This document shows positions 1 to 64,000 of a stretch of 64,000 nucleotides of DNA, in pieces. How positions within the stretch are numbered: the first letter of the stretch is position 1; every line of letters begins with the position of its first letter. The notes below the pieces were generated by a model, which did not search any database, was not told where the DNA came from, and worked only from the letters and a program-made list of their open reading frames with translations. Made by a program: the position numbers and the translations under genes. Source of the DNA: Dehalococcoidia bacterium UBA6627 (GTDB lineage: Bacteria > Chloroflexota > Dehalococcoidia > UBA2979); assembly GCA_002455955.1 (NCBI GenBank), contig DKLZ01000075.1, positions 9,837 to 73,836 on the forward strand, in the 5' to 3' direction.

Positions 1-956
1 CGCAACTCGACCACCTTGATAACTATGGCTACCTGATGGTGGAGAAGGTTCTCGATCCAGAAACTGTCCTCGATCCGATCATTCAGGAATATCATGGTGT
101 TTTAGAATCACTGGCGTCCGAACTCCACGGTCAGGGTGTTATTTCGTCGAAATATTCAGACCTCCCGTTCGGTGAGCGCGTCACACAGATCTACGAGGAA
201 AGCGGTGGAGTCTACAACGCATACTTTGATTTTTCCCTGCCACAAAGAGGTATCACCAGCGAAACTCCTTTTTGGGCAGGGCCTGCAATCTTCAACACAC
301 TAACTAACGAGTCTTTACTTGACGTCGTTGAATCGGTTGTTGGCTCTGAAATATTCTCGAACCCGGTTCAGCACGTGCGTATCAAAGTCCCCGAAAACCG
401 TGCCCCTCGGGATGAAAACGGGCACATTAAGTTCGGGCCTACCCCTTGGCATCAAGATCAGGGCGTCATTGCTGAGGAAGCCGACGAAACCGACATGCTC
501 ACCGTATGGTTTCCCTTACTTGATGCTGGCGTCGAGAATGGATGCTTGCAAGTAATGCCTGGCACTCATAAGAACGGTTTACTCCAACACTGCCCACGAG
601 ATGGTGCTCAAGGGCTCGAAATTCCGGAAAATATACTCCATCGAGATGGTGCCGTCGCTATGCCTATGAAGCGTGGTGACATTTTGCTGTTAAAACAACG
701 CACCGCCCACTCAGCATTGCCGAATACCAGCAATGAAGTCCGATGGAGCTTCGATCTCCGATACCACGTGGTAGGTCGCCCAACAGGCCGTCCCGAGTTT
801 CCCGGGTTCGTCGCAAGAAGCCGAAATAACCCTGAGTCGGAACTGCGCGACCCTATCACTTGGCGTAACTCCTGGATAACTACGCGCGATCGTCTCGCTC
901 GAGAGAGCGACCCGGTATACAACCGCTGGAATTCAGAACATCCTGCCTGCGCGTAA
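1..956 (+). CDS. Phytanoyl-CoA dioxygenase (PhyH) family Fe(II)/2-oxoglutarate oxygenase; 5' end runs off the window
   Basis: The frame stays open back to base 3 (QLDHLDNYGYL precedes the listed Met). PhyH-like motifs present: PWHQDQG, GCLQVMPGTH, TAHSALPN, RWSFDLRY. Confidence 0.75.
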   Translation, partial: QLDHLDNYGYLMVEKVLDPETVLDPIIQEYHGVLESLASELHGQGVISSKYSDLPFGERVTQIYEESGGVYNAYFDFSLPQRGITSETPFWAGPAIFNTLTNESLLDVVESVVGSEIFSNPVQHVRIKVPENRAPRDENGHIKFGPTPWHQDQGVIAEEADETDMLTVWFPLLDAGVENGCLQVMPGTHKNGLLQHCPRDGAQGLEIPENILHRDGAVAMPMKRGDILLLKQRTAHSALPNTSNEVRWSFDLRYHVVGRPTGRPEFPGFVARSRNNPESELRDPITWRNSWITTRDRLARESDPVYNRWNSEHPACA

Positions 957-1106
957 AGCTCTCAACCGTCTTTGTATTTCGAATCACCACTGACCTGCTT
1001 TGAGGATGTTCGACAACAACTTCTCATCTCAAGGGATGTTCAGTTTCGTGAAACAATGCAGATAAGATCACACCTACATCGAAAATAATTAGAGAGCTCG
1101 CAACAG

Positions 1107-1823
1107 ATGCTGTTATCAGACACTAGCACTGTGCTTTTCGATTTCGATCAGACACTGGGTAAAGCCAAATCTCATTACGGCATGTATGTCCAGGCAGCTA
1201 ACGAATACAACATTTCTGTAACTGTGAATGATCTCGCTCAAACCAAACTTGACGATGCCTGGGCAAAATGGATGACATCAATGGGCCCAGTTCACCGTGA
1301 TGCATCCTACAGCGAAACTGCCTTCGCAGAGCTGCGTCGTGAAATCGCCGCCGACCGACTGCAAAATGCAGGAGTTAAATGCGATAAGACAACTCTCGAT
1401 CACATCACCAATCGTATCGTTGAGCTTGAAGGGGCCGCCGAGAACTACATGATTTACGATGACACGGTTACCGCTATCGAAGAATTGGCTCGCCGCAAGG
1501 TGCAATCATTAATTGTTTCGAACCACGTGTGGCGATTGCCGGAAATCGTTGAAGGGCTGGGCGTGTCTTCCCACTTTCGGGGTGTTATCACAAGCGCTCG
1601 CATCGGTGTACGCAAACCTCACCCAGCAATTTTTGAGGCCGCTCTCGAACTGGCAGGATCTCGGCTCGATGAGACGATTGTTGTTGGTGACTCTTACATG
1701 CACGACATCGAAGGTGCAAGATCGATCATGCTGGACTCAATCCTTATCGATCGCACGAATCGTTACCAGGAATCGGAGATCGATGTCCCCATCATTCAAT
1801 TGCTAACCGATCTCGTACCGTGA
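1107..1823 (+). CDS. HAD-superfamily hydrolase (subfamily IA-like)
   Basis: Motif I LFDFDQTLG (DxDxT), motif II VSNH, motif III K in GVRKP, motif IV VGDSYMHDIEGA. Confidence 0.8.
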   Translation: MLLSDTSTVLFDFDQTLGKAKSHYGMYVQAANEYNISVTVNDLAQTKLDDAWAKWMTSMGPVHRDASYSETAFAELRREIAADRLQNAGVKCDKTTLDHITNRIVELEGAAENYMIYDDTVTAIEELARRKVQSLIVSNHVWRLPEIVEGLGVSSHFRGVITSARIGVRKPHPAIFEAALELAGSRLDETIVVGDSYMHDIEGARSIMLDSILIDRTNRYQESEIDVPIIQLLTDLVP

Positions 1824-2281
1824 ATATCACCCTTGTACCGATAGAGAATAATGAATACGACGATCTGCGGAATATGCTCCTCGACTATTATAGCGAGATA
1901 GCTGATTACGAGATCGACATTGAAAACTCTGAGGATCTTCGCGATCGATCTTTTGCAGCAATGCTCAACGACATGGAGGGACGGGAACTCATTTGGATCG
2001 AAGCCAACAGTGAACGAGCTGGCTTCATCATCGTTCGAAGCCTTGCCGATTGGCCACATGAGGAACGAATGATCGCATCAATTGCGGAATTTTTCGTCGA
2101 CCCCGCTTACCGACGTAGAGGGATCGGCAGTCAGGCAGTCGAGATACTTCTCGCCAACCATCGAAACCGCGGTACATACCTCGTCGAAGCCGACATCCTA
2201 CACCTTAATGAACCTGCTAAAGCATTTTGGTACGGACTTGGATTCGAACTCCAGTTCCTGCAGACAGGACGCAAACCATAA
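1820..2281 (+). CDS. GNAT family N-acetyltransferase
   Basis: Acetyl-CoA binding motif A RRRGIGSQAVEILL. GTG start overlaps the upstream stop (GTGA), indicating translational coupling. Confidence 0.8.
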   Translation: MNITLVPIENNEYDDLRNMLLDYYSEIADYEIDIENSEDLRDRSFAAMLNDMEGRELIWIEANSERAGFIIVRSLADWPHEERMIASIAEFFVDPAYRRRGIGSQAVEILLANHRNRGTYLVEADILHLNEPAKAFWYGLGFELQFLQTGRKP

Positions 2282-2381
2282 ATTTTTACAAAATCGCTAT
2301 GCACTCGTGAATGAGTCAGCGGATACTCTCATATTCGATAGGTACTACTGATACGAAAGCGCTGATCGCTAGGAGTCCAGC

Positions 2382-2936
2382 ATGCCCATCTACGCCATCG
2401 GTAACAAGATTCCCAGCATTTCACGGGATGCATTCATCGCACCTACTGCAACAATCGTTGGTGATGTTCGAGTCGAAGCAGGTGCCTCAGTCTGGTACAA
2501 CGCCACTGTCCGTGGCGATACAAGTTATGCCGTGATCCGTGCTGGAGCGAACGTTCAAGATGGTGCTGCTATCCATGGACGTGCTGGTCTCCCAGCATTA
2601 ATAGGTGAACAAGCGTCGCTCGCTCACAATTGCGTTGTGCATGGTGCCACGATCGGCGAACAAGCACTGATCGCTAACGGAGCGCTCGTTCTCGATGGTG
2701 CAATCATCGGAGCACGATGCTTGATCGCTGCTGGGGCTATAGTTCTACCAGAAACCAAGATTCCCGAGGGGATGCTTGCTGTTGGCGCCCCTGCTGTCGT
2801 TAAGCGCTCGATCATAGGGAGTGCGTCCGAAGAATGGGTGACAGGGAACCCTGGACGGTACAAGCAAATGGCTCACGACCATATGGTCGGACTACGAGAG
2901 ATCACCCGCGAAGAAGCAGCAACAGGGCACCCATAA
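2382..2936 (+). CDS. Gamma-carbonic-anhydrase-like left-handed beta-helix (hexapeptide repeat) protein, YrdA/PaaY type
   Basis: Typical N-terminus (IPSISRDAFIAPTATIVGDVRVEAGASVWYNATVRGD). Conserved His in IHG and AHNCVVHG. Repeated hexapeptide pattern. Confidence 0.85.
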   Translation: MPIYAIGNKIPSISRDAFIAPTATIVGDVRVEAGASVWYNATVRGDTSYAVIRAGANVQDGAAIHGRAGLPALIGEQASLAHNCVVHGATIGEQALIANGALVLDGAIIGARCLIAAGAIVLPETKIPEGMLAVGAPAVVKRSIIGSASEEWVTGNPGRYKQMAHDHMVGLREITREEAATGHP

Positions 2937-3058
2937 CCAAATATGTGATGGTTGGATACCCTCGAAATCCGGCTGGAGCGCTGAATAAGCGACCACCTAC
3001 GAGAACACACGACGGACGTCGGTTACGATTTCTCAAGTGTTCACTGAAAGGCTTACTT

Positions 3059-3937
3059 GTGATCTGGGACGTCCACTGCCATTTTCCTCGAGACTGGCAA
3101 AACCCCGAGAGTGTCGACCCTGTGGAAGCGCTAGAAGGTCGCGCTAACGCTCTGCGCGAGGCAGGAGTAACACGTGCCTCATTGCTCTGTGGTGGACGCT
3201 TCGGACTTGGCTACGAGGAAGCAATTGGATATTCACGGCTGCATGAAGACTTATTTGTCCCTTCAGCAGTGGTTGATCCAGAAGAGATTACGCACCGTAA
3301 CATCAAAGAACTCCACGAACTTGGGTACAGGGGCCTAAAGATGATAGGCGTCCGTCGCCCGTACGATGATTACGCTTACTTCGGTGTCTATCAGGCAGCT
3401 GAAGAATTAGACATGCCGATCTTGATGCACATGGGCGTTATCGGCGGTGGTATCGATTACTCAATTACTCATCCGAGACGTGATCCGGAGGCCGCAAAGC
3501 GTTTGCAGGAGATGCGGAATAGCCCACGCGCGCTCGGCCGCAATGTCTCAGCGATGAGAATGCGCCCTTTCCATATGGACACGATCGCCAACAATTTCCC
3601 AGACTTGAAGTTAATCGGGGCACACATGGGTGGCACCGGAAACTACGATGAGGCCGCGTCGGTTACTCGCTGGCGCCATAACGTTTACCTCGACATGTCC
3701 GGAGGAGACACCATCGAACGGCATGCAGTCGAGCGTAATCTCATTGGTATTGAGATTGGTGTTGAGAAACTCACATGGGGATCAGACTGTAGCAACGATG
3801 AGATCGCGGACCATCTTGCCAACCTTGACCAGATTTTTGATCAAGTTGGACTTACTGAAGCCGAACGAGACCGTATCCGCTATCGCAACGCTGCAGAGAT
3901 TTTCGGCGAAGCCGTGCCAATTCACTCGGCAGAGTAA
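3059..3937 (+). CDS. Amidohydrolase-2 family metal-dependent hydrolase (TIM barrel)
   Basis: N-terminal DVHCHF (HxH) motif, then ILMHMG, IGAHMGG, WGSDCS. GTG at 3059 is preceded by GAAAGG. ATG 2948 is an alternative start. The track start at 2834 overlaps the previous gene and is unlikely. Confidence 0.7.
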   Translation: MIWDVHCHFPRDWQNPESVDPVEALEGRANALREAGVTRASLLCGGRFGLGYEEAIGYSRLHEDLFVPSAVVDPEEITHRNIKELHELGYRGLKMIGVRRPYDDYAYFGVYQAAEELDMPILMHMGVIGGGIDYSITHPRRDPEAAKRLQEMRNSPRALGRNVSAMRMRPFHMDTIANNFPDLKLIGAHMGGTGNYDEAASVTRWRHNVYLDMSGGDTIERHAVERNLIGIEIGVEKLTWGSDCSNDEIADHLANLDQIFDQVGLTEAERDRIRYRNAAEIFGEAVPIHSAE

Positions 3938-3942
3938 TCGCT

Positions 3943-5043
3943 GTGCCTGAAGAGAAGCAATATCAGCCGCGCAAAGTTGAGCCGAACGAAGGCCAGACCG
4001 AGAAGTCTGATAAGGAACTCTCAACCGATAGCACAAAAGAAACTCAATCCACACGGCCACCTTCCGGAGTAACCGAGCCAACGATTATAGATAATCAATC
4101 GCACTCGACATTAAGTGAAACCACACCTGAAGCTGAAAATAATCAGGCCACGAATTTTGATCCATCCGAACGAACAATGGAGGCCGCACCGAGAGAGTCA
4201 CACTCAATGAGCTGGTCAGGGTTAACTGAAATTGCATTCTCTCGTATCAAACCTGAATGCTTTGACGGATGGATTATCACAACACCGTTAATAGTCTTCG
4301 GCAGCCTGATGACTGCCATATTCTTGATGTTCGTTGCCATCGAGCCAACTCCCCGGTGGCTTTTGCTCTTTGGAGCATTAATTTCCGTGATAGGAACTGA
4401 CGGAGTGATCCGGCAAAAATGGCCGAGACCATTCATCCACGGTCAGAATACAGCTGATTCGACACCATATTTGTTTCTCCCTGCACTCGCCACGATTACT
4501 ACCCCTATGCTCATCGAACACAACATACGGGGCTATCTTGTGATACCGGTCACTCTGCTCGCTGGCTGCGCGTTCACCTTCATGATTGCAGCGTTAATCA
4601 GCTCTGTACGAGTTACCGCACCGGTTTACCCACTTGCTAGGTTGATCTCTATCGCAGCTGTTTACTTGAGTGCTTTCGCTCTTTTTTCGTTTAGCTACGT
4701 GCTCGACATTGACCTCGCAGCAAGTGTAGCGGTGGTGGGAATAGTCACAGTGATGCTCGGTATCGAAGTTTATCGAGAAGGACAAATTGAACCGATTGAG
4801 ACTATCCAGTTCTCAGTAGTTACTGGTTTAATTCTTGGCGAAGCACGTTGGGCTATGCACTTCATTCCAATAGACGGCTATCTCGCAGGATTAGCTCTAT
4901 TGCTCATATTTTTCCTTGTAACCGGGTTATTCCACGCTCACCTAACTCGACAACTGAACAAAATCGTTGCTATGGAATACTCCGGCCTGGCGGGACTAGG
5001 CATACTACTCGTGCTAATCACAAGCCGAGTCGGATTTGGCTGA
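3943..5043 (+). CDS. Hypothetical integral membrane protein with ~95-aa low-complexity N-terminal region
   Basis: N-terminus is rich in T/E/S/Q/P, followed by about 8 hydrophobic segments. No recognisable family motif. Confidence 0.5.
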   Translation: MPEEKQYQPRKVEPNEGQTEKSDKELSTDSTKETQSTRPPSGVTEPTIIDNQSHSTLSETTPEAENNQATNFDPSERTMEAAPRESHSMSWSGLTEIAFSRIKPECFDGWIITTPLIVFGSLMTAIFLMFVAIEPTPRWLLLFGALISVIGTDGVIRQKWPRPFIHGQNTADSTPYLFLPALATITTPMLIEHNIRGYLVIPVTLLAGCAFTFMIAALISSVRVTAPVYPLARLISIAAVYLSAFALFSFSYVLDIDLAASVAVVGIVTVMLGIEVYREGQIEPIETIQFSVVTGLILGEARWAMHFIPIDGYLAGLALLLIFFLVTGLFHAHLTRQLNKIVAMEYSGLAGLGILLVLITSRVGFG

Positions 5044-5163
5044 TTAGTCGTATGTCTCTTAGAACCATGCCAACAATGAAGCCCGACTTGAGCTAGGTCA
5101 ACTCACGTCTCCAGTCAACACTGGTAGCTGTCTGTGAATGCTCTGATAGCATCAATTTTCATT

Positions 5164-5240
5164 CGGGGAGTGGCGCAGTCTGGTAGCGCACCTGTCTGGG
5201 GGACAGGTGGTCGTCGGTTCAAATCCGGCCTCCCCGACCA
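5164..5240 (+). tRNA. tRNA-Pro (anticodon GGG), CCA encoded
   Basis: Manual cloverleaf: acceptor CGGGGAG/CTCCCCG, D arm GCGC-AGTCTGGTA-GCGC, anticodon arm CCTGT-CTGGGGG-ACAGG, T arm GTCGG-TTCAAAT-CCGGC, 3' ACCA. Confidence 0.9.
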
Positions 5241-5391
5241 TTTCGATCTTCGATCCGAAAAAGCAAGCTGCTACCGCACCAGAATATTGCCAGACAACTG
5301 AAAGCGCACGAAAGCACACCTAGCTAGCACACAATCTGCAGCAGTACGTCGGAGATTGAAATCATCGGCGTAGGAAATTGGACCTTACTTA

Positions 5392-6348
5392 ATGACTGAC
5401 AACAAATCAGCTTTCGACTACCGACCTGAGATGAAGGCATGTGCTGAGGCGATCAATCTACGACCACCTCTGATTATTCAGCCAGAGGATCATTGGGTTG
5501 AGCTAAATGGCATTCGGTTACATTACCTTGACTGGGGCAACTCTCATCTGCCACATCTCTTGCTATTGCACGGTGGCAGTCTGACAGCGCACACGTGGGA
5601 TATGGCGGCATTATTGCTCCGAGAACGTTACCATATCGTGGCACCAGACCAACGCGGTCACGGTGACAGCGATGCAACCCCACTACAGCAATCCAAAGTC
5701 GATAACTATGAACTAATGCTTCAGGATACTGCTGCACTGATCGAATACCTCGGATACGACACCATCTCGCTCTGTGGTATGTCGATGGGAGCATTAAATG
5801 CCATCCGCTACACTGCCCACTGTCCTCAGCGATTGTCAGCGCTGGCCATTGTTGACGTCGGTCCAACAGTAATGCTCGAAGTCCGTATCGAGATGGAACA
5901 GTTTCGACATGAAACTGAAACCATGGTGGAGTTCGAAGACTTCGTAGAAAGAGCAATACGGTTTAACCCTCGACGAAAGCCCGAACATCTGCGTTACAGC
6001 CTGATACATTCACTCAAACGAGTCGAGGGCGGATGGACTTGGAAGCAACAGCAGCGAAGGAGCGAAAATCAAGTAACTGCTGAAGCTCACTGGAAGAGCG
6101 AGCGAGAAGAACGAGCTCGCTGGATGAGAGCCGATCTCGGCAAAATCAAAATACCTACCCTGCTAATCAGAGGAGAGAAAAGTAAGATGCTCTCGCCTGA
6201 AGGAGCACAAGATGCGGTTGCACTCCTCAAAGACGGTGAATTAGCGGTAATCAAAAACGCTGGACACTCCGTGCAGGGTGACAATCCTGCAGAGTTCTCC
6301 AAGATTTTGGACAGCTTCCTCACACGGCAGGGCATCCGAACTTCATGA
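5392..6348 (+). CDS. Alpha/beta-fold hydrolase
   Basis: Oxyanion LLLHGG, nucleophile elbow GMSMG, C-terminal NAGHSV His. Confidence 0.8.
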   Translation: MTDNKSAFDYRPEMKACAEAINLRPPLIIQPEDHWVELNGIRLHYLDWGNSHLPHLLLLHGGSLTAHTWDMAALLLRERYHIVAPDQRGHGDSDATPLQQSKVDNYELMLQDTAALIEYLGYDTISLCGMSMGALNAIRYTAHCPQRLSALAIVDVGPTVMLEVRIEMEQFRHETETMVEFEDFVERAIRFNPRRKPEHLRYSLIHSLKRVEGGWTWKQQQRRSENQVTAEAHWKSEREERARWMRADLGKIKIPTLLIRGEKSKMLSPEGAQDAVALLKDGELAVIKNAGHSVQGDNPAEFSKILDSFLTRQGIRTS

Positions 6349-6373
6349 GAATTTCAACCAACCGCGGAGTGTT

Positions 6374-7591
6374 ATGAACAAGAAAACCCACACTTCTGGT
6401 CCATTAACTGGGGTCAACGTACTCGACCTCACCCAAGGCATTGCTGGACCGTACTGTACAAAACTTCTCGCCGGGCTCGGAGCCAATGTCATTAAGGTTG
6501 AAGCTGCACCCAATGGAGATTCCACTCGTTCCCTCGGCCCATATGTGGATGAGGACGCACACCTCGAGAAAAGCATCCCTTTCCTCTATCTCAATACCGG
6601 AAAGCGCAGCAGTACACTAGACCTCAACTCAGCCGAAGCACCCAATCTGCTACGCGATCTAGCAGCAACCGTCGATTTACTGGTTGAAGACCTAGATCCG
6701 AAAACACGAAAGCAACTCGAAGTAAGTTATGACCATTATCGTGAGAATTGTCCTTCACTCGTTGTCGCTTCTGTCACTCATTTCGGACTCACCGGTCCCT
6801 ACGCGGACTATTTGGGAGAAGAAATTGTCGACCAAGCACTAAGCGGACATATGGCAATCACCGGAGAACCAGATCGTGAGCCACTCCGGATTGGCGGCGA
6901 TCTGTCGCAGTACGTCACAGGGCAAACTGCCTTCGTTGGAGCATTAATGGCCCTCTATCACTCAATGATCACTGGCGAAGGTCAACAAGTTGACTGTTCA
7001 GCACTCGAAGCATCAACAGACATTCTCGATGGGGAAGCCATCCTTTCGCTGACGCAACAACCACGTGTGCGGTGGGGTAACACGACTGCTGATAGTTTCC
7101 TGCGTGGGCGAGGCGGTCTATACGAAACAAATGACGGATGGATCGCACTCGGTCAAGTACCTGGCGGCTGGGATATGTTCGTCGAGATGATCGATGACGA
7201 TCGACTGCGTGTTCCTGAGTTAGCTGATCGTGCTACTCGAATAGCACGGAAGGATGAAATAGAGTCAATTGTTGAACCATGGTTGTTAGCACGATCCAAA
7301 ATCGACATTCACGAGGAGTCGCAGCGCAGGCGAAATGTAAGCGGATATGTAGCGCTCCCCGAGGACATCCTGTCCTCTAGGCATTTAGCGGAGCGTGAAT
7401 ACTTCGTCGATCTCGACCACCCTGTTGCCGGGAGCGCTCCTTACGCCGGTGCGCCATACCGTTTCCTCGGTCGAGATTGGTATTCCGAACGGGCTCCATT
7501 GCTTGGTGAGCATAACCGATCGATTTATGTCGACCACCTTGGTATGTCTCCAGCCATCTACCAACAACTGCTCGACAGCAACGTGATATAG
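6374..7591 (+). CDS. Family III CoA-transferase (CaiB/BaiF type), subtype A
   Basis: GVNVLDLTQGIAGPYCTKLLAGLGANVIKVE, NTGKRSSTLDL, candidate catalytic Asp in PLRIGGD. Start taken at MNKKTH; the track start at 6278 overlaps the upstream gene. Confidence 0.85.
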   Translation: MNKKTHTSGPLTGVNVLDLTQGIAGPYCTKLLAGLGANVIKVEAAPNGDSTRSLGPYVDEDAHLEKSIPFLYLNTGKRSSTLDLNSAEAPNLLRDLAATVDLLVEDLDPKTRKQLEVSYDHYRENCPSLVVASVTHFGLTGPYADYLGEEIVDQALSGHMAITGEPDREPLRIGGDLSQYVTGQTAFVGALMALYHSMITGEGQQVDCSALEASTDILDGEAILSLTQQPRVRWGNTTADSFLRGRGGLYETNDGWIALGQVPGGWDMFVEMIDDDRLRVPELADRATRIARKDEIESIVEPWLLARSKIDIHEESQRRRNVSGYVALPEDILSSRHLAEREYFVDLDHPVAGSAPYAGAPYRFLGRDWYSERAPLLGEHNRSIYVDHLGMSPAIYQQLLDSNVI

Positions 7592-7603
7592 GAGGGTTCC
7601 GCA

Positions 7604-8875
7604 ATGCCAAGCACAATGCTGAGCGGATTGCGCGTTCTGGATTTAAGCCAGGTCCGAGCCGCACCAAAGACTGCTCGCTGGCTAGCTGACGCTGGTGCTG
7701 AAGTCATCAAGTTAGAATCACTAAAGCGGCCTGATAGAGGACAGATGAAGGTTTCGTCAGCCGCTGATCTACCCATACCAGAGCAGAAGCAGCGAGAACA
7801 TAATCGCACTGCGGGAATGGGTACGGATCAATTACACCGGGACAAGCTAGGGCTTAGCATCGATCTCACTACTGATATCGGCAAAGAACTCTTCAAACGT
7901 CTAATCACGATCAGTGACGTCGTGCTCGAGAATTTTAGTGCTGGCGTCATGGATCGACTCAACCTTGGATATGACACTCTCTCTAAAATTCGTCCAGAGT
8001 TAATCATGATTTCGATGCCTGCATTCGGTTCGAGCGGACCCTATCGTGATCACGTTGGTTATGGCTGGGGCCTCGAACATCAGGGGGGTATCTCTGCTCG
8101 CACAGGCTACCTAGACGGGCCACCACTCCGTACGGGCACGGTGACACCAGATCCGCTCAACGGTCTCCACGGTGCGACTGCCGTCATGGCAGCGCTAGTT
8201 CATCGTGCACAGACAGGAGAAGGACAATTCATCGAACTCGCACACTGGGAATCGACATTGTCACTAATAGGAGACTGGCTGCTCGAACAGGCCTTCAATG
8301 ACGAATCAGAAGCGAGAATTGGCAACCGACATCCCATACATGCCCCACAGGGCTGCTACCGGTGTATTGGTAATGACGAATGGGTCACCATTTCCGTGAC
8401 AAACGGGAACGAATGGTCAGCCTTCTGCAAAACTATCGGGCGCCCTGATCTCGAAGCAAACGAACGTTTCACAAACGTTTCGCAACGGCGGGCCCATCAC
8501 GAAGAATTAGATGCAATCATCTCAACATGGACAAGCTCACGCACAAAGACCGAAGCAATGGAGATATTGCAACGAGCCGGCGTACCTGCCGGTGCTGTAC
8601 TCAGCAATGAAGAAGCGCTAACACAATCACAATTGACCGAACGCGGATTTCTTACTGAAGTCGAACACCCCGATGGAGTCATACATCCTTATATGAACGG
8701 TCCTTGGAAGTTTTCACGAGTGCCCCCGATGTCAGTCGAGCATCCTGCTCCCCTGTTAGGCGAACACAATGCTTACATCCTCGGTGATCTACTGGGGCTC
8801 TCCGAAACAGAACAACGGCGACTCGAAACGAGCGGAGTCACCGCCAACTTCTCGAGCAAACCACCAAAAGAGTAG
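7604..8875 (+). CDS. Family III CoA-transferase (CaiB/BaiF type), subtype B
   Basis: LRVLDLSQVRAAPKTARWLADAGAEVIKLE, candidate catalytic Asp in VTPDPLNGLHGATAVMAAL, C-terminal PLLGEHN. Confidence 0.85.
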   Translation: MPSTMLSGLRVLDLSQVRAAPKTARWLADAGAEVIKLESLKRPDRGQMKVSSAADLPIPEQKQREHNRTAGMGTDQLHRDKLGLSIDLTTDIGKELFKRLITISDVVLENFSAGVMDRLNLGYDTLSKIRPELIMISMPAFGSSGPYRDHVGYGWGLEHQGGISARTGYLDGPPLRTGTVTPDPLNGLHGATAVMAALVHRAQTGEGQFIELAHWESTLSLIGDWLLEQAFNDESEARIGNRHPIHAPQGCYRCIGNDEWVTISVTNGNEWSAFCKTIGRPDLEANERFTNVSQRRAHHEELDAIISTWTSSRTKTEAMEILQRAGVPAGAVLSNEEALTQSQLTERGFLTEVEHPDGVIHPYMNGPWKFSRVPPMSVEHPAPLLGEHNAYILGDLLGLSETEQRRLETSGVTANFSSKPPKE

Positions 8876-8992
8876 GTGAGACTCCGGCAAAACAGCCTTC
8901 GGACAAAAACATATCCAGATTACTGATTATGCGGTGTAGTTTTGCCTGAACTTAAAATATCTAGAGCTCACAACTTCTGCGAGGCCTATCGG

Positions 8993-9325
8993 TCACGCGA
9001 ACACGACGATCGCAGTCCAAATTACACCGCCCAGTGCGAGCCCGTATATGGCAACCGCAATCTGGAGTCTAAACTGCGTCACACCGAGATCGATCATCGT
9101 ATGACGTAACCGGTGTGCCGCATGCGCGAACACTAAGAACGTAATACCAAGCACAACAAAACGCCCTATCGGATTTGTTAGCACCGTATTCAAACGATCA
9201 AAGCCAATTGCACCAGCCGGTAATAAAAATCCGGTCACGATAATCAGTGCGGGAATGACCATTGCTGCAACCATGCCACCTGCTGAGAACATCGACCAGA
9301 AAAATGGTTCATTCGATGCGCGCAT
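8993..9325 (-). CDS. frdD: Fumarate reductase membrane anchor subunit D
   Basis: SNEPFFWSMFSAGGMVAAMVIPALI matches the E. coli FrdD N-terminal pattern (EPVFWGLFGAGGMWSAII). Three TM segments. Last gene of the frd operon. Confidence 0.8.
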   Translation of the reverse strand: MRASNEPFFWSMFSAGGMVAAMVIPALIIVTGFLLPAGAIGFDRLNTVLTNPIGRFVVLGITFLVFAHAAHRLRHTMIDLGVTQFRLQIAVAIYGLALGGVIWTAIVVFA

Positions 9326-9339
9326 AGTTTCATCCCACC

Positions 9340-9723
9340 TTAAATCAGGAAGATACCGATGATGACAACCGAGATACCAAACCAGGCGAGTATATGTGTC
9401 CCGATCAGAGCTTGTGGTGGGACAAATTCCTCACCACGTCGTATTCGAATCGCTCTAGGTACCGCCTGAAACCAAGTAATCGAGTGCAACAGTGCGAATG
9501 CTAACGCTATGAGATGAAACACTATTACGAACGGTGACTTTAAGAAATCCCTGTAATCCTCGTAAGCATCCTGCCCTTCGTAAATTCTGCTCACCATGAT
9601 GACCATTAGAACGACGTAAACGGCCATGAAAACTGCTGATAACTCCCGGAGCATGAACAGCCTGTACGGCCAGCGCGCGAGATACCAGGTGCTCGAATGT
9701 TGTCTCGGGTATTGCTTCGACAT
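9340..9723 (-). CDS. frdC: Fumarate reductase membrane anchor subunit C
   Basis: From internal Met: MSKQYPRQHSSTWYLARWPYRLFMLRELSAVF and LLHSITWF match E. coli FrdC ([30 protein letters not shown]). The longer track ORF overlaps frdB. Confidence 0.8.
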   Translation of the reverse strand: MSKQYPRQHSSTWYLARWPYRLFMLRELSAVFMAVYVVLMVIMVSRIYEGQDAYEDYRDFLKSPFVIVFHLIALAFALLHSITWFQAVPRAIRIRRGEEFVPPQALIGTHILAWFGISVVIIGIFLI

Positions 9724-9733
9724 ATCGCTGGTC

Positions 9734-10519
9734 CTAATCGCGCTTCCTGCCCAGAGGCAAGAATGATGTATACCAGCCAACTGTGCTCTCCAGCTTTGCG
9801 GACTGGATCGCACCAGCCGGGTCGACATGCTTCGGACAAACTTCGCTGCACTCACCCACAAACGTGCAGTCCCATATGCCATCATCTGACCAAATCAGTG
9901 GATAGCGCTCTGCATTCCCCTCGTCTCGTGAGTCAGCGTTATAGCGTTGAGCAAGCGCAAGAGCAGCCGGTCCAACAAACTCCTCTTCGTGCTGGTAAAC
10001 AGGACAGGCGGAGTAACAGAGCATGCAGTTAATGCACATGCTGAATTGCTTAAAATCCGCAAGTTGTCCTGGAGATTGTTTGTATTCACCTTCCGATAAT
10101 GGAGTCTCTTCCTCACGGATTATCCATGGCTTGACCGCACTTAACTTCCCGATGAAGTCTTTGAGGTCGACAACTAAATCTCGTTCGACGGGGAAACCGG
10201 CGAGTGGTTCAACACGAACCGGACCAGGCAGGTAGTCACGAAGAAACGCAGCACACGTAAGCACAGGGACACCATTGACCATCATCCCGCAAGATCCGCA
10301 TACACCCATACGGCAAGACCAGCGATAAGTTAGCGAGCCATCGTCCTGATCTTTTATGTGATTAAGTGCATCGAGAACAACCCAATCCGAGCGATAAGGG
10401 ACCTCAAAGCGCTCGTACTGTGGCTCTTCATCGTGTTCTGGATGGTAGCGAGCTACATCGATCATAATCGTCTCTGGCATCGTTGCTGCTGTAGTCAATG
10501 AAACCTCCGGCATACCCAA
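9734..10519 (-). CDS. frdB: Fumarate reductase/succinate dehydrogenase iron-sulfur subunit
   Basis: 2Fe-2S motif [15 protein letters not shown]. 4Fe-4S/3Fe-4S motifs [12 protein letters not shown] and [13 protein letters not shown]. Confidence 0.9.
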
Positions 10520-10527
10520 ATCTAATA

Positions 10528-12297
10528 CTAGTGGTCACGTCCGTACACCCGTGCCTCGGGTGGCCATTTTGTAATTGCAACGTCTCGGTAGTTTATCTGG
10601 GGACCGCCTTCACTATGGACGGCTAGTGAATGCTTAAGGTACGCCTCGTCATCACGTTCTACGTAATCAGTGCGCTGATGTGATCCTCGTGATTCCTTCC
10701 GCTCGAGAGCAGAGTGCGCCACAGCTTCAGCTATCTCGATCATGAATTCGAGCTCAAGTGCTGAGGTTAACTCTGTGTTAAAACTCAGACTGTGATCATC
10801 AAGCTGTATCCCTGAACGAAAGCGAGCCTTGATCTCGGCCAGTTTCTCGGTAGTCGCTTTCATCGATACTTCATCTCTGTAAATTCCGCACCCTTGCTCC
10901 ATTGTCTCTTGTAACTCGGTTCGCAGTGTTGCTATCCGCTCTTTGCCATCATGATTGTTGATGTACTGGTCTGCGATACGTTCTTGCTCAGCCGAAGCCT
11001 GTTGCTCGAGGGCCGCTGAATCAAATTCAGGATGCTCCCGTGCCCAAATGGAAGCATTTCGACCGGCACGAGCGCCAAAAACTAGAAGTTCGGTAAGTGA
11101 GTTCGAGCCAAGGCGGTTCGCCCCATTAAGCGAAACACAAGCACATTCTCCAGCTGCGTATAGACCGGGTAGTTTAGTGGCAGCGTCTATGTCCGTATCG
11201 ATACCACCCATCATGTAGTGAACGACGGGGCGCACCTTAATAGGTTCGTAAACCGGATCTACCCCACCATAATTTTTCGCCAATTCGCGTACAAATGGAA
11301 TCTTCGCTTCGATTTTTTTCTCACCCAGATGTTGCACATCAAGGTGCACGTAACTACCTTCTGAATCTCGGAATACATTGCCTTTCTGCTCTTCCTTCAT
11401 AAATGCTTGCGACAGTCGATCACGCGGGCCAAGTTCCATAGCACGGAGTTGCGGATGGCGTTCGTCGTTAACATCCAAGGCTTCACCGAGATCGTGCGCT
11501 TGTAAGTATCGCTCACCTTTGTTGTTTAGGAGTACACCACCCTCACCACGTGCTGCCTCAGTGATAAGAATGCCGGTACCTGGAAGTCCTGTTGGATGGT
11601 ATTGAACAAATTCCATGTCTTTAAGAGGTACACCTGCCATGTATGCCATTCCCATACCGTCACCAGTCTTGATCGCGGCATTGGTAGTGAATTGGAAGAT
11701 GCGACCACCGCCGCCAGTACAGACGATCACCGCACGTGCACGAATCGCACGCACTTGCCCGCTAAGTAACTCGATTGCCACAACACCCTGACATCGTCCA
11801 TTTTCTACAAGCAACCGGGTCACAAACCATTCGTCATAGCGCTTAATAGCGGTGTATTTAAGTGAAGTTTGGAAAAGTGTATGTAGCATATGGAAGCCAG
11901 TCTTATCGGCGGCAAACCAAGTGCGTTCGATGCTCATGCCACCGAAAGGCCTGACCGCAACACTGCCGTCAGATTCTCGGCTCCAAGGACAACCCCAGCG
12001 TTCAATCTGAACCATCTCATCTGGCGCTTCGCGCACGAATGCCTCTACGACATCCTGATCGGCCAACCAATCCGACCCTGAAATCGTGTCGCGGAAATGA
12101 TCCTCAAGCGAGTCGTTCGATTTGATGACTGCAGCAGCACCACCCTCAGCTGAGACGGTGTGACTCCTCATCGGATATACCTTCGAAACCATCGCAATAT
12201 CAATATCAGGAGATTCTTCCGCTGCCGCAATCGCGGCTCGCAGACCAGCACCACCGCCACCGACGATTAAGATGTCGTGCTCTAGTGTGTCTACCAC
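10528..12297 (-). CDS. frdA: Fumarate reductase/succinate dehydrogenase flavoprotein subunit
   Basis: [18 protein letters not shown] dinucleotide fold, covalent-FAD His in [21 protein letters not shown]. Confidence 0.9.
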
Positions 12298-12496
12298 ACG
12301 TCACTCCTTTCGGTGATCCGGTCTGATCGTTCTCAAAGCAATCGGCGGGCCATCGAACTAACGGTTGATATCACATTCACCCTAAACTCGATCGGCAAAG
12401 TAGCTTCCAATCAACCGCTATGCAATGACTAATATATCGAATAGCTGTTTACAGGCTGAAGATGGTACCCGCAACATTTTATCAATCGTTGAAAAG

Positions 12497-12811
12497 CTAA
12501 CTTAGAAACGAGTTTGTTACCGATTCCGATACCTTTGCTCCGACTTCGAGCACCTCCTCGATCTGACGTCGAACGCTTGAAGCAAGATCTCCCTCACTTC
12601 CATCAACGCAACTCGGGCAATCCGGTTCAGATGGAGCTCCAGTATCATGCAATCTCGTTCGCGTCGGGCCGCTGAGATGAATACCACAAACAGTCGCAGC
12701 ACTGTCGATCTCGAATACTCGATCTTCGCCATCAACCTCTACGGCGTTAACTAGGTCCACCCAATGCCAGTCACCAGCAAAGTCTTCTAGCATTTTGGCT
12801 ACTATCCGCAT
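12497..12811 (-). CDS. Hypothetical protein (104 aa)
   Basis: ORF only, no recognisable motif. The alternative overlapping frame looks like a shadow. Confidence 0.4.
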   Translation of the reverse strand: MRIVAKMLEDFAGDWHWVDLVNAVEVDGEDRVFEIDSAATVCGIHLSGPTRTRLHDTGAPSEPDCPSCVDGSEGDLASSVRRQIEEVLEVGAKVSESVTNSFLS

Positions 12812-12905
12812 AGAACCTCCGACTGCAAAACAAAGATGATCGAGTTAAAGTTCGAAACCGGCTATCGTCCATGACAATCAACCTTGTATCACCGGAGGTC
12901 CTACT

Positions 12906-13673
12906 ATGCCTATTGTAAATTTCTCTCTCGAAGGAAAAGTTGCGATCGTAACGGGAGGTAGTCGAGGCATCGGCCGTTCGATAGCAATCGGTCTCGCTGA
13001 GGCTGGTGCGGATGTTTCGATTGCCGCACGGAAGGCCGAATCATTGGAGGAGGCCGTCAGCGCTGTAGAGGCAACAGGTCGCCGAGGAATCGGTGTACCA
13101 ACCAATGTCCGAGAAATCGATTCATTGAAGACTCTCGTCGATCGCACGAAAGAAGAGCTTGGCCGCGTTGACATCCTCGTCAACAACGCTGCAACCAACC
13201 CAGTTTTCGGACCTGTAGATAACGTGGATGAACGCGCCTGGGACGTCATAATGAACACCAACGTAAAGTCAGCGTTCTTCCTTGCTAAGGCGTCTCGCGA
13301 GGTAATGAAGGAACAGGGGACAGGCGGCACTGTTATAAACGTCAGCTCGGTTGGTGGTGTGCGCGCTTCCGCTCAACTGCCTGTCTATTCCGTCTCAAAG
13401 GCGGCATTAATTATGATGACGCAAGTACTCGCAACTCAGTGGGGCGAAGACAATATCCGGGTCAATTGCATCGCTCCCGGTCTCATCAAAACTGACTTCT
13501 CTAGAGCACTTTGGGACACCGGTGATGCCTCCGGTTCAGAATCCAACAATGTCGCTTTAGGACGTATCGGTATGCCAGACGAAATGGCAGGCGCTGTTGT
13601 TTATCTCGCCAGTGATGCTGCTTCGTTCGTTACGGGACAAACATTAGTCCTTGATGGTGGAGGAGTCCTTTAA
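12906..13673 (+). CDS. Short-chain dehydrogenase/reductase (classical SDR, FabG-like)
   Basis: TGGSRGIGRSIA, NNAA, YSVSKAAL. Confidence 0.9.
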   Translation: MPIVNFSLEGKVAIVTGGSRGIGRSIAIGLAEAGADVSIAARKAESLEEAVSAVEATGRRGIGVPTNVREIDSLKTLVDRTKEELGRVDILVNNAATNPVFGPVDNVDERAWDVIMNTNVKSAFFLAKASREVMKEQGTGGTVINVSSVGGVRASAQLPVYSVSKAALIMMTQVLATQWGEDNIRVNCIAPGLIKTDFSRALWDTGDASGSESNNVALGRIGMPDEMAGAVVYLASDAASFVTGQTLVLDGGGVL

Positions 13674-13835
13674 ACAAGTCGGAGCCATTTTTTAAAGAAA
13701 AACAGTTCATACTCTCCCCGTGTCGCGCTTTGGAGCACGTAAGATACGGGGAATAGTCTAATCAACGACTGACACTCAATCGCGCCTTCGTTTAGACTGC
13801 GCTGGATTGATTTAAGGGAAGGACGGCAGTGCACC

Positions 13836-14702
13836 GTGCAAACAGTCACGTACCAACGAGCCTCGACTGTCAATGAAGCGATCGCTCTGCTGAGCGATGG
13901 AGGTGAAAACGCCCGAGTGCTTGCGGGTGGAACAGACATCATCGTTCAAGCTCGCGAGCGTGCTCGAACAGTTGACAGCTTCGTTGACATCAAGCACATA
14001 CCCGAACTGATGACATTTAACTACAACACATCTGACGGACTGTCAGTCGGAGCTGCGACACCTGTCTACTTGCTCTACAACGACAATGATATTCAGACTC
14101 ATTACCCTGCTCTCGTCGAAGCGATCACAGTGATAGGCGGCACCGCGATACAGGGCCGTGCAAGCCTTGGTGGCAACCTGTGCAACTCATCTCCAGCAGG
14201 AGACTCGTTGACCTCGATGATGGCACTCGGCGCTATCGCGAACATTGCTGGACCAAATGGTGAGCGCGATGTTGCGGTATCAGAGTTTTTCACTGGCCCT
14301 GGGAGAAACATCCTTGATCTTGGTGAGTTCGTGGTCGCGATCAGTTTTGCGACACCGCCTGCGAACAGTGGAGCTGCCTGGCAACGTTTTATACCGCGTA
14401 ACGAAATGGATATCGCCGTCGTCAACTGTGGCTCCTACGTGCAACTTGATGGAGAGATAGTTACCGACGCTCGCATAGCCTTAGGTGCCGTTGCCGCAAC
14501 GCCAATCATGGTCCCAGCAGCGGCTGAGGCGCTGATCGGCCGCCAGATTACGGACGAGACAATCTCAGCCGCTGCCGAAGCATCGTACGAGGCAGCGACA
14601 CCAATAGCCGACATGCGAGGATCTGTTAAACAACGAAAACATCTATCCAAGGTACTCACTCAACGAACTCTCGATATCGCAGTTGAACGGGCGCGCGGAT
14701 AA
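13836..14702 (+). CDS. Xanthine dehydrogenase family FAD-binding (medium) subunit, CoxM/CutM-like
   Basis: LAGGTDI FAD motif. Length about 288 aa. Precedes the 2Fe-2S and Mo subunits. Confidence 0.85.
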   Translation: MQTVTYQRASTVNEAIALLSDGGENARVLAGGTDIIVQARERARTVDSFVDIKHIPELMTFNYNTSDGLSVGAATPVYLLYNDNDIQTHYPALVEAITVIGGTAIQGRASLGGNLCNSSPAGDSLTSMMALGAIANIAGPNGERDVAVSEFFTGPGRNILDLGEFVVAISFATPPANSGAAWQRFIPRNEMDIAVVNCGSYVQLDGEIVTDARIALGAVAATPIMVPAAAEALIGRQITDETISAAAEASYEAATPIADMRGSVKQRKHLSKVLTQRTLDIAVERARG

Positions 14703-14771
14703 CAGAACGTATAAGTCCAAGAAATAAACTTCATGACTCTTCGGAGTCGCTAATCCAAAGCGAGGCGTACG

Positions 14772-15245
14772 ATGGCACGATTCGTACTGAAAACAAACAT
14801 CAACGGTGAAGAGCGTGAGTTCCTTGCCGACGAAAGAGATAGCTTGTTAGACGCACTCCGTGAACGCGCAGGCCTAATGGGTGCCAAGGAAGGCTGCAAC
14901 AACGGTAACTGTGGAGCGTGTGCCGTGGTCCTCGATGGCCGTCTAGTCAATTCGTGTTGCGTCATGGCAGCCGAAGTTGACAACTCGGAAATCACGACAA
15001 TTGAAGGCCTCGCCGAACCTGATTCACTGCATCCACTACAAGAAACCTTCTTGGAAAACGCTGCGCTGCAATGTGGTATCTGTACACCAGGCTTCTTAAT
15101 GTCGGCTAAAGCTCTGCTCGATTCGAATCCAAACCCAACTGAGCATGAGATACGCTGGTGGTTAGCCGGTAACCTATGCCGCTGCACTGGATATGACAAA
15201 ATTATTCGAGCCGTTCAGGACGCCGCCGAACGTATCAACTCATAG
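14772..15245 (+). CDS. Xanthine dehydrogenase family (2Fe-2S)-binding small subunit, CoxS-like
   Basis: CNNGNCGACAV, QCGICTPG, NLCRCTGY. Confidence 0.9.
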   Translation: MARFVLKTNINGEEREFLADERDSLLDALRERAGLMGAKEGCNNGNCGACAVVLDGRLVNSCCVMAAEVDNSEITTIEGLAEPDSLHPLQETFLENAALQCGICTPGFLMSAKALLDSNPNPTEHEIRWWLAGNLCRCTGYDKIIRAVQDAAERINS

Positions 15246-15291
15246 CTAAGTCGAATCAGAGCCCACAACGAACCTAGCGAAGGGGATTACC

Positions 15292-17601
15292 TTGGTCACC
15301 ACCAAAAAAAATGCCGACGCCATCGGAACAAACGGCTATCGGCTCATCGGTACGCGCCCAATCAGACCAGATGGCACAGACAAGGTGACTGGTCGAGCCG
15401 CCTACGCGGCTGACACGCAAATGGAGGGATTGCTTTTCGCACGACTCCTACGTAGTCCGCATGGGCACGCTAAAATTAAGTCAATCGACGCCTCGCAAGC
15501 ACTAGCACTCGATGGTGTAGAAGCAGTCCTCACTGCTGCCGATTTTCCCGGAATCGAAATGAGCGGCAATGATCGAAACGGTCGTCCTGCCGACAACCAA
15601 TGGCTTCAGGACAATATTCTTGCATCGGACAAGGTCCTCTATCACGGGCATGCTGTAGCCGCGGTCGCAGCAAAGGATCCACACATCGCTGAGGACGCAC
15701 TCACGTTGATTAATGTGGATTACGAGGTGTTAACACCTGTCACTGACGTCCGCGAAGCGATGCTGGATGACGCACCGATTCTCCATCCCGGAATGCGTAC
15801 TAACGTTCAAGCGTCCGACGTCGAGACCGATACCGAACGGGAAACGAATATTGCGATGCACATGCGCTTAGAACGAGGCGATATTAAGTCGGGATTCGAT
15901 AGCGCTGACGTGGTGATCGAACGAGAATTCGAGACCAGCTGGTATCACCAAGGTTACATCGAACCACACAGTGCCACGGCATTTTGGAACCGTGACGGAA
16001 AACTGACAATCTGGAACAGTAGTCAGGGACCGTTTGTAGTTCGCGATGCGACAGCGAAACTACTAGATATTCCGATCGCCGACATTACATTAATTCCTCA
16101 GGAGATCGGTGGCGGTTTCGGCGGCAAGATCCCAATGTATCTGGAACCCATCTCAGCTTTACTTTCGAGAAAAACCGGAAAACCTGTCCGAATTACTATG
16201 ACCCGAGAAGCAGTCTTCCAGGCTACCGGTCCGACTTCGGCTACCTATAACCGCATCAAAATCGGAGCGATGCGTGACGGAACAATTGTCGCCGCTGATG
16301 CATACCTAGCTTACGCTGCAGGTGCCTATCCCGGCTCACCCGTTGGTGCAGGCGTTCAGTGTGCTTTCGGACCCTATTACATTGAAAATCAGCGTATCGA
16401 CGGTTACGACGTAGTTACCAACGGACCAAAGAGTGCTGCTTACCGTGCACCGGGCGCCCCGGCATCTGAATTCGCAGTCGAGGCGACTATCAACGAGCTC
16501 TCTGAAAGTCTGGGTATCGATTCAGTTGAACTGCGTCTGAAGAATGCAATCAAAGAAGGCAATCCAAATGCAGCAGGTGTACCAATGCCGCGCATTGGTG
16601 CCGAAGAGGTGATGGAGGCGGTTAAGAACCATCCGCACTACACCTCAGAACTGCAAGGTGATGACGTCGGTCGCGGCGTAGGCTTTGGCTTCTGGCATAA
16701 CGCTGGCCTCGAATCAGGATCGACCGCAACTATCAACAGTGATGGTAGCGTCAGCCTGATTGTCGGATCAGTAGATATCGGTGGTACACGTGCCTCACTG
16801 GCAATGCAGCTTGCCGAAACTATGGGACTTTCGTACGAGGATATAAAACCGCGCGTAGCTGATACTGATTCAGTTCCGTTCACACACGTAACCGGCGGCA
16901 GCAGAACCACGTTTGCTGGTGGCTGGGTCGCCTACGAACTTGGCATCGAATTGCGCGAAAAGATGCGGGAACGAGCCGCCAATATCTGGGAAGTTGATCT
17001 CGACGAAGTCGAGTACAGTGACGACGCAACTATTACTTCGAAACCAGACAACGAAGGTAACGAACGTGAATTCACATTCGTTGGTCTTGCCAGCAAGATG
17101 GCTTCAACTGGCGGTCAAATCTCAGCAACAGTCAGCCTCAACAAGACTTCGCAAGGAGCCGCCTACGGTGGACACATTGTGGACGTCCACGTCGATCGTG
17201 ACACGGGTAAGGTTGAGATTCTGCGCTATACCGCTGTCCAAGATGTCGGTACGGCAATCCACCCCTCCTATGTCGAAGGTCAGATTCAGGGTGGGGTCGC
17301 TCAAGGTGCTGGTATGGCTCTTACTGAGGAATATTTCTACGACGATGAGGGACTTCTCAAGAACGCGAGCTTCCTGGACTATCGGATGCCAACCACTCTC
17401 GATCTACCTATGATCGAAACCGAAATTGTAGAAGTTCCGAATCCCGGGCACCCTTTCGGTGTTCGCGGGGTTGGCGAGGTTCCGATCGTGCCACCTATGC
17501 CAACTATTCAACAGGCGGTCTACGATGCAATCGGGATTCGTCTCTACGACATGCCTATGTCACCACGCGTAGTTTTGGAAGAGCTATTAAACGAGGGTTA
17601 G
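15292..17601 (+). CDS. Xanthine dehydrogenase/aldehyde oxidase family molybdopterin-binding large subunit
   Basis: EIGGGFGGK, AAYRAPGAP loop, VRGVGEVP C-terminal Glu motif. TTG start preceded by GAAGGGG. Confidence 0.9.
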   Translation: MVTTKKNADAIGTNGYRLIGTRPIRPDGTDKVTGRAAYAADTQMEGLLFARLLRSPHGHAKIKSIDASQALALDGVEAVLTAADFPGIEMSGNDRNGRPADNQWLQDNILASDKVLYHGHAVAAVAAKDPHIAEDALTLINVDYEVLTPVTDVREAMLDDAPILHPGMRTNVQASDVETDTERETNIAMHMRLERGDIKSGFDSADVVIEREFETSWYHQGYIEPHSATAFWNRDGKLTIWNSSQGPFVVRDATAKLLDIPIADITLIPQEIGGGFGGKIPMYLEPISALLSRKTGKPVRITMTREAVFQATGPTSATYNRIKIGAMRDGTIVAADAYLAYAAGAYPGSPVGAGVQCAFGPYYIENQRIDGYDVVTNGPKSAAYRAPGAPASEFAVEATINELSESLGIDSVELRLKNAIKEGNPNAAGVPMPRIGAEEVMEAVKNHPHYTSELQGDDVGRGVGFGFWHNAGLESGSTATINSDGSVSLIVGSVDIGGTRASLAMQLAETMGLSYEDIKPRVADTDSVPFTHVTGGSRTTFAGGWVAYELGIELREKMRERAANIWEVDLDEVEYSDDATITSKPDNEGNEREFTFVGLASKMASTGGQISATVSLNKTSQGAAYGGHIVDVHVDRDTGKVEILRYTAVQDVGTAIHPSYVEGQIQGGVAQGAGMALTEEYFYDDEGLLKNASFLDYRMPTTLDLPMIETEIVEVPNPGHPFGVRGVGEVPIVPPMPTIQQAVYDAIGIRLYDMPMSPRVVLEELLNEG

Positions 17602-17790
17602 TTGCGTTCCTGTCTTTAGAAGTTGCGCGATAGTGAGCCACGGAAGGCACGCCTCTGATCTCAAAAGAAGTAAGCCTGACTCTGGCTAACATCACTACTA
17701 AAAGAAATATCAGTGAGAATCACTATCTTATTTTTGACATGTCTCTCAAACATCAGCATGTCACTCACTAACAGCGAATAAAAGACAAAG

Positions 17791-18057
17791 ATGGCCACCG
17801 TTCACATTCCAAGGCACATGCAGAATGCTGCTGACGGTCACGCCTCCGTCGAGGTGCCAGGAGGTCAACTTTCTAGCGTTATAGAAGCTCTCCTTCAAGA
17901 ACATCCTTCCCTTCGTAGCATGCTAATGGTCGAAGGTAGCATCCGATCTGATATCTCAATTGCAATCAACAGTGCAATGACTGATAACGGCCTGCTCGAG
18001 CAGGTGCCCGAAGACGCCGAAGTCCATCTCGTACCGGCACTCGGTGGTGGCGCTTGA
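17791..18057 (+). CDS. MoaD/ThiS-family ubiquitin-like small sulfur-carrier-like protein
   Basis: 88 aa. Beta-grasp-like pattern with C-terminal ...HLVPALGGGA (Gly-Gly followed by Gly-Ala). Confidence 0.6.
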   Translation: MATVHIPRHMQNAADGHASVEVPGGQLSSVIEALLQEHPSLRSMLMVEGSIRSDISIAINSAMTDNGLLEQVPEDAEVHLVPALGGGA

Positions 18058-18378
18058 TATAACCTTGACCATCGATCGGGAGTCCCGCAAGCAATCCGCG
18101 CTGAAACACCATAACAACTAGCCTTCAAACTTTACGAAATTCCACAAGGCATAAGACTATCGGAATATCGAAACGGATCAGTTAAATGCGATCGCCGATC
18201 AGATAATTCGACATCCAGTTGTCGAAAAACGACCTTAGCTTCTTCGAACTTGTTCAATCGCTGTGCTCTGCGCTAAGAAACTGATTGCACTCTAGAGATT
18301 CAGCGCTGTATGCTTTCGCGCATCACGGCATTTTGAGAACATTAGAACTGCGAAGGTGATCACTCACATTCCTAGTAT

Positions 18379-18780
18379 ATGGCTCCTAAACCGAGGAGTA
18401 GCAAGGACGAACAAATGAACGCGCGCCACGCCCCCCCTTCGGGAGAGCGGTCATCCAGACGGCGCTTCCTTGCAATGGACCTCGCCGGTGCTGATCTTGC
18501 GACGGTCAGTGAAGTTCTCACTGCACTCTTAACACAAACAACACTTGGGCCTGAAGACCGCGTCCAACTTTTGGGAAATGCTTTGGTCATGGAAGCACTA
18601 AACCCCTTCTGGGTGGACGGACGTAGCCCCGGAGAGGCGCATCGTATGCTCCGCACTGCAGATCCTGAACTCGCGGAAGCTGTCGAAGCGCTCGCCCCGA
18701 TGTTGCTTGGCCGTGCTGAAGCTCGTGACGACGCCCAAAATGCTGTAGCAGAAATCGAAGAACTACTCGGGACGGCGTAA
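18379..18780 (+). CDS. Hypothetical protein (133 aa, helical, Ala/Leu/Glu rich)
   Basis: Plausible composition on the + strand. The overlapping minus ORF is Ser/Ala/Arg-rich shadow. The 3' end overlaps folP convergently by 18 nt. Confidence 0.5.
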   Translation: MAPKPRSSKDEQMNARHAPPSGERSSRRRFLAMDLAGADLATVSEVLTALLTQTTLGPEDRVQLLGNALVMEALNPFWVDGRSPGEAHRMLRTADPELAEAVEALAPMLLGRAEARDDAQNAVAEIEELLGTA

Positions 18781-19623
18781 TTTATTTCCCAGATGCATAC
18801 GCAAGCCATTGACAAGACTCAGCGCCTTAGTAACTGAAGCCACATCATGTACCCGGACCACATGCACCCCGGCGTAAGCCGCTAACACGTTAAACGCAAG
18901 AGTCGCCTCAAGAAGCCCTTCGACATCCTGCCTTCTCTGATGCCCCAGCAATTCCGCAAGAAAACCTTTCCTTGATGCTGAGATCAGCACCGGACGACCT
19001 ATTGCAATCAAACTACCTAGACTTGAGAAAAGTGAAACATTGTCTGACATTGCCTTGCCGAACTGGAAGCCTGGATCAAACCAGACCTGTCCGGCATTCA
19101 CTGCTTCTAGTGCTGTTGCGCGCTCAACCAGAAATGACTGCACTTCGTTCGTAACATCATCATAGAATTGATCAACTTCGTAGTGCCGAGTCGGTTCACC
19201 TCTCATATGCATCACAGCACAGGAAATTCCAGCTGCACCTGCCACCTTAATCATCTCTGGATCGCTAAAACCACTAACGTCATTTAAGAGATGCACTCCA
19301 GCTTCCACAGCAGCGCGAGCGACCAACGGATTCCACGTATCAACCGATGTTGGGATACCCTCCCGAACGATCGATTCGATCGCGGGACAAACACGATCAA
19401 TCTCTTCTTGCGTATCGAGCGCTCGACTTCCGGATGATGTAGAAACTGCTCCCACATCAACAATCTCCGCTCCTTCGCGTGTTAGTTCGACAGCTCGATC
19501 AATCGCACTACCGGTCATGACAATCGATTCCCTTATAGGTGAATCGTCGGACACGTTGAGAATTCCCATGACCGCAGTCCGGTTCGTACAGTCGATCGTA
19601 TGTTCACCCAATATCAGTTTCAT
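18763..19623 (-). CDS. folP: Dihydropteroate synthase
   Basis: GILNVSDDS, DVGAVSTSSG, LLNDVSG, VHDV pterin-binding barrel motifs. Confidence 0.85.
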   Translation of the reverse strand: MKLILGEHTIDCTNRTAVMGILNVSDDSPIRESIVMTGSAIDRAVELTREGAEIVDVGAVSTSSGSRALDTQEEIDRVCPAIESIVREGIPTSVDTWNPLVARAAVEAGVHLLNDVSGFSDPEMIKVAGAAGISCAVMHMRGEPTRHYEVDQFYDDVTNEVQSFLVERATALEAVNAGQVWFDPGFQFGKAMSDNVSLFSSLGSLIAIGRPVLISASRKGFLAELLGHQRRQDVEGLLEATLAFNVLAAYAGVHVVRVHDVASVTKALSLVNGLRMHLGNKLRRPE

Positions 19624-19626
19624 CGA

Positions 19627-20502
19627 TTATCCCTCAGGAGAATTGAACAGTACTTGAAGTGTTTCGATCGTCTTCTCCGAATGGCCAAGATCGAGGTTCA
19701 GCAACTCATTAGAGAGCCCTCGATACAATCTCGCTAGCTCCGGAATGGATTCAATGCTTTCAAGGTGTTGGCGAATCGTCTCAAGATCACCACGTGCGAC
19801 CGGACCAGTGAGCGCTTCAGATAGCGATCTTTCAGAGATCGCTGCCGCGGTCGACTGCAGAAGAGGACTTAGTGACATCTGAGCCTCATCTGAAGGTAGT
19901 CCGGCAAATGACCAAGCACGAGCTGCTACGGCCATAGCAGCGACAAGATTATTACTAACGAAAACAGAAGCGATGTGGTACATCGCACGATCAACCCCTT
20001 CGAGTCGGAAACTACGTGCACCAATATCATCGGCCATCGCTTCGAGAATGCCATCGAGTGGCTCTGGAGCTTCAATCCCGCAAGCAATGTCCTCAAAGCG
20101 CAAACGAGCAAGGGATGGCTCCTCTCCGCTGGGAAACGTCTGAAGAGGATGCATACAGCCCGCCAGGCCATCTCTCTCCGTTACGGACCTTAGAACTTCA
20201 AGATCCCGACTACCACTCAAGTGAACAACAGCCTGATCTTGTCGCCACAAGATTTTATCTGCGAGTCGTTCCAGTTCATCATCTGGTATGGCAAGCATCA
20301 CCAGATCACATGTGGCGATAAGAGTTTCAATTTCCATAGCGATAACAAACGGAAGCTTGGACGCGAGTCTGTCCGCACTCTCTTTTGAACGACTAGCAAC
20401 GGCATCGAGCCTCCAACCAGACTTCAATAACGCATCTGCAAGCGCACCTCCAACACGACCGGCACCAATGATTCCAATCGACGATGACCGACTCACTGTC
20501 AT
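19627..20502 (-). CDS. Rossmann-like plus DUF2520 domain oxidoreductase (ProC/PanG-like)
   Basis: IGIIGAGRVGGALA, MHPLQTF, YHIASVFVSNN, LTGPVARGD. Ends 3 nt upstream of folP. Confidence 0.7.
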   Translation of the reverse strand: MTVSRSSSIGIIGAGRVGGALADALLKSGWRLDAVASRSKESADRLASKLPFVIAMEIETLIATCDLVMLAIPDDELERLADKILWRQDQAVVHLSGSRDLEVLRSVTERDGLAGCMHPLQTFPSGEEPSLARLRFEDIACGIEAPEPLDGILEAMADDIGARSFRLEGVDRAMYHIASVFVSNNLVAAMAVAARAWSFAGLPSDEAQMSLSPLLQSTAAAISERSLSEALTGPVARGDLETIRQHLESIESIPELARLYRGLSNELLNLDLGHSEKTIETLQVLFNSPEG

Positions 20503-20637
20503 GACCCCTCGATTCGCTACTGTGAAGAATCGTGGACGAAGTTTCCCCTGTCGTCACCTCCTATAAGGTGAGCTTAGATTCACTCACGTTTTGTCCAAGT
20601 CAGGACACGCGTCTAAAGTACGCATAATTGGAGAACC

Positions 20638-21741
20638 ATGAATCACACGAATTCAGCTCAACTGGGAATTAATGGCGGGACTCCTGTACGAGAGAAACCT
20701 TTCCCTGAGCGTCCCAATCTCTCACCGGCCACTGACAAAGATCCGATAACAGTATTCGAAAATTCGTTCGCATCGTTCTTTGGATACACCAAAGTCGCGG
20801 CAGTTACTTGTCAGGATGAAGCTACAGCCTATGCACTCGCCTTTGACGCACTCGATATAACTGATGGTGAAGCAGTGCTCCCATCGCTTACTTCTGAGGC
20901 TGGGGGCACTGCTGCTCATGCCGCTGGCCTGACAGTCAGACCAAGCGAGTTAGAACCTGATTCCATAACACTGAGTCCACATCGCCTCACTAGAGTTCTT
21001 AACAAGCACACGAAAGTTGTGATCGCAAATTACGGGTTCGGTCACCCTTTCGCTGCAAATGAAATTCTACGAATTCTGGAACTGACTGGAGTCCCGTTAA
21101 TCGAGGATGCTTCGGCTGGTCTTGGCAGTAGCTACCATGGCCATCCAGCAGGGTCGTTCGGACGACTCGCATTATTCTCGTTCGGACGACAACATTTGCT
21201 ACCCGGACAGGGCGCCGTATTAATCTCTACCGACACCGAACTCGTGTCAAAAATAAGAAATGCTCGTAATAAAGCAAATGCACACATCCAAGAAGATCAA
21301 GTGCGCGTTGCACTAAACGCCTGGCGGAACGTCGACGAAGAACTGAAAGTAAGACGCCAGCTAGCATGGGAACTCACTCTCGATTTACGAGATTGCAAAG
21401 CGCTCGACGGTATGGCGCACAGTCGATGGATCGCACATGGGTACGATTGTTACGTCGTACGTATCCGAAGCTTACTTTGGAAGCGCTCTCTTAACGAAAC
21501 TGTTGCCGCACTCCGAAGCGAAGGCATCCCTTGCACTCCTGCTCTTGGTTCATCAACTCAGCTAGATCTAGAGGCAAACGCGACAATGCATAAACACAAA
21601 GACCTCAGTCAAGAACACTTTCCTGTATCAAAACGACTTCCGAACGAACTGATCGCCCTACCGCTTCACACGGGCATGACCGATCTGGATATCTCTGATA
21701 TCACCGCGGCACTCGAGAAGCTTGAAGCAGCGAGCACCTAA
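20638..21741 (+). CDS. DegT/DnrJ/EryC1/StrS-fold (aspartate aminotransferase fold type I) sugar-modifying enzyme-like protein, atypical active site
   Basis: INGGTPVR N-terminus, IEDASAG, GSFGRLALFSFGRQHLLPGQGAVLISTD. His sits where the PLP-Lys is expected. Confidence 0.65.
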   Translation: MNHTNSAQLGINGGTPVREKPFPERPNLSPATDKDPITVFENSFASFFGYTKVAAVTCQDEATAYALAFDALDITDGEAVLPSLTSEAGGTAAHAAGLTVRPSELEPDSITLSPHRLTRVLNKHTKVVIANYGFGHPFAANEILRILELTGVPLIEDASAGLGSSYHGHPAGSFGRLALFSFGRQHLLPGQGAVLISTDTELVSKIRNARNKANAHIQEDQVRVALNAWRNVDEELKVRRQLAWELTLDLRDCKALDGMAHSRWIAHGYDCYVVRIRSLLWKRSLNETVAALRSEGIPCTPALGSSTQLDLEANATMHKHKDLSQEHFPVSKRLPNELIALPLHTGMTDLDISDITAALEKLEAAST

Positions 21742-21770
21742 TCAGTAGCGAGATCTAGATAGAGGAGATA

Positions 21771-22541
21771 ATGACACGAAACAGCAAAAGTGAAGTACGT
21801 CCCGCTTTAGTCGCAATCGACTTCACGTCAACAGACCTCCGCTTACTTTTGTCAACTCCCGAGCAGCAGTTAATCGCTAATGAGCAATATCAGCTGCCTA
21901 CTCTCGATGACGAAGAAGCATGGGCTTGGGAAGTAGGAGGCCGCCTGTCAACGCTGTTCTCTCGTGACGGAGAACCATTATTTGCCCTGGGAATAGCTAT
22001 CGCCTGCCCCGGCATGGTTCATCCCATTCGAGGTGTACTAACCGAAAGTCGAGCTCAGGAAGGATGGAATGAGTTGCACGTTGTAGACGCAATTCGCCGT
22101 CACATCAATGCACCAACGGTTGCCATCGACCGTGTACAAGCAGGTCTCCGAGGGGAGATGACAGCCGGCGCTGCTATTGACGCAACAGATGTGCTCTACG
22201 TGTCAGTGCGTGAATCGACGATAGTGGCTGCCATCCTTAGCTCTGGAACAATCATTCGTGGCGCTCATCATCGATCTGGGCGGATAAATAGCACTGATGA
22301 TGCCCGCGAGATCGCCACTATCGCCGCCGCATTGGATAGCGCGTTGGTGATTCTCGACACGGTCAACGAAAACGCTGATGAAATCGAGAGTCGGACACGT
22401 AAGGAATTAAAGAAAGTCAGAGCGGGAGGAGAAGTGATAATCTCAAAACTTGGTACGCGCGCCCCTCTACTAGGAGCGCTCGAAGCTGCTGCGATAGTCG
22501 CGTATGAAGGTCAGCACACGATAGAGAACGATAATCAGTAG
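21771..22541 (+). CDS. Hypothetical protein, possibly ROK/ASKHA-fold sugar-kinase-like
   Basis: Weak resemblance only (VAIDFTSTDLRLLL, GIAIACPGMVHPIRGVL). No zinc or ATP motif confirmed. Confidence 0.35.
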   Translation: MTRNSKSEVRPALVAIDFTSTDLRLLLSTPEQQLIANEQYQLPTLDDEEAWAWEVGGRLSTLFSRDGEPLFALGIAIACPGMVHPIRGVLTESRAQEGWNELHVVDAIRRHINAPTVAIDRVQAGLRGEMTAGAAIDATDVLYVSVRESTIVAAILSSGTIIRGAHHRSGRINSTDDAREIATIAAALDSALVILDTVNENADEIESRTRKELKKVRAGGEVIISKLGTRAPLLGALEAAAIVAYEGQHTIENDNQ

Positions 22542-22557
22542 AACCTCAAATAGCCAG

Positions 22558-24267
22558 TTAATAACCTCGATATTTGGTAGCAAGCGGTAGTCTTCGGTCG
22601 CGACCAAAAGCTCGTGGCGAAATCTTGATTCCAGGAGGCGACTGTCGGCGTTTGTATTCGTTCTGGTTCACCAAATCGATGACCTGTCTCACAGTTACCT
22701 CATCAAAGCCACGAGCAACTATCGACTCCAATGAAAGATCATCTTCAACATATGCTTCCACTATTGGATCAAGGATTTCATAAACTGGTAGCGAATCGGT
22801 GTCGAACTGATCAGGCCGCAGTTCCGCAGAAGGAGGTTTCTCTATAGAGCTGGTCGGAATCACCTCGCTCACGGTATTTCGGTAGCGCGCTAGCTTCCAG
22901 ACCATCGTCTTTGGCACATCCTTGATTACAGCAAAACCTCCAACCATATCCCCGTAGAGAGTTGCATAACCACATGCGTACTCAGATTTGTTACCGGTAG
23001 TCAGAACGAGTGATCCCTCTCGCTTATTCGATAGTGCCATCACCAGCATCCCACGAATACGCGCCTGCAAATTCTCCTCTGCCGTCCCAGACTCATGACC
23101 ATCGAACTCATAAGACAAAGCTTCCAGAGCAGTGTCGTGTACAGACTCGATTGGTAGCGATATTAAATGAATACCGAGTCGCTTCGCTAGGTCAGTAGCA
23201 TCGGCAATCGATCCCTCAGAGGAGTATCGCGACGGCATTGAAACTCCAACCACATGCTCAGGTCCCAATGCGTCGACGGCTATCGCACAGACAATTGCCG
23301 AATCGATCCCGCCGGACAGCGCTACGAAAGCATCCTTAAAACCATTCTTTCTCAGGTAATCGGAGGTTCCAAGTACCAATCCGTCATAAACCTCTGCCTC
23401 AATCGGACGGGGAATTAACTTACTTTGCGTGCGCAGTTCACGTGTACCCTCAAACGAGGGCGTCACCAGGATTGGTGCAATACGATTGCCATCGTGCTGT
23501 TTTGATTCCTGCATCTGACGCTGGACTGTCTCCTCAACGGAAATATCAGCCACAAGCAAATCAGGCGTCATCGATGCTCCGCGGGCAATCGTCAATCCCG
23601 CAGTATCTACAACGAATGAATTCCCATCAAACAGTAACTCATCCTGACCTCCCACCTGATTCACATAGACCACGGAAACTGCATCGTGAACCGCCCGTGT
23701 GGAAATCATCTGCTCTCGATCACCCGACTTATTGACATGAAATGGAGACGCATTCAGATTGAGAATCACTTGAGCACCTGCAAGCGCCTGCTCACGACCA
23801 GGCCCTCCTGGAAGCCACAAGTCCTCACAGACAGTCAAACCAACTACAACACCACCAATTTCAAACAGACTGAGATCATTCCCCGAGTGGAAATAGCGTT
23901 CTTCGTCGAAAACGCCGTAGTTCGGTAGCCGTTGTTTACGGTAGACACCAACAACATGCCCATCGTGAAGCACTGCGGCTGCGTTATAGAGATGTTCATC
24001 GTGATCAAGGCAACCCACGACCAGTGGCGGTAAACCACTTGATTCCTTAGCCAGCTGAAGCAATCGTAGCTGCGCCTCTTCAAGGAACGCAGTACGGAGA
24101 AGCAAATCTTCAGGTGGGTATCCAATCAGGGCTAACTCCGGATAGACAACAAGATCCACTTGCGATTCCATGGCTTCCCGCGCAGCCTCAAGGATCAATG
24201 AATGGTTTCCATCAAAATCACCAATCGTTGTATTAAGTTGGCCGAGGGCGACACGAAGATGTCTCAC
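22558..24267 (-). CDS. nadE: Glutamine-dependent NAD+ synthetase (CN-hydrolase plus NAD synthetase domains)
   Basis: N-terminal nitrilase-like domain (VYPELALIGY, CEDLW). C-terminal SGGIDSA PP-loop. Confidence 0.9.
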   Translation of the reverse strand: MRHLRVALGQLNTTIGDFDGNHSLILEAAREAMESQVDLVVYPELALIGYPPEDLLLRTAFLEEAQLRLLQLAKESSGLPPLVVGCLDHDEHLYNAAAVLHDGHVVGVYRKQRLPNYGVFDEERYFHSGNDLSLFEIGGVVVGLTVCEDLWLPGGPGREQALAGAQVILNLNASPFHVNKSGDREQMISTRAVHDAVSVVYVNQVGGQDELLFDGNSFVVDTAGLTIARGASMTPDLLVADISVEETVQRQMQESKQHDGNRIAPILVTPSFEGTRELRTQSKLIPRPIEAEVYDGLVLGTSDYLRKNGFKDAFVALSGGIDSAIVCAIAVDALGPEHVVGVSMPSRYSSEGSIADATDLAKRLGIHLISLPIESVHDTALEALSYEFDGHESGTAEENLQARIRGMLVMALSNKREGSLVLTTGNKSEYACGYATLYGDMVGGFAVIKDVPKTMVWKLARYRNTVSEVIPTSSIEKPPSAELRPDQFDTDSLPVYEILDPIVEAYVEDDLSLESIVARGFDEVTVRQVIDLVNQNEYKRRQSPPGIKISPRAFGRDRRLPLATKYRGY

Positions 24268-24575
24268 CTGAGCTCCATCCGTTACTCTTTGTGTATACCT
24301 TACGCAAAGTATCGATCAGCCATAGCCTAGAGCGCTATGGATAGGTGGTCAATCGGGTTCATCCGATCATGTGAAATGGTATCCAAGCATTGCTAAACTT
24401 CTACAACTCTGTTCGGCAAACAATCAATCTGAATGAGGACAGAGTTTCTAACAGCGATATCACAGAACAAGATAAGAATTCAGCGCTTTAAGGCTTGAAG
24501 AGTATTCATTGCTGAGCGTATCGACGCAATGCTAAACAACAGATGTCAGATTGATCCGATATCAGTTCGCCCTAT

Positions 24576-24932
24576 TTAGTGGCCGTGATGTTCCCAGGGT
24601 GGCAACTCCTCAGGACCAAGAGCGTCTGTACTATCGTTCCAGAACAATGCCAGCAAACCTATGAGTATTGCGGTGGCCAGTATCAAGCCAAGCATGAACA
24701 TCTGAGTAAATACCCGCGATTCAAAGCGCAGATGCATGAAAAGAGCTACGACCACGCCAAATTTCACAGCGGACATCACGATCAATACCGTTACAAGCGT
24801 AACTGTCCCAAGACCGGCATACGATGCGATTAACTCTAATACGGTAACAACAGCCAGACCGATCGTGATCTGAATATATTGTCGTGGCCCAAGTGTGGAC
24901 CCTGATCCTTTAGTGTGTGCGTCGCTGGCCAT
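24576..24932 (-). CDS. Cytochrome c oxidase subunit IV (prokaryotic COX4 family)
   Basis: 118 aa, 3 TM. Located immediately downstream of ctaE. Confidence 0.7.
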   Translation of the reverse strand: MASDAHTKGSGSTLGPRQYIQITIGLAVVTVLELIASYAGLGTVTLVTVLIVMSAVKFGVVVALFMHLRFESRVFTQMFMLGLILATAILIGLLALFWNDSTDALGPEELPPWEHHGH

Positions 24933-24944
24933 AAACCGGCCTCC

Positions 24945-25547
24945 CTAGGGAATCAAGTAGATGACCGTGAAAATCACGATCCAAACAATGTCCACGAAGT
25001 GCCAGTACAGTCCGGCAATCTCCATATATAACCCGCCACTCGGACCCAATCCATTTCGTCTCATCGAACCAATTAACATCGATCCGAGGTACAGCACACC
25101 AACTCCTACGTGAACACCATGGAAACCTGTAAGAACGAAGAATGACGCGCCAAACTGGTTAGTCGAAAGGTTGAGACCTTCCGAACCAAACAGACGAAAC
25201 TCATAAACTTGGAAACCAAGAAATACAAGTCCGAGAAGTATCGTACTGAGAAGTGAAAGTTTCATCATCTTGGGGAAATTATGATGAGCTGCGTAAACGG
25301 CGAGCACCATCGTAAAGGAGCTCACTAGCAAAACGAATGTACTGAGGGACGTTAGCGGTATGTCGAAAACATCGTCCGGTAGAGGTCGGACCAGTGATTC
25401 ACCCTTGTAAATCAAGTACGTCGATATCAGTGAGCCGAAGAACAAACACTCGGACGCGAGAAAAATCCACATGAGAAGCATGCGGTTGTCAACACCCAAA
25501 GACGTATGGTGCTCACCATGTGCCGCTTCAGTCGCTTCCATGCTCAC
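24945..25547 (-). CDS. ctaE: Cytochrome c oxidase subunit III
   Basis: 200 aa, 5 TM. FFVLTGFHGVHVGVG and YWHFVDIVW motifs. Confidence 0.9.
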   Translation of the reverse strand: MSMEATEAAHGEHHTSLGVDNRMLLMWIFLASECLFFGSLISTYLIYKGESLVRPLPDDVFDIPLTSLSTFVLLVSSFTMVLAVYAAHHNFPKMMKLSLLSTILLGLVFLGFQVYEFRLFGSEGLNLSTNQFGASFFVLTGFHGVHVGVGVLYLGSMLIGSMRRNGLGPSGGLYMEIAGLYWHFVDIVWIVIFTVIYLIP

Positions 25548-25600
25548 TCCCTGTACGCGACGACGAGGGTCGCGACGCCCTGCTCATCGTATCCTTAACT

Positions 25601-27403
25601 TTACTCTGTTGGTTCTAGAGCCCAACCCCAGATGGAATAGATAACTATGACAACACCCAGCGCTGTAAGAGCCAGATGAGAGAGTACTCCTACCCCGAGA
25701 AGCAAAACGCCAAGACCTATTAGTAGTGGAAAATACGATGGTGGCGGAAGGTGAATGTGCATCTCACTTGGAGGTTCAACCTTTTCGATTCCATGGTCTC
25801 GGTCGTACCACAGAGGATCACGGTCACGCACTTCGGGAATCACATCAAAATCATGCTCTGGGGGTGGTGAACTAGTCGCCCATTCCAATGTAGGTGCATC
25901 CCAGGGGTTGTCAGTAGCAGTAGGCTCCTTGCGCATCGTCCAGAAGAAATTCACAAGGAAAACAATGATACTTAGGGCAAGCATGTAGGAACCGATCGTC
26001 GCGACCATGTTCCAAGTCTCCCAACCTAGATCGGCGTCATACGTGTAAATCCGCCTGGGCATCCCCGATAACCCAAGAAAATGCATTGGGAAAAACGTTA
26101 TATTCATTCCGATAAACATCAACCAGAAATGAATCTTCCCCAGTCTCTCATCCAGAAAACGACCGGTCATCTTAGGGAACCAGTAATAAAGACCAGAGAA
26201 GATTCCTACGATCGCGCCACCAAACAGCACGTAATGGATATGAGCAACGATGAAGTAAGTGTCCTGCTGCTGGCTATCGACAGGTGGGCTGGCATGCATC
26301 ACACCGGAAATTCCACCAATTGTGAAAAGTGCAATGAATGAAACAGCAAAGTACATCGCCGTATTAAAGTGAATACTGCCGCCGTATAGCGTTCCCATCC
26401 AATTGAATATTTTAATCCCTGTTGGCACCGCTATTGCCATCGTACTCGCCGTGAAAACAATCTGGGGAACTGTACCAAGTCCTGTGGTGAACATGTGGTG
26501 GCTCCAAACAGCGAAGCCAAGTACGCCAATCGCGACTCCAGCAAACACGATAGCGGCATATCCAAATAGTGGTTTACGTGAAAAAACGGGTAAAACTTCG
26601 GAAACAATGCCCATCGACGGGAGTATCAAAACGTAGACTTCTGGATGAGCAAATACCCAGAAGAGGTGCTGCCAAAGTATTGGATCTCCGCCCTCAGCTG
26701 GCGTAAAGAAATTTGTCGTAAAGTTACGATCGAACACGAGTTGCACCAGTGCCACGGTGATAACAGGCAATGAAAGGATAAGCAGGAAGTTAACAACCAG
26801 CATCATCCATATGAAAACTGGCAGTCGCATCATACTCATACCAGGTGCTCGCATATTGAAAACAGTGACAGCGAAGTTCAGCGAAGCCATCAATGACGAT
26901 GTCCCGAGAATCAGCAAACCAATCGCATAAAAATCGAGCCCTGCGCCAGGAGAGAACTCTTCGTCAGAAAGCGGCGCGTATGCAAACCACCCACCGTCCG
27001 GAGCTCCACCAAAGATGAAACTACTTGTGAGTAGCAATGCGCCACCCAGAAATACCCAATAGGAAAGTGCATTCAGCCTCGGGAATGCGACATCACGAGC
27101 ACCGATCATCAACGGTAAGAAATAGTTAAAGAATGCCGCACCGAGAGGCATAATCCCAAGGAAAATCATGGTGAGCGCGTGCATAGTGAAAAGTTGGTTA
27201 TAACGATCAGCATCAACCACGGCACCGTTCGGAACCGCTAATTGGGTACGAATTATCAGTGCTTCCAGACCGGCTAACAAGAAAAAAGCAAAACCGCTAA
27301 TGCCATACATCGTGCCGATCTTCTTATGATCGACCGTCGTTAACCACGTCCAAATCGTGGTCTCTTCCTGAACCTGAGGCAGGGTGCCGGTGGCCGTTGC
27401 CAT
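25601..27403 (-). CDS. ctaD: Cytochrome c oxidase subunit I (heme-copper oxidase A-type)
   Basis: WVFAHPEVYVLILP, SHHMFTTG, HIHYVLFGG, FPMHFLGLSGMPRR. Confidence 0.95.
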   Translation of the reverse strand: MATATGTLPQVQEETTIWTWLTTVDHKKIGTMYGISGFAFFLLAGLEALIIRTQLAVPNGAVVDADRYNQLFTMHALTMIFLGIMPLGAAFFNYFLPLMIGARDVAFPRLNALSYWVFLGGALLLTSSFIFGGAPDGGWFAYAPLSDEEFSPGAGLDFYAIGLLILGTSSLMASLNFAVTVFNMRAPGMSMMRLPVFIWMMLVVNFLLILSLPVITVALVQLVFDRNFTTNFFTPAEGGDPILWQHLFWVFAHPEVYVLILPSMGIVSEVLPVFSRKPLFGYAAIVFAGVAIGVLGFAVWSHHMFTTGLGTVPQIVFTASTMAIAVPTGIKIFNWMGTLYGGSIHFNTAMYFAVSFIALFTIGGISGVMHASPPVDSQQQDTYFIVAHIHYVLFGGAIVGIFSGLYYWFPKMTGRFLDERLGKIHFWLMFIGMNITFFPMHFLGLSGMPRRIYTYDADLGWETWNMVATIGSYMLALSIIVFLVNFFWTMRKEPTATDNPWDAPTLEWATSSPPPEHDFDVIPEVRDRDPLWYDRDHGIEKVEPPSEMHIHLPPPSYFPLLIGLGVLLLGVGVLSHLALTALGVVIVIYSIWGWALEPTE

Positions 27404-27438
27404 ATGGTTCCTTCCCTAAGTACTCGTCAGCCGAGGAT

Positions 27439-28494
27439 CTACTTCAGATCCTGCAGGTAAGCAACGAGTTGTTCGATCTGTTCGGCATTGAGATTAAGGT
27501 TCGGCATTATCGACCCTGGTTTCTCGCCTGGCGGATTTGCTAGCCAAGCTGCCATATTCTCAGAATTGTTCTCAAACATCCCTGAAGCAAGAGTAGTGCG
27601 CGAAGCGATGTGCGTCAGATCAGGACCGATTTGACCAACAGCGTTCGTACCTCGGATTGTGTGGCACGCCGCGCAAAGTGTCGTAGCAATTTTCTCACCA
27701 GCTAATGCTAGGTCACCTTGAGCAGGTTCAGCATCAGCAGCCTGAGAAGCAACCCAAGCATCGAAGTCTTCGGGAGCGTGAACAAACACTCGGAATCGCA
27801 TATTCGCGTGTGACGTCCCACAGAATTCAGCGCACTGACCTAGGAACATGCCTGTCTCATGCGGCGTAAACCATAGACGGTTCTCGTGGCCCGGTACCAT
27901 ATCGACCTTACCGGATAGTTGCGGCACCCAGAATGAATGGATTACATCTTCCGAACGCAGCTCTACGTTCACTGCACGATCAACTGGGAGGTGTAATTCA
28001 TTCGCCGTAGTGACATCTAACCCGGGGTATTCGAACTCGAACCACCACTGATTACCGGTTGCAACTACCTCCAGCGCATCATCGGGCGCGTCACCTGTAG
28101 TATCGATGATTACTGAGAAGCTAGGTAGTGCTATTGCTATTACGATTGCTACCGGAATCAGTGTCCAAAGCACTTCGAGACGTGAGTTTCCGTGAATCTG
28201 TTGCGGCTCGTGACCTGCACGTTCCCGGAAGATAACCGCGAAAGCCAGCGTTAGCGTGAGGACACCAACCATCACAATCCCCGCAAGGATTGTGACGAAA
28301 TTATATAGCCCCTGTACAGCATCTGCATTGTCTGAAAGCGGAGCAAGCGTCGTCATTGGATCGGACGCCGTGGCGTCCCAAGCGATCCAAATAAGCCAAG
28401 TCGTGATCAGAACGATCGCTAGCGAAAGAACCGTTAGCGAGATAGCGCGCGGTGAAGGACGCAAACGATGCCTCCGCGATCCAAGTTCGGTCAC
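27439..28494 (-). CDS. ctaC: Cytochrome c oxidase subunit II with fused C-terminal cytochrome c domain (caa3 type)
   Basis: CuA site HSFWVPQL...CAEFCGTSHANM. C-terminal CAACH heme c motif. Confidence 0.9.
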   Translation of the reverse strand: MTELGSRRHRLRPSPRAISLTVLSLAIVLITTWLIWIAWDATASDPMTTLAPLSDNADAVQGLYNFVTILAGIVMVGVLTLTLAFAVIFRERAGHEPQQIHGNSRLEVLWTLIPVAIVIAIALPSFSVIIDTTGDAPDDALEVVATGNQWWFEFEYPGLDVTTANELHLPVDRAVNVELRSEDVIHSFWVPQLSGKVDMVPGHENRLWFTPHETGMFLGQCAEFCGTSHANMRFRVFVHAPEDFDAWVASQAADAEPAQGDLALAGEKIATTLCAACHTIRGTNAVGQIGPDLTHIASRTTLASGMFENNSENMAAWLANPPGEKPGSIMPNLNLNAEQIEQLVAYLQDLK

Positions 28495-28805
28495 AAATTC
28501 AAACAGTGACCGTTCGCAGCGTAGCCTTCGCTAGCCACGTGTTAGTGAGTAGCATCGGCCATCGGTGCGGTCAAGCAATTTAGCGAAAACAAGTGTCTTA
28601 AACTCAGTGACATCTGGCCGGCAAAGGGCCTATACCAACACCTATCAACTGCACGCATAGCTCACAGTAAAAACACATTAACGGGTTAACTCGTCAAATT
28701 TTCGGAGATTTAAGGTACTCCAGTGATAGGCAAATATTCTATACCTAGCGTGTTCCTCTCTTATCATTCGTTGAACGGAGCAATAAGACAGCCGTACGCT
28801 CGCCT

Positions 28806-29351
28806 GTGATGTTAAACGAACAGCTCAATCGCCTACTTGTAGCAGTCGTCGGAATCGCCGTCGGCGGTTTGATCGTCTTAATGGGGATTGGAATGTGGCA
28901 GGATGTCGGAAACGAAAACATTGGTCGAGCTGATACCGAACTGGAAAGCGGTTTCAACTTTGATCTACCGGCTTTCGACGGATCGCGGTTTGTCCTTACG
29001 GATCACATACAAAACCCTATCTTCCTCTACTTCTGGGCGAGTTGGTGTGCCCCATGCGAAATTGAAGCGCCACTGATTCAGAGCCTCTGGCCAGAGTACC
29101 GAGAACGCGGTTACACGTTTATAGGAATCAATATCTGGGATAACACACAGAGTGCCCAAGACTTCGTTGACCGTCACGGCCTCGAATTTCCAATCGTCAT
29201 CGACGACGGAAATACGTACCTTGATTACGGTGTCTACGGAATACCGGAGGCATTTTTCTTGCTACCTGGACTTAGAGTCGACCAGAAGTACATCGGCACA
29301 TTGACTGAAGTACTCTTCCGCAAACATCTCGAAAATATCAAGAAGTCATAA
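28806..29351 (+). CDS. ccmG: Thiol:disulfide oxidoreductase of the TlpA/ResA/CcmG family
   Basis: N-terminal TM anchor. Thioredoxin motif WASWCAPCEIE. First gene of the ccm operon. Confidence 0.8.
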   Translation: MMLNEQLNRLLVAVVGIAVGGLIVLMGIGMWQDVGNENIGRADTELESGFNFDLPAFDGSRFVLTDHIQNPIFLYFWASWCAPCEIEAPLIQSLWPEYRERGYTFIGINIWDNTQSAQDFVDRHGLEFPIVIDDGNTYLDYGVYGIPEAFFLLPGLRVDQKYIGTLTEVLFRKHLENIKKS

Positions 29352-29361
29352 GGATTAGGCT

Positions 29362-29826
29362 ATGACTGCATCCGACTCTGATCAGACACCTCCCACCACT
29401 TCGAAGGAAGGGGGCAAGCTATTTTCCAGCAATCGAAACCGGCTATTGCTACTCCTAGCGATCTCAACGATTGTGATCGGCATCCTCGCTTTCCGTGCCG
29501 CTTCAGGTGATCTCTCCTACTACGTCGAGCCGGATGAATTTCTGGCGAAAATCGAAGATAACGAAAACAGCCGCTGGCGTGTCGGAGGACGTGTCGTACC
29601 TGATTCGATCATCGAACAAAGTGGCCAACCTATCTCTTTCGACATCGCCGGTGAGAGTGGTGAGCGGATCAGCATCACCTACGATGGACTCGTGCCAAAT
29701 CTATTTACCGACAACGCCTTCGTTGTGGTTGACGGGCGTCTTCAAGAGAGTGGGTATTTCCAAGCAACCAGAGTGGTAATTAAGCACGAGAACGAATTCT
29801 TTTCGGAAAACCCTACTTCTGAGTAG
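29362..29826 (+). CDS. ccmE: Cytochrome c maturation heme chaperone CcmE
   Basis: TM anchor, RVGGRV OB-fold motif, heme-binding His in VIKHENEF. Confidence 0.8.
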   Translation: MTASDSDQTPPTTSKEGGKLFSSNRNRLLLLLAISTIVIGILAFRAASGDLSYYVEPDEFLAKIEDNENSRWRVGGRVVPDSIIEQSGQPISFDIAGESGERISITYDGLVPNLFTDNAFVVVDGRLQESGYFQATRVVIKHENEFFSENPTSE

Positions 29827-29891
29827 TCAATTGCGAACCTCGTCGGTATCGAAGAGTCGCCGCCAGAGTTCAGGCACCGGAGATTAGAGTC

Positions 29892-31898
29892 ATGAACGTG
29901 ACTGCAACACTAGGAGCGTCTGTACTCATAACGGCTCTCGCCAGCTCTTCTTTCGCAACACTATCTGCAATCTATGGCCTACAGAAACAGAACAACCGTG
30001 CAATCCTCGCCTCGCAACGAGCAATCGTAGCTACCGGCGCCCTTACTACACTCGCACTCTTCTCACTCGCATTCGCATTGCTCTCGAACGATTTCTCAAT
30101 CTCCCACGTCGCAGAAGTTTCCTCGACGAACATGCAACCTTGGATGAAATGGGCATCTCTCTACAGTGGTCAACCCGGTTCGCTGCTGTTCTGGACATGG
30201 TCGATGTCCCTCCTCATGACACTCTTTGCCAAAACAACACTAAGGCGAATGCCCTGGGGAACGGCCCACGCGATTGCCGCGATGGGCATCATCCTCACAG
30301 CGTTTCTTATGGCTCTAGTTTTCTTTGCTTCGCCATTTCGAATCAACCCCGTCACACCAGTTGATGGCCAAGGACTAAATCCTTTGCTGGTCGATCCGGG
30401 TATGTTAATCCACCCACCTATGTTACTCACTGGACTCGTCAGCACATCGATTCCGTTTGTGATTGGAGTATCAGCATTAGCGTCCGGTCGTGTCGACACT
30501 GCTTGGTTGCGCCATGCACGACTCTGGGCTCTAGCATCATTCGTCATCCTAAGCGCTGGAAATTTTCTTGGAGCTTGGTGGGCCTACACGGTACTCGGCT
30601 GGGGTGGTTACTGGGGCTGGGATCCTGTCGAAAATTCCGCGATCTTGCCCTTGCTGCCAATCACAGCCTTCCTCCACTCAGCAGTTGTCCAGGAGCGACG
30701 AGGAATGTTGAAAGGTTGGAATCTGGCGCTCATTCTCACGGCGTTCGCACTAGCTATCTTTGGAACATTCAACGTCCGGAGTGGTCTAGTTGCCTCGGTA
30801 CACTCTTTCGCCCAATCCGAAGTTGGACCTTACTTCCTCGTGCTACTGGCACTGGTTGTCGCTACATCGCTCGCCCTCGCCATCTGGCGAATGCCACTGC
30901 TACGCGCCGACCATGACTTCGATTCCTTTGCCTCACGTGAAACAGGATTAATAGTTAATACCTATGTGCTAACCGTGATCACGCTCGTAATCCTTGGAGG
31001 CACTCTTTTTCCCATATTCTCTGAGCTAGTAAATGACACAAGAATTACTGTCGGACCACCTTTCTTCAACGACACTACCGGCCCGTTATGGATCGGCCTG
31101 CTTCTGCTAATGTCAGTCGGCACGATTCTTCCATGGCGTCGTGCCTCACCTAGCACTGTTCGGAAACGATTTCGTTCACCGTTAGCAATGTTGCTGGCGA
31201 TCATCTTCGCCCTAACTATCTTCGGCATGCGCAATCCATATGCGATCGCAACGATCGCCGCGGCAGCGATCGTCATCTTCGTCACTACCCGAGAGTTTTA
31301 TCTCGGGCTGCTGCACACGCACAGATCTGGAAAGAGCAACTGGCTTAGCGCGATCTCAAAGCTCTTCGAGCGTGACCGGCAACGTTACGGTGGCTACCTA
31401 GTTCACCTAGGTGCAGCAGTGATCGCTATCAGCATAATCAGTTCTTCGGTGTTCGAAACACAAGTTAGAGCGACGTTAGCTCCAGGCCAAACAATCAATG
31501 TTGGCAAGTATCAACTAACCTATGACGGCCTCCGCGTCCGCAAACCTGACGTAAATGGAATAGAGCAAGAAGTAGTAGCGATCATTGATGTCGAGAAGAA
31601 CGATACGGTGATTGCCTCATTGCAACCCGGTCAGCGGTTCTTCAGTAACTTCGCCAGTCAACCAGTAGCGATAGTAGCTATCGACGGGAACCTCCTCCGT
31701 GACCTGTACGTATTCATGCAAGGATTCGAACCAAATCAGACAGCCGAAATCCAAGCGTTCATCAAACCTCTCATACAATGGCTATGGATCGGCGGAGCAA
31801 TATACATACTCGGTGGACTGCTCGCCTTCACGCCGATTCGACAGGAGGCTCGAGTGCGCGACAAAACCGACACGCCAGAAAATTCACTGCAAGAATGA
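29892..31898 (+). CDS. ccmF: Cytochrome c heme lyase subunit CcmF
   Basis: WWD motif WGGYWGWDPVENSA. Multi-TM, 668 aa. Confidence 0.9.
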   Translation: MNVTATLGASVLITALASSSFATLSAIYGLQKQNNRAILASQRAIVATGALTTLALFSLAFALLSNDFSISHVAEVSSTNMQPWMKWASLYSGQPGSLLFWTWSMSLLMTLFAKTTLRRMPWGTAHAIAAMGIILTAFLMALVFFASPFRINPVTPVDGQGLNPLLVDPGMLIHPPMLLTGLVSTSIPFVIGVSALASGRVDTAWLRHARLWALASFVILSAGNFLGAWWAYTVLGWGGYWGWDPVENSAILPLLPITAFLHSAVVQERRGMLKGWNLALILTAFALAIFGTFNVRSGLVASVHSFAQSEVGPYFLVLLALVVATSLALAIWRMPLLRADHDFDSFASRETGLIVNTYVLTVITLVILGGTLFPIFSELVNDTRITVGPPFFNDTTGPLWIGLLLLMSVGTILPWRRASPSTVRKRFRSPLAMLLAIIFALTIFGMRNPYAIATIAAAAIVIFVTTREFYLGLLHTHRSGKSNWLSAISKLFERDRQRYGGYLVHLGAAVIAISIISSSVFETQVRATLAPGQTINVGKYQLTYDGLRVRKPDVNGIEQEVVAIIDVEKNDTVIASLQPGQRFFSNFASQPVAIVAIDGNLLRDLYVFMQGFEPNQTAEIQAFIKPLIQWLWIGGAIYILGGLLAFTPIRQEARVRDKTDTPENSLQE

Positions 31899-32401
31899 CA
31901 CGCAAATATTTGATAATTGGCCTCCTGATACTTCTAACCGTTGGTACGGCAGCACTAGAGATAGCTATAGCGAACCCTATCAATGCCCAGGAGCTACCGC
32001 CCGAGCTCAAGAAACGTGCACTTGGGATCGAACAACAACTTCTGTGCCCTCAGTGCACAAACAAACGATTAGACGTCTGTGAATTAGCTATATGCGACGA
32101 TATGCGTCGACAAATCCAACAGCAGTTAGCAGAAGGTCGGACAAACGATGAAATCATATTCTTCTTCTCGAATCGCTACGGACAGAGAGTGCTCGCTGAA
32201 ATCCCGCGTAGAGGCTTTAACCTCTTTCTGTTTGCATGGGTTGGTGCTTCGTTCTTGATCGTTGGTGCCGGAGGTACGCTGTTCTTGCTTCAGTTACGCC
32301 GCACCGGGAAAAAACGACACTCAGCAACGACGAACACTATGAACGGGCAATCTGAAGACGAACGATGGCTTGAAGCCGAACTGACTAAGGACGAACACTA
32401 A
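31895..32401 (+). CDS. ccmH: Cytochrome c biogenesis protein CcmH (NrfF-like)
   Basis: MTRKYLIIGLLIL signal/anchor and LLCPQCTNKRLDVC redox motif. ATG overlaps the ccmF stop (ATGA). Confidence 0.8.
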   Translation: MTRKYLIIGLLILLTVGTAALEIAIANPINAQELPPELKKRALGIEQQLLCPQCTNKRLDVCELAICDDMRRQIQQQLAEGRTNDEIIFFFSNRYGQRVLAEIPRRGFNLFLFAWVGASFLIVGAGGTLFLLQLRRTGKKRHSATTNTMNGQSEDERWLEAELTKDEH

Positions 32402-32679
32402 TGGAGTGGCTAGTATTGCTTTCTGTCGCATCCTTAACAGCCATCTATATCTGCTGGCCGCATAGTCCTCTGCCATTAGAATCCGCTTCTGAAGTTGAGC
32501 GACTTCGCGATCAGCGGAACAACCTACTGGAAGACTTAACCGAAATCAATGCAGATTACGCGATGGGTCGGATATCCAACGATGAAAGAACCATCGGACG
32601 GCAGATAATCGCGCCAAAACTAAGAGCCGTGACAGAACGGCTTCGTGACCTCGGGGAAACACTTGAGGTACTACCCTGA
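32401..32679 (+). CDS. Small membrane-anchored coiled-coil protein (possible CcmI N-terminal-like module)
   Basis: One N-terminal TM, then a helical segment. ATG overlaps the ccmH stop (TAATG). Confidence 0.5.
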   Translation: MEWLVLLSVASLTAIYICWPHSPLPLESASEVERLRDQRNNLLEDLTEINADYAMGRISNDERTIGRQIIAPKLRAVTERLRDLGETLEVLP

Positions 32680-33704
32680 AACGCCTCTCCGCGATCACTC
32701 TCGTCGCGACAATGTTATTGATGAGCATCGCAACGAGCGAGCGCTCCGAGGCGCAGACGGTGGATGATCGTAAAGGAAGGATCAACGGCGCAATCCACTT
32801 AATGACCCCGGGGGTCGTGCTTGGGAAGATCACCGTCCAGTTGATAATAGTCGGAGACGATGCAGACCTGAGGTCAATTGAAACGCAGGCTCGACCCGAC
32901 GGTCGTTTTTATTTTGACGTGATCGCTGATCCAGCAGTCACGCATGTCGTCCGCGTCGTGTATGACGGGGTACAGTATCTGAGCAATCCCGTCTTGATTT
33001 CCCCTGAACTGCCCATTGCTGACGTCGAACTTGAAATATTCGCAGTCAGTGAAGACAAACCCGCCTTAGTAATTGAAAAGACTATCGTGACAGTTCTTGC
33101 AATCGATCGTCTCACAACGGAGCTAACATTGATTCGAGAGGACCTCGTCCGGCACGATGCGCCAACCGTATATGTCGGTTCGAACGACAGTGCCACCCTA
33201 GTACTTCCTGCACCCGACGGTACGTCTGATGCAGGAGGATTCGACGAAGACACATCGATATATTCGTTCGATGGAAGAAGCCTCGCCATTACAGCAGCAC
33301 TTCATCCAGGAGTGACTTCTATCGTCACTCGATATACCGTCGGTTACAGACTGGATGAGGACGAATACCGCTTGCGAATTACGGCACCACTCAGATCAAA
33401 TCACATAGAGGTACGTGTACCCAAGCGATTCGTTAACGAAGTTCACTCTAGGAGTATCGACGCAATTCGCGCTCCTGATACAACCTTTGAGGGTGAATCA
33501 CTGAGCGTCATCAAGCGGACAACCGTCGCGGAACCTGGGCAAGGTCTCGTGGTTGACCTGCGAGGGTTATCGGGCATCGAGCGCACAGCAAACCCACTCA
33601 CTTCGCGATACGGTGCCGCTGCGGGTGTGGTATTCGCGCTAATTGTTATCACGGGAATCGCGATTGGCCTCAGGAGATGCCTTCCAGAAAAATCAGCATG
33701 GTAG
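32676..33704 (+). CDS. Hypothetical exported beta-rich protein with C-terminal TM anchor, embedded in the ccm operon
   Basis: First ATG is at 32712. An in-frame CTG at 32676 overlaps the upstream stop (CTGA) and would add a signal-like LKRLSAITLVATMLLMSIATSERSEAQ. N-terminal region resembles a carboxypeptidase-regulatory-like domain (DGRFYFD). C-terminal AAAGVVFALIVITGIAIGL. Confidence 0.6.
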   Translation: MKRLSAITLVATMLLMSIATSERSEAQTVDDRKGRINGAIHLMTPGVVLGKITVQLIIVGDDADLRSIETQARPDGRFYFDVIADPAVTHVVRVVYDGVQYLSNPVLISPELPIADVELEIFAVSEDKPALVIEKTIVTVLAIDRLTTELTLIREDLVRHDAPTVYVGSNDSATLVLPAPDGTSDAGGFDEDTSIYSFDGRSLAITAALHPGVTSIVTRYTVGYRLDEDEYRLRITAPLRSNHIEVRVPKRFVNEVHSRSIDAIRAPDTTFEGESLSVIKRTTVAEPGQGLVVDLRGLSGIERTANPLTSRYGAAAGVVFALIVITGIAIGLRRCLPEKSAW

Positions 33705-34396
33705 AAAGTACTGTCGCGATAGAAACCAATGGACTAACGAAGAGATACAGCGGTATCGAAGTGATCTCCGCCGCAACATTTTCCCTACCAAAAGGATCAA
33801 AGACTGCATTGATCGGGCCGAATGGTTCGGGCAAGACCACACTACTCGGGATGCTCTCCTCACTGATCACACCGAGTGCCGGTGAAGCAACTCTCGCAGG
33901 GCATTCACTGACCGCAAATTCGCAATCGTTTAGGCGCGAAATTGGTGTTCTGGCACATCGACCGATGATCTACGAGGAGCTATCACCTTTCGAAAACCTC
34001 CAATTCTTCGCGAGGTTATACGAGATCGATGAGCAGGACTCTAGAATCGAGGATTTGCTTCGTGCTGTGGGTCTTTGGCAACGACGCCAAGCGCCAGCCC
34101 AGATATTGTCTCGCGGTTATCATCAGAGACTTGCTCTAGCACGAGCATTACTCCACCGACCGCAGATACTATTGCTAGACGAGCCAGAAACTGGCCTCGA
34201 TCCCGAAGGTATCCGACTACTCGATGAACTCGTCCTCCGCGCGCCAGATATAACTGTCCTCGCTGCCACACACCTCATCGAACGCGCTTCGTCTTGGTCT
34301 GATGGAGTTCTGCGTCTCGAGAGAGGGCGTATCGTCGAAGCTACCGCAAAACCATCAAAGACAGATGCACCTCCTAAGATCGAAGCTCCAGCATGA
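33677..34396 (+). CDS. ccmA: Heme exporter ATP-binding protein CcmA
   Basis: Walker A GPNGSGKTTLL, signature LSRGYHQRLALARAL, Walker B LLLDEP. Alternative start ATG 33698 (ATGGTAG overlap). Confidence 0.85.
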   Translation: MPSRKISMVESTVAIETNGLTKRYSGIEVISAATFSLPKGSKTALIGPNGSGKTTLLGMLSSLITPSAGEATLAGHSLTANSQSFRREIGVLAHRPMIYEELSPFENLQFFARLYEIDEQDSRIEDLLRAVGLWQRRQAPAQILSRGYHQRLALARALLHRPQILLLDEPETGLDPEGIRLLDELVLRAPDITVLAATHLIERASSWSDGVLRLERGRIVEATAKPSKTDAPPKIEAPA

Positions 34397-35049
34397 ATCC
34401 TATGCTCACCTTAATTCGAAAAGATCTTCAACTGACCTGGCGCGACCGTAGCAACTGGCTTTCCGCACTTTCGTTCGCTTGTATCAGTCTCCTGATTTAT
34501 TCGTTTGCCTTTGATTTAGTAGCTACCGACCTGAAGCCATTGTTACCTGGTGTCCTCTGGACGACATTCCTATTCGTTGGTGTCTTTGCCAGTAGCCAAT
34601 CTTTTCAGCGTGAATGGGACTCGGACGTTTTAGACGCCTTAATGCTTGCTCCAATCTCTCCTACAGCAATTTATCTCGGGAAAGCATTGACAAACGTGAT
34701 CTCGCTATTGGCAATCGAATTGGTTCTTCTGCTCCTCAGCACTATGCTATTTGACACGGCCTTCCTCACCGCCGAGCTAATACTGGTGGTTGTCATCGGA
34801 ACGATCGGATACATCTCGCTAACAACGCTTCTGTCGACACTCGGCACACGTGCTAGAGCACGTTCTATGCTGTTCCCCGTACTCGCACTTCCACTTTTGA
34901 TCCCGCTACTAATCGCAGGAGTCCGAGCATCGAGTGCAGCGATGGACGAGCCTATCGGTTCTGCACCATGGATCCTCTTACTCACTGTGTTTGCTATCTG
35001 GAGTACTGCTAGCGGATTACTCCTTTTCCCATTGGCAGTGAAACGATGA
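34393..35049 (+). CDS. ccmB: Heme exporter permease CcmB
   Basis: 218 aa, 6 TM. ATGA overlap with ccmA. Confidence 0.85.
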   Translation: MNPMLTLIRKDLQLTWRDRSNWLSALSFACISLLIYSFAFDLVATDLKPLLPGVLWTTFLFVGVFASSQSFQREWDSDVLDALMLAPISPTAIYLGKALTNVISLLAIELVLLLLSTMLFDTAFLTAELILVVVIGTIGYISLTTLLSTLGTRARARSMLFPVLALPLLIPLLIAGVRASSAAMDEPIGSAPWILLLTVFAIWSTASGLLLFPLAVKR

Positions 35050-35828
35050 GTGCTACGAGCCCTGATATCCCTGAAGCACGTCCATCGCGCCTTCAAGCAC
35101 TATTCACGTTTCTTCTGAGAGCTGTTCTCCCGGTTTACCAGAGGCGCTGGGTGCTCCTTCCCGCGCTCACCGGAGTCATGATGATGGCTATGCTCGTGGG
35201 AGCAGTCCTAGCGGCCCCGCGTGAAGTCGTGGAGGGAGATGTTCAACGCTTGATGTACTTACATGTCCCGTCTGCAACCATTGGGACTTACTTTTCTTTC
35301 CTTATCACCGCCGTTGCTTCAGCAATCTTCCTCATGTCCCGGGATATCCGTTGGGACGCGGTCGCACGGGCAGCTGCAACGGTAGGTGTGCTCTTTACGA
35401 TCTTTACTCTGGCAACAGGGGCGATCTGGGGAAAGCCGATTTGGGGAGTCTACTGGTCATGGGACGCGCGTCTTACCTCCACTTTGGTACTCCTCCTGAT
35501 CTACACGGCGTACTTACTAGCAAGATCAGTGGCTGGTCCAAATGATGAACAAGCAGCACGTTATACAGCAATTTTCGCGCTGGTTGGATTTCTCGATATC
35601 CCGCTAATCCACTTCTCTGTTGATTGGTGGCGAACACTTCACCCACAGCGGATAATCTTTAACACTCGGCCTGCAGTACCAAACGAGATGTTGTTCGTCC
35701 TGCTCGTCGCGTTCCTAGCTATTACGTTTTTGATGTTGTGGCTCATCGCTTTACGCAGTGATTCCGAACAGCTTGCGCAACGCACTGACCGTATGCGTAT
35801 GTACCTAGATCAGCGAGGAAACAATTAA
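35046..35828 (+). CDS. ccmC: Heme exporter protein CcmC
   Basis: WWD motif WGKPIWGVYWSWDARL. ATGA overlap with ccmB. Confidence 0.9.
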   Translation: MSATSPDIPEARPSRLQALFTFLLRAVLPVYQRRWVLLPALTGVMMMAMLVGAVLAAPREVVEGDVQRLMYLHVPSATIGTYFSFLITAVASAIFLMSRDIRWDAVARAAATVGVLFTIFTLATGAIWGKPIWGVYWSWDARLTSTLVLLLIYTAYLLARSVAGPNDEQAARYTAIFALVGFLDIPLIHFSVDWWRTLHPQRIIFNTRPAVPNEMLFVLLVAFLAITFLMLWLIALRSDSEQLAQRTDRMRMYLDQRGNN

Positions 35829-36094
35829 TGGAAGAAAATGCACTTGAGTTCCTCTTCGCAGGATTCGCTGTCTTCTGGGCCGGACTCTTTATCTACCTAG
35901 TGCTGCTGCAGATACGCCTTCGTGATATCCAGCAAGAAGTCGCGACCCTCGAAGAACGCCTTACCGAATCAGAAAATACCGACACTTCCTACGGAGAAGC
36001 TATTAGCACCTCTGAATCAACTGCAGATTCCACCACTCCAAACGAACTTTCCAAGAGAGACACAACCACAAACGCATCCTCACGCGACGCTTAG
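35828..36094 (+). CDS. ccmD: Heme exporter protein CcmD-like (single TM) with acidic/Thr-Ser tail
   Basis: EFLFAGFAVFWAGLFIYLVLL TM followed by RLRDIQQEV. TAATG overlap with ccmC. Confidence 0.6.
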   Translation: MEENALEFLFAGFAVFWAGLFIYLVLLQIRLRDIQQEVATLEERLTESENTDTSYGEAISTSESTADSTTPNELSKRDTTTNASSRDA

Positions 36095-36149
36095 GAAATG
36101 ATGACAAAGGTCAAGAACCAAGGAATAAACTTGGTTGGAGCCAGATGAT

Positions 36150-37109
36150 ATGTCGGAAACCGGGTCGCAGCGTCACAAAAGAGCCTCGAGCGTCAGCTTG
36201 TCCGACACCAGCGACCTGTCTCAATCAATGAGTAAACGTTCTTTCAGTACCGTACTATACGACTACCTAATCCTCCTCAAGCCATCGATCATCGTGCTAT
36301 TACTTATCACGACCGTTCCTGCGATGATCTTGGCCAATGACGCATGGCCTGATGCTTGGCTAGTAATCGCTACATTGATAGGTGGCATCCTCGCTGCCGG
36401 TGGTGCCGGTGCCGCGAACATGTACATTGACCGCGACATTGACAAGATCATGGTGCGAACAAGATCTCGCCCACTACCCGCTGGTCGTATTCCTGCTCGA
36501 CATGCGGCGATCGCTGGCTGGTCGATGGGTACAGCCTCAGGCGTTTGGCTAGTGCTAACCGTCAATATCCTCTCAGCAGTCCTAGCAGTGAGTGCCTTTT
36601 TCTTCTATGTAGTGGTCTACAGCATGTGGTTGAAGCGCACGACGGTACATAACACCGTTCTAGGAGGAATCGCGGGCGCAGCGCCTCCATTGATTGGGTG
36701 GGCGGCTGTAACAGGCTCAATCGATTGGACCAGTGCACTTCTGTTCCTCGTCGTCTTTGCCTGGCAACCGCCTCATTTCTGGGCACTCGCTCTACTACTT
36801 GCAGACGATTATCGGGATGCGAACGTCCCAATGCTCCCCGCTGTTCGAGACGAAGGCGAGACGAAGTACCATACGTTGATCTGGTCGATGCTAACCGCTG
36901 CCGTGACTTTGGCTCTGGGCATCACTGCACGCCTAGGCGCACTATATTTTGCGATCGCAACGATTGGAGGAATCGGGTTGATAGTTGTTGCTTGGCGACT
37001 ATACCGAACACCAGGGGTCGAAATGGCACCAGTGATGTTCCGCTATTCGACAATTTACCTCACGCTGCTATTCGGCAGTATGGCAGCGGATCGCCTTCTA
37101 TTTGATTAG
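36150..37109 (+). CDS. ctaB: Protoheme IX farnesyltransferase (heme O synthase)
   Basis: UbiA-family motifs NMYIDRDIDKIMVRTRSRPLP and a second D-rich region LLLADDYRD. Upstream TTG 36135 is also possible. Confidence 0.9.
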   Translation: MSETGSQRHKRASSVSLSDTSDLSQSMSKRSFSTVLYDYLILLKPSIIVLLLITTVPAMILANDAWPDAWLVIATLIGGILAAGGAGAANMYIDRDIDKIMVRTRSRPLPAGRIPARHAAIAGWSMGTASGVWLVLTVNILSAVLAVSAFFFYVVVYSMWLKRTTVHNTVLGGIAGAAPPLIGWAAVTGSIDWTSALLFLVVFAWQPPHFWALALLLADDYRDANVPMLPAVRDEGETKYHTLIWSMLTAAVTLALGITARLGALYFAIATIGGIGLIVVAWRLYRTPGVEMAPVMFRYSTIYLTLLFGSMAADRLLFD

Positions 37110-37153
37110 CTCTGCCAACAAACTTAGGGCTTAATCAACACTGCCTTCTGTTG

Positions 37154-37957
37154 CTAGCCGCGCACCTCAAGAACCCTGAACCGTAACTTTCCTGCTGGTG
37201 CTTCGACCACTACTTCTTCACCTTGGCCTCGATTCAATAGAGCAACACCGATCGGGGACTCAGTAGAGATCTTGCCATTAGTGGGATCAACTTCCGCAGG
37301 ACTTACAAGAGTGAACTCTTGCTCCTTGTCCTGATCAATATTTAGAAGCTTCACTACGGATCCCACGTTCGCTAGACCACCTTTTGCATCTGCGTCGATT
37401 ATCACAGCATGCCGCAATCGATCCTCTGTCTCGCGAATTTTCGCTTCGAGATGAGCTTGTTCATCACGAGCCGCATCCAAAGGAGCATTTTCACGGAAAT
37501 CTTTGTCCGCCATCGCTTCACGCAATTTCTTCGCTATCTGCGGGCGCTCTGCCTTCAACTCCTCCAATTGTCCTTCGAGTGATTGCAGACCATCAAAAGT
37601 GACGTGAAATGCTTTGCCACCAAGATCATCAGATGCACCGCGCAGACCTCGGGCTCCCCCGTGGTCTCCTTCCAATTGGAGTTTCGGAACCAAATTTTCC
37701 TCCGTGAACGCGAGACGTGATGAATAAGCAAGGAAAGCACGTAATGGCTCTAGATGGCTAACATCATGTTCCTCTTCAGTAAAAACTTCTGAGATATAAC
37801 GAATGATGTCAGCGCCCGATAACTCCTGCATCGTTCGATCTGTGCCAAACCAATCGACAAACTGATCGACAATCGGACGCTCTACTTCTGCCTTCTCGGG
37901 CTCAAGAGAGTTCACGAAATGAGTAAGTGCCTCTTTCGAAGTAATAGATTCCACCAT
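37154..37957 (-). CDS. GreA/GreB-family transcript cleavage factor homolog with ~110-aa N-terminal extension
   Basis: C-terminal GreA domain (VGSVVKLLNIDQDKEQEFTLVSPAEVDPTNGKISTESPIGVALLNRGQGEEV). Preceding coiled coil with DFRENAPLDAARDEQ. Start at MVESITS is preceded by GGAAGGA. Confidence 0.75.
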   Translation of the reverse strand: MVESITSKEALTHFVNSLEPEKAEVERPIVDQFVDWFGTDRTMQELSGADIIRYISEVFTEEEHDVSHLEPLRAFLAYSSRLAFTEENLVPKLQLEGDHGGARGLRGASDDLGGKAFHVTFDGLQSLEGQLEELKAERPQIAKKLREAMADKDFRENAPLDAARDEQAHLEAKIRETEDRLRHAVIIDADAKGGLANVGSVVKLLNIDQDKEQEFTLVSPAEVDPTNGKISTESPIGVALLNRGQGEEVVVEAPAGKLRFRVLEVRG

Positions 37958-38107
37958 CGGACGATCCTTCCGATTTCCTGTGACGGAAATAGCAAGCATT
38001 CTGCGGGATAACAACCACGCAAGAGTCAACAGTTGATCCCGTACGCAGCAGTCTAGAAGATGACTAGTCACGACTGTCAATCAGCCGAAGAATCAGTACT
38101 GGACTAA

Positions 38108-38869
38108 ATGTCGATAAGTGCTAACGAAGACCACGTTACAGGAAACGCTCTAGATTCCGAAGCAACTCGTCTCGGAATACAGCTCTCGCAGCGTGATAGC
38201 GACGCTTTTAATCGCTACTTCGAACTGCTAAGAGAAGGAACCAGACGTGCTGGCCTGACCTCTCTCAGAACTCGAGACCAGATCGAACGACGCCTCTTCG
38301 GTGAATCACTCGCACTCCTCGTTGGCTTGCGAAACGCCAACCTAGTACCCAGTAACAGACCCTTCCTAGTAGCTGATATCGGTAGCGGTGGTGGCTTTCC
38401 CGGTATACCGATGCGAATCCTAGAGCCGACTATGCAACTCGCCTTAATTGAGGCTCAACAGCGCCGTTGTGCGTTCCTCGAAAGTGTTACTGAACAACTC
38501 AGCCTCAACAATGTTCGGGTACTACACACACGTGCAGAGGACGCCGGCCGTGACATTAAGCTCCGTGCCTCGTTTGACCTTGTAGTCGCCCGCGCCGTCG
38601 CACCACTCGACATTCTTGTGGAATACGCGCTACCTCTTCTGCAAGTCGGTGGCATACTCGCGACACCTAAGGGAAGTAACGCATCGAAAGAGCTGACGGA
38701 GGCTCAGATCGCGATCGAGGAACTCGGTGGTGTCGCCCTCGACCCGATCCCACTCTCGCTCCCCGAGCAAGCTCCATCTCAAAATGTGTTGGTGATACGT
38801 CGTCAAGGGAAATTGAATGACCGCTACCCTCGCCGGGCCGGAATTCCTTCGAAGCGACGACTCCGATAA
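38108..38869 (+). CDS. rsmG: 16S rRNA (guanine527-N7)-methyltransferase RsmG (GidB)
   Basis: SAM motif VADIGSGGGFPGIPM. Length and overall pattern typical. Confidence 0.85.
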   Translation: MSISANEDHVTGNALDSEATRLGIQLSQRDSDAFNRYFELLREGTRRAGLTSLRTRDQIERRLFGESLALLVGLRNANLVPSNRPFLVADIGSGGGFPGIPMRILEPTMQLALIEAQQRRCAFLESVTEQLSLNNVRVLHTRAEDAGRDIKLRASFDLVVARAVAPLDILVEYALPLLQVGGILATPKGSNASKELTEAQIAIEELGGVALDPIPLSLPEQAPSQNVLVIRRQGKLNDRYPRRAGIPSKRRLR

Positions 38870-39271
38870 TTCTCTCACTGTATTCGACTCAAAGAATCAA
38901 ATAGGACCAACCAAGGACGGACGACCGAATAACTAACCAATTCATCAAGATAATCAGTTGATACCTGCCCTCCTCGAGGAAATCGTCAACCATACGAAAG
39001 AAGCGTTATACGACAGGGCGTGCTGGCGAATGGATTCCTCGAACGGAGCTCGTGCATCTTCGCGACAATGAACAACTCGTTATGCGTGCGCGTTTGGAAT
39101 GGCTCATCAACCAAGAACAGTCCGATCAGCTTGGCGCCAATTTGGAACTAACGGCATAGCTTCGTAAAGCAGCAATCCCACGGGGCTTAGATAGAAATCT
39201 CACTGAATCCAAGACCAGCATTAATGAACATCGCCGTAATGTTCTCAATATTTCATTACGTATGTTTTTTG

Positions 39272-39299
39272 ATGATCATTAGTAGATACTAATGATCAT
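39272..39299. promoter_or_regulatory. Perfect 28-bp AT-rich palindrome (13-bp arms, 2-bp spacer), operator-like
   Basis: ATGATCATTAGTA-GA-TACTAATGATCAT read directly. Lies 87 nt upstream of the Yip1-like ATG. Confidence 0.5.
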
Positions 39300-39383
39300 T
39301 TAGCAGAAATCCGCTACTATCTCCCTTGTCGGTCGGGCAGCCGGCACTGTTTGAAGTCCTTGGCGGGTATCTCGGAGGCCATA

Positions 39384-39464
39384 CGATGGCTGTTCTGACC
39401 GTCCGCCGAATCCGCAGACTCGGCTTATTGGATTTTTCGGTTTTCGATGAGGTCGGAACCGATC
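39384..39464 (+). repeat. Inverted repeat copy A (81 nt), includes the ATG and first 26 codons of the Yip1-like gene
   Basis: Hand alignment with the reverse complement of 42274-42353: first 54 nt identical, then one T5/T4 indel and two substitutions. Confidence 0.9.
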
Positions 39465-40009
39465 CACGTGCCACCGTTCCATCATTGATGATCGCAAGTG
39501 GATCAATGATGATGCTGAGCGTCGGTGGTTGGCTTTGGTGGATAACAAGCGGCCTAGGTGACAGTAGCGCGGTTCTACTGAAAAGCGTTGTCATTGGATC
39601 GCTTTTCTCTATTGCGCTTTGGCTAGCGTGGCTAGTCGTCGTTTACGTGATCCTGCAGCGTGTCACACAATCCGATGTCAACGTCGAGCGCCTTGTACGC
39701 GCTGCAGGCATGGCGACCACACCTCTCATCATTGGCCTATTGATGGTTATCCCAAGCATCTCTTTCGGGATAGGCATTGTCGCAATCGGCACATGGGTAA
39801 TAACAACGCATGCGGCCATAGAACGCGCTACCGGAATAAGCGGTCGACCAGTCGTGATCGCAAACGGAGCCGGTTTTGCAGTCTGGGCCCTCGCCATGTC
39901 GGTACTCGCTACCAGCACCAACCAGATCGCGCCAGGTCCATTCCTAGCAGAATCAATCTGGGAAGCAGTAACCACCTACGACTACGCGCAAATCGTAATC
40001 AATTCCTAA
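39386..40009 (+). CDS. Yip1-domain-like integral membrane protein
   Basis: Start at MAVLTVRR is preceded by GGAGG. About 5 TM segments. N-terminal LLDFSVFDEVGTDP pattern resembles bacterial YIP1-family proteins (tentative). Confidence 0.5.
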   Translation: MAVLTVRRIRRLGLLDFSVFDEVGTDPRATVPSLMIASGSMMMLSVGGWLWWITSGLGDSSAVLLKSVVIGSLFSIALWLAWLVVVYVILQRVTQSDVNVERLVRAAGMATTPLIIGLLMVIPSISFGIGIVAIGTWVITTHAAIERATGISGRPVVIANGAGFAVWALAMSVLATSTNQIAPGPFLAESIWEAVTTYDYAQIVINS

Positions 40010-40024
40010 CTGCCAACTAGCCGA

Positions 40025-40064
40025 CCTCGGTTCCAGCGTTATCTCCCCAGCGCTGGAACCGAGG
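40025..40064 (+). terminator. Perfect 14-bp stem hairpin downstream of the Yip1-like gene (no U-tract)
   Basis: CCTCGGTTCCAGCG-12 nt loop-CGCTGGAACCGAGG, 15 nt after the stop codon. Confidence 0.4.
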
Positions 40065-40237
40065 CAACACACTTCCTGGATATCAACTCGCACTTGACCG
40101 TCTCGCTTCTGGAACCGAACTCCTCACCGGCCCCAGAAGCATCTGGATCATGGATATCTGTCAATGAGGCAAATGAAGAGTAACGAGTGCTATGCGCTAG
40201 ACCGGTCACAGAAACGCTGTCTACACTCAAACTTCGC

Positions 40238-40313
40238 GGGCCTGTAGCTCAGCTGGGAGAGCGCCACACTGGCAGTGTGGAGGTCAGGGGTTCGAGCCCC
40301 CTCAGGTCCACCA
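40238..40313 (+). tRNA. tRNA-Ala (anticodon GGC), CCA encoded
   Basis: Manual cloverleaf: acceptor GGGCCTG/CAGGTCC with G3:U70, anticodon arm CCACA-CTGGCAG-TGTGG, T arm AGGGG-TTCGAGC-CCCCT. Confidence 0.9.
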
Positions 40314-40380
40314 CTCAAAACCTTCTGTTCCGCTAGTGCCAAAGTTGAACACCCTCAGCAGGGCTATGTTGTCCTCTGGG

Positions 40381-41241
40381 TTAGGATCGGGCACCTGTCC
40401 CAAAATCATCACAGGTGTGAAACGATGGTGACCACTCTGCGAGGCGCTTTGCCATCGCCTGAATCGCAGCCTCATTGTTATCGACTAGGATACAGTTACG
40501 TTCATTCAACGCTGCCGCCTCCCCTGTCGTACCGGATCCAGCGAAGAAGTCGGCAACGATATCCCCAGGGTTAGAGTGCACACGCACAATCTGGTTCAAA
40601 ATCTGAATCGGCTTTTGAGTCGGATACCCAGTTCGTTCCTTACTGTTCGTCGGAACGATTGTCTGCCACCACACGTCGGTGGGGGTCTTGCCTCGCAGCG
40701 CCTTCTCTTTAGTTACAAGATCAGGGGCCATGTAAGGAATGCGATCGATGTCATCGTAACGAAACGTGTACCGATCGGGATCCTTCGTGTACCAAAGAAT
40801 CGTGTCATGCTTTGCTGGCCACCGGCGCTTCGAACGACCACCAAAATCATATGACCAGATGATCTCGTTTTTGAAGCAATCCCGTCCAAACAGGTGGTCA
40901 AGAAGAACTTTTGCGTAATGTGATTCATGCTGGTCAAGATGGAGAAGGAGCGAACCATCTGCAGTTAGAACACGTCGGAACTCGACTAACCGTGGCTCAA
41001 GAAAACCTATGAAATCATCGAATACGTCATCGAAAGATGTGGACCCAAGTTTCTCGGTACGGTAGCTACTCCCCCCGAAACCTACGCGATCCCCATCTTG
41101 ATCGCGCACAGTCCTGAGTGTAGTCAGATTCTGCTGCCGACCGGTATTGAAGGGTGGATCGACATAAATTAGATTGATAGAACCTGATTCGAATGTCTGG
41201 ATGACTTCGAGGTTGTCTCCGAAGTGAATATCGATCGTCAT
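40381..41241 (-). CDS. Beta-class DNA methyltransferase (N6-adenine/N4-cytosine family, PF01555-like), orphan
   Basis: Motif IV IYVDPPFNTG lies N-terminal to motif I DFFAGSGTTGEAA. No adjacent endonuclease candidate. Confidence 0.85.
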   Translation of the reverse strand: MTIDIHFGDNLEVIQTFESGSINLIYVDPPFNTGRQQNLTTLRTVRDQDGDRVGFGGSSYRTEKLGSTSFDDVFDDFIGFLEPRLVEFRRVLTADGSLLLHLDQHESHYAKVLLDHLFGRDCFKNEIIWSYDFGGRSKRRWPAKHDTILWYTKDPDRYTFRYDDIDRIPYMAPDLVTKEKALRGKTPTDVWWQTIVPTNSKERTGYPTQKPIQILNQIVRVHSNPGDIVADFFAGSGTTGEAAALNERNCILVDNNEAAIQAMAKRLAEWSPSFHTCDDFGTGARS

Positions 41242-41480
41242 TGGACCTCTGATAGTGCAGTTTACGGAGTGCAGCGTCTAAGTAGTTGGGGAACGGTGGT
41301 CATTCAGCAACTATGTGGCCTCACCCCGAAAGTGGCGAACCATAACTGAGCGTGTCACGGATCGTACCGCGCTGTCTTCTAGGCGACGTTCAAATGGCTC
41401 ACTACATTCAAAATGGTGTAGACCTTTCAGGATCTACGAGTAGAATCTTGCTTACTTATTCCATATATCCGAGGAGCAAT

Positions 41481-41783
41481 ATGTCCCAGTACATGGTAGT
41501 GCACGCCCTAAAGATCGATGCAGAAGCATTCGCCGAGGTGATGCAGTCAGATGACATGGGCGAATTCGCAAAAGCTATGGCTACCGGCCAAACGCCGGCT
41601 AAGTGCGTAAAAAGTTGGAACCCGATTCCACATGGCAACACAGACACTTTCATATGCCTGTGGGAAGCTGACAACTCAGACGACATCACAGCTACTCTGG
41701 GCGAAGAAATGCTAGCTATGCTGACATGCGAGCCTATGCAAGTAGACGAAATTGACTGGGCTGAGGTGGCAGCGGCTTCGTAA
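41481..41783 (+). CDS. Small (100 aa) alpha+beta protein, DUF3303/DUF4242-like (tentative)
   Basis: GAGGAG lies 5 nt upstream of the ATG. Pattern YMVVHAL...KCVKSWNPI...TFICLWEADNSDDI...CEPMQV. Confidence 0.5.
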   Translation: MSQYMVVHALKIDAEAFAEVMQSDDMGEFAKAMATGQTPAKCVKSWNPIPHGNTDTFICLWEADNSDDITATLGEEMLAMLTCEPMQVDEIDWAEVAAAS

Positions 41784-41855
41784 AATGAACTCGCGTGTTG
41801 AAGTGCGGCGCTGACCAGACCTGGAAGTCATAGAACGATAAGTAGGCGTATAAGC

Positions 41856-42275
41856 ATGGCTATAAAAGATTTTCTTTCAGACATTCGCAACGCGGCACTT
41901 GCTAACGTAGTGATTGTTGTCTTTCACATCTGGATCGCTATCGAGATCGAAGGACTAGATTTCCTCGTCATTGTCCTTCCAGTTGGCGCTCTGATTGCTG
42001 CGGCATATTTCATCAAGGGCAAGATGGGAGCCGCTTTACTTGCTATTCCAACACTAGGTTATCTACTTATTGCACCAGAGCTAATTGAGGGAATAATCAC
42101 TGGGGAATTGGGGCCGGATGACGAAGATGTCGATATTGGATGGGGCCTAGACCGGTACCTACTCGCCCCGTTCTGGTTATTCACTACTCTGCTAAACATC
42201 ATGTCGATCATTGCTGAGGTACGAGGAACTAGCAAATACTCACAGCAGAGCAGTGCAAATTCATCAGAGAGTTGA
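41856..42275 (+). CDS. Hypothetical small membrane protein (139 aa, 3-4 TM)
   Basis: Hydrophobic segments. Lower GC than surroundings. The stop codon abuts repeat copy B. Confidence 0.5.
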   Translation: MAIKDFLSDIRNAALANVVIVVFHIWIAIEIEGLDFLVIVLPVGALIAAAYFIKGKMGAALLAIPTLGYLLIAPELIEGIITGELGPDDEDVDIGWGLDRYLLAPFWLFTTLLNIMSIIAEVRGTSKYSQQSSANSSES

Positions 42276-42353
42276 TCTGTTCCGAGCTCATCGAAAACCG
42301 AAAATCCAATAAGCCGAGTCTGCGGATTCGGCGGACGGTCAGAACAGCCATCG
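42274..42353 (-). repeat. Inverted repeat copy B (80 nt), frameshifted copy of the Yip1-like gene start
   Basis: Its reverse complement matches 39384-39464 at 78 of 81 aligned positions. It lacks the SD present upstream of copy A. Confidence 0.9.
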
Positions 42354-42621
42354 CTGAAGAAGTTATCGACGAGCACTAGCACTTACTGGAATATCCGTGT
42401 GTCAGTTCGGAGTTGGATCCGAATTAAGATCGCCGCCAAACACCCAACGAACCTGAGCGCCTGAACCCAGTCTTAACTGCCAATGGAGCGGCAACATCGC
42501 GGGCAACTTTCGTCACTTTGCCTAGAACTGTTTTTGATTCGTCGGACATCCGCTCTTCAAGCATCAGACCTCTAATCTTTGAGGCGCAGACGCTTGGCAA
42601 CCTGTTAGGGCGCACCAACAT

Positions 42622-42654
42622 GTGATCTGGATCGCCTGTACCAATCCAGATCAC
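42622..42654 (-). terminator. Perfect 11-bp stem hairpin downstream of the lipoprotein gene (no U-tract)
   Basis: GTGATCTGGAT-11 nt loop-ATCCAGATCAC, 65 nt downstream of the minus-strand stop at 42719. Confidence 0.3.
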
Positions 42655-42718
42655 GGTCGAAATTCAGCTCCATAGCTGAAAACTCTCTATGTCTCGATAA
42701 GTGCCAGAAAACACGAAA

Positions 42719-43096
42719 CTACCGACATATGTCTCCTTGGATCGTAAATCCTTGAAGCACATCCTCGGTGTTCAGGCGGAGAATACCAGTAGAAGCTTTC
42801 ACGGCCCCGGCAGGCATGATACGACCCTCCGGCCCAGTCCAATTAATTACCCAGCTCTTTGTGGTGGACGCGGCATACTCTCCGGAAAGACTGCCTTCTA
42901 CCTTTAAGCCATTGGCACAAGTCTCTTGGATAAAGATATCGATCGCCTCTTGCTCACTCATATCCGGTGCCGGGTGAGTGAAAAACGCATTAGGAGTTGG
43001 TTCAGCAGGTGTTTCTTCACCGGAACAGGCAATACTAGAAACGAGTGTTAATCCCAGCATTAATACAAAAGCTCTCCACAAATTTTTCCCTACCAC
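42719..43096 (-). CDS. Hypothetical lipoprotein
   Basis: Lipobox-like LVSSIAC after a K/R-containing n-region if GTG 43096 is used. The track ORF extends to 43177. Start uncertain. Confidence 0.45.
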   Translation of the reverse strand: MVGKNLWRAFVLMLGLTLVSSIACSGEETPAEPTPNAFFTHPAPDMSEQEAIDIFIQETCANGLKVEGSLSGEYAASTTKSWVINWTGPEGRIMPAGAVKASTGILRLNTEDVLQGFTIQGDICR

Positions 43097-43389
43097 GTTA
43101 TCCGATCGAATATCAAAAATGGCTGCTAAGGGAAATGTCATTAGGCACCTCTCGTCAAAATTTTGAAAAGTTAACAATAACCAGAGGTGATTCTATTCGA
43201 AGTGCCCTGACTCTGTGCAATACATCTCCCCAAAATCTTAACCACCCGCGAGCAGATTTTCATTCTCAGATCCGGACACACGTAATATTTTGGATTGCTC
43301 GCTAGTCAGCGGACGTGCACGATTGATCAAAAGAAGCACCTCTAGACAACTAGCAAATCACGACCAGTCCGTGCACTAGGAGACGTGTT

Positions 43390-44277
43390 ATGAAAATAGC
43401 AATCACTGGCAGCTCTGGAATGATTGGTTCCGCGCTATGTCCACGGCTTGAGACGGCCGGGCACCAAATTATTCGGATCCGTAATCGTCACGTAAAAAAC
43501 CCTAACGGCGAATGGAGTCCGTCCAATCAGTGGATTCGCGATGGTGTACTAGAAGGTGTAGACGTCGTATTACATCTCGCCGGTGCTTCGATTGGTGATA
43601 AACGCTGGAGCAACACCTACAAGGAAGAAATGCGCGTGAGCCGCATCGACGGTGCTCGTCTCCTCGTCGAAACTATTCGAAACATGACCAACCGTCCGAA
43701 GGCGTTTATCACTTCGTCAGCAGTTGGATTTTATGGCGACCGTGCAGACGAAAAGCTGAACGAGCAGTCGTCACGCGGTAACGGATTCCTTGCAGACTTA
43801 GTCAACGACTGGGAAACCGAAGCACATGCCGCGGAAGAATTAGGCCTACGCGTAGCTATGGTTCGCAGTGGAGTAGTGTTACGTAGCATGCTGCCCGTAC
43901 TGATCACACCATTCAAATTTGGCTTGGGTGGCAAGCTGGGCAATGGCAAGCAGTACTTTCCATGGATCGGATTGGAAGATCTCGTCCGGATCTACGAGAC
44001 AACCGTGACCGGAGACCTTACCGGACCGATTAATGCTGTTGCACCTCAAGCGGCAACCAACGCCGAATTCACCAAAGCTCTTGGCCGCGTGATAAAGCGA
44101 CCAACATTGTTCCCACTTCCTGGTTTCATGCTGGAGCTAATAATGGGTGGAGAGAAAGCTCAGGAAACTGGGCTCGTGAGCCAGCGCGTGGTACCTCAGC
44201 GCTTAATCGATTCTGATTGGCAATTCACTCACACCACCATAGAGCAAGCTCTCCCTGAGGAACTCGCAGCATTATAA
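43390..44277 (+). CDS. TIGR01777/YfcH-type epimerase-family protein (atypical SDR with C-terminal DUF1731)
   Basis: KIAITGSSGMIGSAL Rossmann motif. Length 295 aa. C-terminal SQRVVPQRL pattern. Confidence 0.8.
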   Translation: MKIAITGSSGMIGSALCPRLETAGHQIIRIRNRHVKNPNGEWSPSNQWIRDGVLEGVDVVLHLAGASIGDKRWSNTYKEEMRVSRIDGARLLVETIRNMTNRPKAFITSSAVGFYGDRADEKLNEQSSRGNGFLADLVNDWETEAHAAEELGLRVAMVRSGVVLRSMLPVLITPFKFGLGGKLGNGKQYFPWIGLEDLVRIYETTVTGDLTGPINAVAPQAATNAEFTKALGRVIKRPTLFPLPGFMLELIMGGEKAQETGLVSQRVVPQRLIDSDWQFTHTTIEQALPEELAAL

Positions 44278-44425
44278 TCTCGAATACTAGGTCTGTTAAC
44301 AGTCTGGCAGTATCGTATTTCACGATATCGCAACCAGCCTTTTAGTCGACTAGCACAGGCGTAATTGTGTTAGTGAATCAGCGCACTGACATTCCTACAT
44401 CTGGAGCATACGAACTCCAGCAAAC

Positions 44426-46354
44426 GTGGACATCGCTATGACACTAACCCATCTCGAGATCTTAAACCAAGAATCATTTGGCGATTCCCAATCCTTTTGT
44501 GATACCGGCGAATATGAACGATTGGATGCAATCGCGCACTATGCTGTGAACCCAATCGATAGCGCTAACGCTGACATCGTCGACCTTGAACGAGCTGAAC
44601 GTGACTCAAACGGACAAGTCTTGTTCAGTGGCGACATCACAATTTTAAGACCGATAGATCCAGATCGAGGTAACCGTGCTGTGCTCCTCGAAGTACCGAA
44701 TCGTGGCAGCCGCCCAACCCTGAAAACTTTCCTATTGGGTGACCCACCAGACTCTTTCAAAGATATTCCAGCAGGGGACGGACTGCTCTTTCGACATGGC
44801 TGGTCGATCGCCTGGTGCGGTTGGCAATGGGACGTCCCGCGTGACAAAGGCAGAATGGGGTTCGAGGCTCCGCTCGTTCCACCGTCCGCACTTGAGAACC
44901 GCACGGATCAAATGCAACTTCGCTTTCAACCGAACGGGTCAGAGGACAAGATACCTCTCACCGACCATCATGTCGGAGCCATCGGAAATCACAATCCCAT
45001 CGTGCCAGACAATGTCGATCAAATAGATGCAATGCTGTTGGTTCGCGACGGCATCTACGGAGAGCCACAAATCATACCTCGCGAGCAATGGGGTTTTACC
45101 CATGAAGGAGCGTCTTTATATTGCAAACTCGGCTTTGACCCGGGACGGATATACGACGTTATCTACCGCCCCGAAAAATGCCAAGTAGTAGGCGCGGGAC
45201 TTCTTGCAGTACGTGACTTCGCAACATTTCTTAAACGTGACGATCCAATAAACCCATTGAGTGGCGCGGTCGAACACGTGATTGGACAAGGCCAAAGCCA
45301 ATGCGGCCGTTTCCTGCGCACGTATCTGAATCTCGGCTTGAATATCGACGAAGAAGGGCAACAAGCCTTCGACGGCGTTTTGATCCATATCGCTGGTGGA
45401 CGTCGAGGCGAATTCAACCACCGTTACGCACAGCCTTCAGTCCAACCCACTCCTAGCTTTGGACACCTGTTTCCATTTGCAGACAGCCCTCAAATCGACC
45501 CTGCAACAGGTAAGTTGGGCGGCCTACTGGATCGCCAAAGAAGCCGTGGCGGCGTCCCTCTCATTTTCCAGACTGATACTTCTTGCGAATACTGGCGATC
45601 AGATGCGAGTCTCGCTCACTCTGACCTCTCAACCGGGAAAGATGTTGAACCTCCTGAAGAAGTTCGTCGCTACCTATTTGCATCAACGCAACACGGTGCG
45701 GGTACAGCTGCTCTTGAAAACACAAGTGCGTTTGGTACTAGTGGTGCCAATCACTTCAACATCATCGATCATCGACCGTTAATGCGTGCGGCTCTGTTTA
45801 ACCTACTGGATTGGGTACGCGGAATGATGCCACCAAAAAGTGTCTTCCCGCGTTGGCGCGACGGTACCGCAGCAACACGCGAAGACATTGTGGCCAAGCT
45901 TGAGGAGATTACAAATCTCGCGCTACCGGATGTGAATGCCTGTCCTCGCATGGTTCCGCTTAACCTAGGATTAGATGCTGAGGATGGTATAGGTTACTTT
46001 CCTGCCTCTGTCGTCGGTGATGCTTATCCATCGTATGTCTCCGAAATCGATGCTGCCGGAAACGAAATTGGCGGTATTCGCCTCCCTGATATCGAAGTCC
46101 CTATTGGCACTCACACTGGCTTCAATCCGCGCCATCTGACAACGGGTGGTGTAGGGCAAATTCTTGATTACTTGGGCTCAACAACTCTCTTCGACCGTTC
46201 AGATACCCTTGAACTCTATCCGTCACGTGAGGCGTATCTCACAGCAGTCCGTGCAGCAGCAGAGCAGCTTAATCGCGATCGTTACCTATTAGCTGAGGAC
46301 ATCGAACTTTGTATCGTTAACGCAAGCAATCGCTACGATTTAGTCTTCAGCTAG
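44426..46354 (+). CDS. Large conserved hypothetical protein, putative alpha/beta-hydrolase-domain protein
   Basis: LLEVPNRGSR, GWSIAWCGWQWD, GQGQSQCGRFLRTYL (Ser-nucleophile-like), GGIRLPDIEVPIGTHTGFNPR. Family name is recalled, not verified. Confidence 0.5.
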   Translation: MDIAMTLTHLEILNQESFGDSQSFCDTGEYERLDAIAHYAVNPIDSANADIVDLERAERDSNGQVLFSGDITILRPIDPDRGNRAVLLEVPNRGSRPTLKTFLLGDPPDSFKDIPAGDGLLFRHGWSIAWCGWQWDVPRDKGRMGFEAPLVPPSALENRTDQMQLRFQPNGSEDKIPLTDHHVGAIGNHNPIVPDNVDQIDAMLLVRDGIYGEPQIIPREQWGFTHEGASLYCKLGFDPGRIYDVIYRPEKCQVVGAGLLAVRDFATFLKRDDPINPLSGAVEHVIGQGQSQCGRFLRTYLNLGLNIDEEGQQAFDGVLIHIAGGRRGEFNHRYAQPSVQPTPSFGHLFPFADSPQIDPATGKLGGLLDRQRSRGGVPLIFQTDTSCEYWRSDASLAHSDLSTGKDVEPPEEVRRYLFASTQHGAGTAALENTSAFGTSGANHFNIIDHRPLMRAALFNLLDWVRGMMPPKSVFPRWRDGTAATREDIVAKLEEITNLALPDVNACPRMVPLNLGLDAEDGIGYFPASVVGDAYPSYVSEIDAAGNEIGGIRLPDIEVPIGTHTGFNPRHLTTGGVGQILDYLGSTTLFDRSDTLELYPSREAYLTAVRAAAEQLNRDRYLLAEDIELCIVNASNRYDLVFS

Positions 46355-46376
46355 CGACAGCTTCGTAGAACCAATT

Positions 46377-47429
46377 TCAATCACTCCTTTGTAAGGATGT
46401 GGATGCGATCCAATCTGCCAATTCGCTAAAGGAATAACCGCATTCTTCCGACAAATAATCACTACCAATCAACTTCCAGAACACTGCCTCAACGTCAGAT
46501 TTCACCATCTCGTCAAGTACTACAACATACTGAGACTCGCTTCTCGTCTCACTAATTCGCCAACCATATCGTTTGAATAATCTTTCCGTTAATAACTTCA
46601 GATAGTCAGATGCCTCAATGAATATCGCGTTACGCGCTTCTTGATCACCGATAAATTGATCTGAGACCTCAATAATGTCGAATCTTCTTTTGAAACTGAT
46701 ATCTTCCGTGTTACCTGACAATATCGTTCGTGGTGACTCGGCTATATCGATACTCCACACCGTATCGCTTATTTTCTCAAAATGATCAACATCGTGAGTT
46801 GCTGAAACGATAGATATGCCACGATCAATTGCAAGTTTCTGTAATATTGATATAAGACTATTCTTTGATTTACTATCCAAATAAATAGTCGGTTCATCTA
46901 ACAACATAATCTGAGGTTCCTGCGCTAATGCTCTAGCAATAACCAACCGCTGCAATTCGCCATCTGACAATGTCTGTATGCTCCTATCCATGAGATAACC
47001 AACATTCACGAAATCAACGGCTGTATCGATTGCCTCCCTATCATGCTTCCGCAGAATTCCATTCCAACCGGTAAACGGATACCTACCCAGACTCACAAAC
47101 TTGTATCCACTCAGCATTATATTTTCTCGTGATACAGCACTCACGGTTGCGATTTGTTTCGCCTTATCTGATGACGTCACACTGTTGAATGCTGCACCAT
47201 TAAGATAAATCTGTCCCGCTAATGGTTTCTGAATTCCACCTAAAGTTCTAACTAATGTCGATTTACCGGAACCGTTATCACCGATTAAAGAGATGATTTC
47301 TCCGCTGTTAATACTGAGATCAATATCGCTGATTAAAGTGCGCCCTCCATTTCCAATAGCGAGTTGCTTCACCTCTAGTACTGTTCTATCGCTTTTGCGG
47401 TCAAAGGATGGTTTAACCATTCTCAACAC
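46377..47429 (-). CDS. ABC transporter ATP-binding protein (FecE/BtuD class) with ~100-aa C-terminal extension
   Basis: Walker A GDNGSGKSTL, signature LSDGELQRLVIARAL, Walker B MLLDEP. Confidence 0.85.
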   Translation of the reverse strand: MLRMVKPSFDRKSDRTVLEVKQLAIGNGGRTLISDIDLSINSGEIISLIGDNGSGKSTLVRTLGGIQKPLAGQIYLNGAAFNSVTSSDKAKQIATVSAVSRENIMLSGYKFVSLGRYPFTGWNGILRKHDREAIDTAVDFVNVGYLMDRSIQTLSDGELQRLVIARALAQEPQIMLLDEPTIYLDSKSKNSLISILQKLAIDRGISIVSATHDVDHFEKISDTVWSIDIAESPRTILSGNTEDISFKRRFDIIEVSDQFIGDQEARNAIFIEASDYLKLLTERLFKRYGWRISETRSESQYVVVLDEMVKSDVEAVFWKLIGSDYLSEECGYSFSELADWIASTSLQRSD

Positions 47430-47430
47430 C

Positions 47431-48519
47431 TCAAGCTATTTCGTTTTTTTGATATCTGATTAACACCCAAATCACGATAGGGGCACCGATAAGTGCGGTT
47501 ATCGCATTCAATGGCAAAACTGTATCTCGCCCCGGAAATTGGGCTACGATCTCAGAAAGTAACGCGATGATCGCACCAGTCATGATCGTTGCCGGGATGA
47601 GAACGAAATGATCTGATGATTTCATGATCATTCTTGAAATATGAGGCGCTGCTATGCCTAAAAATGCGATTGGTCCACAACAAGCTGTTACTGTTCCTGC
47701 ACAAATAGCCGCACTTGTAAGGGTAATAATTTTTACAAGCCGTACGTTGATGCCGATCGATCTTGCATAGTCTTCGCCAAACAGAATTGCATTCAGCGGT
47801 TTCGCACTTGCCATAGCAATCGTCGAACTCAGTATGAGCAGGGGGGCCGCCCACGTTAATCCACGCCATCCTGGAGCTCTAAATGAGCCGAATCCCCACG
47901 ATATATATCGCTGTATACTCTCCGGCTCCGCATATGCAATTAAGAGTGTGATTCCAGAAGTCAAAACGTAAGAAATCATCAATCCGATGATCAGTAGTAC
48001 ACCAACCGACCGCACTCGTTGCGCTACCAGTATGATGATTAAGAGAACTGCTGCAGCACCAAGTATTGCATTCAAGGTTGTTGCTGATGTAAATCCCCAA
48101 CCAAGGGATGAAGCAAATTCGGTTGCTGGTGCGGCATTGCTAATTAGCACTGTTAATGCGACACCCCAGGTAGCTCCTGCTGTGACCCCTAATACTGATG
48201 AATCAGCAACCGGGTTCCGAAACAGTGTCTGCATTTGTAGACCAGCTACACCCAGTGAACCTCCAACGATTATAGCTGTGATTGTCCGTGGGATTCTTAT
48301 TTCCCAAACGATGGTATTCCAAGCTTCATTACTGCTTTCATGCGCAAGAAGAATATTGTTTAGTTCTGAAATCGGAATTTCTACTGACCCAAGAGCGATC
48401 CCGAGCAGCACTAGCACTACAAGAATCGGGGCGCACAACAGAAATATGAAGTAAATATCGCGTGTTTTTTTGTAATCTCTGGAAATCAGAGCATCTTGTC
48501 TTGGGTCTGATAACGACAT
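47431..48519 (-). CDS. FecCD/BtuC-family ABC permease
   Basis: 362 aa, about 10 TM. Typical GAPIVIWVLIR C-terminus. Confidence 0.85.
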   Translation of the reverse strand: MSLSDPRQDALISRDYKKTRDIYFIFLLCAPILVVLVLLGIALGSVEIPISELNNILLAHESSNEAWNTIVWEIRIPRTITAIIVGGSLGVAGLQMQTLFRNPVADSSVLGVTAGATWGVALTVLISNAAPATEFASSLGWGFTSATTLNAILGAAAVLLIIILVAQRVRSVGVLLIIGLMISYVLTSGITLLIAYAEPESIQRYISWGFGSFRAPGWRGLTWAAPLLILSSTIAMASAKPLNAILFGEDYARSIGINVRLVKIITLTSAAICAGTVTACCGPIAFLGIAAPHISRMIMKSSDHFVLIPATIMTGAIIALLSEIVAQFPGRDTVLPLNAITALIGAPIVIWVLIRYQKNEIA

Positions 48520-48560
48520 GCTGAACTCATCGATAATTCGTTATTATCCGGCCGTTATTA

Positions 48561-49856
48561 TTATTCTGGTAGTCGTTTATACCATTCGATTTGATGGTCA
48601 TTTAATAGATCGGGATGTGTGATCTTTATCAGGTCCGCTAAGAGCAAGTCAGGTCGGGACGCGGCACGCTCGAAATAGTCATCCGCACCTTGTTCATTCA
48701 CCATGCGAGTGTGAGTCCATACGTTCGCATTCTTGATCGATTTCAACTTCCCGTATCGAGGATCTTCGTTCAAACCTTGGGCGATCGTTTTCCACTGTGC
48801 CGGGGCGTTAATCCAGATATCAGCAGAAGCACCATCAAGTAAGACAGCTTCTAAGTCCAGATGCAGCGATCCAGTTCCCGGAGTACTCTCCCAGATATAT
48901 CGAATATTCGCATCTCTAAGAAGATTCGCTATATAGGATGATCCTCCTGGTGCATAAAATGTCCCTTGAAACGCTGCACCTACTAGAGCTGTTGGTATCT
49001 CAGACGCTTTCGCAGCAATCGCAACGGTCTCGCTATATCGTTTAGCTATGTCTTCTATATAGGTTGTTGCGGCTGCTTCTTCATTCAGTAACACACCCGT
49101 AACCAACAACCATTCCGCTCGCCCGAGCGCTGATGTCTCTAACCAGTCCATCCAATGAACGACAGGAATATCAAGATCCATCAGCTTCGGATAGGAAGGA
49201 TCGGCGAACCCATTCGATAACAAGACATCTGGACCGGATTCAATCACAGCTTCAGTACCAACTTCAAAATTCCCTGCGAATTCCACTACATTGTTCTCAG
49301 ATATGTGCTGCAGCACTTCCGAAGATGAGATATAGGAAGTCTGAGCTACTCCGGTAATTTTCGACACAGATTCAAACTCAATAAATGATGGATATTGTGT
49401 TGTTGACGATAAAAAAGCAGATCGTATAGGTGTACTAATAATTGGCATGTCAATGTCAGGATCAGGAGCGCCGCATTTCACCAAAGCAAATGACTGCTTA
49501 TCAGTCATGTCAGTCTCATTAATCGTTAGTACTCTATAAGATTTATAATATTCTATAGAGAACCCACTCGCATATGAAACATCTGCCTTTACTGGAAAAT
49601 AATCATATCCACCATCAAATTTATTATCTGGTATACAGGAAGAATTAACATCTTCCTGATGCACTAAGGTACTTTCGCTTTGAATATCATTATTGTTAAC
49701 AACATTCTGAGATGATGGGGATGCTTCAGGCACCTGTACGACGAGGTTTTCGTCATCGTGATCAGCGCACCCAGCCATAACCAGCAAGCAAATAAAAACT
49801 GAGACCACCATCCGAAGATGGCATGCCGGAATTAAACATAGTAAATAGTGATTCAT
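48561..49856 (-). CDS. Periplasmic-binding-protein (BtuF/FhuD class) substrate-binding lipoprotein, unusually long (431 aa)
   Basis: Lipobox LVMAGC. Class III SBP-like core. First gene after the cobalamin riboswitch. Confidence 0.75.
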   Translation of the reverse strand: MNHYLLCLIPACHLRMVVSVFICLLVMAGCADHDDENLVVQVPEASPSSQNVVNNNDIQSESTLVHQEDVNSSCIPDNKFDGGYDYFPVKADVSYASGFSIEYYKSYRVLTINETDMTDKQSFALVKCGAPDPDIDMPIISTPIRSAFLSSTTQYPSFIEFESVSKITGVAQTSYISSSEVLQHISENNVVEFAGNFEVGTEAVIESGPDVLLSNGFADPSYPKLMDLDIPVVHWMDWLETSALGRAEWLLVTGVLLNEEAAATTYIEDIAKRYSETVAIAAKASEIPTALVGAAFQGTFYAPGGSSYIANLLRDANIRYIWESTPGTGSLHLDLEAVLLDGASADIWINAPAQWKTIAQGLNEDPRYGKLKSIKNANVWTHTRMVNEQGADDYFERAASRPDLLLADLIKITHPDLLNDHQIEWYKRLPE

Positions 49857-49903
49857 GGATTATCGTCCGCCCGTTTCCACGCGGTGTGGTTTATCGATAT
49901 GCA

Positions 49904-49992
49904 TTCAAGTAGGTCGACCTGACTGGCCAGCTAGATTGTTATCTGCTGGATCGACAGTTGCGGGACAGTATCGGGCTCTCACCGAATTTCGC
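49904..49992 (-). promoter_or_regulatory. Cobalamin riboswitch aptamer (compact)
   Basis: Minus strand reads TTCAAGT-CAGGCGAAATTCGGTGAGAGCCCGATACTGTCCCGCAACTGT-CGATCCAGC..GCTGG-CCAGTCAGGTCGACCT-ACTTGAA. It has a closing helix, a GGTG..CC hairpin, the CCCGCAACTGT core and a B12-box-like AGTCAGG..ACCT. Lies 48 nt upstream of the SBP ATG. Confidence 0.75.
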
Positions 49993-50241
49993 CTGACTTG
50001 AACAGTGCTAATGATATGTCATGATTGCGGCAACAACAAAGAGTCTTCCAAAGCCCTGAGTGAGCTGATCAGTCAAGCCATAGCAAATAATCGCAGCCGC
50101 TACTGGTTAGAGGGATCACGTCAAACGAATCCGAACAATCTTCAATATTAAGAGCTGTTACGAAACCGCGGATGAACATCATGCGAAGGTTTTGAAACCG
50201 TCCTTAAGGTCTAAAGGTATTCTGTTATCAAACAGAGATAG

Positions 50242-50664
50242 CTAAGCGGTAACTAAGGCAAGAATATCGTGAAGCGTCCCAGTCCACGGGAGTCCAATTG
50301 TCCTATAGCCTTCCATATCTCCTGTGACACGAACGTAATTACGTCGAAATTCTTCGCGGTCCGGACCATCAGCCTCCGCATTCGTCAGACGGGCGTACGG
50401 CAGAACTTTTTCGTACGGAACGGTGATTGTCACGTCAGCATCAGCAAGCACCCCGGCTCCCACCAGCACGGTCCCATTACTCACCACGACATGCCAGCCA
50501 AGACTTGATCCATCCGGGCTGAGATGCGCAGGAGGATCAGTGAATTCCTCACAAAATGATGACTCGATTCCATCTAGATCAAACCCTTCACAGGACTCAA
50601 CAATCGCCTGACGGGCGTACGAAATCCACTCACTGCTGGCAAATTCAACCTTGGCACTCATCAC
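50242..50664 (-). CDS. SCP2/sterol-carrier-like domain protein (tentative)
   Basis: Pattern GWHVVVSNGTVLVGAGVLADADVTITVPYEKVL...VRVTGDM resembles SCP2-type lipid-binding domains. Confidence 0.4.
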   Translation of the reverse strand: MMSAKVEFASSEWISYARQAIVESCEGFDLDGIESSFCEEFTDPPAHLSPDGSSLGWHVVVSNGTVLVGAGVLADADVTITVPYEKVLPYARLTNAEADGPDREEFRRNYVRVTGDMEGYRTIGLPWTGTLHDILALVTA

Positions 50665-51210
50665 ATCCTCCTTCAGAAATCAAAAGTGGCTCGGTGCTTC
50701 TCATCTTTCACTCAAAAGAAGATAGATTACGCATAACACAGCGAGTCAACCTACTTAGAACGCTTTATTGTAGGAATATCCTCAAAGAATTAACCACAAT
50801 AAACCGTCTCAGTGCTCCTGATCCGTGAATGAAGCCTCGCCTGCACCTTCCGAACCGTCCGAACCGGACGGCTTAAGATCCATCTCTCAACATCCAGGCT
50901 CTCCGGTATTTCCGCAGCAATTGGATCCTGTTCGAAGCTTCGTCCAGTTGTTGCGAATCGCAAGCCGGAGCTTTTCGTTGAATGAACCCTCAAAATTTTT
51001 CCAGTTAGCAAACAGTCCGCGAAATGATGGTCGTGATTCAACTGGTCTACACATAATGATGGCCTGACCTCGATCTCCTTTATTATTCAATGGAGTATCG
51101 TGCCTGCCCTCGCTCTAGTCGATTGCTCCAAAAATTTAGCAATCTGAAAGATACCTGACCAAATCTCATGAGCAGCTACCATGCACAGGTACCACCAAGG
51201 GGACAGCAAC

Positions 51211-53655
51211 ATGCTCGATGGAGTGCGAGTCGTAGATCTAAGTACTGACGTCGCAGCTGGGTACGCCGCAAAACTATTCGCGACCTATGGAGCTGATGTC
51301 ATCAAAGTGGAGGCACCAGAAGGTGATCCTACACGTCGTCTCTCACCAAGCGCCGATAGCGACCCGAATGCTGGCATTCTCTTTGCCTACGTCAACAGCG
51401 GCAAACGGAGCGCAGTCCTAGATATGGATGACGAATCGCAGCGCGCTTCCTTGATGCAACTGCTAGCAACTGCTGATGTGATCTTCGATTCTTCGACACC
51501 GGGAACACTCGCACAACGAGGTGTACACCTCACCGCAGTAGCAACCGAACATCCGGCCCTGATCGTTTGCTCGATCACTCCCTTCGGGCAAGACGGACCG
51601 CGGGCTCATTGGCACGCGACAGCACTCACAGCCTTTGCAGCTGGAGGCGAAATGGCGCTTTGCGGAGACGAAACTAAGCCGCCGCTGAAAACTGCAGGCC
51701 ATCAGGCATACTTCCAGTCCGGTCTCCATGGCTTCGCCGCAGCAAGTACCGCGCTTTTCGCCTCCAGAGAGAGTGGGATCGGCGAGTTACTGGACATCTC
51801 AATCCAAGAAGTACAAGCCTCCACACTCGAAGGAGCCGGGCCAGCAGCAATGGTAAGAGGGAGCGATTCGGAGCGAACCGGTAATTCACTCAGCGCAATG
51901 TGGAGAATCTATCCGTGCGCTGACGGATGGGTAGGACTGGCATCATTACCGCGCCAGCAACGAGCCGTATTCGAATGTATCGGGCACCCGGAGCTCGTGG
52001 TAGATAGTCGAGCATTTGTGACCGACACTGAAACTGACGCACTGAGAACGGCACTGATTACCGAGTGGACCACCCGGCACACCGCGAAAGAAATTTACGA
52101 AGCGGCCGGTCACCATCGGGCTCCTTTCTCATTGATCCTTGAGCCGCCTGAACTAATCAACTGGCAGCCTCTACGCGAGAACAATTTCTGGCAAGAGATC
52201 AAGCATCCAGTCTTGGAAAGATATGTGACCCCTTCTGGGCCAATCATGATCGATGGCAATCGCGGTAATGATCAGCGTGCACCGTTATTAGGAGAGCACA
52301 CCAGCGAAGTACTCAAGGAGATCACAAAATCTGAGGTTCGATCGCAAGTAAAGATGAGCCCGTCTAGCGCCGCCGAAATCCGCGGCCTCCTCGATGGTGT
52401 TCGAGTACTCGATCTCTCGGCCGTCTGGGCTGGACCCTACGCTACGCGATTCCTCGCCGATCATGGGGCTGAAGTAATTAAGATCGAAGGGCCGCAGTCA
52501 CCGGACGTTATTCGATTCCTGGGCGCTTACGGTAGTGACCCACTTATCTACAACAAGTCTGCCTACTTCAACGAGTACAACCGCAACAAAAAGAGTCTCA
52601 CTCTCGATTTCAAGAACTCCAAAGGAATCGAAGTCTTCAAACAACTCGTGCGCGACGCCGATGTAGTAATTGAAAACTGGAGTTCTGGTGTCGCCAGTCG
52701 GCTCGGTGTTGGTTATGACGATTTGCGTAAAATCAATCCTGATATCGTATTTGTCTCAATGCCAGGTTTCGGGCATGACGGTATCGAAGCTCAGCGTATC
52801 GGATATGGCCCGACTATCGAACAAATGGGCGGTCTCGTGGCACTTCAGGGATACGAAGGTGAATCGCCGCACAAGAGTGGAATTTCTTACGGCGACCCAA
52901 TTGCTGGAGTCACAGCTGCCGCCGCCGTAGCACTTGGATTACTGCGTCGCCGACAAACTGGAGTAGGTTGCTACGCGGTAGTCCCTCAGCGGGACATCAT
53001 CATCGGGTTAATCGGCGAGTACTTGATTGCAGACTCAATAAGACAACCACTACCGAAACGTATCGGTAATCGTGACTCATTATTCGCGCCACACGGTGTT
53101 TATCGAGCAAGAGATGATTCTGGGCGTGATCAAAAGGATTGGTCAGGTGATGTAATCAGGCATTTCAATGAGAATTGGGTCGCAATCGCCATTGACAGCG
53201 ATGAAACGTGGGAAGCATTGAAATCGGTGGTCGGTGACCCACGCCTCGACCGAGCAGAATATGAAACAATGGCTGGGCGCAAAGCAGCCGAAGCGGAAAT
53301 CGACGCAGTGCTAGCCGATTGGTTACGAGATCGCGAACAGACGGACGCTGCTGAGCAACTTCAAGAAGCTGGCATCTCAGCCTCTCCAGTACTCACACCA
53401 CTAATGCTTACTCGCGATGAGCATCTCCAGTCACGTAACTTTTATCTGAAATACAACCACAAGGATGCTGGGGAACATATAACCTCACGCCCCCCCTGGC
53501 GATTATCGCGTCGAACGGTCACCGACATACGACCTGCTCCTCGTTTTGGAGAGCACAATCAAGAAATACTCAGCTCACTTGCTGATATGGACGATGAACT
53601 TATCGAGAAGCTGTACGCTGAGGGAATCGTTTCCGACGTTCCTCTACAACCCTAA
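51211..53655 (+). CDS. Fused di-domain family III CoA-transferase (two CaiB/BaiF modules, 814 aa)
   Basis: N-half LDGVRVVDLSTDVAAGYAAKLFATYGADVIKVE...NSGKRSAVLD. C-half LLDGVRVLDLSAVWAGPYATRFLADHGAEVIKIE...YGDPIAGV. Both halves end with the (L)LGEHT / FGEHN pattern. Confidence 0.85.
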   Translation: MLDGVRVVDLSTDVAAGYAAKLFATYGADVIKVEAPEGDPTRRLSPSADSDPNAGILFAYVNSGKRSAVLDMDDESQRASLMQLLATADVIFDSSTPGTLAQRGVHLTAVATEHPALIVCSITPFGQDGPRAHWHATALTAFAAGGEMALCGDETKPPLKTAGHQAYFQSGLHGFAAASTALFASRESGIGELLDISIQEVQASTLEGAGPAAMVRGSDSERTGNSLSAMWRIYPCADGWVGLASLPRQQRAVFECIGHPELVVDSRAFVTDTETDALRTALITEWTTRHTAKEIYEAAGHHRAPFSLILEPPELINWQPLRENNFWQEIKHPVLERYVTPSGPIMIDGNRGNDQRAPLLGEHTSEVLKEITKSEVRSQVKMSPSSAAEIRGLLDGVRVLDLSAVWAGPYATRFLADHGAEVIKIEGPQSPDVIRFLGAYGSDPLIYNKSAYFNEYNRNKKSLTLDFKNSKGIEVFKQLVRDADVVIENWSSGVASRLGVGYDDLRKINPDIVFVSMPGFGHDGIEAQRIGYGPTIEQMGGLVALQGYEGESPHKSGISYGDPIAGVTAAAAVALGLLRRRQTGVGCYAVVPQRDIIIGLIGEYLIADSIRQPLPKRIGNRDSLFAPHGVYRARDDSGRDQKDWSGDVIRHFNENWVAIAIDSDETWEALKSVVGDPRLDRAEYETMAGRKAAEAEIDAVLADWLRDREQTDAAEQLQEAGISASPVLTPLMLTRDEHLQSRNFYLKYNHKDAGEHITSRPPWRLSRRTVTDIRPAPRFGEHNQEILSSLADMDDELIEKLYAEGIVSDVPLQP

Positions 53656-53724
53656 TGTTTGGAGCGTCCAACAGAGAGGAACGGCACAAGGCGGAGCCGA
53701 TAGTTGACCGCCGAGCCACCTGAT

Positions 53725-54705
53725 ATGGAATACACGACTTTGGGAAATACCGGTCTACACGTCAGTGTCGCAGGCCTCGGAGCTGGTGGATTCAGTCGAA
53801 TCGGACAGGGCACCGGGAAAACTGAGGCAGAATCAATCTCGATTGTGAGACAGTCCCTCGATCTGGGTGTGAACTTTATCGACACGGCTGCGAGCTATGG
53901 AACTGAGTCGATCATCGGTAAGGCGCTAAAAGGAATTGATCGAGACGCATTCGTGATCTCAACAAAAGCCACCGTCGGAAGCAAAAAATCAAATGGGGAT
54001 GGCGCCGACTCAGGTTTGCGCTCCCCGGAAAATGTGGTCGCGAGTCTCGACAACTCACTTCGAAATCTTGGGCTCGACTGTATAGATGTGTTCCATTTGC
54101 ATCGCGTATTGCCAGAGACCTACACATACGCACGGGATGTACTCGTACCAGCACTAGCTATCGAGCAACGTAAAGGAAAGTTCAAGTTCCTTGGCGTTAC
54201 AGAAGCACCGGAGGACAAACATCACGAGTCTCTAAATCAAGCAATCAACGAAGATTGCTACACCGTGATCATGGTGGCCTATTCCATGCTAAATCAGTCC
54301 GCTCGAACACAACTCTTTCAGAAGACACTCGATAAGGGAATCGGAGTTCTCATCATGTTCGCGGTTCGGCTCCTGTTCAGCGAACCTGGTCGATTAAACC
54401 GTGTGATCGGTGAACTAGTAGATCAGGGGCGGCTGCCAGCAGAGATTATGAACGATGGGGGCACTCTCGGATTCCTAATTCACGAAAACGGCGCCCTCAA
54501 CATAGTTGATGCGGCTTACCGTTATTGCCGGCATACGATTGGTACAGATGTAGTGCTATTTGGAACCGGTAATCCTGACCACGTTCAAGCGAACGTAGAA
54601 TCGATCCTGAGACCACCGCTTCCCGCAAAGGATGTCGAACGCCTCGAATCAATATTCGGGGCGCTCACAGGTATTGGGCTAGACAGACCTGGGAAGAGTT
54701 CTTGA
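53725..54705 (+). CDS. Aldo/keto reductase
   Basis: MEYTTLGNTGLHVSVAGLGAGG, FIDTAASYG, GKALKG, VFHLH. Confidence 0.85.
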   Translation: MEYTTLGNTGLHVSVAGLGAGGFSRIGQGTGKTEAESISIVRQSLDLGVNFIDTAASYGTESIIGKALKGIDRDAFVISTKATVGSKKSNGDGADSGLRSPENVVASLDNSLRNLGLDCIDVFHLHRVLPETYTYARDVLVPALAIEQRKGKFKFLGVTEAPEDKHHESLNQAINEDCYTVIMVAYSMLNQSARTQLFQKTLDKGIGVLIMFAVRLLFSEPGRLNRVIGELVDQGRLPAEIMNDGGTLGFLIHENGALNIVDAAYRYCRHTIGTDVVLFGTGNPDHVQANVESILRPPLPAKDVERLESIFGALTGIGLDRPGKSS

Positions 54706-55046
54706 TGCAATCGAGAGCAACGATCTAGACATCGACTAAACAAACGGCTCAGGACTTCAATTTTCAGCGTTGAAGAAAACCCGCCTCAGAATGTGCAGCG
54801 CCCCCTACTTCATTCAGTAGTCTCGCAGCATTACCACCCAGCCATCGATCTCTGACATGACGAAGTGGTACGTCAGGCATCTCCTGCACTGCAAGGGCAT
54901 ATGGAATCAGATTGTTCGTCACGAACAGCACAAGACCGCTCAATAATGAAGAGCCCCTGAGAGACCTGTTAGTGTGCTGATAACATCCTGAACGCTAGCA
55001 AACGATATGACAGTTAGCTGGTTGCGCCGCATCGAAAGGATTTCCC

Positions 55047-56240
55047 ATGATCACCCGCTTCTCCTCTCTATACGCTGGGCACGTCGACTTGGAAGATATG
55101 GGCCAAGAAGCAACACCAGCTAACGAACGACGCCTGCCGAACGAACATCTCGCGACAGTATTTTCCAAAACTGAAGCGATGGCCGTGTGCATGGACAAGA
55201 ATGGCTACGACACGCTGTGGTTGGCTGAACATCATTTTCAGCACGAAGGATACGAATGCATCCCCAATCTAATGATGATGGGTGTGCATTTGGCACACCT
55301 CACAGAAACTCTCAAGATTGGCTGTGGATTCAACGTTGCGCCAATGTGGCATCCACTTCGCCTAGCCGAAGATTATGCAACCGCAGACATACTCACGGGC
55401 GGAAGGATGGTCTTCGGGGTAGGTCGCGGTTACCACACACGCGAAGTTGAAAGTCTCGGTGGCCCAATGCTCGATCAGGACGAGAATCGTGATTATTTCG
55501 AGGAAGCAACGTCGGTCATCTTAAAAGCGTTCGAAAACGAGTCATTCTCACACAGTGGCAAGTATTTTAACATCCCTCCGAACATTCCTTATCGTGGATA
55601 TGATCTTGAGGAACTCACTCTGGTTCCACGACCAACCCATCCGGTCGAGTGCTGGCAACCGATCGTAAGTGCAAGCGAACGTGGACTTGACTTCATGGTC
55701 AAGCACGGAATCAAAGGTGTTGTTGGAGGTGGTTCAGCGCTGATGTCAGAAGGGCCGGTAGCAGCGTATCGTGACGCGCTTGCTCGATCAGGAATCGAGT
55801 CTGATCTCGGTGAAGGACTATCTGTTGGTATCAACTTCCATTTGGCAGACACGAAAGAACAAGCGATCAAGGAAGCAACACCTTTTTACGAGGAACACAT
55901 CAAGATGTTCGCACCCCTCGGCTTCTTTAGAGGCCTGAACGATGAGCAACTAGACGCAGTTGCACAGCGAGGTGGTTGGACACAGGCTGGAGTGCCTGGA
56001 CTCGAAGAGGCATGTGAAAGTCGAAGCTGGTACTGCGGGCCGCCCGAAGGTTTTGTCGAGTATCTCCAAGAACTCAGTGAGAGCCTACCAGGACTTGAAA
56101 TGGTTAACGTTCAATCAAGCATGGGTACCCCTCAGCAAGTACTGATCGAGCAACTCGAGTGGTTCGCAAGCGCAGTAATGCCTTCGTTCAGTGAGACTGC
56201 TGAAAAAGGTATCGATCCAGTGACAGTGCAGTCGGCGTAA
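55047..56240 (+). CDS. LLM-class (luciferase-like) flavin-dependent monooxygenase/oxidoreductase
   Basis: GYDTLWLAEHHF, FGVGRGY. TIM-barrel length of 397 aa. Confidence 0.85.
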   Translation: MITRFSSLYAGHVDLEDMGQEATPANERRLPNEHLATVFSKTEAMAVCMDKNGYDTLWLAEHHFQHEGYECIPNLMMMGVHLAHLTETLKIGCGFNVAPMWHPLRLAEDYATADILTGGRMVFGVGRGYHTREVESLGGPMLDQDENRDYFEEATSVILKAFENESFSHSGKYFNIPPNIPYRGYDLEELTLVPRPTHPVECWQPIVSASERGLDFMVKHGIKGVVGGGSALMSEGPVAAYRDALARSGIESDLGEGLSVGINFHLADTKEQAIKEATPFYEEHIKMFAPLGFFRGLNDEQLDAVAQRGGWTQAGVPGLEEACESRSWYCGPPEGFVEYLQELSESLPGLEMVNVQSSMGTPQQVLIEQLEWFASAVMPSFSETAEKGIDPVTVQSA

Positions 56241-56333
56241 ACTATAAAATTCGGAGGTGTGGTAACGCTCAGTTCTTCGGTCGACACGCGTCCTAATCGA
56301 ACACCCATGACATAGAAATCAGAAAGGAAACCA

Positions 56334-57086
56334 ATGAAATTAGAAGCAGTCAAGACAATCGGTGTACTCGGTGGCGGTGTGATGGGTGGCGGCATTGCCC
56401 AAGTCACGGCGCTCGCAGGATTTGACGTGGTGGTGCGCGATCTAACTCAGGAGCTAATTGACCAGACGCACGACGCAATCTTCGAAAGCCGCTGGGGCAT
56501 GAAACGAGCTGTCGAAATCGGAAAGCTCGAATTCGACCAAGTATCGGAAGCAATACCAAGAATTTCTTTCAGCACTGATGTCGCCGCTCTCTCGAGCTGT
56601 GATTTCATTATCGAAGCTGTGCCCGAGAAACTTGAACTAAAACAAAAAATCTTTCAAGAACTAGATGCGATTGTGAAACCAGAAGCGATCTTCACTTCTA
56701 ATACATCAGGATTCGTAATCGCAGATATCGCCCGTGATGTATCCGATTCACGCAAGACATTGTTCGCCGGTATGCATTTCTCGAATCCAGTACCCACGAT
56801 GAAGATGTGCGAAGTTATCTACACACCTGAGACCTCCGAGGAAACCATTGAAACAGTTAGTGGTGTGGGTGAACGGGCAGGGAAAGCGATCTCCATGGTG
56901 CAAGACGCACCAGGTACTTATGGATTCCTGCTCAACCGGATCTTTGCAGCTGCGAGACGTGAAGCAGATCTAATTGTCGATGCGGGAATTGCCTCTGAAG
57001 AGGACATCGACAAGGCAATGATCACAGGGCGGAACTGGCCTGCTGGCTTCTATGGAGACCGTGGTGGTATCGGGAAACAGTGGTAG
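56334..57086 (+). CDS. 3-hydroxyacyl-CoA (3-hydroxybutyryl-CoA) dehydrogenase family protein
   Basis: IGVLGGGVMGGGIAQV, EAVPEKLELKQKIF, SNTS, HFSNP, GFLLNR. Confidence 0.85.
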   Translation: MKLEAVKTIGVLGGGVMGGGIAQVTALAGFDVVVRDLTQELIDQTHDAIFESRWGMKRAVEIGKLEFDQVSEAIPRISFSTDVAALSSCDFIIEAVPEKLELKQKIFQELDAIVKPEAIFTSNTSGFVIADIARDVSDSRKTLFAGMHFSNPVPTMKMCEVIYTPETSEETIETVSGVGERAGKAISMVQDAPGTYGFLLNRIFAAARREADLIVDAGIASEEDIDKAMITGRNWPAGFYGDRGGIGKQW

Positions 57087-57146
57087 ACCACGCTACTGAA
57101 CCTCACAGACACTGATCTACTTGAGCAGCAGACACCAACAACCCTT

Positions 57147-57962
57147 CTACTCAAGTAGTTGAGCTGGCTCAAGAGCGAATTCTGCAATCATCTCGTCAGC
57201 ATAGGTAATCCGACCTGAAAGTTCTTCGGCTGAACTGTAGGAAAGGCGAAGGCATGCCTCTGCCATATCTTCTACAGGAGTAACCCGATCTCGATTAGAG
57301 TCGTTGATCAGTTTGTGATAGACAACTCCAGGCGTTGCTACTAAACCCGGAGAAATAACGTTGACACTCACGTTATCAGCGTAGACCTCGGAAGCGAGTC
57401 CAGTGGTAAAGCGCTCTAGTGCGGCCTTCCCCATCCCGTAAACGGTGCCACCTCTTCCAGCGACAGTTACGTCTGGATGAATTGCAGCGTGGGAAGAAAT
57501 GTTGACAATCCATCCGGTCTTGCGCGCACGCATCGCCGGCAGCACAAGTTGAGACAAATGAAACGGTGCGTAGACTTGCACCTCATTCATCAGCATATAG
57601 CGGCGCTCTGGAAAATCTACAACCGGGATAAAGAAGGTCACCGCCGCATTGTTTACCAGAATATCAACCGGTCCGTAGGTACTCTCAGTCATTTTGATCA
57701 GGTCTTCACGATCTTCCCGACTGGCGAGGTCTGCTCTGACGGCAACAGCTTCTCCCCCAGCATCATTGATCCGCTTAACGACACTGTTGATACTGCCAGA
57801 TAAAGGATGGTCACCTTCCTCAACAGTGCGTGCGGAAACGACTACATGAGCACCCTCCTGGGCATAACGCAGAGCAATCGCCTCACCAATCCCGCGAGAA
57901 GCGCCAGTAACTACGGCAACTTTGCCAGCTAACAAACCATTACTGTTGATCGATGCAGGCAT
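57147..57962 (-). CDS. Short-chain dehydrogenase/reductase
   Basis: GKVAVVTGASRGIGEAIA, NNAAV, YGMGKAAL. Start at MPASINS; the longer track ORF is unlikely. Confidence 0.85.
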   Translation of the reverse strand: MPASINSNGLLAGKVAVVTGASRGIGEAIALRYAQEGAHVVVSARTVEEGDHPLSGSINSVVKRINDAGGEAVAVRADLASREDREDLIKMTESTYGPVDILVNNAAVTFFIPVVDFPERRYMLMNEVQVYAPFHLSQLVLPAMRARKTGWIVNISSHAAIHPDVTVAGRGGTVYGMGKAALERFTTGLASEVYADNVSVNVISPGLVATPGVVYHKLINDSNRDRVTPVEDMAEACLRLSYSSAEELSGRITYADEMIAEFALEPAQLLE

Positions 57963-58303
57963 GCAGATACTCCTGTGTGTTCGTGTAGGAACGCAAAGGT
58001 CAGCGTTCTTTTGACACCTTCTATAACACGTAGCTCCGGATCTGTAGTGAAATGTCGTAGTCAAAACTCAAGTCTCCTCGGGTCGAGTCGGTTTTTGAAC
58101 CAAGCTAATGAGACCTACAGCAACGATGACTAGGTCAGCACTATGAGAAATGATCCGTCTTAGTCACCAACATGCTCGAAATAAAGCACCGGGAGTAATG
58201 GCTGTTTTCAATCTGCTCTCGCCAATACCCATAAGAAAGACGAGCCATAATCAGTGTTCCCAACCAGATCCGCATAACCGCCCAAGCAGAAAATCAAGCT
58301 ACG

Positions 58304-59542
58304 ATGCTCAGAATGATGCACTCGGCTGAACGCGTCGAAGGTACGATTCGCCAGTGGCGCAACCTAGTGCTTCTTGCTCTAGCTGAGCTACTTGGCATGA
58401 CACTCTGGTTCAGCTCTTCAGCGGTTGGTCCTAGTATCCAAGACGATTGGGACCTGTCCTCTGCTAGTGCAGCTGGGCTAATTATGGCTGTTCAAATTGG
58501 CTTTGTAGTAGGCACATTCACTAGTGGCATATTCAACCTTCCTGACAGGATCAGCAGTAGAAAACTTTTTGCAATAAGCGTTGCTTTGGGTGCTGTATCT
58601 AATATTTGCTTCACCACGATCGCAGATGGACTTTCAACAGGAATTGTTTTCCGATTCATAACAGGAATCTTTCTCGCCGGAGTCTATCCACCAGGCATCA
58701 AGATAGCCGCCTCTTGGACACAAAAGCATCGCGGCGTAGCTGTCGGTCTGCTGGTAGGTGCACTCACTATAGGATCTGCATCTCCTCATCTAATCCGTTC
58801 AATAATTGATTTCGACTGGCAGTACGTCGTTCTCGTTTCATCTGGATTAGGTTTCGCCGGGGGACTTATCGTGCTCCTGCTCGTAGAAGAAGGACCCTTC
58901 TCGGCATCTGGAGCGAAATTTGACCCGCGATTCATAATCCGAATGGTCAAAACACCAGCGCTTCGTCTCGCTAATCTCGGATACCTAGGTCACATGTGGG
59001 AGCTCTACGCGATGTGGACTTGGATCCCCGTGTTCTTGCATGAATTGTTAATTGCCAAAGGAGGAACAGCAACTGATGCGAGCATTCTCACGTTTTGTGT
59101 AATTGCTGCCGGTGGTGCAAGCTGCGTCGGTGCAGGTGTCGTGGCAGATCGCTGGGGTCGAACGGCCACCACGAGCACACTCATGGCCATAAGCGGGGGC
59201 TCGGCCATAGCAGCTGGTTTGCTGCACGGTGCTCCGCTTCCACTCATCATCCCTGTGCTATTTATTTGGGGACTAACAATCATCGCAGATTCAGCACAGT
59301 TCTCTGCTGCAATATCCGAACTCAGTCCCCCGGAATACGTTGGATCCGCACTAACACTTCAAACAAGTATGGGTTTTCTACTCACTCTGGGATCAATCCA
59401 ATTAGTACCACTGATAACAGCCTCGATGGGTTGGACTGGTGCGTTTTTACTGCTCGCAATTGGACCTGTCGTCGGGATAGTAGCAATGATTGGACTGCGA
59501 CAACTCCCTGAGTCACTCGCATGTGCCAACGGCAAGCGTTAG
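58304..59542 (+). CDS. MFS transporter
   Basis: About 12 TM segments. RFITGIFLAGVYP loop motif. Confidence 0.8.
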   Translation: MLRMMHSAERVEGTIRQWRNLVLLALAELLGMTLWFSSSAVGPSIQDDWDLSSASAAGLIMAVQIGFVVGTFTSGIFNLPDRISSRKLFAISVALGAVSNICFTTIADGLSTGIVFRFITGIFLAGVYPPGIKIAASWTQKHRGVAVGLLVGALTIGSASPHLIRSIIDFDWQYVVLVSSGLGFAGGLIVLLLVEEGPFSASGAKFDPRFIIRMVKTPALRLANLGYLGHMWELYAMWTWIPVFLHELLIAKGGTATDASILTFCVIAAGGASCVGAGVVADRWGRTATTSTLMAISGGSAIAAGLLHGAPLPLIIPVLFIWGLTIIADSAQFSAAISELSPPEYVGSALTLQTSMGFLLTLGSIQLVPLITASMGWTGAFLLLAIGPVVGIVAMIGLRQLPESLACANGKR

Positions 59543-59813
59543 CTAATCGTAGAATCCGGAAGTACGCGAATCGGAGCAGACATTTCCTGAGGAAAAGCTC
59601 CTCGGTAACGAGGACCTAGCCTCCGTGTAGCAACGACACTACCTTGCATCCCAGAAATTAACCTGAAGGCGAAAAGCTACTGTCCTCGATATGCTAGTGC
59701 ACCTAAACTGAAGTTGGACTCCAAAAAGTCCAACTCAACGTAACCAAAACTCTCGCAGTCAATCGTCACAACGCGAATGACTCCGAGATCGACACCAGAT
59801 CAGGGGGTATAGA

Positions 59814-60725
59814 ATGGCGAATCGACTCGAGGGAAAAGTAGCAATCGTGACAGGGGCCGGGCGTGGCATCGGTCGCGGCGAGGCACTTGCCTTAGCGAAA
59901 GAGGGTGCAGCAGTAATCGTTAACGACCTGGGGGTATCAACAGCCGGAGAAGGCTCTGATGTCAGCCCTGCACAGGAGGTAGTTAACGAAATAGAAGCTT
60001 CTGGTGGTAAAGCCATAGCCAACTACATGGACGTCACCAACTACGAAGCTTCAAGTGAAATCGTCAAGGAAGCTCTCGATACCTACGGTCAGCTTGACAT
60101 CGTCGTAAACAACGCCGGAATACTCCGTGACCGGATGGTATTCAACATGACTGAGGATGAGTGGGATGCGGTTGTCGCAGTCCATCTCAAGGGTACATTC
60201 AACATCAGTAAACATGCCGCCGTTTTGTTCAGGCAGCAGCGTTCTGGAAGATTCATTAATACCGGTTCCGAGTCCGGTCTGGGCGCACCAGGACAACCCA
60301 ACTACGCAGCAGCGAAAGAAGGAATTGTCGGGTTGACGCGCTCTCTTGCTGCCGCTATGTCTCGCTATGACTGCACCGCCAACGCAATTCGACCGCGCGC
60401 TGCAACACGGATGACGCTATCCCCTGAAATGGAAGCTGCAAGACAGGCTCGTATCGCACGAGGTGAAGCACGCGACAATGACGAAGAGGGCGGTGGCATG
60501 GCCGCACTTGATCCCAACGTGGTCGGCATGCTGGTCTCGTATCTCGCCTCGGATGAAGCTCAGAATATTAATGGCGGCGATTTCCTAGTCGGTGGGAATG
60601 AAATCGGCATGTTCTCCATGCCAACACTAGTAGGACGGGTTTTCGCAACCGGTGCAGTTTGGGAGCATGACGAAGTATGGGAACGCTTCCCGGAGACCAT
60701 CGGTAAGATCGCAGCAACCGACTAG
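59814..60725 (+). CDS. Short-chain dehydrogenase/reductase (HSD17B4-N-terminal-like)
   Basis: VTGAGRGIGRGEALALAKEGAAVIVNDLG, NNAGI, YAAAKEGIVGL. Confidence 0.85.
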   Translation: MANRLEGKVAIVTGAGRGIGRGEALALAKEGAAVIVNDLGVSTAGEGSDVSPAQEVVNEIEASGGKAIANYMDVTNYEASSEIVKEALDTYGQLDIVVNNAGILRDRMVFNMTEDEWDAVVAVHLKGTFNISKHAAVLFRQQRSGRFINTGSESGLGAPGQPNYAAAKEGIVGLTRSLAAAMSRYDCTANAIRPRAATRMTLSPEMEAARQARIARGEARDNDEEGGGMAALDPNVVGMLVSYLASDEAQNINGGDFLVGGNEIGMFSMPTLVGRVFATGAVWEHDEVWERFPETIGKIAATD

Positions 60726-60799
60726 GATCAGAGTTAAAAAAGGACGGTAGCCAACAATTCCAGAACGTCGATCAAAGGAAATCACAGCAGGAGGGCTGA

Positions 60800-61549
60800 G
60801 TGACATACCGCAGTATGAAAGCGGGAGTTGTAACTTTCCAAGGGCATAACAATGACGAGGTACAAGCCTACCTCGCTCAGCCTGAGGAGAGCGCTCCTAT
60901 AGGTGGCGTGATCTTGCTTCATCACATGCCTGGCTGGGATGAAAGCTCAATCGAAATGACGAGGAAGTTAGCTCATTACGGATATAACGCGATTTGTCCA
61001 GACCTTTTTCATCGCTTTGGCGAAGGTGAACCGGACGAGGTCGCTGCTGTCGCTCGATCTCAGGGAGGTAAAGCTGACGATGAGGCTGTCGGTGACACTG
61101 ATGGAGCTGCAACTTATCTCCGCGAGTTAGCCAACAGTAACGGCAAAGTCGGCATTATCGGTTTCTGCTCAGGTGGTCGCCAAGTCGTTCTCGTCGCATC
61201 ACACCTCGATACCATTGATGCCGCTGTCGACTGTTGGGGCGGCGGTGTGATCGCGGGCGGGAAATGGACGATCAGTGAAAGTCGTCCAGTAGCTCCGATC
61301 GACCTGACCGATAATCTCAATACTCCACTGCTCGGAATTTTTGGTAATGACGATCCAAGCCCGACACCGGAAGAGGTCAATCAGCACGAACAAGCCTTAA
61401 AGGATGCGGGCAAGACTTATGAATTCCATCGTTACGATGGTGCCGGACATGGATTCTTTGACTTTGATAAGCCCGCTTATCGACCGGAACAAGCCCAAGC
61501 CGCATGGGGAGAAATCTTTAAGTGGTACGGCACATATCTGTCGTCTTGA
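60800..61549 (+). CDS. Dienelactone hydrolase family protein
   Basis: Cys nucleophile elbow GFCSGG and C-terminal GAGHGF. GTG start. Confidence 0.8.
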   Translation: MTYRSMKAGVVTFQGHNNDEVQAYLAQPEESAPIGGVILLHHMPGWDESSIEMTRKLAHYGYNAICPDLFHRFGEGEPDEVAAVARSQGGKADDEAVGDTDGAATYLRELANSNGKVGIIGFCSGGRQVVLVASHLDTIDAAVDCWGGGVIAGGKWTISESRPVAPIDLTDNLNTPLLGIFGNDDPSPTPEEVNQHEQALKDAGKTYEFHRYDGAGHGFFDFDKPAYRPEQAQAAWGEIFKWYGTYLSS

Positions 61550-61588
61550 GCTGCTAACGGATAATGCCCGAGAATGAGGAGTGAGCCG

Positions 61589-61861
61589 ATGTGTAATTGG
61601 ATCGTCGAAAAAGCCGAGATGAAGGGGTCCGGAAAAGGACCTGAAGGCTGGTTCGACGTAAATCAAGCCAACGTTTACTTCGATCACCCATATCATGCTC
61701 CGATGGACCATTCACTGATCATCGACTTTGTCGAGACTCCGAATCAGGTTGGGAACCGTGTAGCAGTTGAGTTGAGTGAAGAGTCAGCACGGCGCTTAGT
61801 CACAAGTATTCTTGCTGCCTTAGAATCAGGCACAAACAGCCACATGGCAGTAGTAACCTAG
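61589..61861 (+). CDS. Small conserved hypothetical protein (DUF6295-like, tentative)
   Basis: GAGGAG lies 7 nt upstream of the ATG. MCNWIVEKAEMKGSGKGPEGWFDVNQANVYFDHPYHAP pattern is recalled from an actinobacterial DUF family, unverified. Confidence 0.5.
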   Translation: MCNWIVEKAEMKGSGKGPEGWFDVNQANVYFDHPYHAPMDHSLIIDFVETPNQVGNRVAVELSEESARRLVTSILAALESGTNSHMAVVT

Positions 61862-61880
61862 CTCTAATCTAGAAAGTAAC

Positions 61881-62138
61881 TTGGCCGGGAACAACGCACA
61901 TTCATTCATCAGAGCCACTACCGAAAGTAAGGCAAAGCCGCTGATGCCAGTTGCGCGATGCGAGTTCTGTTCCGTTCAACCTCTTCGTGAAGTGGCAGTC
62001 TCACGCTGGCGTGACAACCCTGAGGATCGGGAACGTCTCACGATATCGCTATGCGCAAAGCATTTGCGACGCGTAACGAAAGCCGGACCAAAAGGCCATA
62101 AACACCTTGGGCAATCTTACAAAGCCGGATTCTGGTAG
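61881..62138 (+). CDS. Hypothetical small protein with CxxC...CxxH arrangement
   Basis: ORF only. CEFC and CAKH could form a zinc knuckle. Start uncertain (TTG 61881 or an internal ATG). Confidence 0.3.
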   Translation: MAGNNAHSFIRATTESKAKPLMPVARCEFCSVQPLREVAVSRWRDNPEDRERLTISLCAKHLRRVTKAGPKGHKHLGQSYKAGFW

Positions 62139-62271
62139 CAACTTCAAACGTCTCACCCGCAACCCACCTTTGCGCAATGGCTTGAACAAACTAAGTAGCA
62201 CTATCCGAAGATGGCAAGTCTTTCTCAGGCATGTTTTCAACAAAACGAAAGACTCGATATCGTTTCCTGCT

Positions 62272-63153
62272 TTATGGCCTTACCAACGGTTGCGGAGGTG
62301 GTGGGTTCGTTCCAGCAATAATGTGATCGGTTCGCGAACGGATGCGATCAAGGGGGACATCAGGGGTGAGGATCCAGAATTGCTCCTCGCGAATCGCGCC
62401 AAGCACCTGTTCAGCGACCTGAGCAGGTGGGAGACCATGAGCAAAGTGAGCATCCCCTTCGGCGATACGTCTTTCGATCTCCTTGGGCGATGGCTGCTCA
62501 CCATCACCCCACAAGTTGTTGGGGCGGTTTCGCCCCGAAGAGAAGATTCGCGTGTTAATGATGCCCGGGCACAGAACTGACGCATGTACTTTAGCGCCGC
62601 GCTCATTCAGTTGGAAAAATAACGACTCGGATATCCTAACCACGGAATGCTTCGTTGCGCCGTAGATACCTGCTGTTGAACCAGCCGCTAAGCCAGCCAT
62701 GGATGCAGTGTTGACCACATGCCCTGGTTCATCCTGCTTGAGCATAATGGGAAGAAAAGTACGGATCCCATACAACACTCCAAAGACGTTTATGCCAAAC
62801 GTCCAATCCCATAAATCTGCCGATTGCTCCCAAAGAGGCGTGTCCCGGTCGCGCACAAAGTCGAGGTCGCCTGCAACCCCGGCGTTGTTACACAACACGT
62901 GCACCCCTCCGTAGGCATCGAGAGTCGCGTCAGCAAGTGCCTGTACCTGATCTGATTTGGACACATCAGCTACAACTCCAGTGACTTCCAACTCTCGCTG
63001 CCTCAAATCAGCTACCGCCTTATTCAGCGCCGGTTCCTCGACGTCTGACAGAACAACTCTCATCCCTTCTTCAGCAAATCGTTCGGCAAATGCATACCCC
63101 ATACCGGATGCAGCACCAGTAACAACCGCCACTTTGCCATCGAAAGCTTGCAT
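62272..63153 (-). CDS. Short-chain dehydrogenase/reductase
   Basis: VAVVTGAASGMGYAFA, NNAGV, YGATKHSV. Confidence 0.85.
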   Translation of the reverse strand: MQAFDGKVAVVTGAASGMGYAFAERFAEEGMRVVLSDVEEPALNKAVADLRQRELEVTGVVADVSKSDQVQALADATLDAYGGVHVLCNNAGVAGDLDFVRDRDTPLWEQSADLWDWTFGINVFGVLYGIRTFLPIMLKQDEPGHVVNTASMAGLAAGSTAGIYGATKHSVVRISESLFFQLNERGAKVHASVLCPGIINTRIFSSGRNRPNNLWGDGEQPSPKEIERRIAEGDAHFAHGLPPAQVAEQVLGAIREEQFWILTPDVPLDRIRSRTDHIIAGTNPPPPQPLVRP

Positions 63154-63531
63154 TCAGAGCTCCTCTTCGTGCGTCAGAAGGAGATCATAGTCTACGAACT
63201 GAATCCTGTGCTCTTCATTTCAAGCTTATGGTACTAGCTTGCCGAATTCTCACGGCAAGCATCGATATCGAAAATCCGAAAGAAAAATTGGATAATTTTG
63301 TTTCCGCAAATGAACTCTTTACTATCCAATGAAATCTAATCTCGGTTGTACTTGGTGCGCCGAGGCGAAGTGTCAGTTACGCTATGAAGGCTGGTCAATG
63401 ATGATTAGCGTCTCTCAGTCCGCTTCTGGTTGTGTCATCCGAACAACACGTCGAGCAACTGAGCATCCCCCGGTTGCCGCGTGCGCGCGGCGTATGTGCC
63501 GGCTCTAGTCCGGCGTGGAGTTCAAGTTTTT

Positions 63532-63933
63532 ATGTCCCAGAGAATCTACGTAGGGAACCTTCCCTATTCATCCTCGGAGGAGGAAGTCGAGCAATTGTTC
63601 GGTCAGTACGGCGAGGTTATCTCGTGCGCGCTGCCGACCGACCGCGAGACCGGCCGCCCGCGCGGCTTTGGCTTTGTCGAAATGTCGAATGAAGATGCAA
63701 CGAAAGCTATTGAAGCTCTTGACGGTACCGATTTCGGTGGTCGATCACTAGCAGTAAGTGAAGCTCGTCCCCGTCAGGACCGCGGCCCGCGTGGCGGCGG
63801 TGGTGGCGGCGGCTACGGCGGCGGCGGCGGCGGCTACGGCGGCGGCGGCGGTGGCGGTGGCTACGGCGGTGGTGGCGGCGGCTACGGCGGCGGCGGCGGC
63901 GGCTACGGTGGCGGACGCGACCGACGCTACTAA
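63532..63933 (+). CDS. RRM-type RNA-binding protein with glycine/tyrosine-rich C-terminal tail
   Basis: RNP-2 IYVGNLPY, RNP-1 RGFGFVEM, tail (G5-8 Y)x5. Start at MSQRIYV. Confidence 0.85.
   Translation: MSQRIYVGNLPYSSSEEEVEQLFGQYGEVISCALPTDRETGRPRGFGFVEMSNEDATKAIEALDGTDFGGRSLAVSEARPRQDRGPRGGGGGGGYGGGGGGYGGGGGGGGYGGGGGGYGGGGGGYGGGRDRRY
63793..63915 (+). repeat. Imperfect tandem GGY-codon repeat (period 21-27 nt) encoding the Gly/Tyr tail
   Basis: Repeated (GGC/GGT)n-TAC units read directly. Lies inside the CDS. Confidence 0.9.
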
Positions 63934-64000
63934 AAAGCAATATCAGGATACCTGAAACCGGAGCGCGGCATTCGCCGCCTATCGGATGGCATCGGCGTTC

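Follow-up and report, generated by a model that had tools for sequence, protein, structure and literature searches.

Does a near-identical inverted repeat around the start of a gene mark a switch that still turns, or is it left over from a past rearrangement? The question is raised by a locus of an uncultured marine Dehalococcoidia (Chloroflexota) bacterium, in which the first 84 bp of a gene for a Yip1-like membrane protein (arm A) recur as an inverted partial copy 2.8 kb downstream (arm B). The original prediction took the arms for a very recent duplication or for the ends of a segment that inverts and thereby turns the gene ON and OFF. Having analyzed the window (the whole stretch of DNA, 64 kb in length) together with related metagenome contigs, we consider it probable, if by no means settled, that arm B, an inverted duplicate restricted to this species, has no function and is a rearrangement scar at a tRNA-Ala(GGC) hotspot. 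If this reading is right, the locus provides a clean bacterial case of breakpoint-associated inverted micro-duplication, a phenomenon that is amply documented in flies and rarely remarked on in prokaryotes. If the inversion is real, it would act as a natural switch of a conserved gene for a membrane protein in an abundant, hard-to-culture ocean lineage.

Geometry of the inverted repeat

Local alignment pairs positions 39384-39467 of the forward strand (arm A, 84 nt) with the reverse complement of 42271-42353 (arm B, 83 nt). The outer 53 nt match exactly (39384-39436 and the reverse complement of 42301-42353). Inward of this core, a run of five T in arm A is reduced to four in arm B, followed by three substitutions. 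The near-identity claimed at the outset is therefore real, but its details required correction from 54 to 53 identical nucleotides and from two to three substitutions; the lower count arose because the earlier comparison ended at 81 nt. Both homology boundaries are sharp. As first described, the flanks are unrelated: no homology was detected past the boundaries on either the inner or the outer side, where alignments were no better than shuffles. The arms are the sole inverted repeat of at least 30 nt, and the sole long dispersed repeat, within the 64 kb. When up to three mismatches are allowed, the 53-mer has two copies in the window, those of the arms, and none in 100 dinucleotide shuffles.

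All differences between the arms (three to four) fall in the inner 31 nt, with zero in the outer 53 nt. Under uniform neutral decay, such clustering would have a probability of (31/84)^3 to (31/84)^4, or about 0.05-0.02. This mildly to marginally non-random distribution hints at conversion, exchange, or selection on the outer core. It would be expected if crossovers took place in that core, and is one of the observations in favor of an active invertible segment, discussed below. We nevertheless think it improbable that the arms are a working element with a selected 53-nt core, whether as a switch of the Yip1-like gene by an unlinked invertase or through antisense action of arm B.

The Yip1-like gene and its leader

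Arm A covers -2 to +82 of the Yip1-like gene, counted from the ATG at 39386, and is its native 5′ end. Its start 2 nt before this codon and the presence of an upstream GGAGG are as previously reported; the GGAGG is placed 8 nt upstream. The gene (39386-40009, forward strand) encodes a protein of 207 aa with a weak match to Pfam PF04893, below the gathering score, and with 94 homologues in Dehalococcoidia/Chloroflexota. The order GreA(-)/RsmG(+)/(DinB_2)/Yip1(+) is kept in at least 20 loci, down to 29% identity. In the window, DinB_2 is reduced to a remnant between RsmG and the Yip1 leader (38911-39158, forward strand). The gene is intact in the sister species L068, relative to which the remnant has a 232-nt internal deletion (positions 1738-1969 of L068 are absent at about position 39100 of the window, as determined by BLAST), and is also found in L063-L066.

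Upstream of the gene is a conserved leader/promoter region (39256-39385, forward strand). It contains a perfect palindrome, GATCATTAGT-N4-ACTAATGATC, at 39274-39297, as well as a TACnnT box, a small hairpin, and the GGAGG. Mean column identity in the leader alignment (A1) is 78%, compared with only 62-82% identity between the Yip1 proteins of the same species. Within the window, the palindrome has a single copy. Each relative that has a Yip1 protein of at least 62% identity, among those whose region upstream of Yip1 was recovered, also shows one copy, some 100 nt ahead of the ATG. An Rfam scan of 38800-42800 (E ≤ 1) matched the tRNA alone, with nothing in the leader, and RNA folding was uninformative (z-score of 0.0 for the leader and -1.3 for the arm-B region). 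The palindrome and leader represent an undescribed candidate regulatory element in the marine Dehalococcoidia relatives examined.

Because both the GreA-RsmG-(DinB)-Yip1 synteny and a leader of about 110 nt are conserved across Dehalococcoidia, the orientation seen in the window is, on this comparative evidence, the ancestral one; as detailed below, it also appears to be predominant. Arm A, which is in frame behind the conserved leader and GGAGG, is by the same sequence-based reasoning the functional copy. We also evaluated as ancestral an arrangement like that of contig L010, with Yip1 beside the right flank; the depth of the RsmG-Yip1 synteny and the conserved leader ruled it out. The stop codon of Yip1 is followed by a hairpin with a perfect 14-bp stem and a 12-nt loop (40025-40064, forward strand), which is also present in contig L010. 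It is a probable terminator, though it has no T tract.

Distribution and decay of arm B

Arm B (42271-42353, reverse strand) sits in the spacer between convergent open reading frames, p139 on one side and p76/p140 on the other, and has no leader. It was correctly described as frameshifted, as devoid of a Shine-Dalgarno sequence, and as overlapping the TGA of a 139-aa reading frame. The final codon and stop of p139 fall within the arm, and the stop is made by its third substitution; with an A-type arm, the reading frame would extend to 174 aa.

The copy is found in all strains of the window's species and is absent from all other species checked (L021, L023, L027, L030-L032, L035-L037, L039, and L063-L066). 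At positions 65 and 83, it shows states of arm A that are derived in the window lineage relative to L068, L063, and L064; as a result, it is judged to have arisen after the sister species of approximately 90% identity split off. Its divergence from arm A is 3.6-4.8%, comprising the T4 frameshift and two or three substitutions, with the additional mutation at 42278 confined to the window clade. Mutation also affects the other arm: L001 and L004 carry a C>T change in their arm A core that is missing from their arm B. The arms hence gain private mutations without homogenization and show no concerted evolution. A very recent duplication, as initially suggested, does not agree with a copy that is common to all strains, diverged from its source, and marked by such private changes. 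Likewise, the repeats of a programmed inverton should be maintained across strains and relatives; here they are confined to a single species and accumulate private mutations.

The position of arm B permits one further functional reading, in which arm B would be kept because a transcript of p100-p139 runs through it, and the resulting 3′ UTR would repress translation of Yip1 in trans. This UTR would be perfectly complementary to the start-codon region of the Yip1 mRNA (-2 to +51). Several features are in line with such a role. The perfect 53 nt coincide exactly with the stretch over the start codon, while the distal part decays. Arm B begins at the p139 stop, no terminator-like site is present from that stop to the end of the arm, and the sole hairpin (42404-42423) is beyond it. 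In addition, there is a promoter-like site before p100 (41419-41446), and the sole polymorphism of the arm A core, the C>T of L001 and L004, still permits a G-U pair. The element is, however, confined to one species, strain SNPs are too few to show constraint, the distribution of differences is just marginally non-random, and the reading is purely inferential. We regard antisense repression as very improbable.

Genes between and beside the arms

The interior content is as originally listed: the body of the Yip1-like gene, the hairpin, a tRNA-Ala(GGC), a methyltransferase gene, and two small open reading frames of lower GC content (about 47-48%). The tRNA-Ala(GGC) gene (40238-40313, forward strand; tRNA and Rfam matches) is identical in sequence in L063, L064, and L066. 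It adjoins an integrase fragment in L063, and an IS3 transposase is present in the variable region downstream of Yip1 in L064. This downstream region is hypervariable in relatives, which carry unrelated gene sets. The 3′ side of the tRNA thus has the appearance of a variable, integration-prone site in the lineage.

The methyltransferase (40381-41241, reverse strand) is a beta-class N6/N4 DNA methyltransferase (PF01555, 4e-45; PADLOC MTase_II, 3e-133) with no recognizable restriction partner. Its family occurs across Chloroflexota at 65-70% identity in unrelated contexts; for example, the relative in L070 is within an arg operon, and an 87% homologue (L072) is in another context. The two small reading frames are p100 (41481-41783, forward strand; 100 aa), a gene call in all assemblies, and p139 (41856-42275, forward strand), a small membrane protein with 20 homologues. 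p100 has no match in Pfam, NCBIfam, PADLOC, or PHROG, and neither p100 nor p139 matches defense or phage profiles. We considered whether p139 had been truncated by a breakpoint, which was ruled out since it is full length compared to its homologues, with a 9-aa tail.

On the right flank, p76 (42424-42654, reverse strand) is an uncertain reading frame of 76 aa that reads toward arm B and is a partial gene call in one assembly (L049). The first certain gene is p140 (42719-43141, reverse strand), called in all assemblies; neither has a family match. None of p100, p139, and p140 is in the relative loci examined. A change of GC-skew sign across 40600-42400 is too weak to interpret and is confounded by gene orientation.

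The bracketed genes had been viewed as a cassette. A mobile restriction-modification or defense cassette of the methyltransferase, p100, and p139 was rejected, given that the methyltransferase contexts are unrelated and that p100 and p139 do not accompany the methyltransferase. Nor is the bracketed segment as a whole a coherent mobile unit, considering the Chloroflexota-wide range of the methyltransferase family.

Search for a recombinase

Invertons usually have short repeats and often an invertase that is encoded nearby. We found no Pfam match to a recombinase, integrase, or transposase in the 39 of 55 gene-sized window reading frames that were scanned directly, and precomputed Pfam calls for 29.4-50 kb included none of the three. 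The statement that the window encodes no recombinase is hence borne out for the reading frames scanned, and those frames provide no dedicated serine or tyrosine recombinase of the kind that a programmed inverton would have nearby.

Orientation of the segment in independent contigs

An active invertible segment should occur in both orientations within a population or strain. In that scenario, a trans-acting recombinase or frequent homologous exchange flips 39468-42270, and the Yip1-like gene is either ON, placed after its leader and Shine-Dalgarno sequence, or, without a leader and next to the right flank, OFF or under other regulation. Inverted repeats do flank the segment, with arms of 84 and 83 nt and an exact 53-nt core, and partial-intergenic invertons that overlap gene starts are already known (PMC10028968). 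Among 23 junction-spanning metagenome contigs, 21 have the window orientation (11 left and 10 right junctions, derived from JGI, TARA, LUOE20, MEGAHIT, and SPAdes assemblies). The other two, L010 and L047, come from different samples and strain backgrounds; in both, the right flank runs into the Yip1 body, the junction expected after an inversion.

Artefact explanations are plausible for both. L010 contains the right flank, an A-type arm, and a full-length Yip1 gene, but has a k-mer coverage of approximately 2 and a Nextera adapter at its end. It departs from the reference inside the tRNA, from the T-arm onward, with a compensated T-stem that is followed by unrelated sequence of 40% GC. L047 consists of the right flank, a mosaic arm (T4, then A-type substitutions), and 21 nt of the Yip1 body, stopping 104 nt past the arm start, about one read length beyond the repeat. 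A single arm A read of about 101 nt with a homopolymer error would produce such an end. Were L047 real, both orientations would occur in one strain background and one sample, which would be too frequent for sporadic homologous recombination. In a third contig, L020, an apparent loss of the 5′ half of the tRNA turned out to be only a run of N in the scaffold.

The predicted inversion products are a 40-aa frameshifted stub or a 97-aa reading frame antisense to p139, in neither case a fusion to an alternative in-frame cassette such as shufflons and partial-intergenic invertons can produce. The reciprocal junction (left flank to the reverse complement of p139) was never found among the 23 contigs, the 97-aa product has no homologue in a set of 5.8 billion proteins, and exact look-up of the 40-aa arm-B reading frame returned nothing. 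The ON/OFF prediction therefore stands in part. The bracketing arms, the detachment of leader and Shine-Dalgarno sequence that a flip would cause, and the junctions of L010 and L047 support it; the 21 of 23 contigs in reference orientation, the missing reciprocal junction, and the lack of a nearby invertase speak against it. Taking into account also the restriction of the repeat to one of the species examined and the independent evolution of its arms, we judge an active segment unlikely. A programmed switch is possible but unsupported, and on the favored reading inversion would be at most a sporadic homologous structural variation.

Misassembly of arm B or its junctions had been named as a result that would overturn the prediction. 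Breaks inside the arms are indeed frequent in short-read contigs (Logan contigs L044, L061, and L062, as well as L014 and L048), although such breaks are expected of a 53-nt exact repeat in small-k graphs. The same architecture was recovered in at least 10 assemblies made independently, in different projects and with different assemblers, and three contigs of 58-202 kb run through both arms. This possibility is effectively refuted.

Origin of arm B

The favored reading, arm B as a rearrangement scar, is consistent with an inverted duplicate of an ancestrally single-copy sequence that has sharp boundaries and one degenerate copy. There are other signs of rearrangement at the locus, namely the synteny breakpoint directly after Yip1, the hypervariability downstream in relatives, and the DinB_2 deletion upstream in the window. 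The Yip1-tRNA part of the segment is not inverted relative to outgroups, in which Yip1 and tRNA-Ala have the same orientation to RsmG as here; as a result, a re-inversion must be postulated. The part from the methyltransferase to p139 has no syntenic homologues for such a comparison.

The simplest origin that we could construct has two steps, both of them inferred. In the first, the segment would have inverted through a staggered break where the gene begins, which duplicated the 84 bp at both ends and placed the Yip1 body on the right flank without its leader. Homologous recombination between the new copies would then have re-inverted the segment, restoring the gene and leaving arm B stranded as a scar. 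With 53 bases still identical between the arms, the 2.8-kb segment could now and then be flipped by RecA-type recombination. Such a flip would put an intact Yip1 reading frame behind the right flank, with neither the conserved leader nor a Shine-Dalgarno sequence, and a 40-codon frameshifted stub would stay behind the native leader.

Comparison with known systems

The locus resembles tRNA-targeted islands in that variable DNA starts at the 3′ side of tRNA-Ala(GGC), with the integrase fragment in L063 and, in L010, a compensated alternative to the tRNA 3′ half that leads into low-GC DNA. It differs from them in that the window has neither an integrase nor a mobile cassette, no direct repeat of the tRNA 3′ end (40290-40313) was found, and the bracketing repeat is inverted and derived from Yip1 rather than from the tRNA.

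RecA-mediated inversion between rRNA operons or IS copies is likewise homology-dependent, unspecific with regard to enzyme, and a source of infrequent structural differences between strains. The repeats involved measure kilobases, in contrast to the 53-nt identical core here. A core of this length is close to the minimum for efficient RecA exchange, and flips at this locus should accordingly be rare.

Known invertons, including the partial-intergenic invertons of the PhaseFinder/PhaVa class, depend on site-specific invertases and are reported only where both orientations have read support (Chanin et al., PMC10028968). As in these systems, inverted repeats bracket a gene start, and a flip would separate the body of the gene from its promoter, leader, and Shine-Dalgarno sequence. 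Unlike them, the window has 84-bp arms that are decaying, restricted to one species, and without a nearby invertase, and its second orientation depends on two weak contigs. If arm B is indeed a scar, the locus offers a caution for inverton-prediction pipelines: a near-perfect inverted repeat of 84 bp may be a fossil even when it encloses the start of a gene, a tRNA, and a methyltransferase.

A parallel to the favored reading is found at the ends of inversions, where unique sequence of 46 bp to 1.9 kb is duplicated in inverted orientation as the known signature of staggered breaks (Ranz et al. 2007, PMC1885836). This model was described in Drosophila (PMC1885836) and would here be extended to a bacterium, and the outgroup-like orientation of the Yip1-tRNA part calls for the assumed second inversion. 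What the two share is a short inverted duplicate of ancestrally unique, often coding sequence at the segment ends, with sharp boundaries and one copy that is degenerating (PMC1885836).

The inverted repeat and its two gene contexts

In a local alignment, 39384-39467 (+; arm A) pairs with the reverse complement of 42271-42353 (arm B). The near-identical inverted repeat of the original prediction is real, with minor differences: the outer 53 nt are identical (39384-39436 and the reverse complement of 42301-42353), rather than 54 nt; inward of these, the arms differ in the length of a T run (T5/T4) and by three substitutions, rather than two. The arms hold the sole two copies of this 53-mer in the window; 100 shuffles yielded none. 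Inner and outer flanks align no better than shuffled sequence, so both homology boundaries are sharp. With the exception of a Gly-rich coding microsatellite, the arms form the sole dispersed repeat of at least 30 nt in the 64 kb. As a separate observation, about 12 imperfect 9-12-nt GGC repeats (63774-63940) encode the Gly/Tyr-rich C-terminal tail of an RRM_1 RNA-binding protein (gene at 63463-63933).

Arm A begins 2 nt 5' of the start codon (ATG, 39386) of an ORF that encodes 207 aa and weakly matches the Yip1 domain; a GGAGG motif is located 8 nt upstream. Arm B is frameshifted, carries no Shine-Dalgarno sequence, and extends over the TGA that ends p139, an ORF for a membrane protein of 139 aa. 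This stop codon (42270-42275) is made by one of the three arm-B substitutions; with the A-type base, the ORF would run 35 codons further through the arm, to 174 aa. The protein is otherwise full length compared with its few homologues. Between the arms lie the Yip1 body, a perfect 14-bp hairpin, tRNA-Ala(GGC) (40238-40313), a PF01555 DNA methyltransferase gene on the minus strand, and two small ORFs, p100 and p139. Flanks, arm contexts and bracketed contents are all as originally described.

Ancestral state and age of the duplicate

Relatives of the Yip1-like protein are all found in Dehalococcoidia/Chloroflexota metagenome-assembled genomes. More than 20 loci, with protein identities as low as 29%, show the gene order GreA(-), RsmG(+), [GNAT/DinB_2], Yip1(+). 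In addition, the ~110 nt upstream of the ATG show 78% mean column identity at the DNA level among species that share 62-82% identity in the Yip1 protein. This leader spans 39256-39385 in the window, ~2122-2251 in the sister species L068, ~9871-10000 in the other-species loci L063, L064 and L066, ~5871-6000 in L030, ~816-945 in L027 and ~707-836 in L028. Within it lie a perfect, operator-like palindrome, GATCATTAGT-N4-ACTAATGATC (39274-39297), as well as a TACnnT box, a small hairpin (GTCGG-N7-CCGAC) in which A/G variation preserves pairing, GGAGG and GGCGGGCAnCTCGGAGG. The leader has no Rfam match, and is probably an undescribed repressor operator combined with a 5' UTR element. Given the conserved synteny and leader, arm A is the native gene start, and the orientation seen in the window is demonstrably ancestral for the Yip1 gene.

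Arm B is confined to the source species: in the loci fetched from other species, no inverted copy of the respective Yip1 start is present. Arm states were polarized with L068 (~90% nucleotide identity) and the outgroups L063 and L064. At positions 65 and 83, arm B has the derived arm-A states of the window lineage, so the duplication is younger than the split from L068. All strain clades of the species carry it (window, L001/L002 and L058/L059 types). T4 and two substitutions are common to all B copies, and the window clade has gained another at 42278.

There is no sign of recent homogenization of the arms across these clades. For example, L001 and L004 have a C>T change in the arm-A core that is missing from their own arm B. 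Judging from such changes, the arms evolve independently. All 3-4 differences between the arms fall within the inner 31 nt; by our own calculation, the probability of such clustering under uniform decay is ~0.02-0.05, a suggestive but weak departure.

Orientation of the bracketed segment

To count orientations, all retrievable contigs of the source species (at least 98% nucleotide identity) were collected and their junctions classed by unique probes and BLAST. The window orientation is represented by 11 independent contigs joining left flank, arm A and Yip1 (including JGI Ga0310344_10000148, LUOE20 scaffold_32, TARA scaffold_202, and MEGAHIT and SPAdes contigs), and by 10 joining p139, arm B and right flank. 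Three contigs, 58-202 kb in length, run uninterrupted across both arms, which refutes the assembly artefact raised as a possible source of the arm-B junction. Five short contigs end inside the arms (L014, L044, L048, L061, L062); such breaks are expected from a 53-nt exact repeat in small-k graphs and therefore carry no orientation information.

Of the two junctions that inversion would create, one is represented. Two contigs, L010 and L047, join the right flank to the Yip1 body, while the reciprocal junction of left flank to reverse-complemented p139 occurs in none, and the ORFs predicted at it match no recorded gene products. The two contigs come from different strain backgrounds and samples, and would place the crossover at different points. 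L010 (ERZ2438040; SPAdes, 1822 nt, k-mer coverage 2.07) begins with right flank 42753-42354 in reverse complement and continues through an arm that is A-type throughout into the whole Yip1 gene, the hairpin and tRNA-Ala(GGC). From the tRNA T-arm on (1255-1822), it carries a compensated T-stem variant (AGGGG/CCCCT to ATGGG/CCCAT) with an A67G change, a hairpin overlapping the acceptor end, then unrelated 40%-GC DNA with a gene for a signal-peptide protein in which the motif VVDTSNENNP recurs, and a terminal Nextera adapter. This part represents either a chimera or the integration of an island at the 3' half of the tRNA. L047 (TARA_SAMEA2622822 scaffold_44750) is 99.9% identical to the window across 3.4 kb of right flank, followed by the core with B-type T4, the A-type base at all three substituted positions and 21 nt of the Yip1 body; a reference-orientation contig of the same strain, L005, is present in the same sample.

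Both contigs have ordinary explanations. At ~2x coverage, low-k gaps can produce a chimeric path through the shared 53-mer in L010. L047 ends 104 nt past the arm start, exactly where a right-flank contig would end if it were extended by a single arm-A read, presumably of ~101 nt, that contained a T4 allele or a miscalled homopolymer. The chance that at least one of them reflects a real molecule is about even. While these contigs and the intact 53-nt core would suit a programmed or frequent inversion switch, the census stands at 21:2 for the window orientation, the reciprocal junction is missing, the arms show no concerted evolution, and the arrangement is not conserved in other species. Likewise, the window ORFs scanned contain no invertase or other recombinase, integrase or transposase domain, as had been noted. 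On balance, we lean towards the locus not being a programmed switch.

A hotspot beside tRNA-Ala(GGC)

Synteny is lost 3' of Yip1 in all relatives, where gene sets are unrelated. An IS3-family transposase pair directly follows Yip1 in L064 (10801-12050), and a 71-aa phage-integrase fragment adjoins tRNA-Ala(GGC) in L063 (14462-14845). In these two closest other species, the tRNA lies 4-8 kb downstream of Yip1; it is 100% identical among species with ~80%-identical Yip1 proteins. These comparisons mark the 3' side of the tRNA as a hotspot, and the locus as a site of recurrent integration and rearrangement. On the other side of Yip1, the window retains a DinB_2 remnant (38911-39158) with a 232-nt internal deletion at about 39100; the gene is intact between RsmG and Yip1 in L068 and L063-L066.

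The methyltransferase was considered as part of a mobile cassette and rejected: the family is widespread, its contexts vary, and p100 and p139 are not found alongside it. Its homologues at 65-70% identity number in the thousands in Chloroflexota. In a closed relative genome (L070, ERZ28763693 contig_7, 10001-10855, and L071), a 70%-identical orphan beta-class enzyme lies inside an arginine-biosynthesis cluster (argJ-argB-...-argG-MTase-ubiE-like-argH-rpe), 160 kb from the Yip1 locus. The large family and this location suggest a conserved housekeeping enzyme, perhaps CcrM-like, rather than a restriction-modification component. An 87% homologue has yet another context. Neither p100 and p139 nor the right-flank ORFs p76 and p140 match a restriction enzyme, defence or phage family.

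Proposed origin and comparison with known systems

A single staggered-break inversion leaves inverted duplicates of once-unique sequence at both ends, in the form A-d-rc(B)-rc(d)-C (Ranz et al. 2007, PMC1885836). Because the context of arm A is ancestral, one such step cannot give the window. In the shortest path that we found, which is our inference of the history, the ancestral order (left flank, arm, Yip1 body ... right flank) would first undergo such an inversion. The resulting L010-like state would have an intact, leaderless Yip1 gene against the right flank and an orphan arm behind the leader. Homologous exchange between the new arms would then return Yip1 to its leader and leave arm B in its present place. 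If exchange occurred within the 53-nt core today, the tRNA and methyltransferase would be flipped, an intact Yip1 ORF would come to follow ...GATAACTTCTTCAGCG and lack a Shine-Dalgarno sequence, and the native leader would be followed by a stub of 40 codons.

Alternatively, arm B might serve as a trans-antisense module. It starts at the p139 stop and contains no terminator-like site before its end, so a p100-p139 transcript would be perfectly complementary, over 53 nt, to the region of the Yip1 start codon. Such a role would account for the intact outer core, although arm B is confined to a single species.

What the locus holds is a decaying, sharp-ended duplicate at a rearrangement hotspot, and we classify it as a rearrangement scar, possibly still recombinogenic. 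It resembles invertons in geometry. As for their other hallmarks, no recombinase domain was found in the window ORFs scanned, the repeat is neither kept in the other species compared nor homogenized between the arms, and a second orientation would be represented by L010 and L047. The locus can be placed among the breakpoint-associated inverted duplications, with the difference that the conserved part of the bracketed segment is now in its ancestral orientation.

What the first reader, a model, noticed from the sequence alone, without database searches (positions are those of the whole stretch)
51211..53655. Fused di-domain CoA-transferase whose N-terminal module has His at the catalytic Asp position
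This single 814-aa ORF contains two complete CaiB-like modules joined by a Ser-rich linker (SEVRSQVKMSPSSAAEIRG). In family III CoA-transferases an Asp (Asp169 in formyl-CoA transferase) forms the covalent acyl intermediate. It lies 15 residues before the Leu ending the conserved A/G-A-L. Hand alignment gives D in 6374 (PLRIGGDLSQYVTGQTAFVGAL), D in 7604 (TPDPLNGLHGATAVMAAL) and D in the C-half here (YGDPIAGVTAAAAVAL). The N-half has H instead (PLKTAGHQAYFQSGLHGFAAAS, codon 51700-51702). The fusion may therefore be a pseudo-heterodimer with one catalytic and one non-catalytic or altered site. Alternatively it may use a different chemistry.
Basis: partly seen in the sequence, partly recalled or inferred. 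Interest (0 to 1): 0.6.

Follow-up and report, generated by a model that had tools for sequence, protein, structure and literature searches.

The report
Fused two-module CoA-transferase, one active site
This gene joins a non-catalytic and a catalytic copy of the CaiB-type CoA-transferase fold in one chain.

Summary
The 814-aa ORF at 51211-53655 is real and holds two complete family III CoA-transferase modules joined by a variable linker of about 20 residues.

- **C-module:** it keeps the catalytic Asp (Asp562). This residue is invariant in 121/121 close homologues and 140/141 diverse representatives.
- **N-module:** it has no Asp in that column. Pairwise, profile-profile and multiple alignments all place Tyr167 there, not His164.
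- **Neighbouring gene at 6374:** It has Gln in that column.
- **Relatives:** the N-module is closest to chain A of benzylsuccinate CoA-transferase BbsEF, which has Tyr in this column. The C-module is closest to chain B, which carries the Asp178-CoA adduct.
- **This genome:** it holds 69 such modules. All 12 N-halves of fused genes that cover the column, and one member of each of 11 adjacent gene pairs, lack the Asp. Every partner has it.
- **N-module column:** it changes state at least 70 times on a 140-tip tree, so it is not under catalytic constraint.

The pseudo-heterodimer reading therefore holds, and a His-based chemistry does not. [quoted passage not shown] This scan has also noted the same layout in at least 73 other genomes. 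The protein is an ordinary new member of that class, and its substrate is unknown.

The parts
51211..53655 (+). Complete ORF: 814 aa plus stop, a two-module family III CoA-transferase
   Evidence: Translation is open. Pfam PF02515 matches twice. More than 120 full-length homologous clusters of about 800-825 aa exist. The AF2 model has pLDDT 93.7 and pTM 0.95.
51197..51203 (+). Shine-Dalgarno-like AAGGGGA, 7 nt upstream of the ATG at 51211
   Evidence: Read directly from the sequence. The alternative upstream ATG at 51181 has no such motif. The homologue consensus starts at MLxGxRVVDLS.
51211..52326 (+). N-module (aa 1-372), alpha/BbsE-type, without a catalytic Asp
   Evidence: The best PDB match is 9fn0_A at 1.7e-43. 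It sits in the Asp-less clade with support 0.997.
51700..51702 (+). It lies 3 residues upstream of the catalytic column.
   Evidence: hhalign pairs His164 with Ser559. The column composition is H87/Q12/Y10/F6 of 121.
51709..51711 (+). Tyr167 codon, the residue actually in the catalytic Asp column of the N-module
   Evidence: Searches agree on this placement. BbsEF chain A has Tyr171 in the same column. The column is Y66/H22/A11/S7/G3/E3 among the listed residues in 121 homologues.
52327..52386 (+). Inter-module linker (aa 373-392), Ser-rich here and Pro/Ala-rich in homologues
   Evidence: The columns are variable and gapped. The pLDDT of the blocks covering the linker (residues 371-390) is 60-70.
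52387..53652 (+). C-module (aa 393-814), beta/BbsF-type, catalytic
   Evidence: The best PDB match is 9fn0_B at 9e-47. Foldseek gives TM 0.93 to 9fn0_D/B. It sits in the Asp-bearing clade with support 0.964.
52894..52896 (+). Asp562 codon, the predicted nucleophile at the N-terminus of helix 561-583
   Evidence: It aligns with Asp178 of 9fn0_B (the 9fol title reads 'D178-CoA adduct') and with the Asp of SUGCT. It is invariant in 121/121 and 140/141 sequences.
6251..7588 (+). It has Gln, not Asp, in the catalytic column. Coordinates are the stop-to-stop span.
   Evidence: C14_16087_17424. Alpha-clade membership.
7592..8872 (+). Coordinates are the stop-to-stop span.
   Evidence: C14_17428_18708. 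Beta-clade membership.

Best explanation
The gene encodes a single-chain version of a heteromeric (BbsEF-type) family III CoA-transferase.

- **Fold:** the two modules fold onto each other as the interlocked pseudo-dimer typical of the family.
- **Working site:** only one of the two pseudo-symmetric sites is catalytic. Asp562, on the Rossmann domain of the C-module and capped by the small domain of the N-module, attacks the donor acyl-CoA. It forms the mixed anhydride and then the Asp-CoA thioester, and passes CoA to an acceptor carboxylate.
- **N-module:** it has Tyr167 where the nucleophile would be. It acts as the obligatory structural partner and supplies half of the substrate pocket.
- **Substrate:** unknown. 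It is probably one of the many carboxylic acids that SAR202-type Dehalococcoidia activate without ATP.

Shown here: the architecture, the column assignment, the conservation pattern and the phylogenetic placement. Inferred: the interlocked fold in detail, the single active site, the reaction and the donor.
For: - Two PF02515 modules.
- N-half best matches 9fn0_A and C-half best matches 9fn0_B, the two different subunits of benzylsuccinate CoA-transferase. Foldseek TM is 0.93 and 0.83 respectively.
- The title of PDB 9fol names a D178-CoA adduct. Counting in the alignment puts D178 in chain B, opposite Asp562. Chain A has Tyr171 opposite Tyr167.
- hhalign of the N-profile against the C-profile pairs Tyr167 with Asp562.
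- Asp562 is invariant in 121/121 and 140/141 sequences. The N-column is variable, with at least 70 parsimony changes on 140 tips.
- In the genome itself, all 12 fused N-halves that cover the column, and one gene of each of 11 adjacent pairs, lack Asp. All partners have it.
- The alpha and beta clades are well supported, at 0.997 and 0.964.
- The AF2 model is confident as one body, with pTM 0.95.
- Both halves are equally conserved overall, so the N-module is under selection and is not decaying.
- Literature:
[quoted passage not shown] - SUGCT D212A is inactive (PMC10871334).
Against: - No coordinates of the model were available. The geometry at Tyr167/His164 and the interlocking itself were not inspected.
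- Residues flanking the dead column (Gly163, Gln165, Gln169, Gly171, His173) are invariant or nearly so in the close family. That would also fit a retained ligand-binding role for the N-site.
- Among diverse representatives 13/141 have Asp and 35/141 have Glu in the N-column. Some relatives may therefore have two working sites.
- The domain-wise conservation test gave only a weak trend among close homologues and no consistent trend in the diverse set.
- No biochemical data exist for this protein or its orthologues.
Confidence: 0.8

Rival explanations
1. The N-module site is not catalytic but is a conserved ligand-binding site. It might hold CoA, an acyl-CoA or the free acid, and so tune or regulate the C-module site or hold the second substrate.
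For: The canonical VIKVE-P-GDPTR motif and invariant Arg42 and Lys65 are kept in the N-half. Gly163, Gln165, Gln169, Gly171 and His173 around the dead column are invariant or at least 95% conserved in 121 homologues. The N-half is as conserved overall as the C-half.
Against: The same helix is the central dimer-interface helix in the family (alpha7; PMC9196870), which explains its conservation without a ligand. These residues are not conserved across the wider alpha-type clade. No structure or binding data are available.
Confidence: 0.12
2. The N-module has a second active site with a different chemistry. His164 or Tyr167 would act as nucleophile or acid/base, for example in a lyase, racemase or hydrolase step coupled to CoA transfer, as in DddD.
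For: DddD couples CoA transfer to a lyase step and PtmU4 to sulfur transfer (PMC6006322), so two-domain enzymes can have extra chemistry. His164 is present in 87/121 close homologues.
Against: Neither residue is conserved. Column 164 is H/Q/Y/F/N/D and column 167 is Y/H/A/S/G/E among orthologues at 51% identity or more. Both are nearly random in the wider family, with at least 70 changes on 140 tips. A catalytic residue would not vary like this. In DddD and PtmU4 the activity maps to the C-terminal-domain Asp.
Confidence: 0.05
3. The long ORF is an assembly or frameshift artefact that merges two adjacent CoA-transferase genes, like the pair at 6251-8872.
For: Adjacent alpha/beta gene pairs with short gaps are common in this genome.
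Against: More than 120 independent clusters from many assemblies have the same 800-825 aa architecture. So do 141 diverse representatives and relatives in 186 species genomes. The linker is in frame and AF2 models the chain as one confident body.
Confidence: 0.01

Closest known systems
Succinyl-CoA:(R)-benzylsuccinate CoA-transferase BbsEF (PDB 9fn0, 9fol, 9fun)
   Same: It has two different family III subunits. Chain A has Tyr in the catalytic column and chain B carries Asp178, which forms the CoA adduct. The N-half here is closest to chain A (1.7e-43, QAY motif shared). The C-half is closest to chain B (9e-47, TM 0.93). The module order here is chain-A-like then chain-B-like, which from memory matches the bbsE-bbsF gene order.
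   Different: Here the two subunits are one polypeptide. Identity is only about 29%. No bbs-operon neighbours are present and the synteny is not conserved, so the substrate is not expected to be benzylsuccinate. The host is an aerobic-type marine Dehalococcoidia genome, not a toluene degrader.
[quoted passage not shown]
   Same: Tandem CoA_transf_3 domains in one chain with a poorly conserved linker. The conserved catalytic Asp lies in the C-terminal domain (PtmU4 Asp430; DddD Asp602 from my memory of Alcolombri 2014).
   Different: No DMSP-catabolic genes and no thioacid-cassette partner (a PtmA3-like acyl-CoA synthetase) lie next to it.
Homodimeric family III CoA-transferases (Frc/YfdW, CaiB, SUGCT, YfdE, Rv3272)
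   Same: Same fold and the same Asp-at-helix-N-terminus nucleophile in the C-module.
   Different: Those are symmetric homodimers with two equivalent active sites. Here the two halves are diverged paralogues and only one keeps the Asp.

Membership tests
Family III (CaiB/BaiF/Frc) CoA-transferases, Pfam PF02515 | Sequence match to the family profile above the curated cut-off | tested here: met
   582.6 bits against a 23.3-bit cut-off, with two full-length stretches. The genome search lists both halves, at 323.7 and 257.6 bits.
Family III (CaiB/BaiF/Frc) CoA-transferases, Pfam PF02515 | Catalytic Asp at the N-terminus of the central helix (Frc Asp169, SUGCT Asp212, BbsEF chain B Asp178) | tested here: met
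   Met for the C-module: Asp562 is aligned, and helix 561-583 appears. Not met for the N-module, which has Tyr167 in the column.
Family III (CaiB/BaiF/Frc) CoA-transferases, Pfam PF02515 | Interlocked two-ring dimer fold | tested here: inconclusive
   The AF2 model has pTM 0.95 and each half superposes on BbsEF chains with TM 0.93 and 0.83. Model coordinates could not be inspected, so the interlocking was not seen directly.
BbsEF-type heteromeric family III CoA-transferases | One Asp-less (chain A-type) and one Asp-bearing (chain B-type) protomer | tested here: met
   The tree places the N-half with 9fn0_A in an all-non-Asp clade (0.997) and the C-half with 9fn0_B in an all-Asp clade (0.964).
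BbsEF-type heteromeric family III CoA-transferases | Orthology to BbsEF proper: bbs operon context and benzylsuccinate as substrate | tested here: not met
   The neighbours are an AKR, a luciferase-like monooxygenase, a 3-hydroxyacyl-CoA dehydrogenase, SDRs and an MFS transporter. Identity is about 29%. Its own genome holds closer BbsE/F-like sisters at C23:6973-9548.
[quoted passage not shown] | Tandem CoA-transferase domains in one chain, a variable linker, and the conserved Asp in the C-terminal domain | tested here: met
   with the class definition read in PMC6006322.
DddD (DMSP CoA-transferase/lyase) | Close sequence relationship to characterised DddD and a DMSP-catabolic gene context | not tested
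   No DddD sequence was at hand. None of 120 homologues is named DddD by any source. The neighbours show no DMSP genes.
PtmU4-type thioacid cassette | A PtmA3-like acyl-CoA synthetase within two genes | tested here: not met
   The Pfam scan of the neighbours shows no AMP-binding enzyme.

The most novel reading that the evidence does not exclude
The Asp-less N-module site is a retained, conserved ligand pocket rather than a mere structural relic. This would fit the invariant Gly163, Gln165 and Gln169 and the nearly invariant His173 in this orthologue group. Such a pocket could give the single-chain enzyme a second, non-covalent substrate or effector site, and the repeated loss and gain of a carboxylate in that column across the family would then tune the switch between one-site and two-site enzymes.
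Probability: 0.12. Interest if true: 0.5.

Novelty: new member of a known kind. Interest (0 to 1): 0.22.

Why it matters
This is mainly a point of correct annotation. The many roughly 800-aa 'CaiB-like' genes of SAR202 and other Dehalococcoidia are single-chain alpha-beta heteromers with one nucleophile. Counting modules therefore overstates the number of active sites by about two-fold for the fused and paired genes.

The within-genome survey found 69 modules, 12 or more fusions and 11 alpha/beta pairs. The alpha and beta clades mirror each other in part, and a reverse-order fusion was also found. Together these show that the heteromer is ancient and that fusion probably arose more than once. 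This is a tidy but unsurprising piece of enzyme evolution. It does not reveal a substrate or a new chemistry.

Tried and rejected
- **BbsEF structure paper (9fn0/9fol):** searched for it to learn what the Asp-less subunit does. It was not in the library. Only the PDB titles were usable.
- **Alcolombri 2014 (DddD Asp602) and Ricagno 2003 (Frc):** not held.
- **NCBIfam:** every named equivalog hit is far below its cut-off, so no specificity can be assigned.
- **Gene context:** three close homologues (62-74% identity) and 80 species loci share no conserved neighbour. Only the generic LLM and SDR families recur, in 7-8 of 83 loci. The '12-kb catabolic cluster' is therefore not a conserved operon for this gene.
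- **Domain-wise entropy test:** the live site's parts (C-large plus N-small) should be more conserved than the dead site's parts (N-large plus C-small). This gave a weak trend among close homologues and no consistent trend in the diverse set, so it is inconclusive.
- **Model coordinates:** they are not exposed to the Python box, so no distances around Tyr167 or His164 could be measured.
- **A conserved alternative acidic residue in the N-half:** the invariant Asp195 and Glu200 correspond to family-wide conserved positions (Glu200 pairs with Asp595 in the C-half, and Glu is also present in BbsEF chain A). They are not a replacement nucleophile.

Full report
**Observation**

The stretch 51211-53655 (+) translates without a stop to 814 residues.
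- A longer frame from an ATG at 51181 exists.
- The ATG at 51211 is preceded by AAGGGGA at 51197-51203 with a 7-nt spacer.
- The consensus of 120 homologues begins exactly at this Met, so 51211 is the likely start.
- Pfam CoA_transf_3 matches twice, 582.6 bits in total.
- All named NCBIfam equivalogs (formyl-CoA transferase, succinate-glutarate, succinyl-CoA:mesaconate, CaiB and others) score far below their cut-offs.
- The protein is therefore a family III CoA-transferase of unassigned specificity.
In homologues this segment is Pro/Ala-rich, varies in length and is gapped. The two 10-residue blocks that cover it have the lowest pLDDT in the model, 60-70.

**Which residue sits in the catalytic column**

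Three independent alignments agree.
- **Pairwise phmmer, C-half:** Asp562 (SGISYGDPIAG) lies opposite the Asp of SUGCT (gvamtDlatG) and opposite 'nytD' of 9fn0 chain B.
  - Counting along the printed alignment makes that residue Asp178.
  - The PDB title of 9fol reads 'D178-CoA adduct'.
  - SUGCT Asp212 is the conserved catalytic residue, and D212A is inactive (PMC10871334).
- **Pairwise phmmer, N-half:** the alignments to SUGCT (9br6, 9br7), 4ed9 and 10uh all put Tyr167 of PLKTAGHQAYFQSG opposite that Asp. The Gly at +4 is aligned in three of them; 10uh has Ala there.
- **Profile-profile:** hhalign of the N-half profile against the C-half profile (121 sequences each) pairs Tyr167 with Asp562 and His164 with Ser559.
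- **Multiple alignment:** a MAFFT alignment of all 67 modules of the genome plus three references gives the same column.

The residue replacing the nucleophile is Tyr167 (51709-51711). In PLRIGGDLSQYVTG the column holds Gln, and the Asp is at -3.

**What the two halves are**

- The best solved relative of the N-half is chain A of benzylsuccinate CoA-transferase BbsEF (9fn0_A, 1.7e-43). It also has Tyr in the column (apdnQAYrm against aghQAYfq).
- The best relative of the C-half is the other subunit, 9fn0_B (9e-47), the one that carries Asp178.
- An AlphaFold2 model built on 120 homologues is confident as a single body, with mean pLDDT 93.7 and pTM 0.95. Helices 165-188 and 561-583 start at the two equivalent columns.
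- Foldseek against the PDB ranks BbsEF chains D/B first (TM 0.93 on the target). Chain A comes at TM 0.83.
[quoted passage not shown] The helix that starts at the Asp lies in the centre of the dimer interface (PMC9196870).
- From this I infer that the live site is built from the C-module large domain plus the N-module small domain.

**Conservation**

| Set | Asp562 column | Column 167 (N-module) | Column 164 (N-module) |
|---|---|---|---|
| 121 homologues, 51-99% identity, all Chloroflexota/Dehalococcoidia where named | D 121/121 | Y66, H22, A11, S7, G3, E3 | H87, Q12, Y10, F6 |
| 141 full-length representatives of 50%-identity clusters, 31-54% identity | D 140/141 | E35, Q23, S17, Y15, D13, A13, H7 and others | H only 23/141 |

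- Among the 121 homologues both halves are equally conserved overall, with mean column entropy 1.24 against 1.21 bits.
- On a tree of the 140 N-halves in alpha-beta order (141 minus the reverse-order P0153), the column needs at least 70 parsimony changes. At least 9 of these involve Asp.
- That is the behaviour of a position released from catalytic constraint. It rules out a conserved His- or Tyr-based chemistry.
- One caveat applies. About a third of distant relatives carry Asp or Glu there, so some family members may have two working sites.

**Survey within the genome**

The window lies in a 1.79-Mb, 86%-complete assembly that holds 69 PF02515 matches.
- All 12 N-halves of fused genes that reach the column lack Asp. 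They carry L, H, Y, F, Q, E, N, S, S, E, H and L.
- Every C-half has Asp.
- In each of 11 adjacent unfused pairs, one gene lacks Asp and its neighbour has it. The window's own pair at 6251-7588 and 7592-8872 is one of these.
- A maximum-likelihood tree of 66 modules resolves three groups:
  - an Asp-less clade of 21 tips that includes 9fn0_A and this N-half (support 0.997);
  - an Asp-bearing sister clade of 23 tips that includes 9fn0_B and this C-half (support 0.964);
  - the homodimer-type enzymes such as SUGCT outside both. The two clades together have support 0.996.
- Fused and unfused genes are interleaved in both clades, and several sub-clades mirror each other.
- Among the 141 representatives, 140 have the order alpha-beta and one (P0153) has beta-alpha.
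- The heteromer is therefore old, and fusion probably happened more than once.

**Context and substrate**

- Downstream genes on the same strand encode an aldo/keto reductase, a luciferase-like monooxygenase and a short 3-hydroxyacyl-CoA dehydrogenase. Then come SDRs and an MFS transporter.
- None of these accompanies the gene in three close homologues.
- No substrate can be inferred.
- The expansion of CaiB/BaiF-type transferases in SAR202, and their top hits to the two-domain DddD, were noted by Landry et al. 2017 (PMC5395668).

**Comparison with what is known**

- Dong et al. [quoted passage not shown] They counted 2,401 in 2017.
- They state that PtmU4 and its homologues have the conserved Asp in the C-terminal domain.
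- They show that Asp430 variants lose 125-400-fold activity, and they name DddD as the other characterised member.
- Orthology to BbsEF proper is not supported. Identity is 29%, there is no bbs context, and closer BbsE/F-like sisters exist elsewhere in the genome.

**Earlier notes of this scan**

I reached this reading before consulting the scan's notes, and I recorded it. A word search of the notes then showed the same layout reported in at least 73 other genomes, with follow-ups reaching the same verdict. A note on this window had already seen that the pair at 6374-8875 mirrors the fused gene, which my tree confirms.

**Verdict**

- The pseudo-heterodimer interpretation is supported.
- The His-based alternative chemistry is not.
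- The finding is an ordinary member of a known class.
- The one open point is why the residues flanking the dead column (Gly163, Gln165, Gln169, His173) are so well conserved in this orthologue group. Interface packing of the central helix is the simplest explanation. A retained ligand pocket is the less likely, more interesting one.

Noticed in passing
whole genome (G000), e.g. C34:6695-18717, C53:11991-27621, C45:12704-25654: A 1.79-Mb genome carries 69 CoA_transf_3 modules, including about 12-13 fused genes and 11 adjacent alpha/beta pairs, several of them in runs of 4-6 genes. This is an extreme paralogue expansion, typical of SAR202-like Dehalococcoidia.
   Followed up: partly
protein P0153 (803 aa, a representative): This two-module CoA-transferase has the reverse order. 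The Asp-bearing beta-type module comes first and the Asp-less alpha-type module second. It is the only such case among 141 representatives and points to an independent fusion.
   Followed up: partly
G000 C53:22475-24994 (-) and C48:22721-25099 (-): Both halves of these two fused genes fall outside the alpha/beta clades, among the homodimer-type enzymes. Their N-halves have Ser in the catalytic column. This looks like a separate origin of a one-Asp fusion.
   Followed up: no
window 56334-57086 (+): This 3-hydroxyacyl-CoA dehydrogenase ORF has only 250 aa. The C-terminal 3HCDH domain is matched for only 44 of 97 profile positions, so the protein may be truncated or unusually short.
   Followed up: no
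window 44000-56000, both strands: No Rfam family reaches its gathering score here. That includes the leader of the minus-strand Peripla_BP_2/permease/ATPase importer operon (46377-49856), where another note of this scan mentions a riboswitch.
   Followed up: partly
window 51181 vs 51211: Two in-frame ATGs are present. At least one gene call used 51181 (824-aa cluster P0002). The Shine-Dalgarno-like motif and the homologue N-termini favour 51211.
   Followed up: yes
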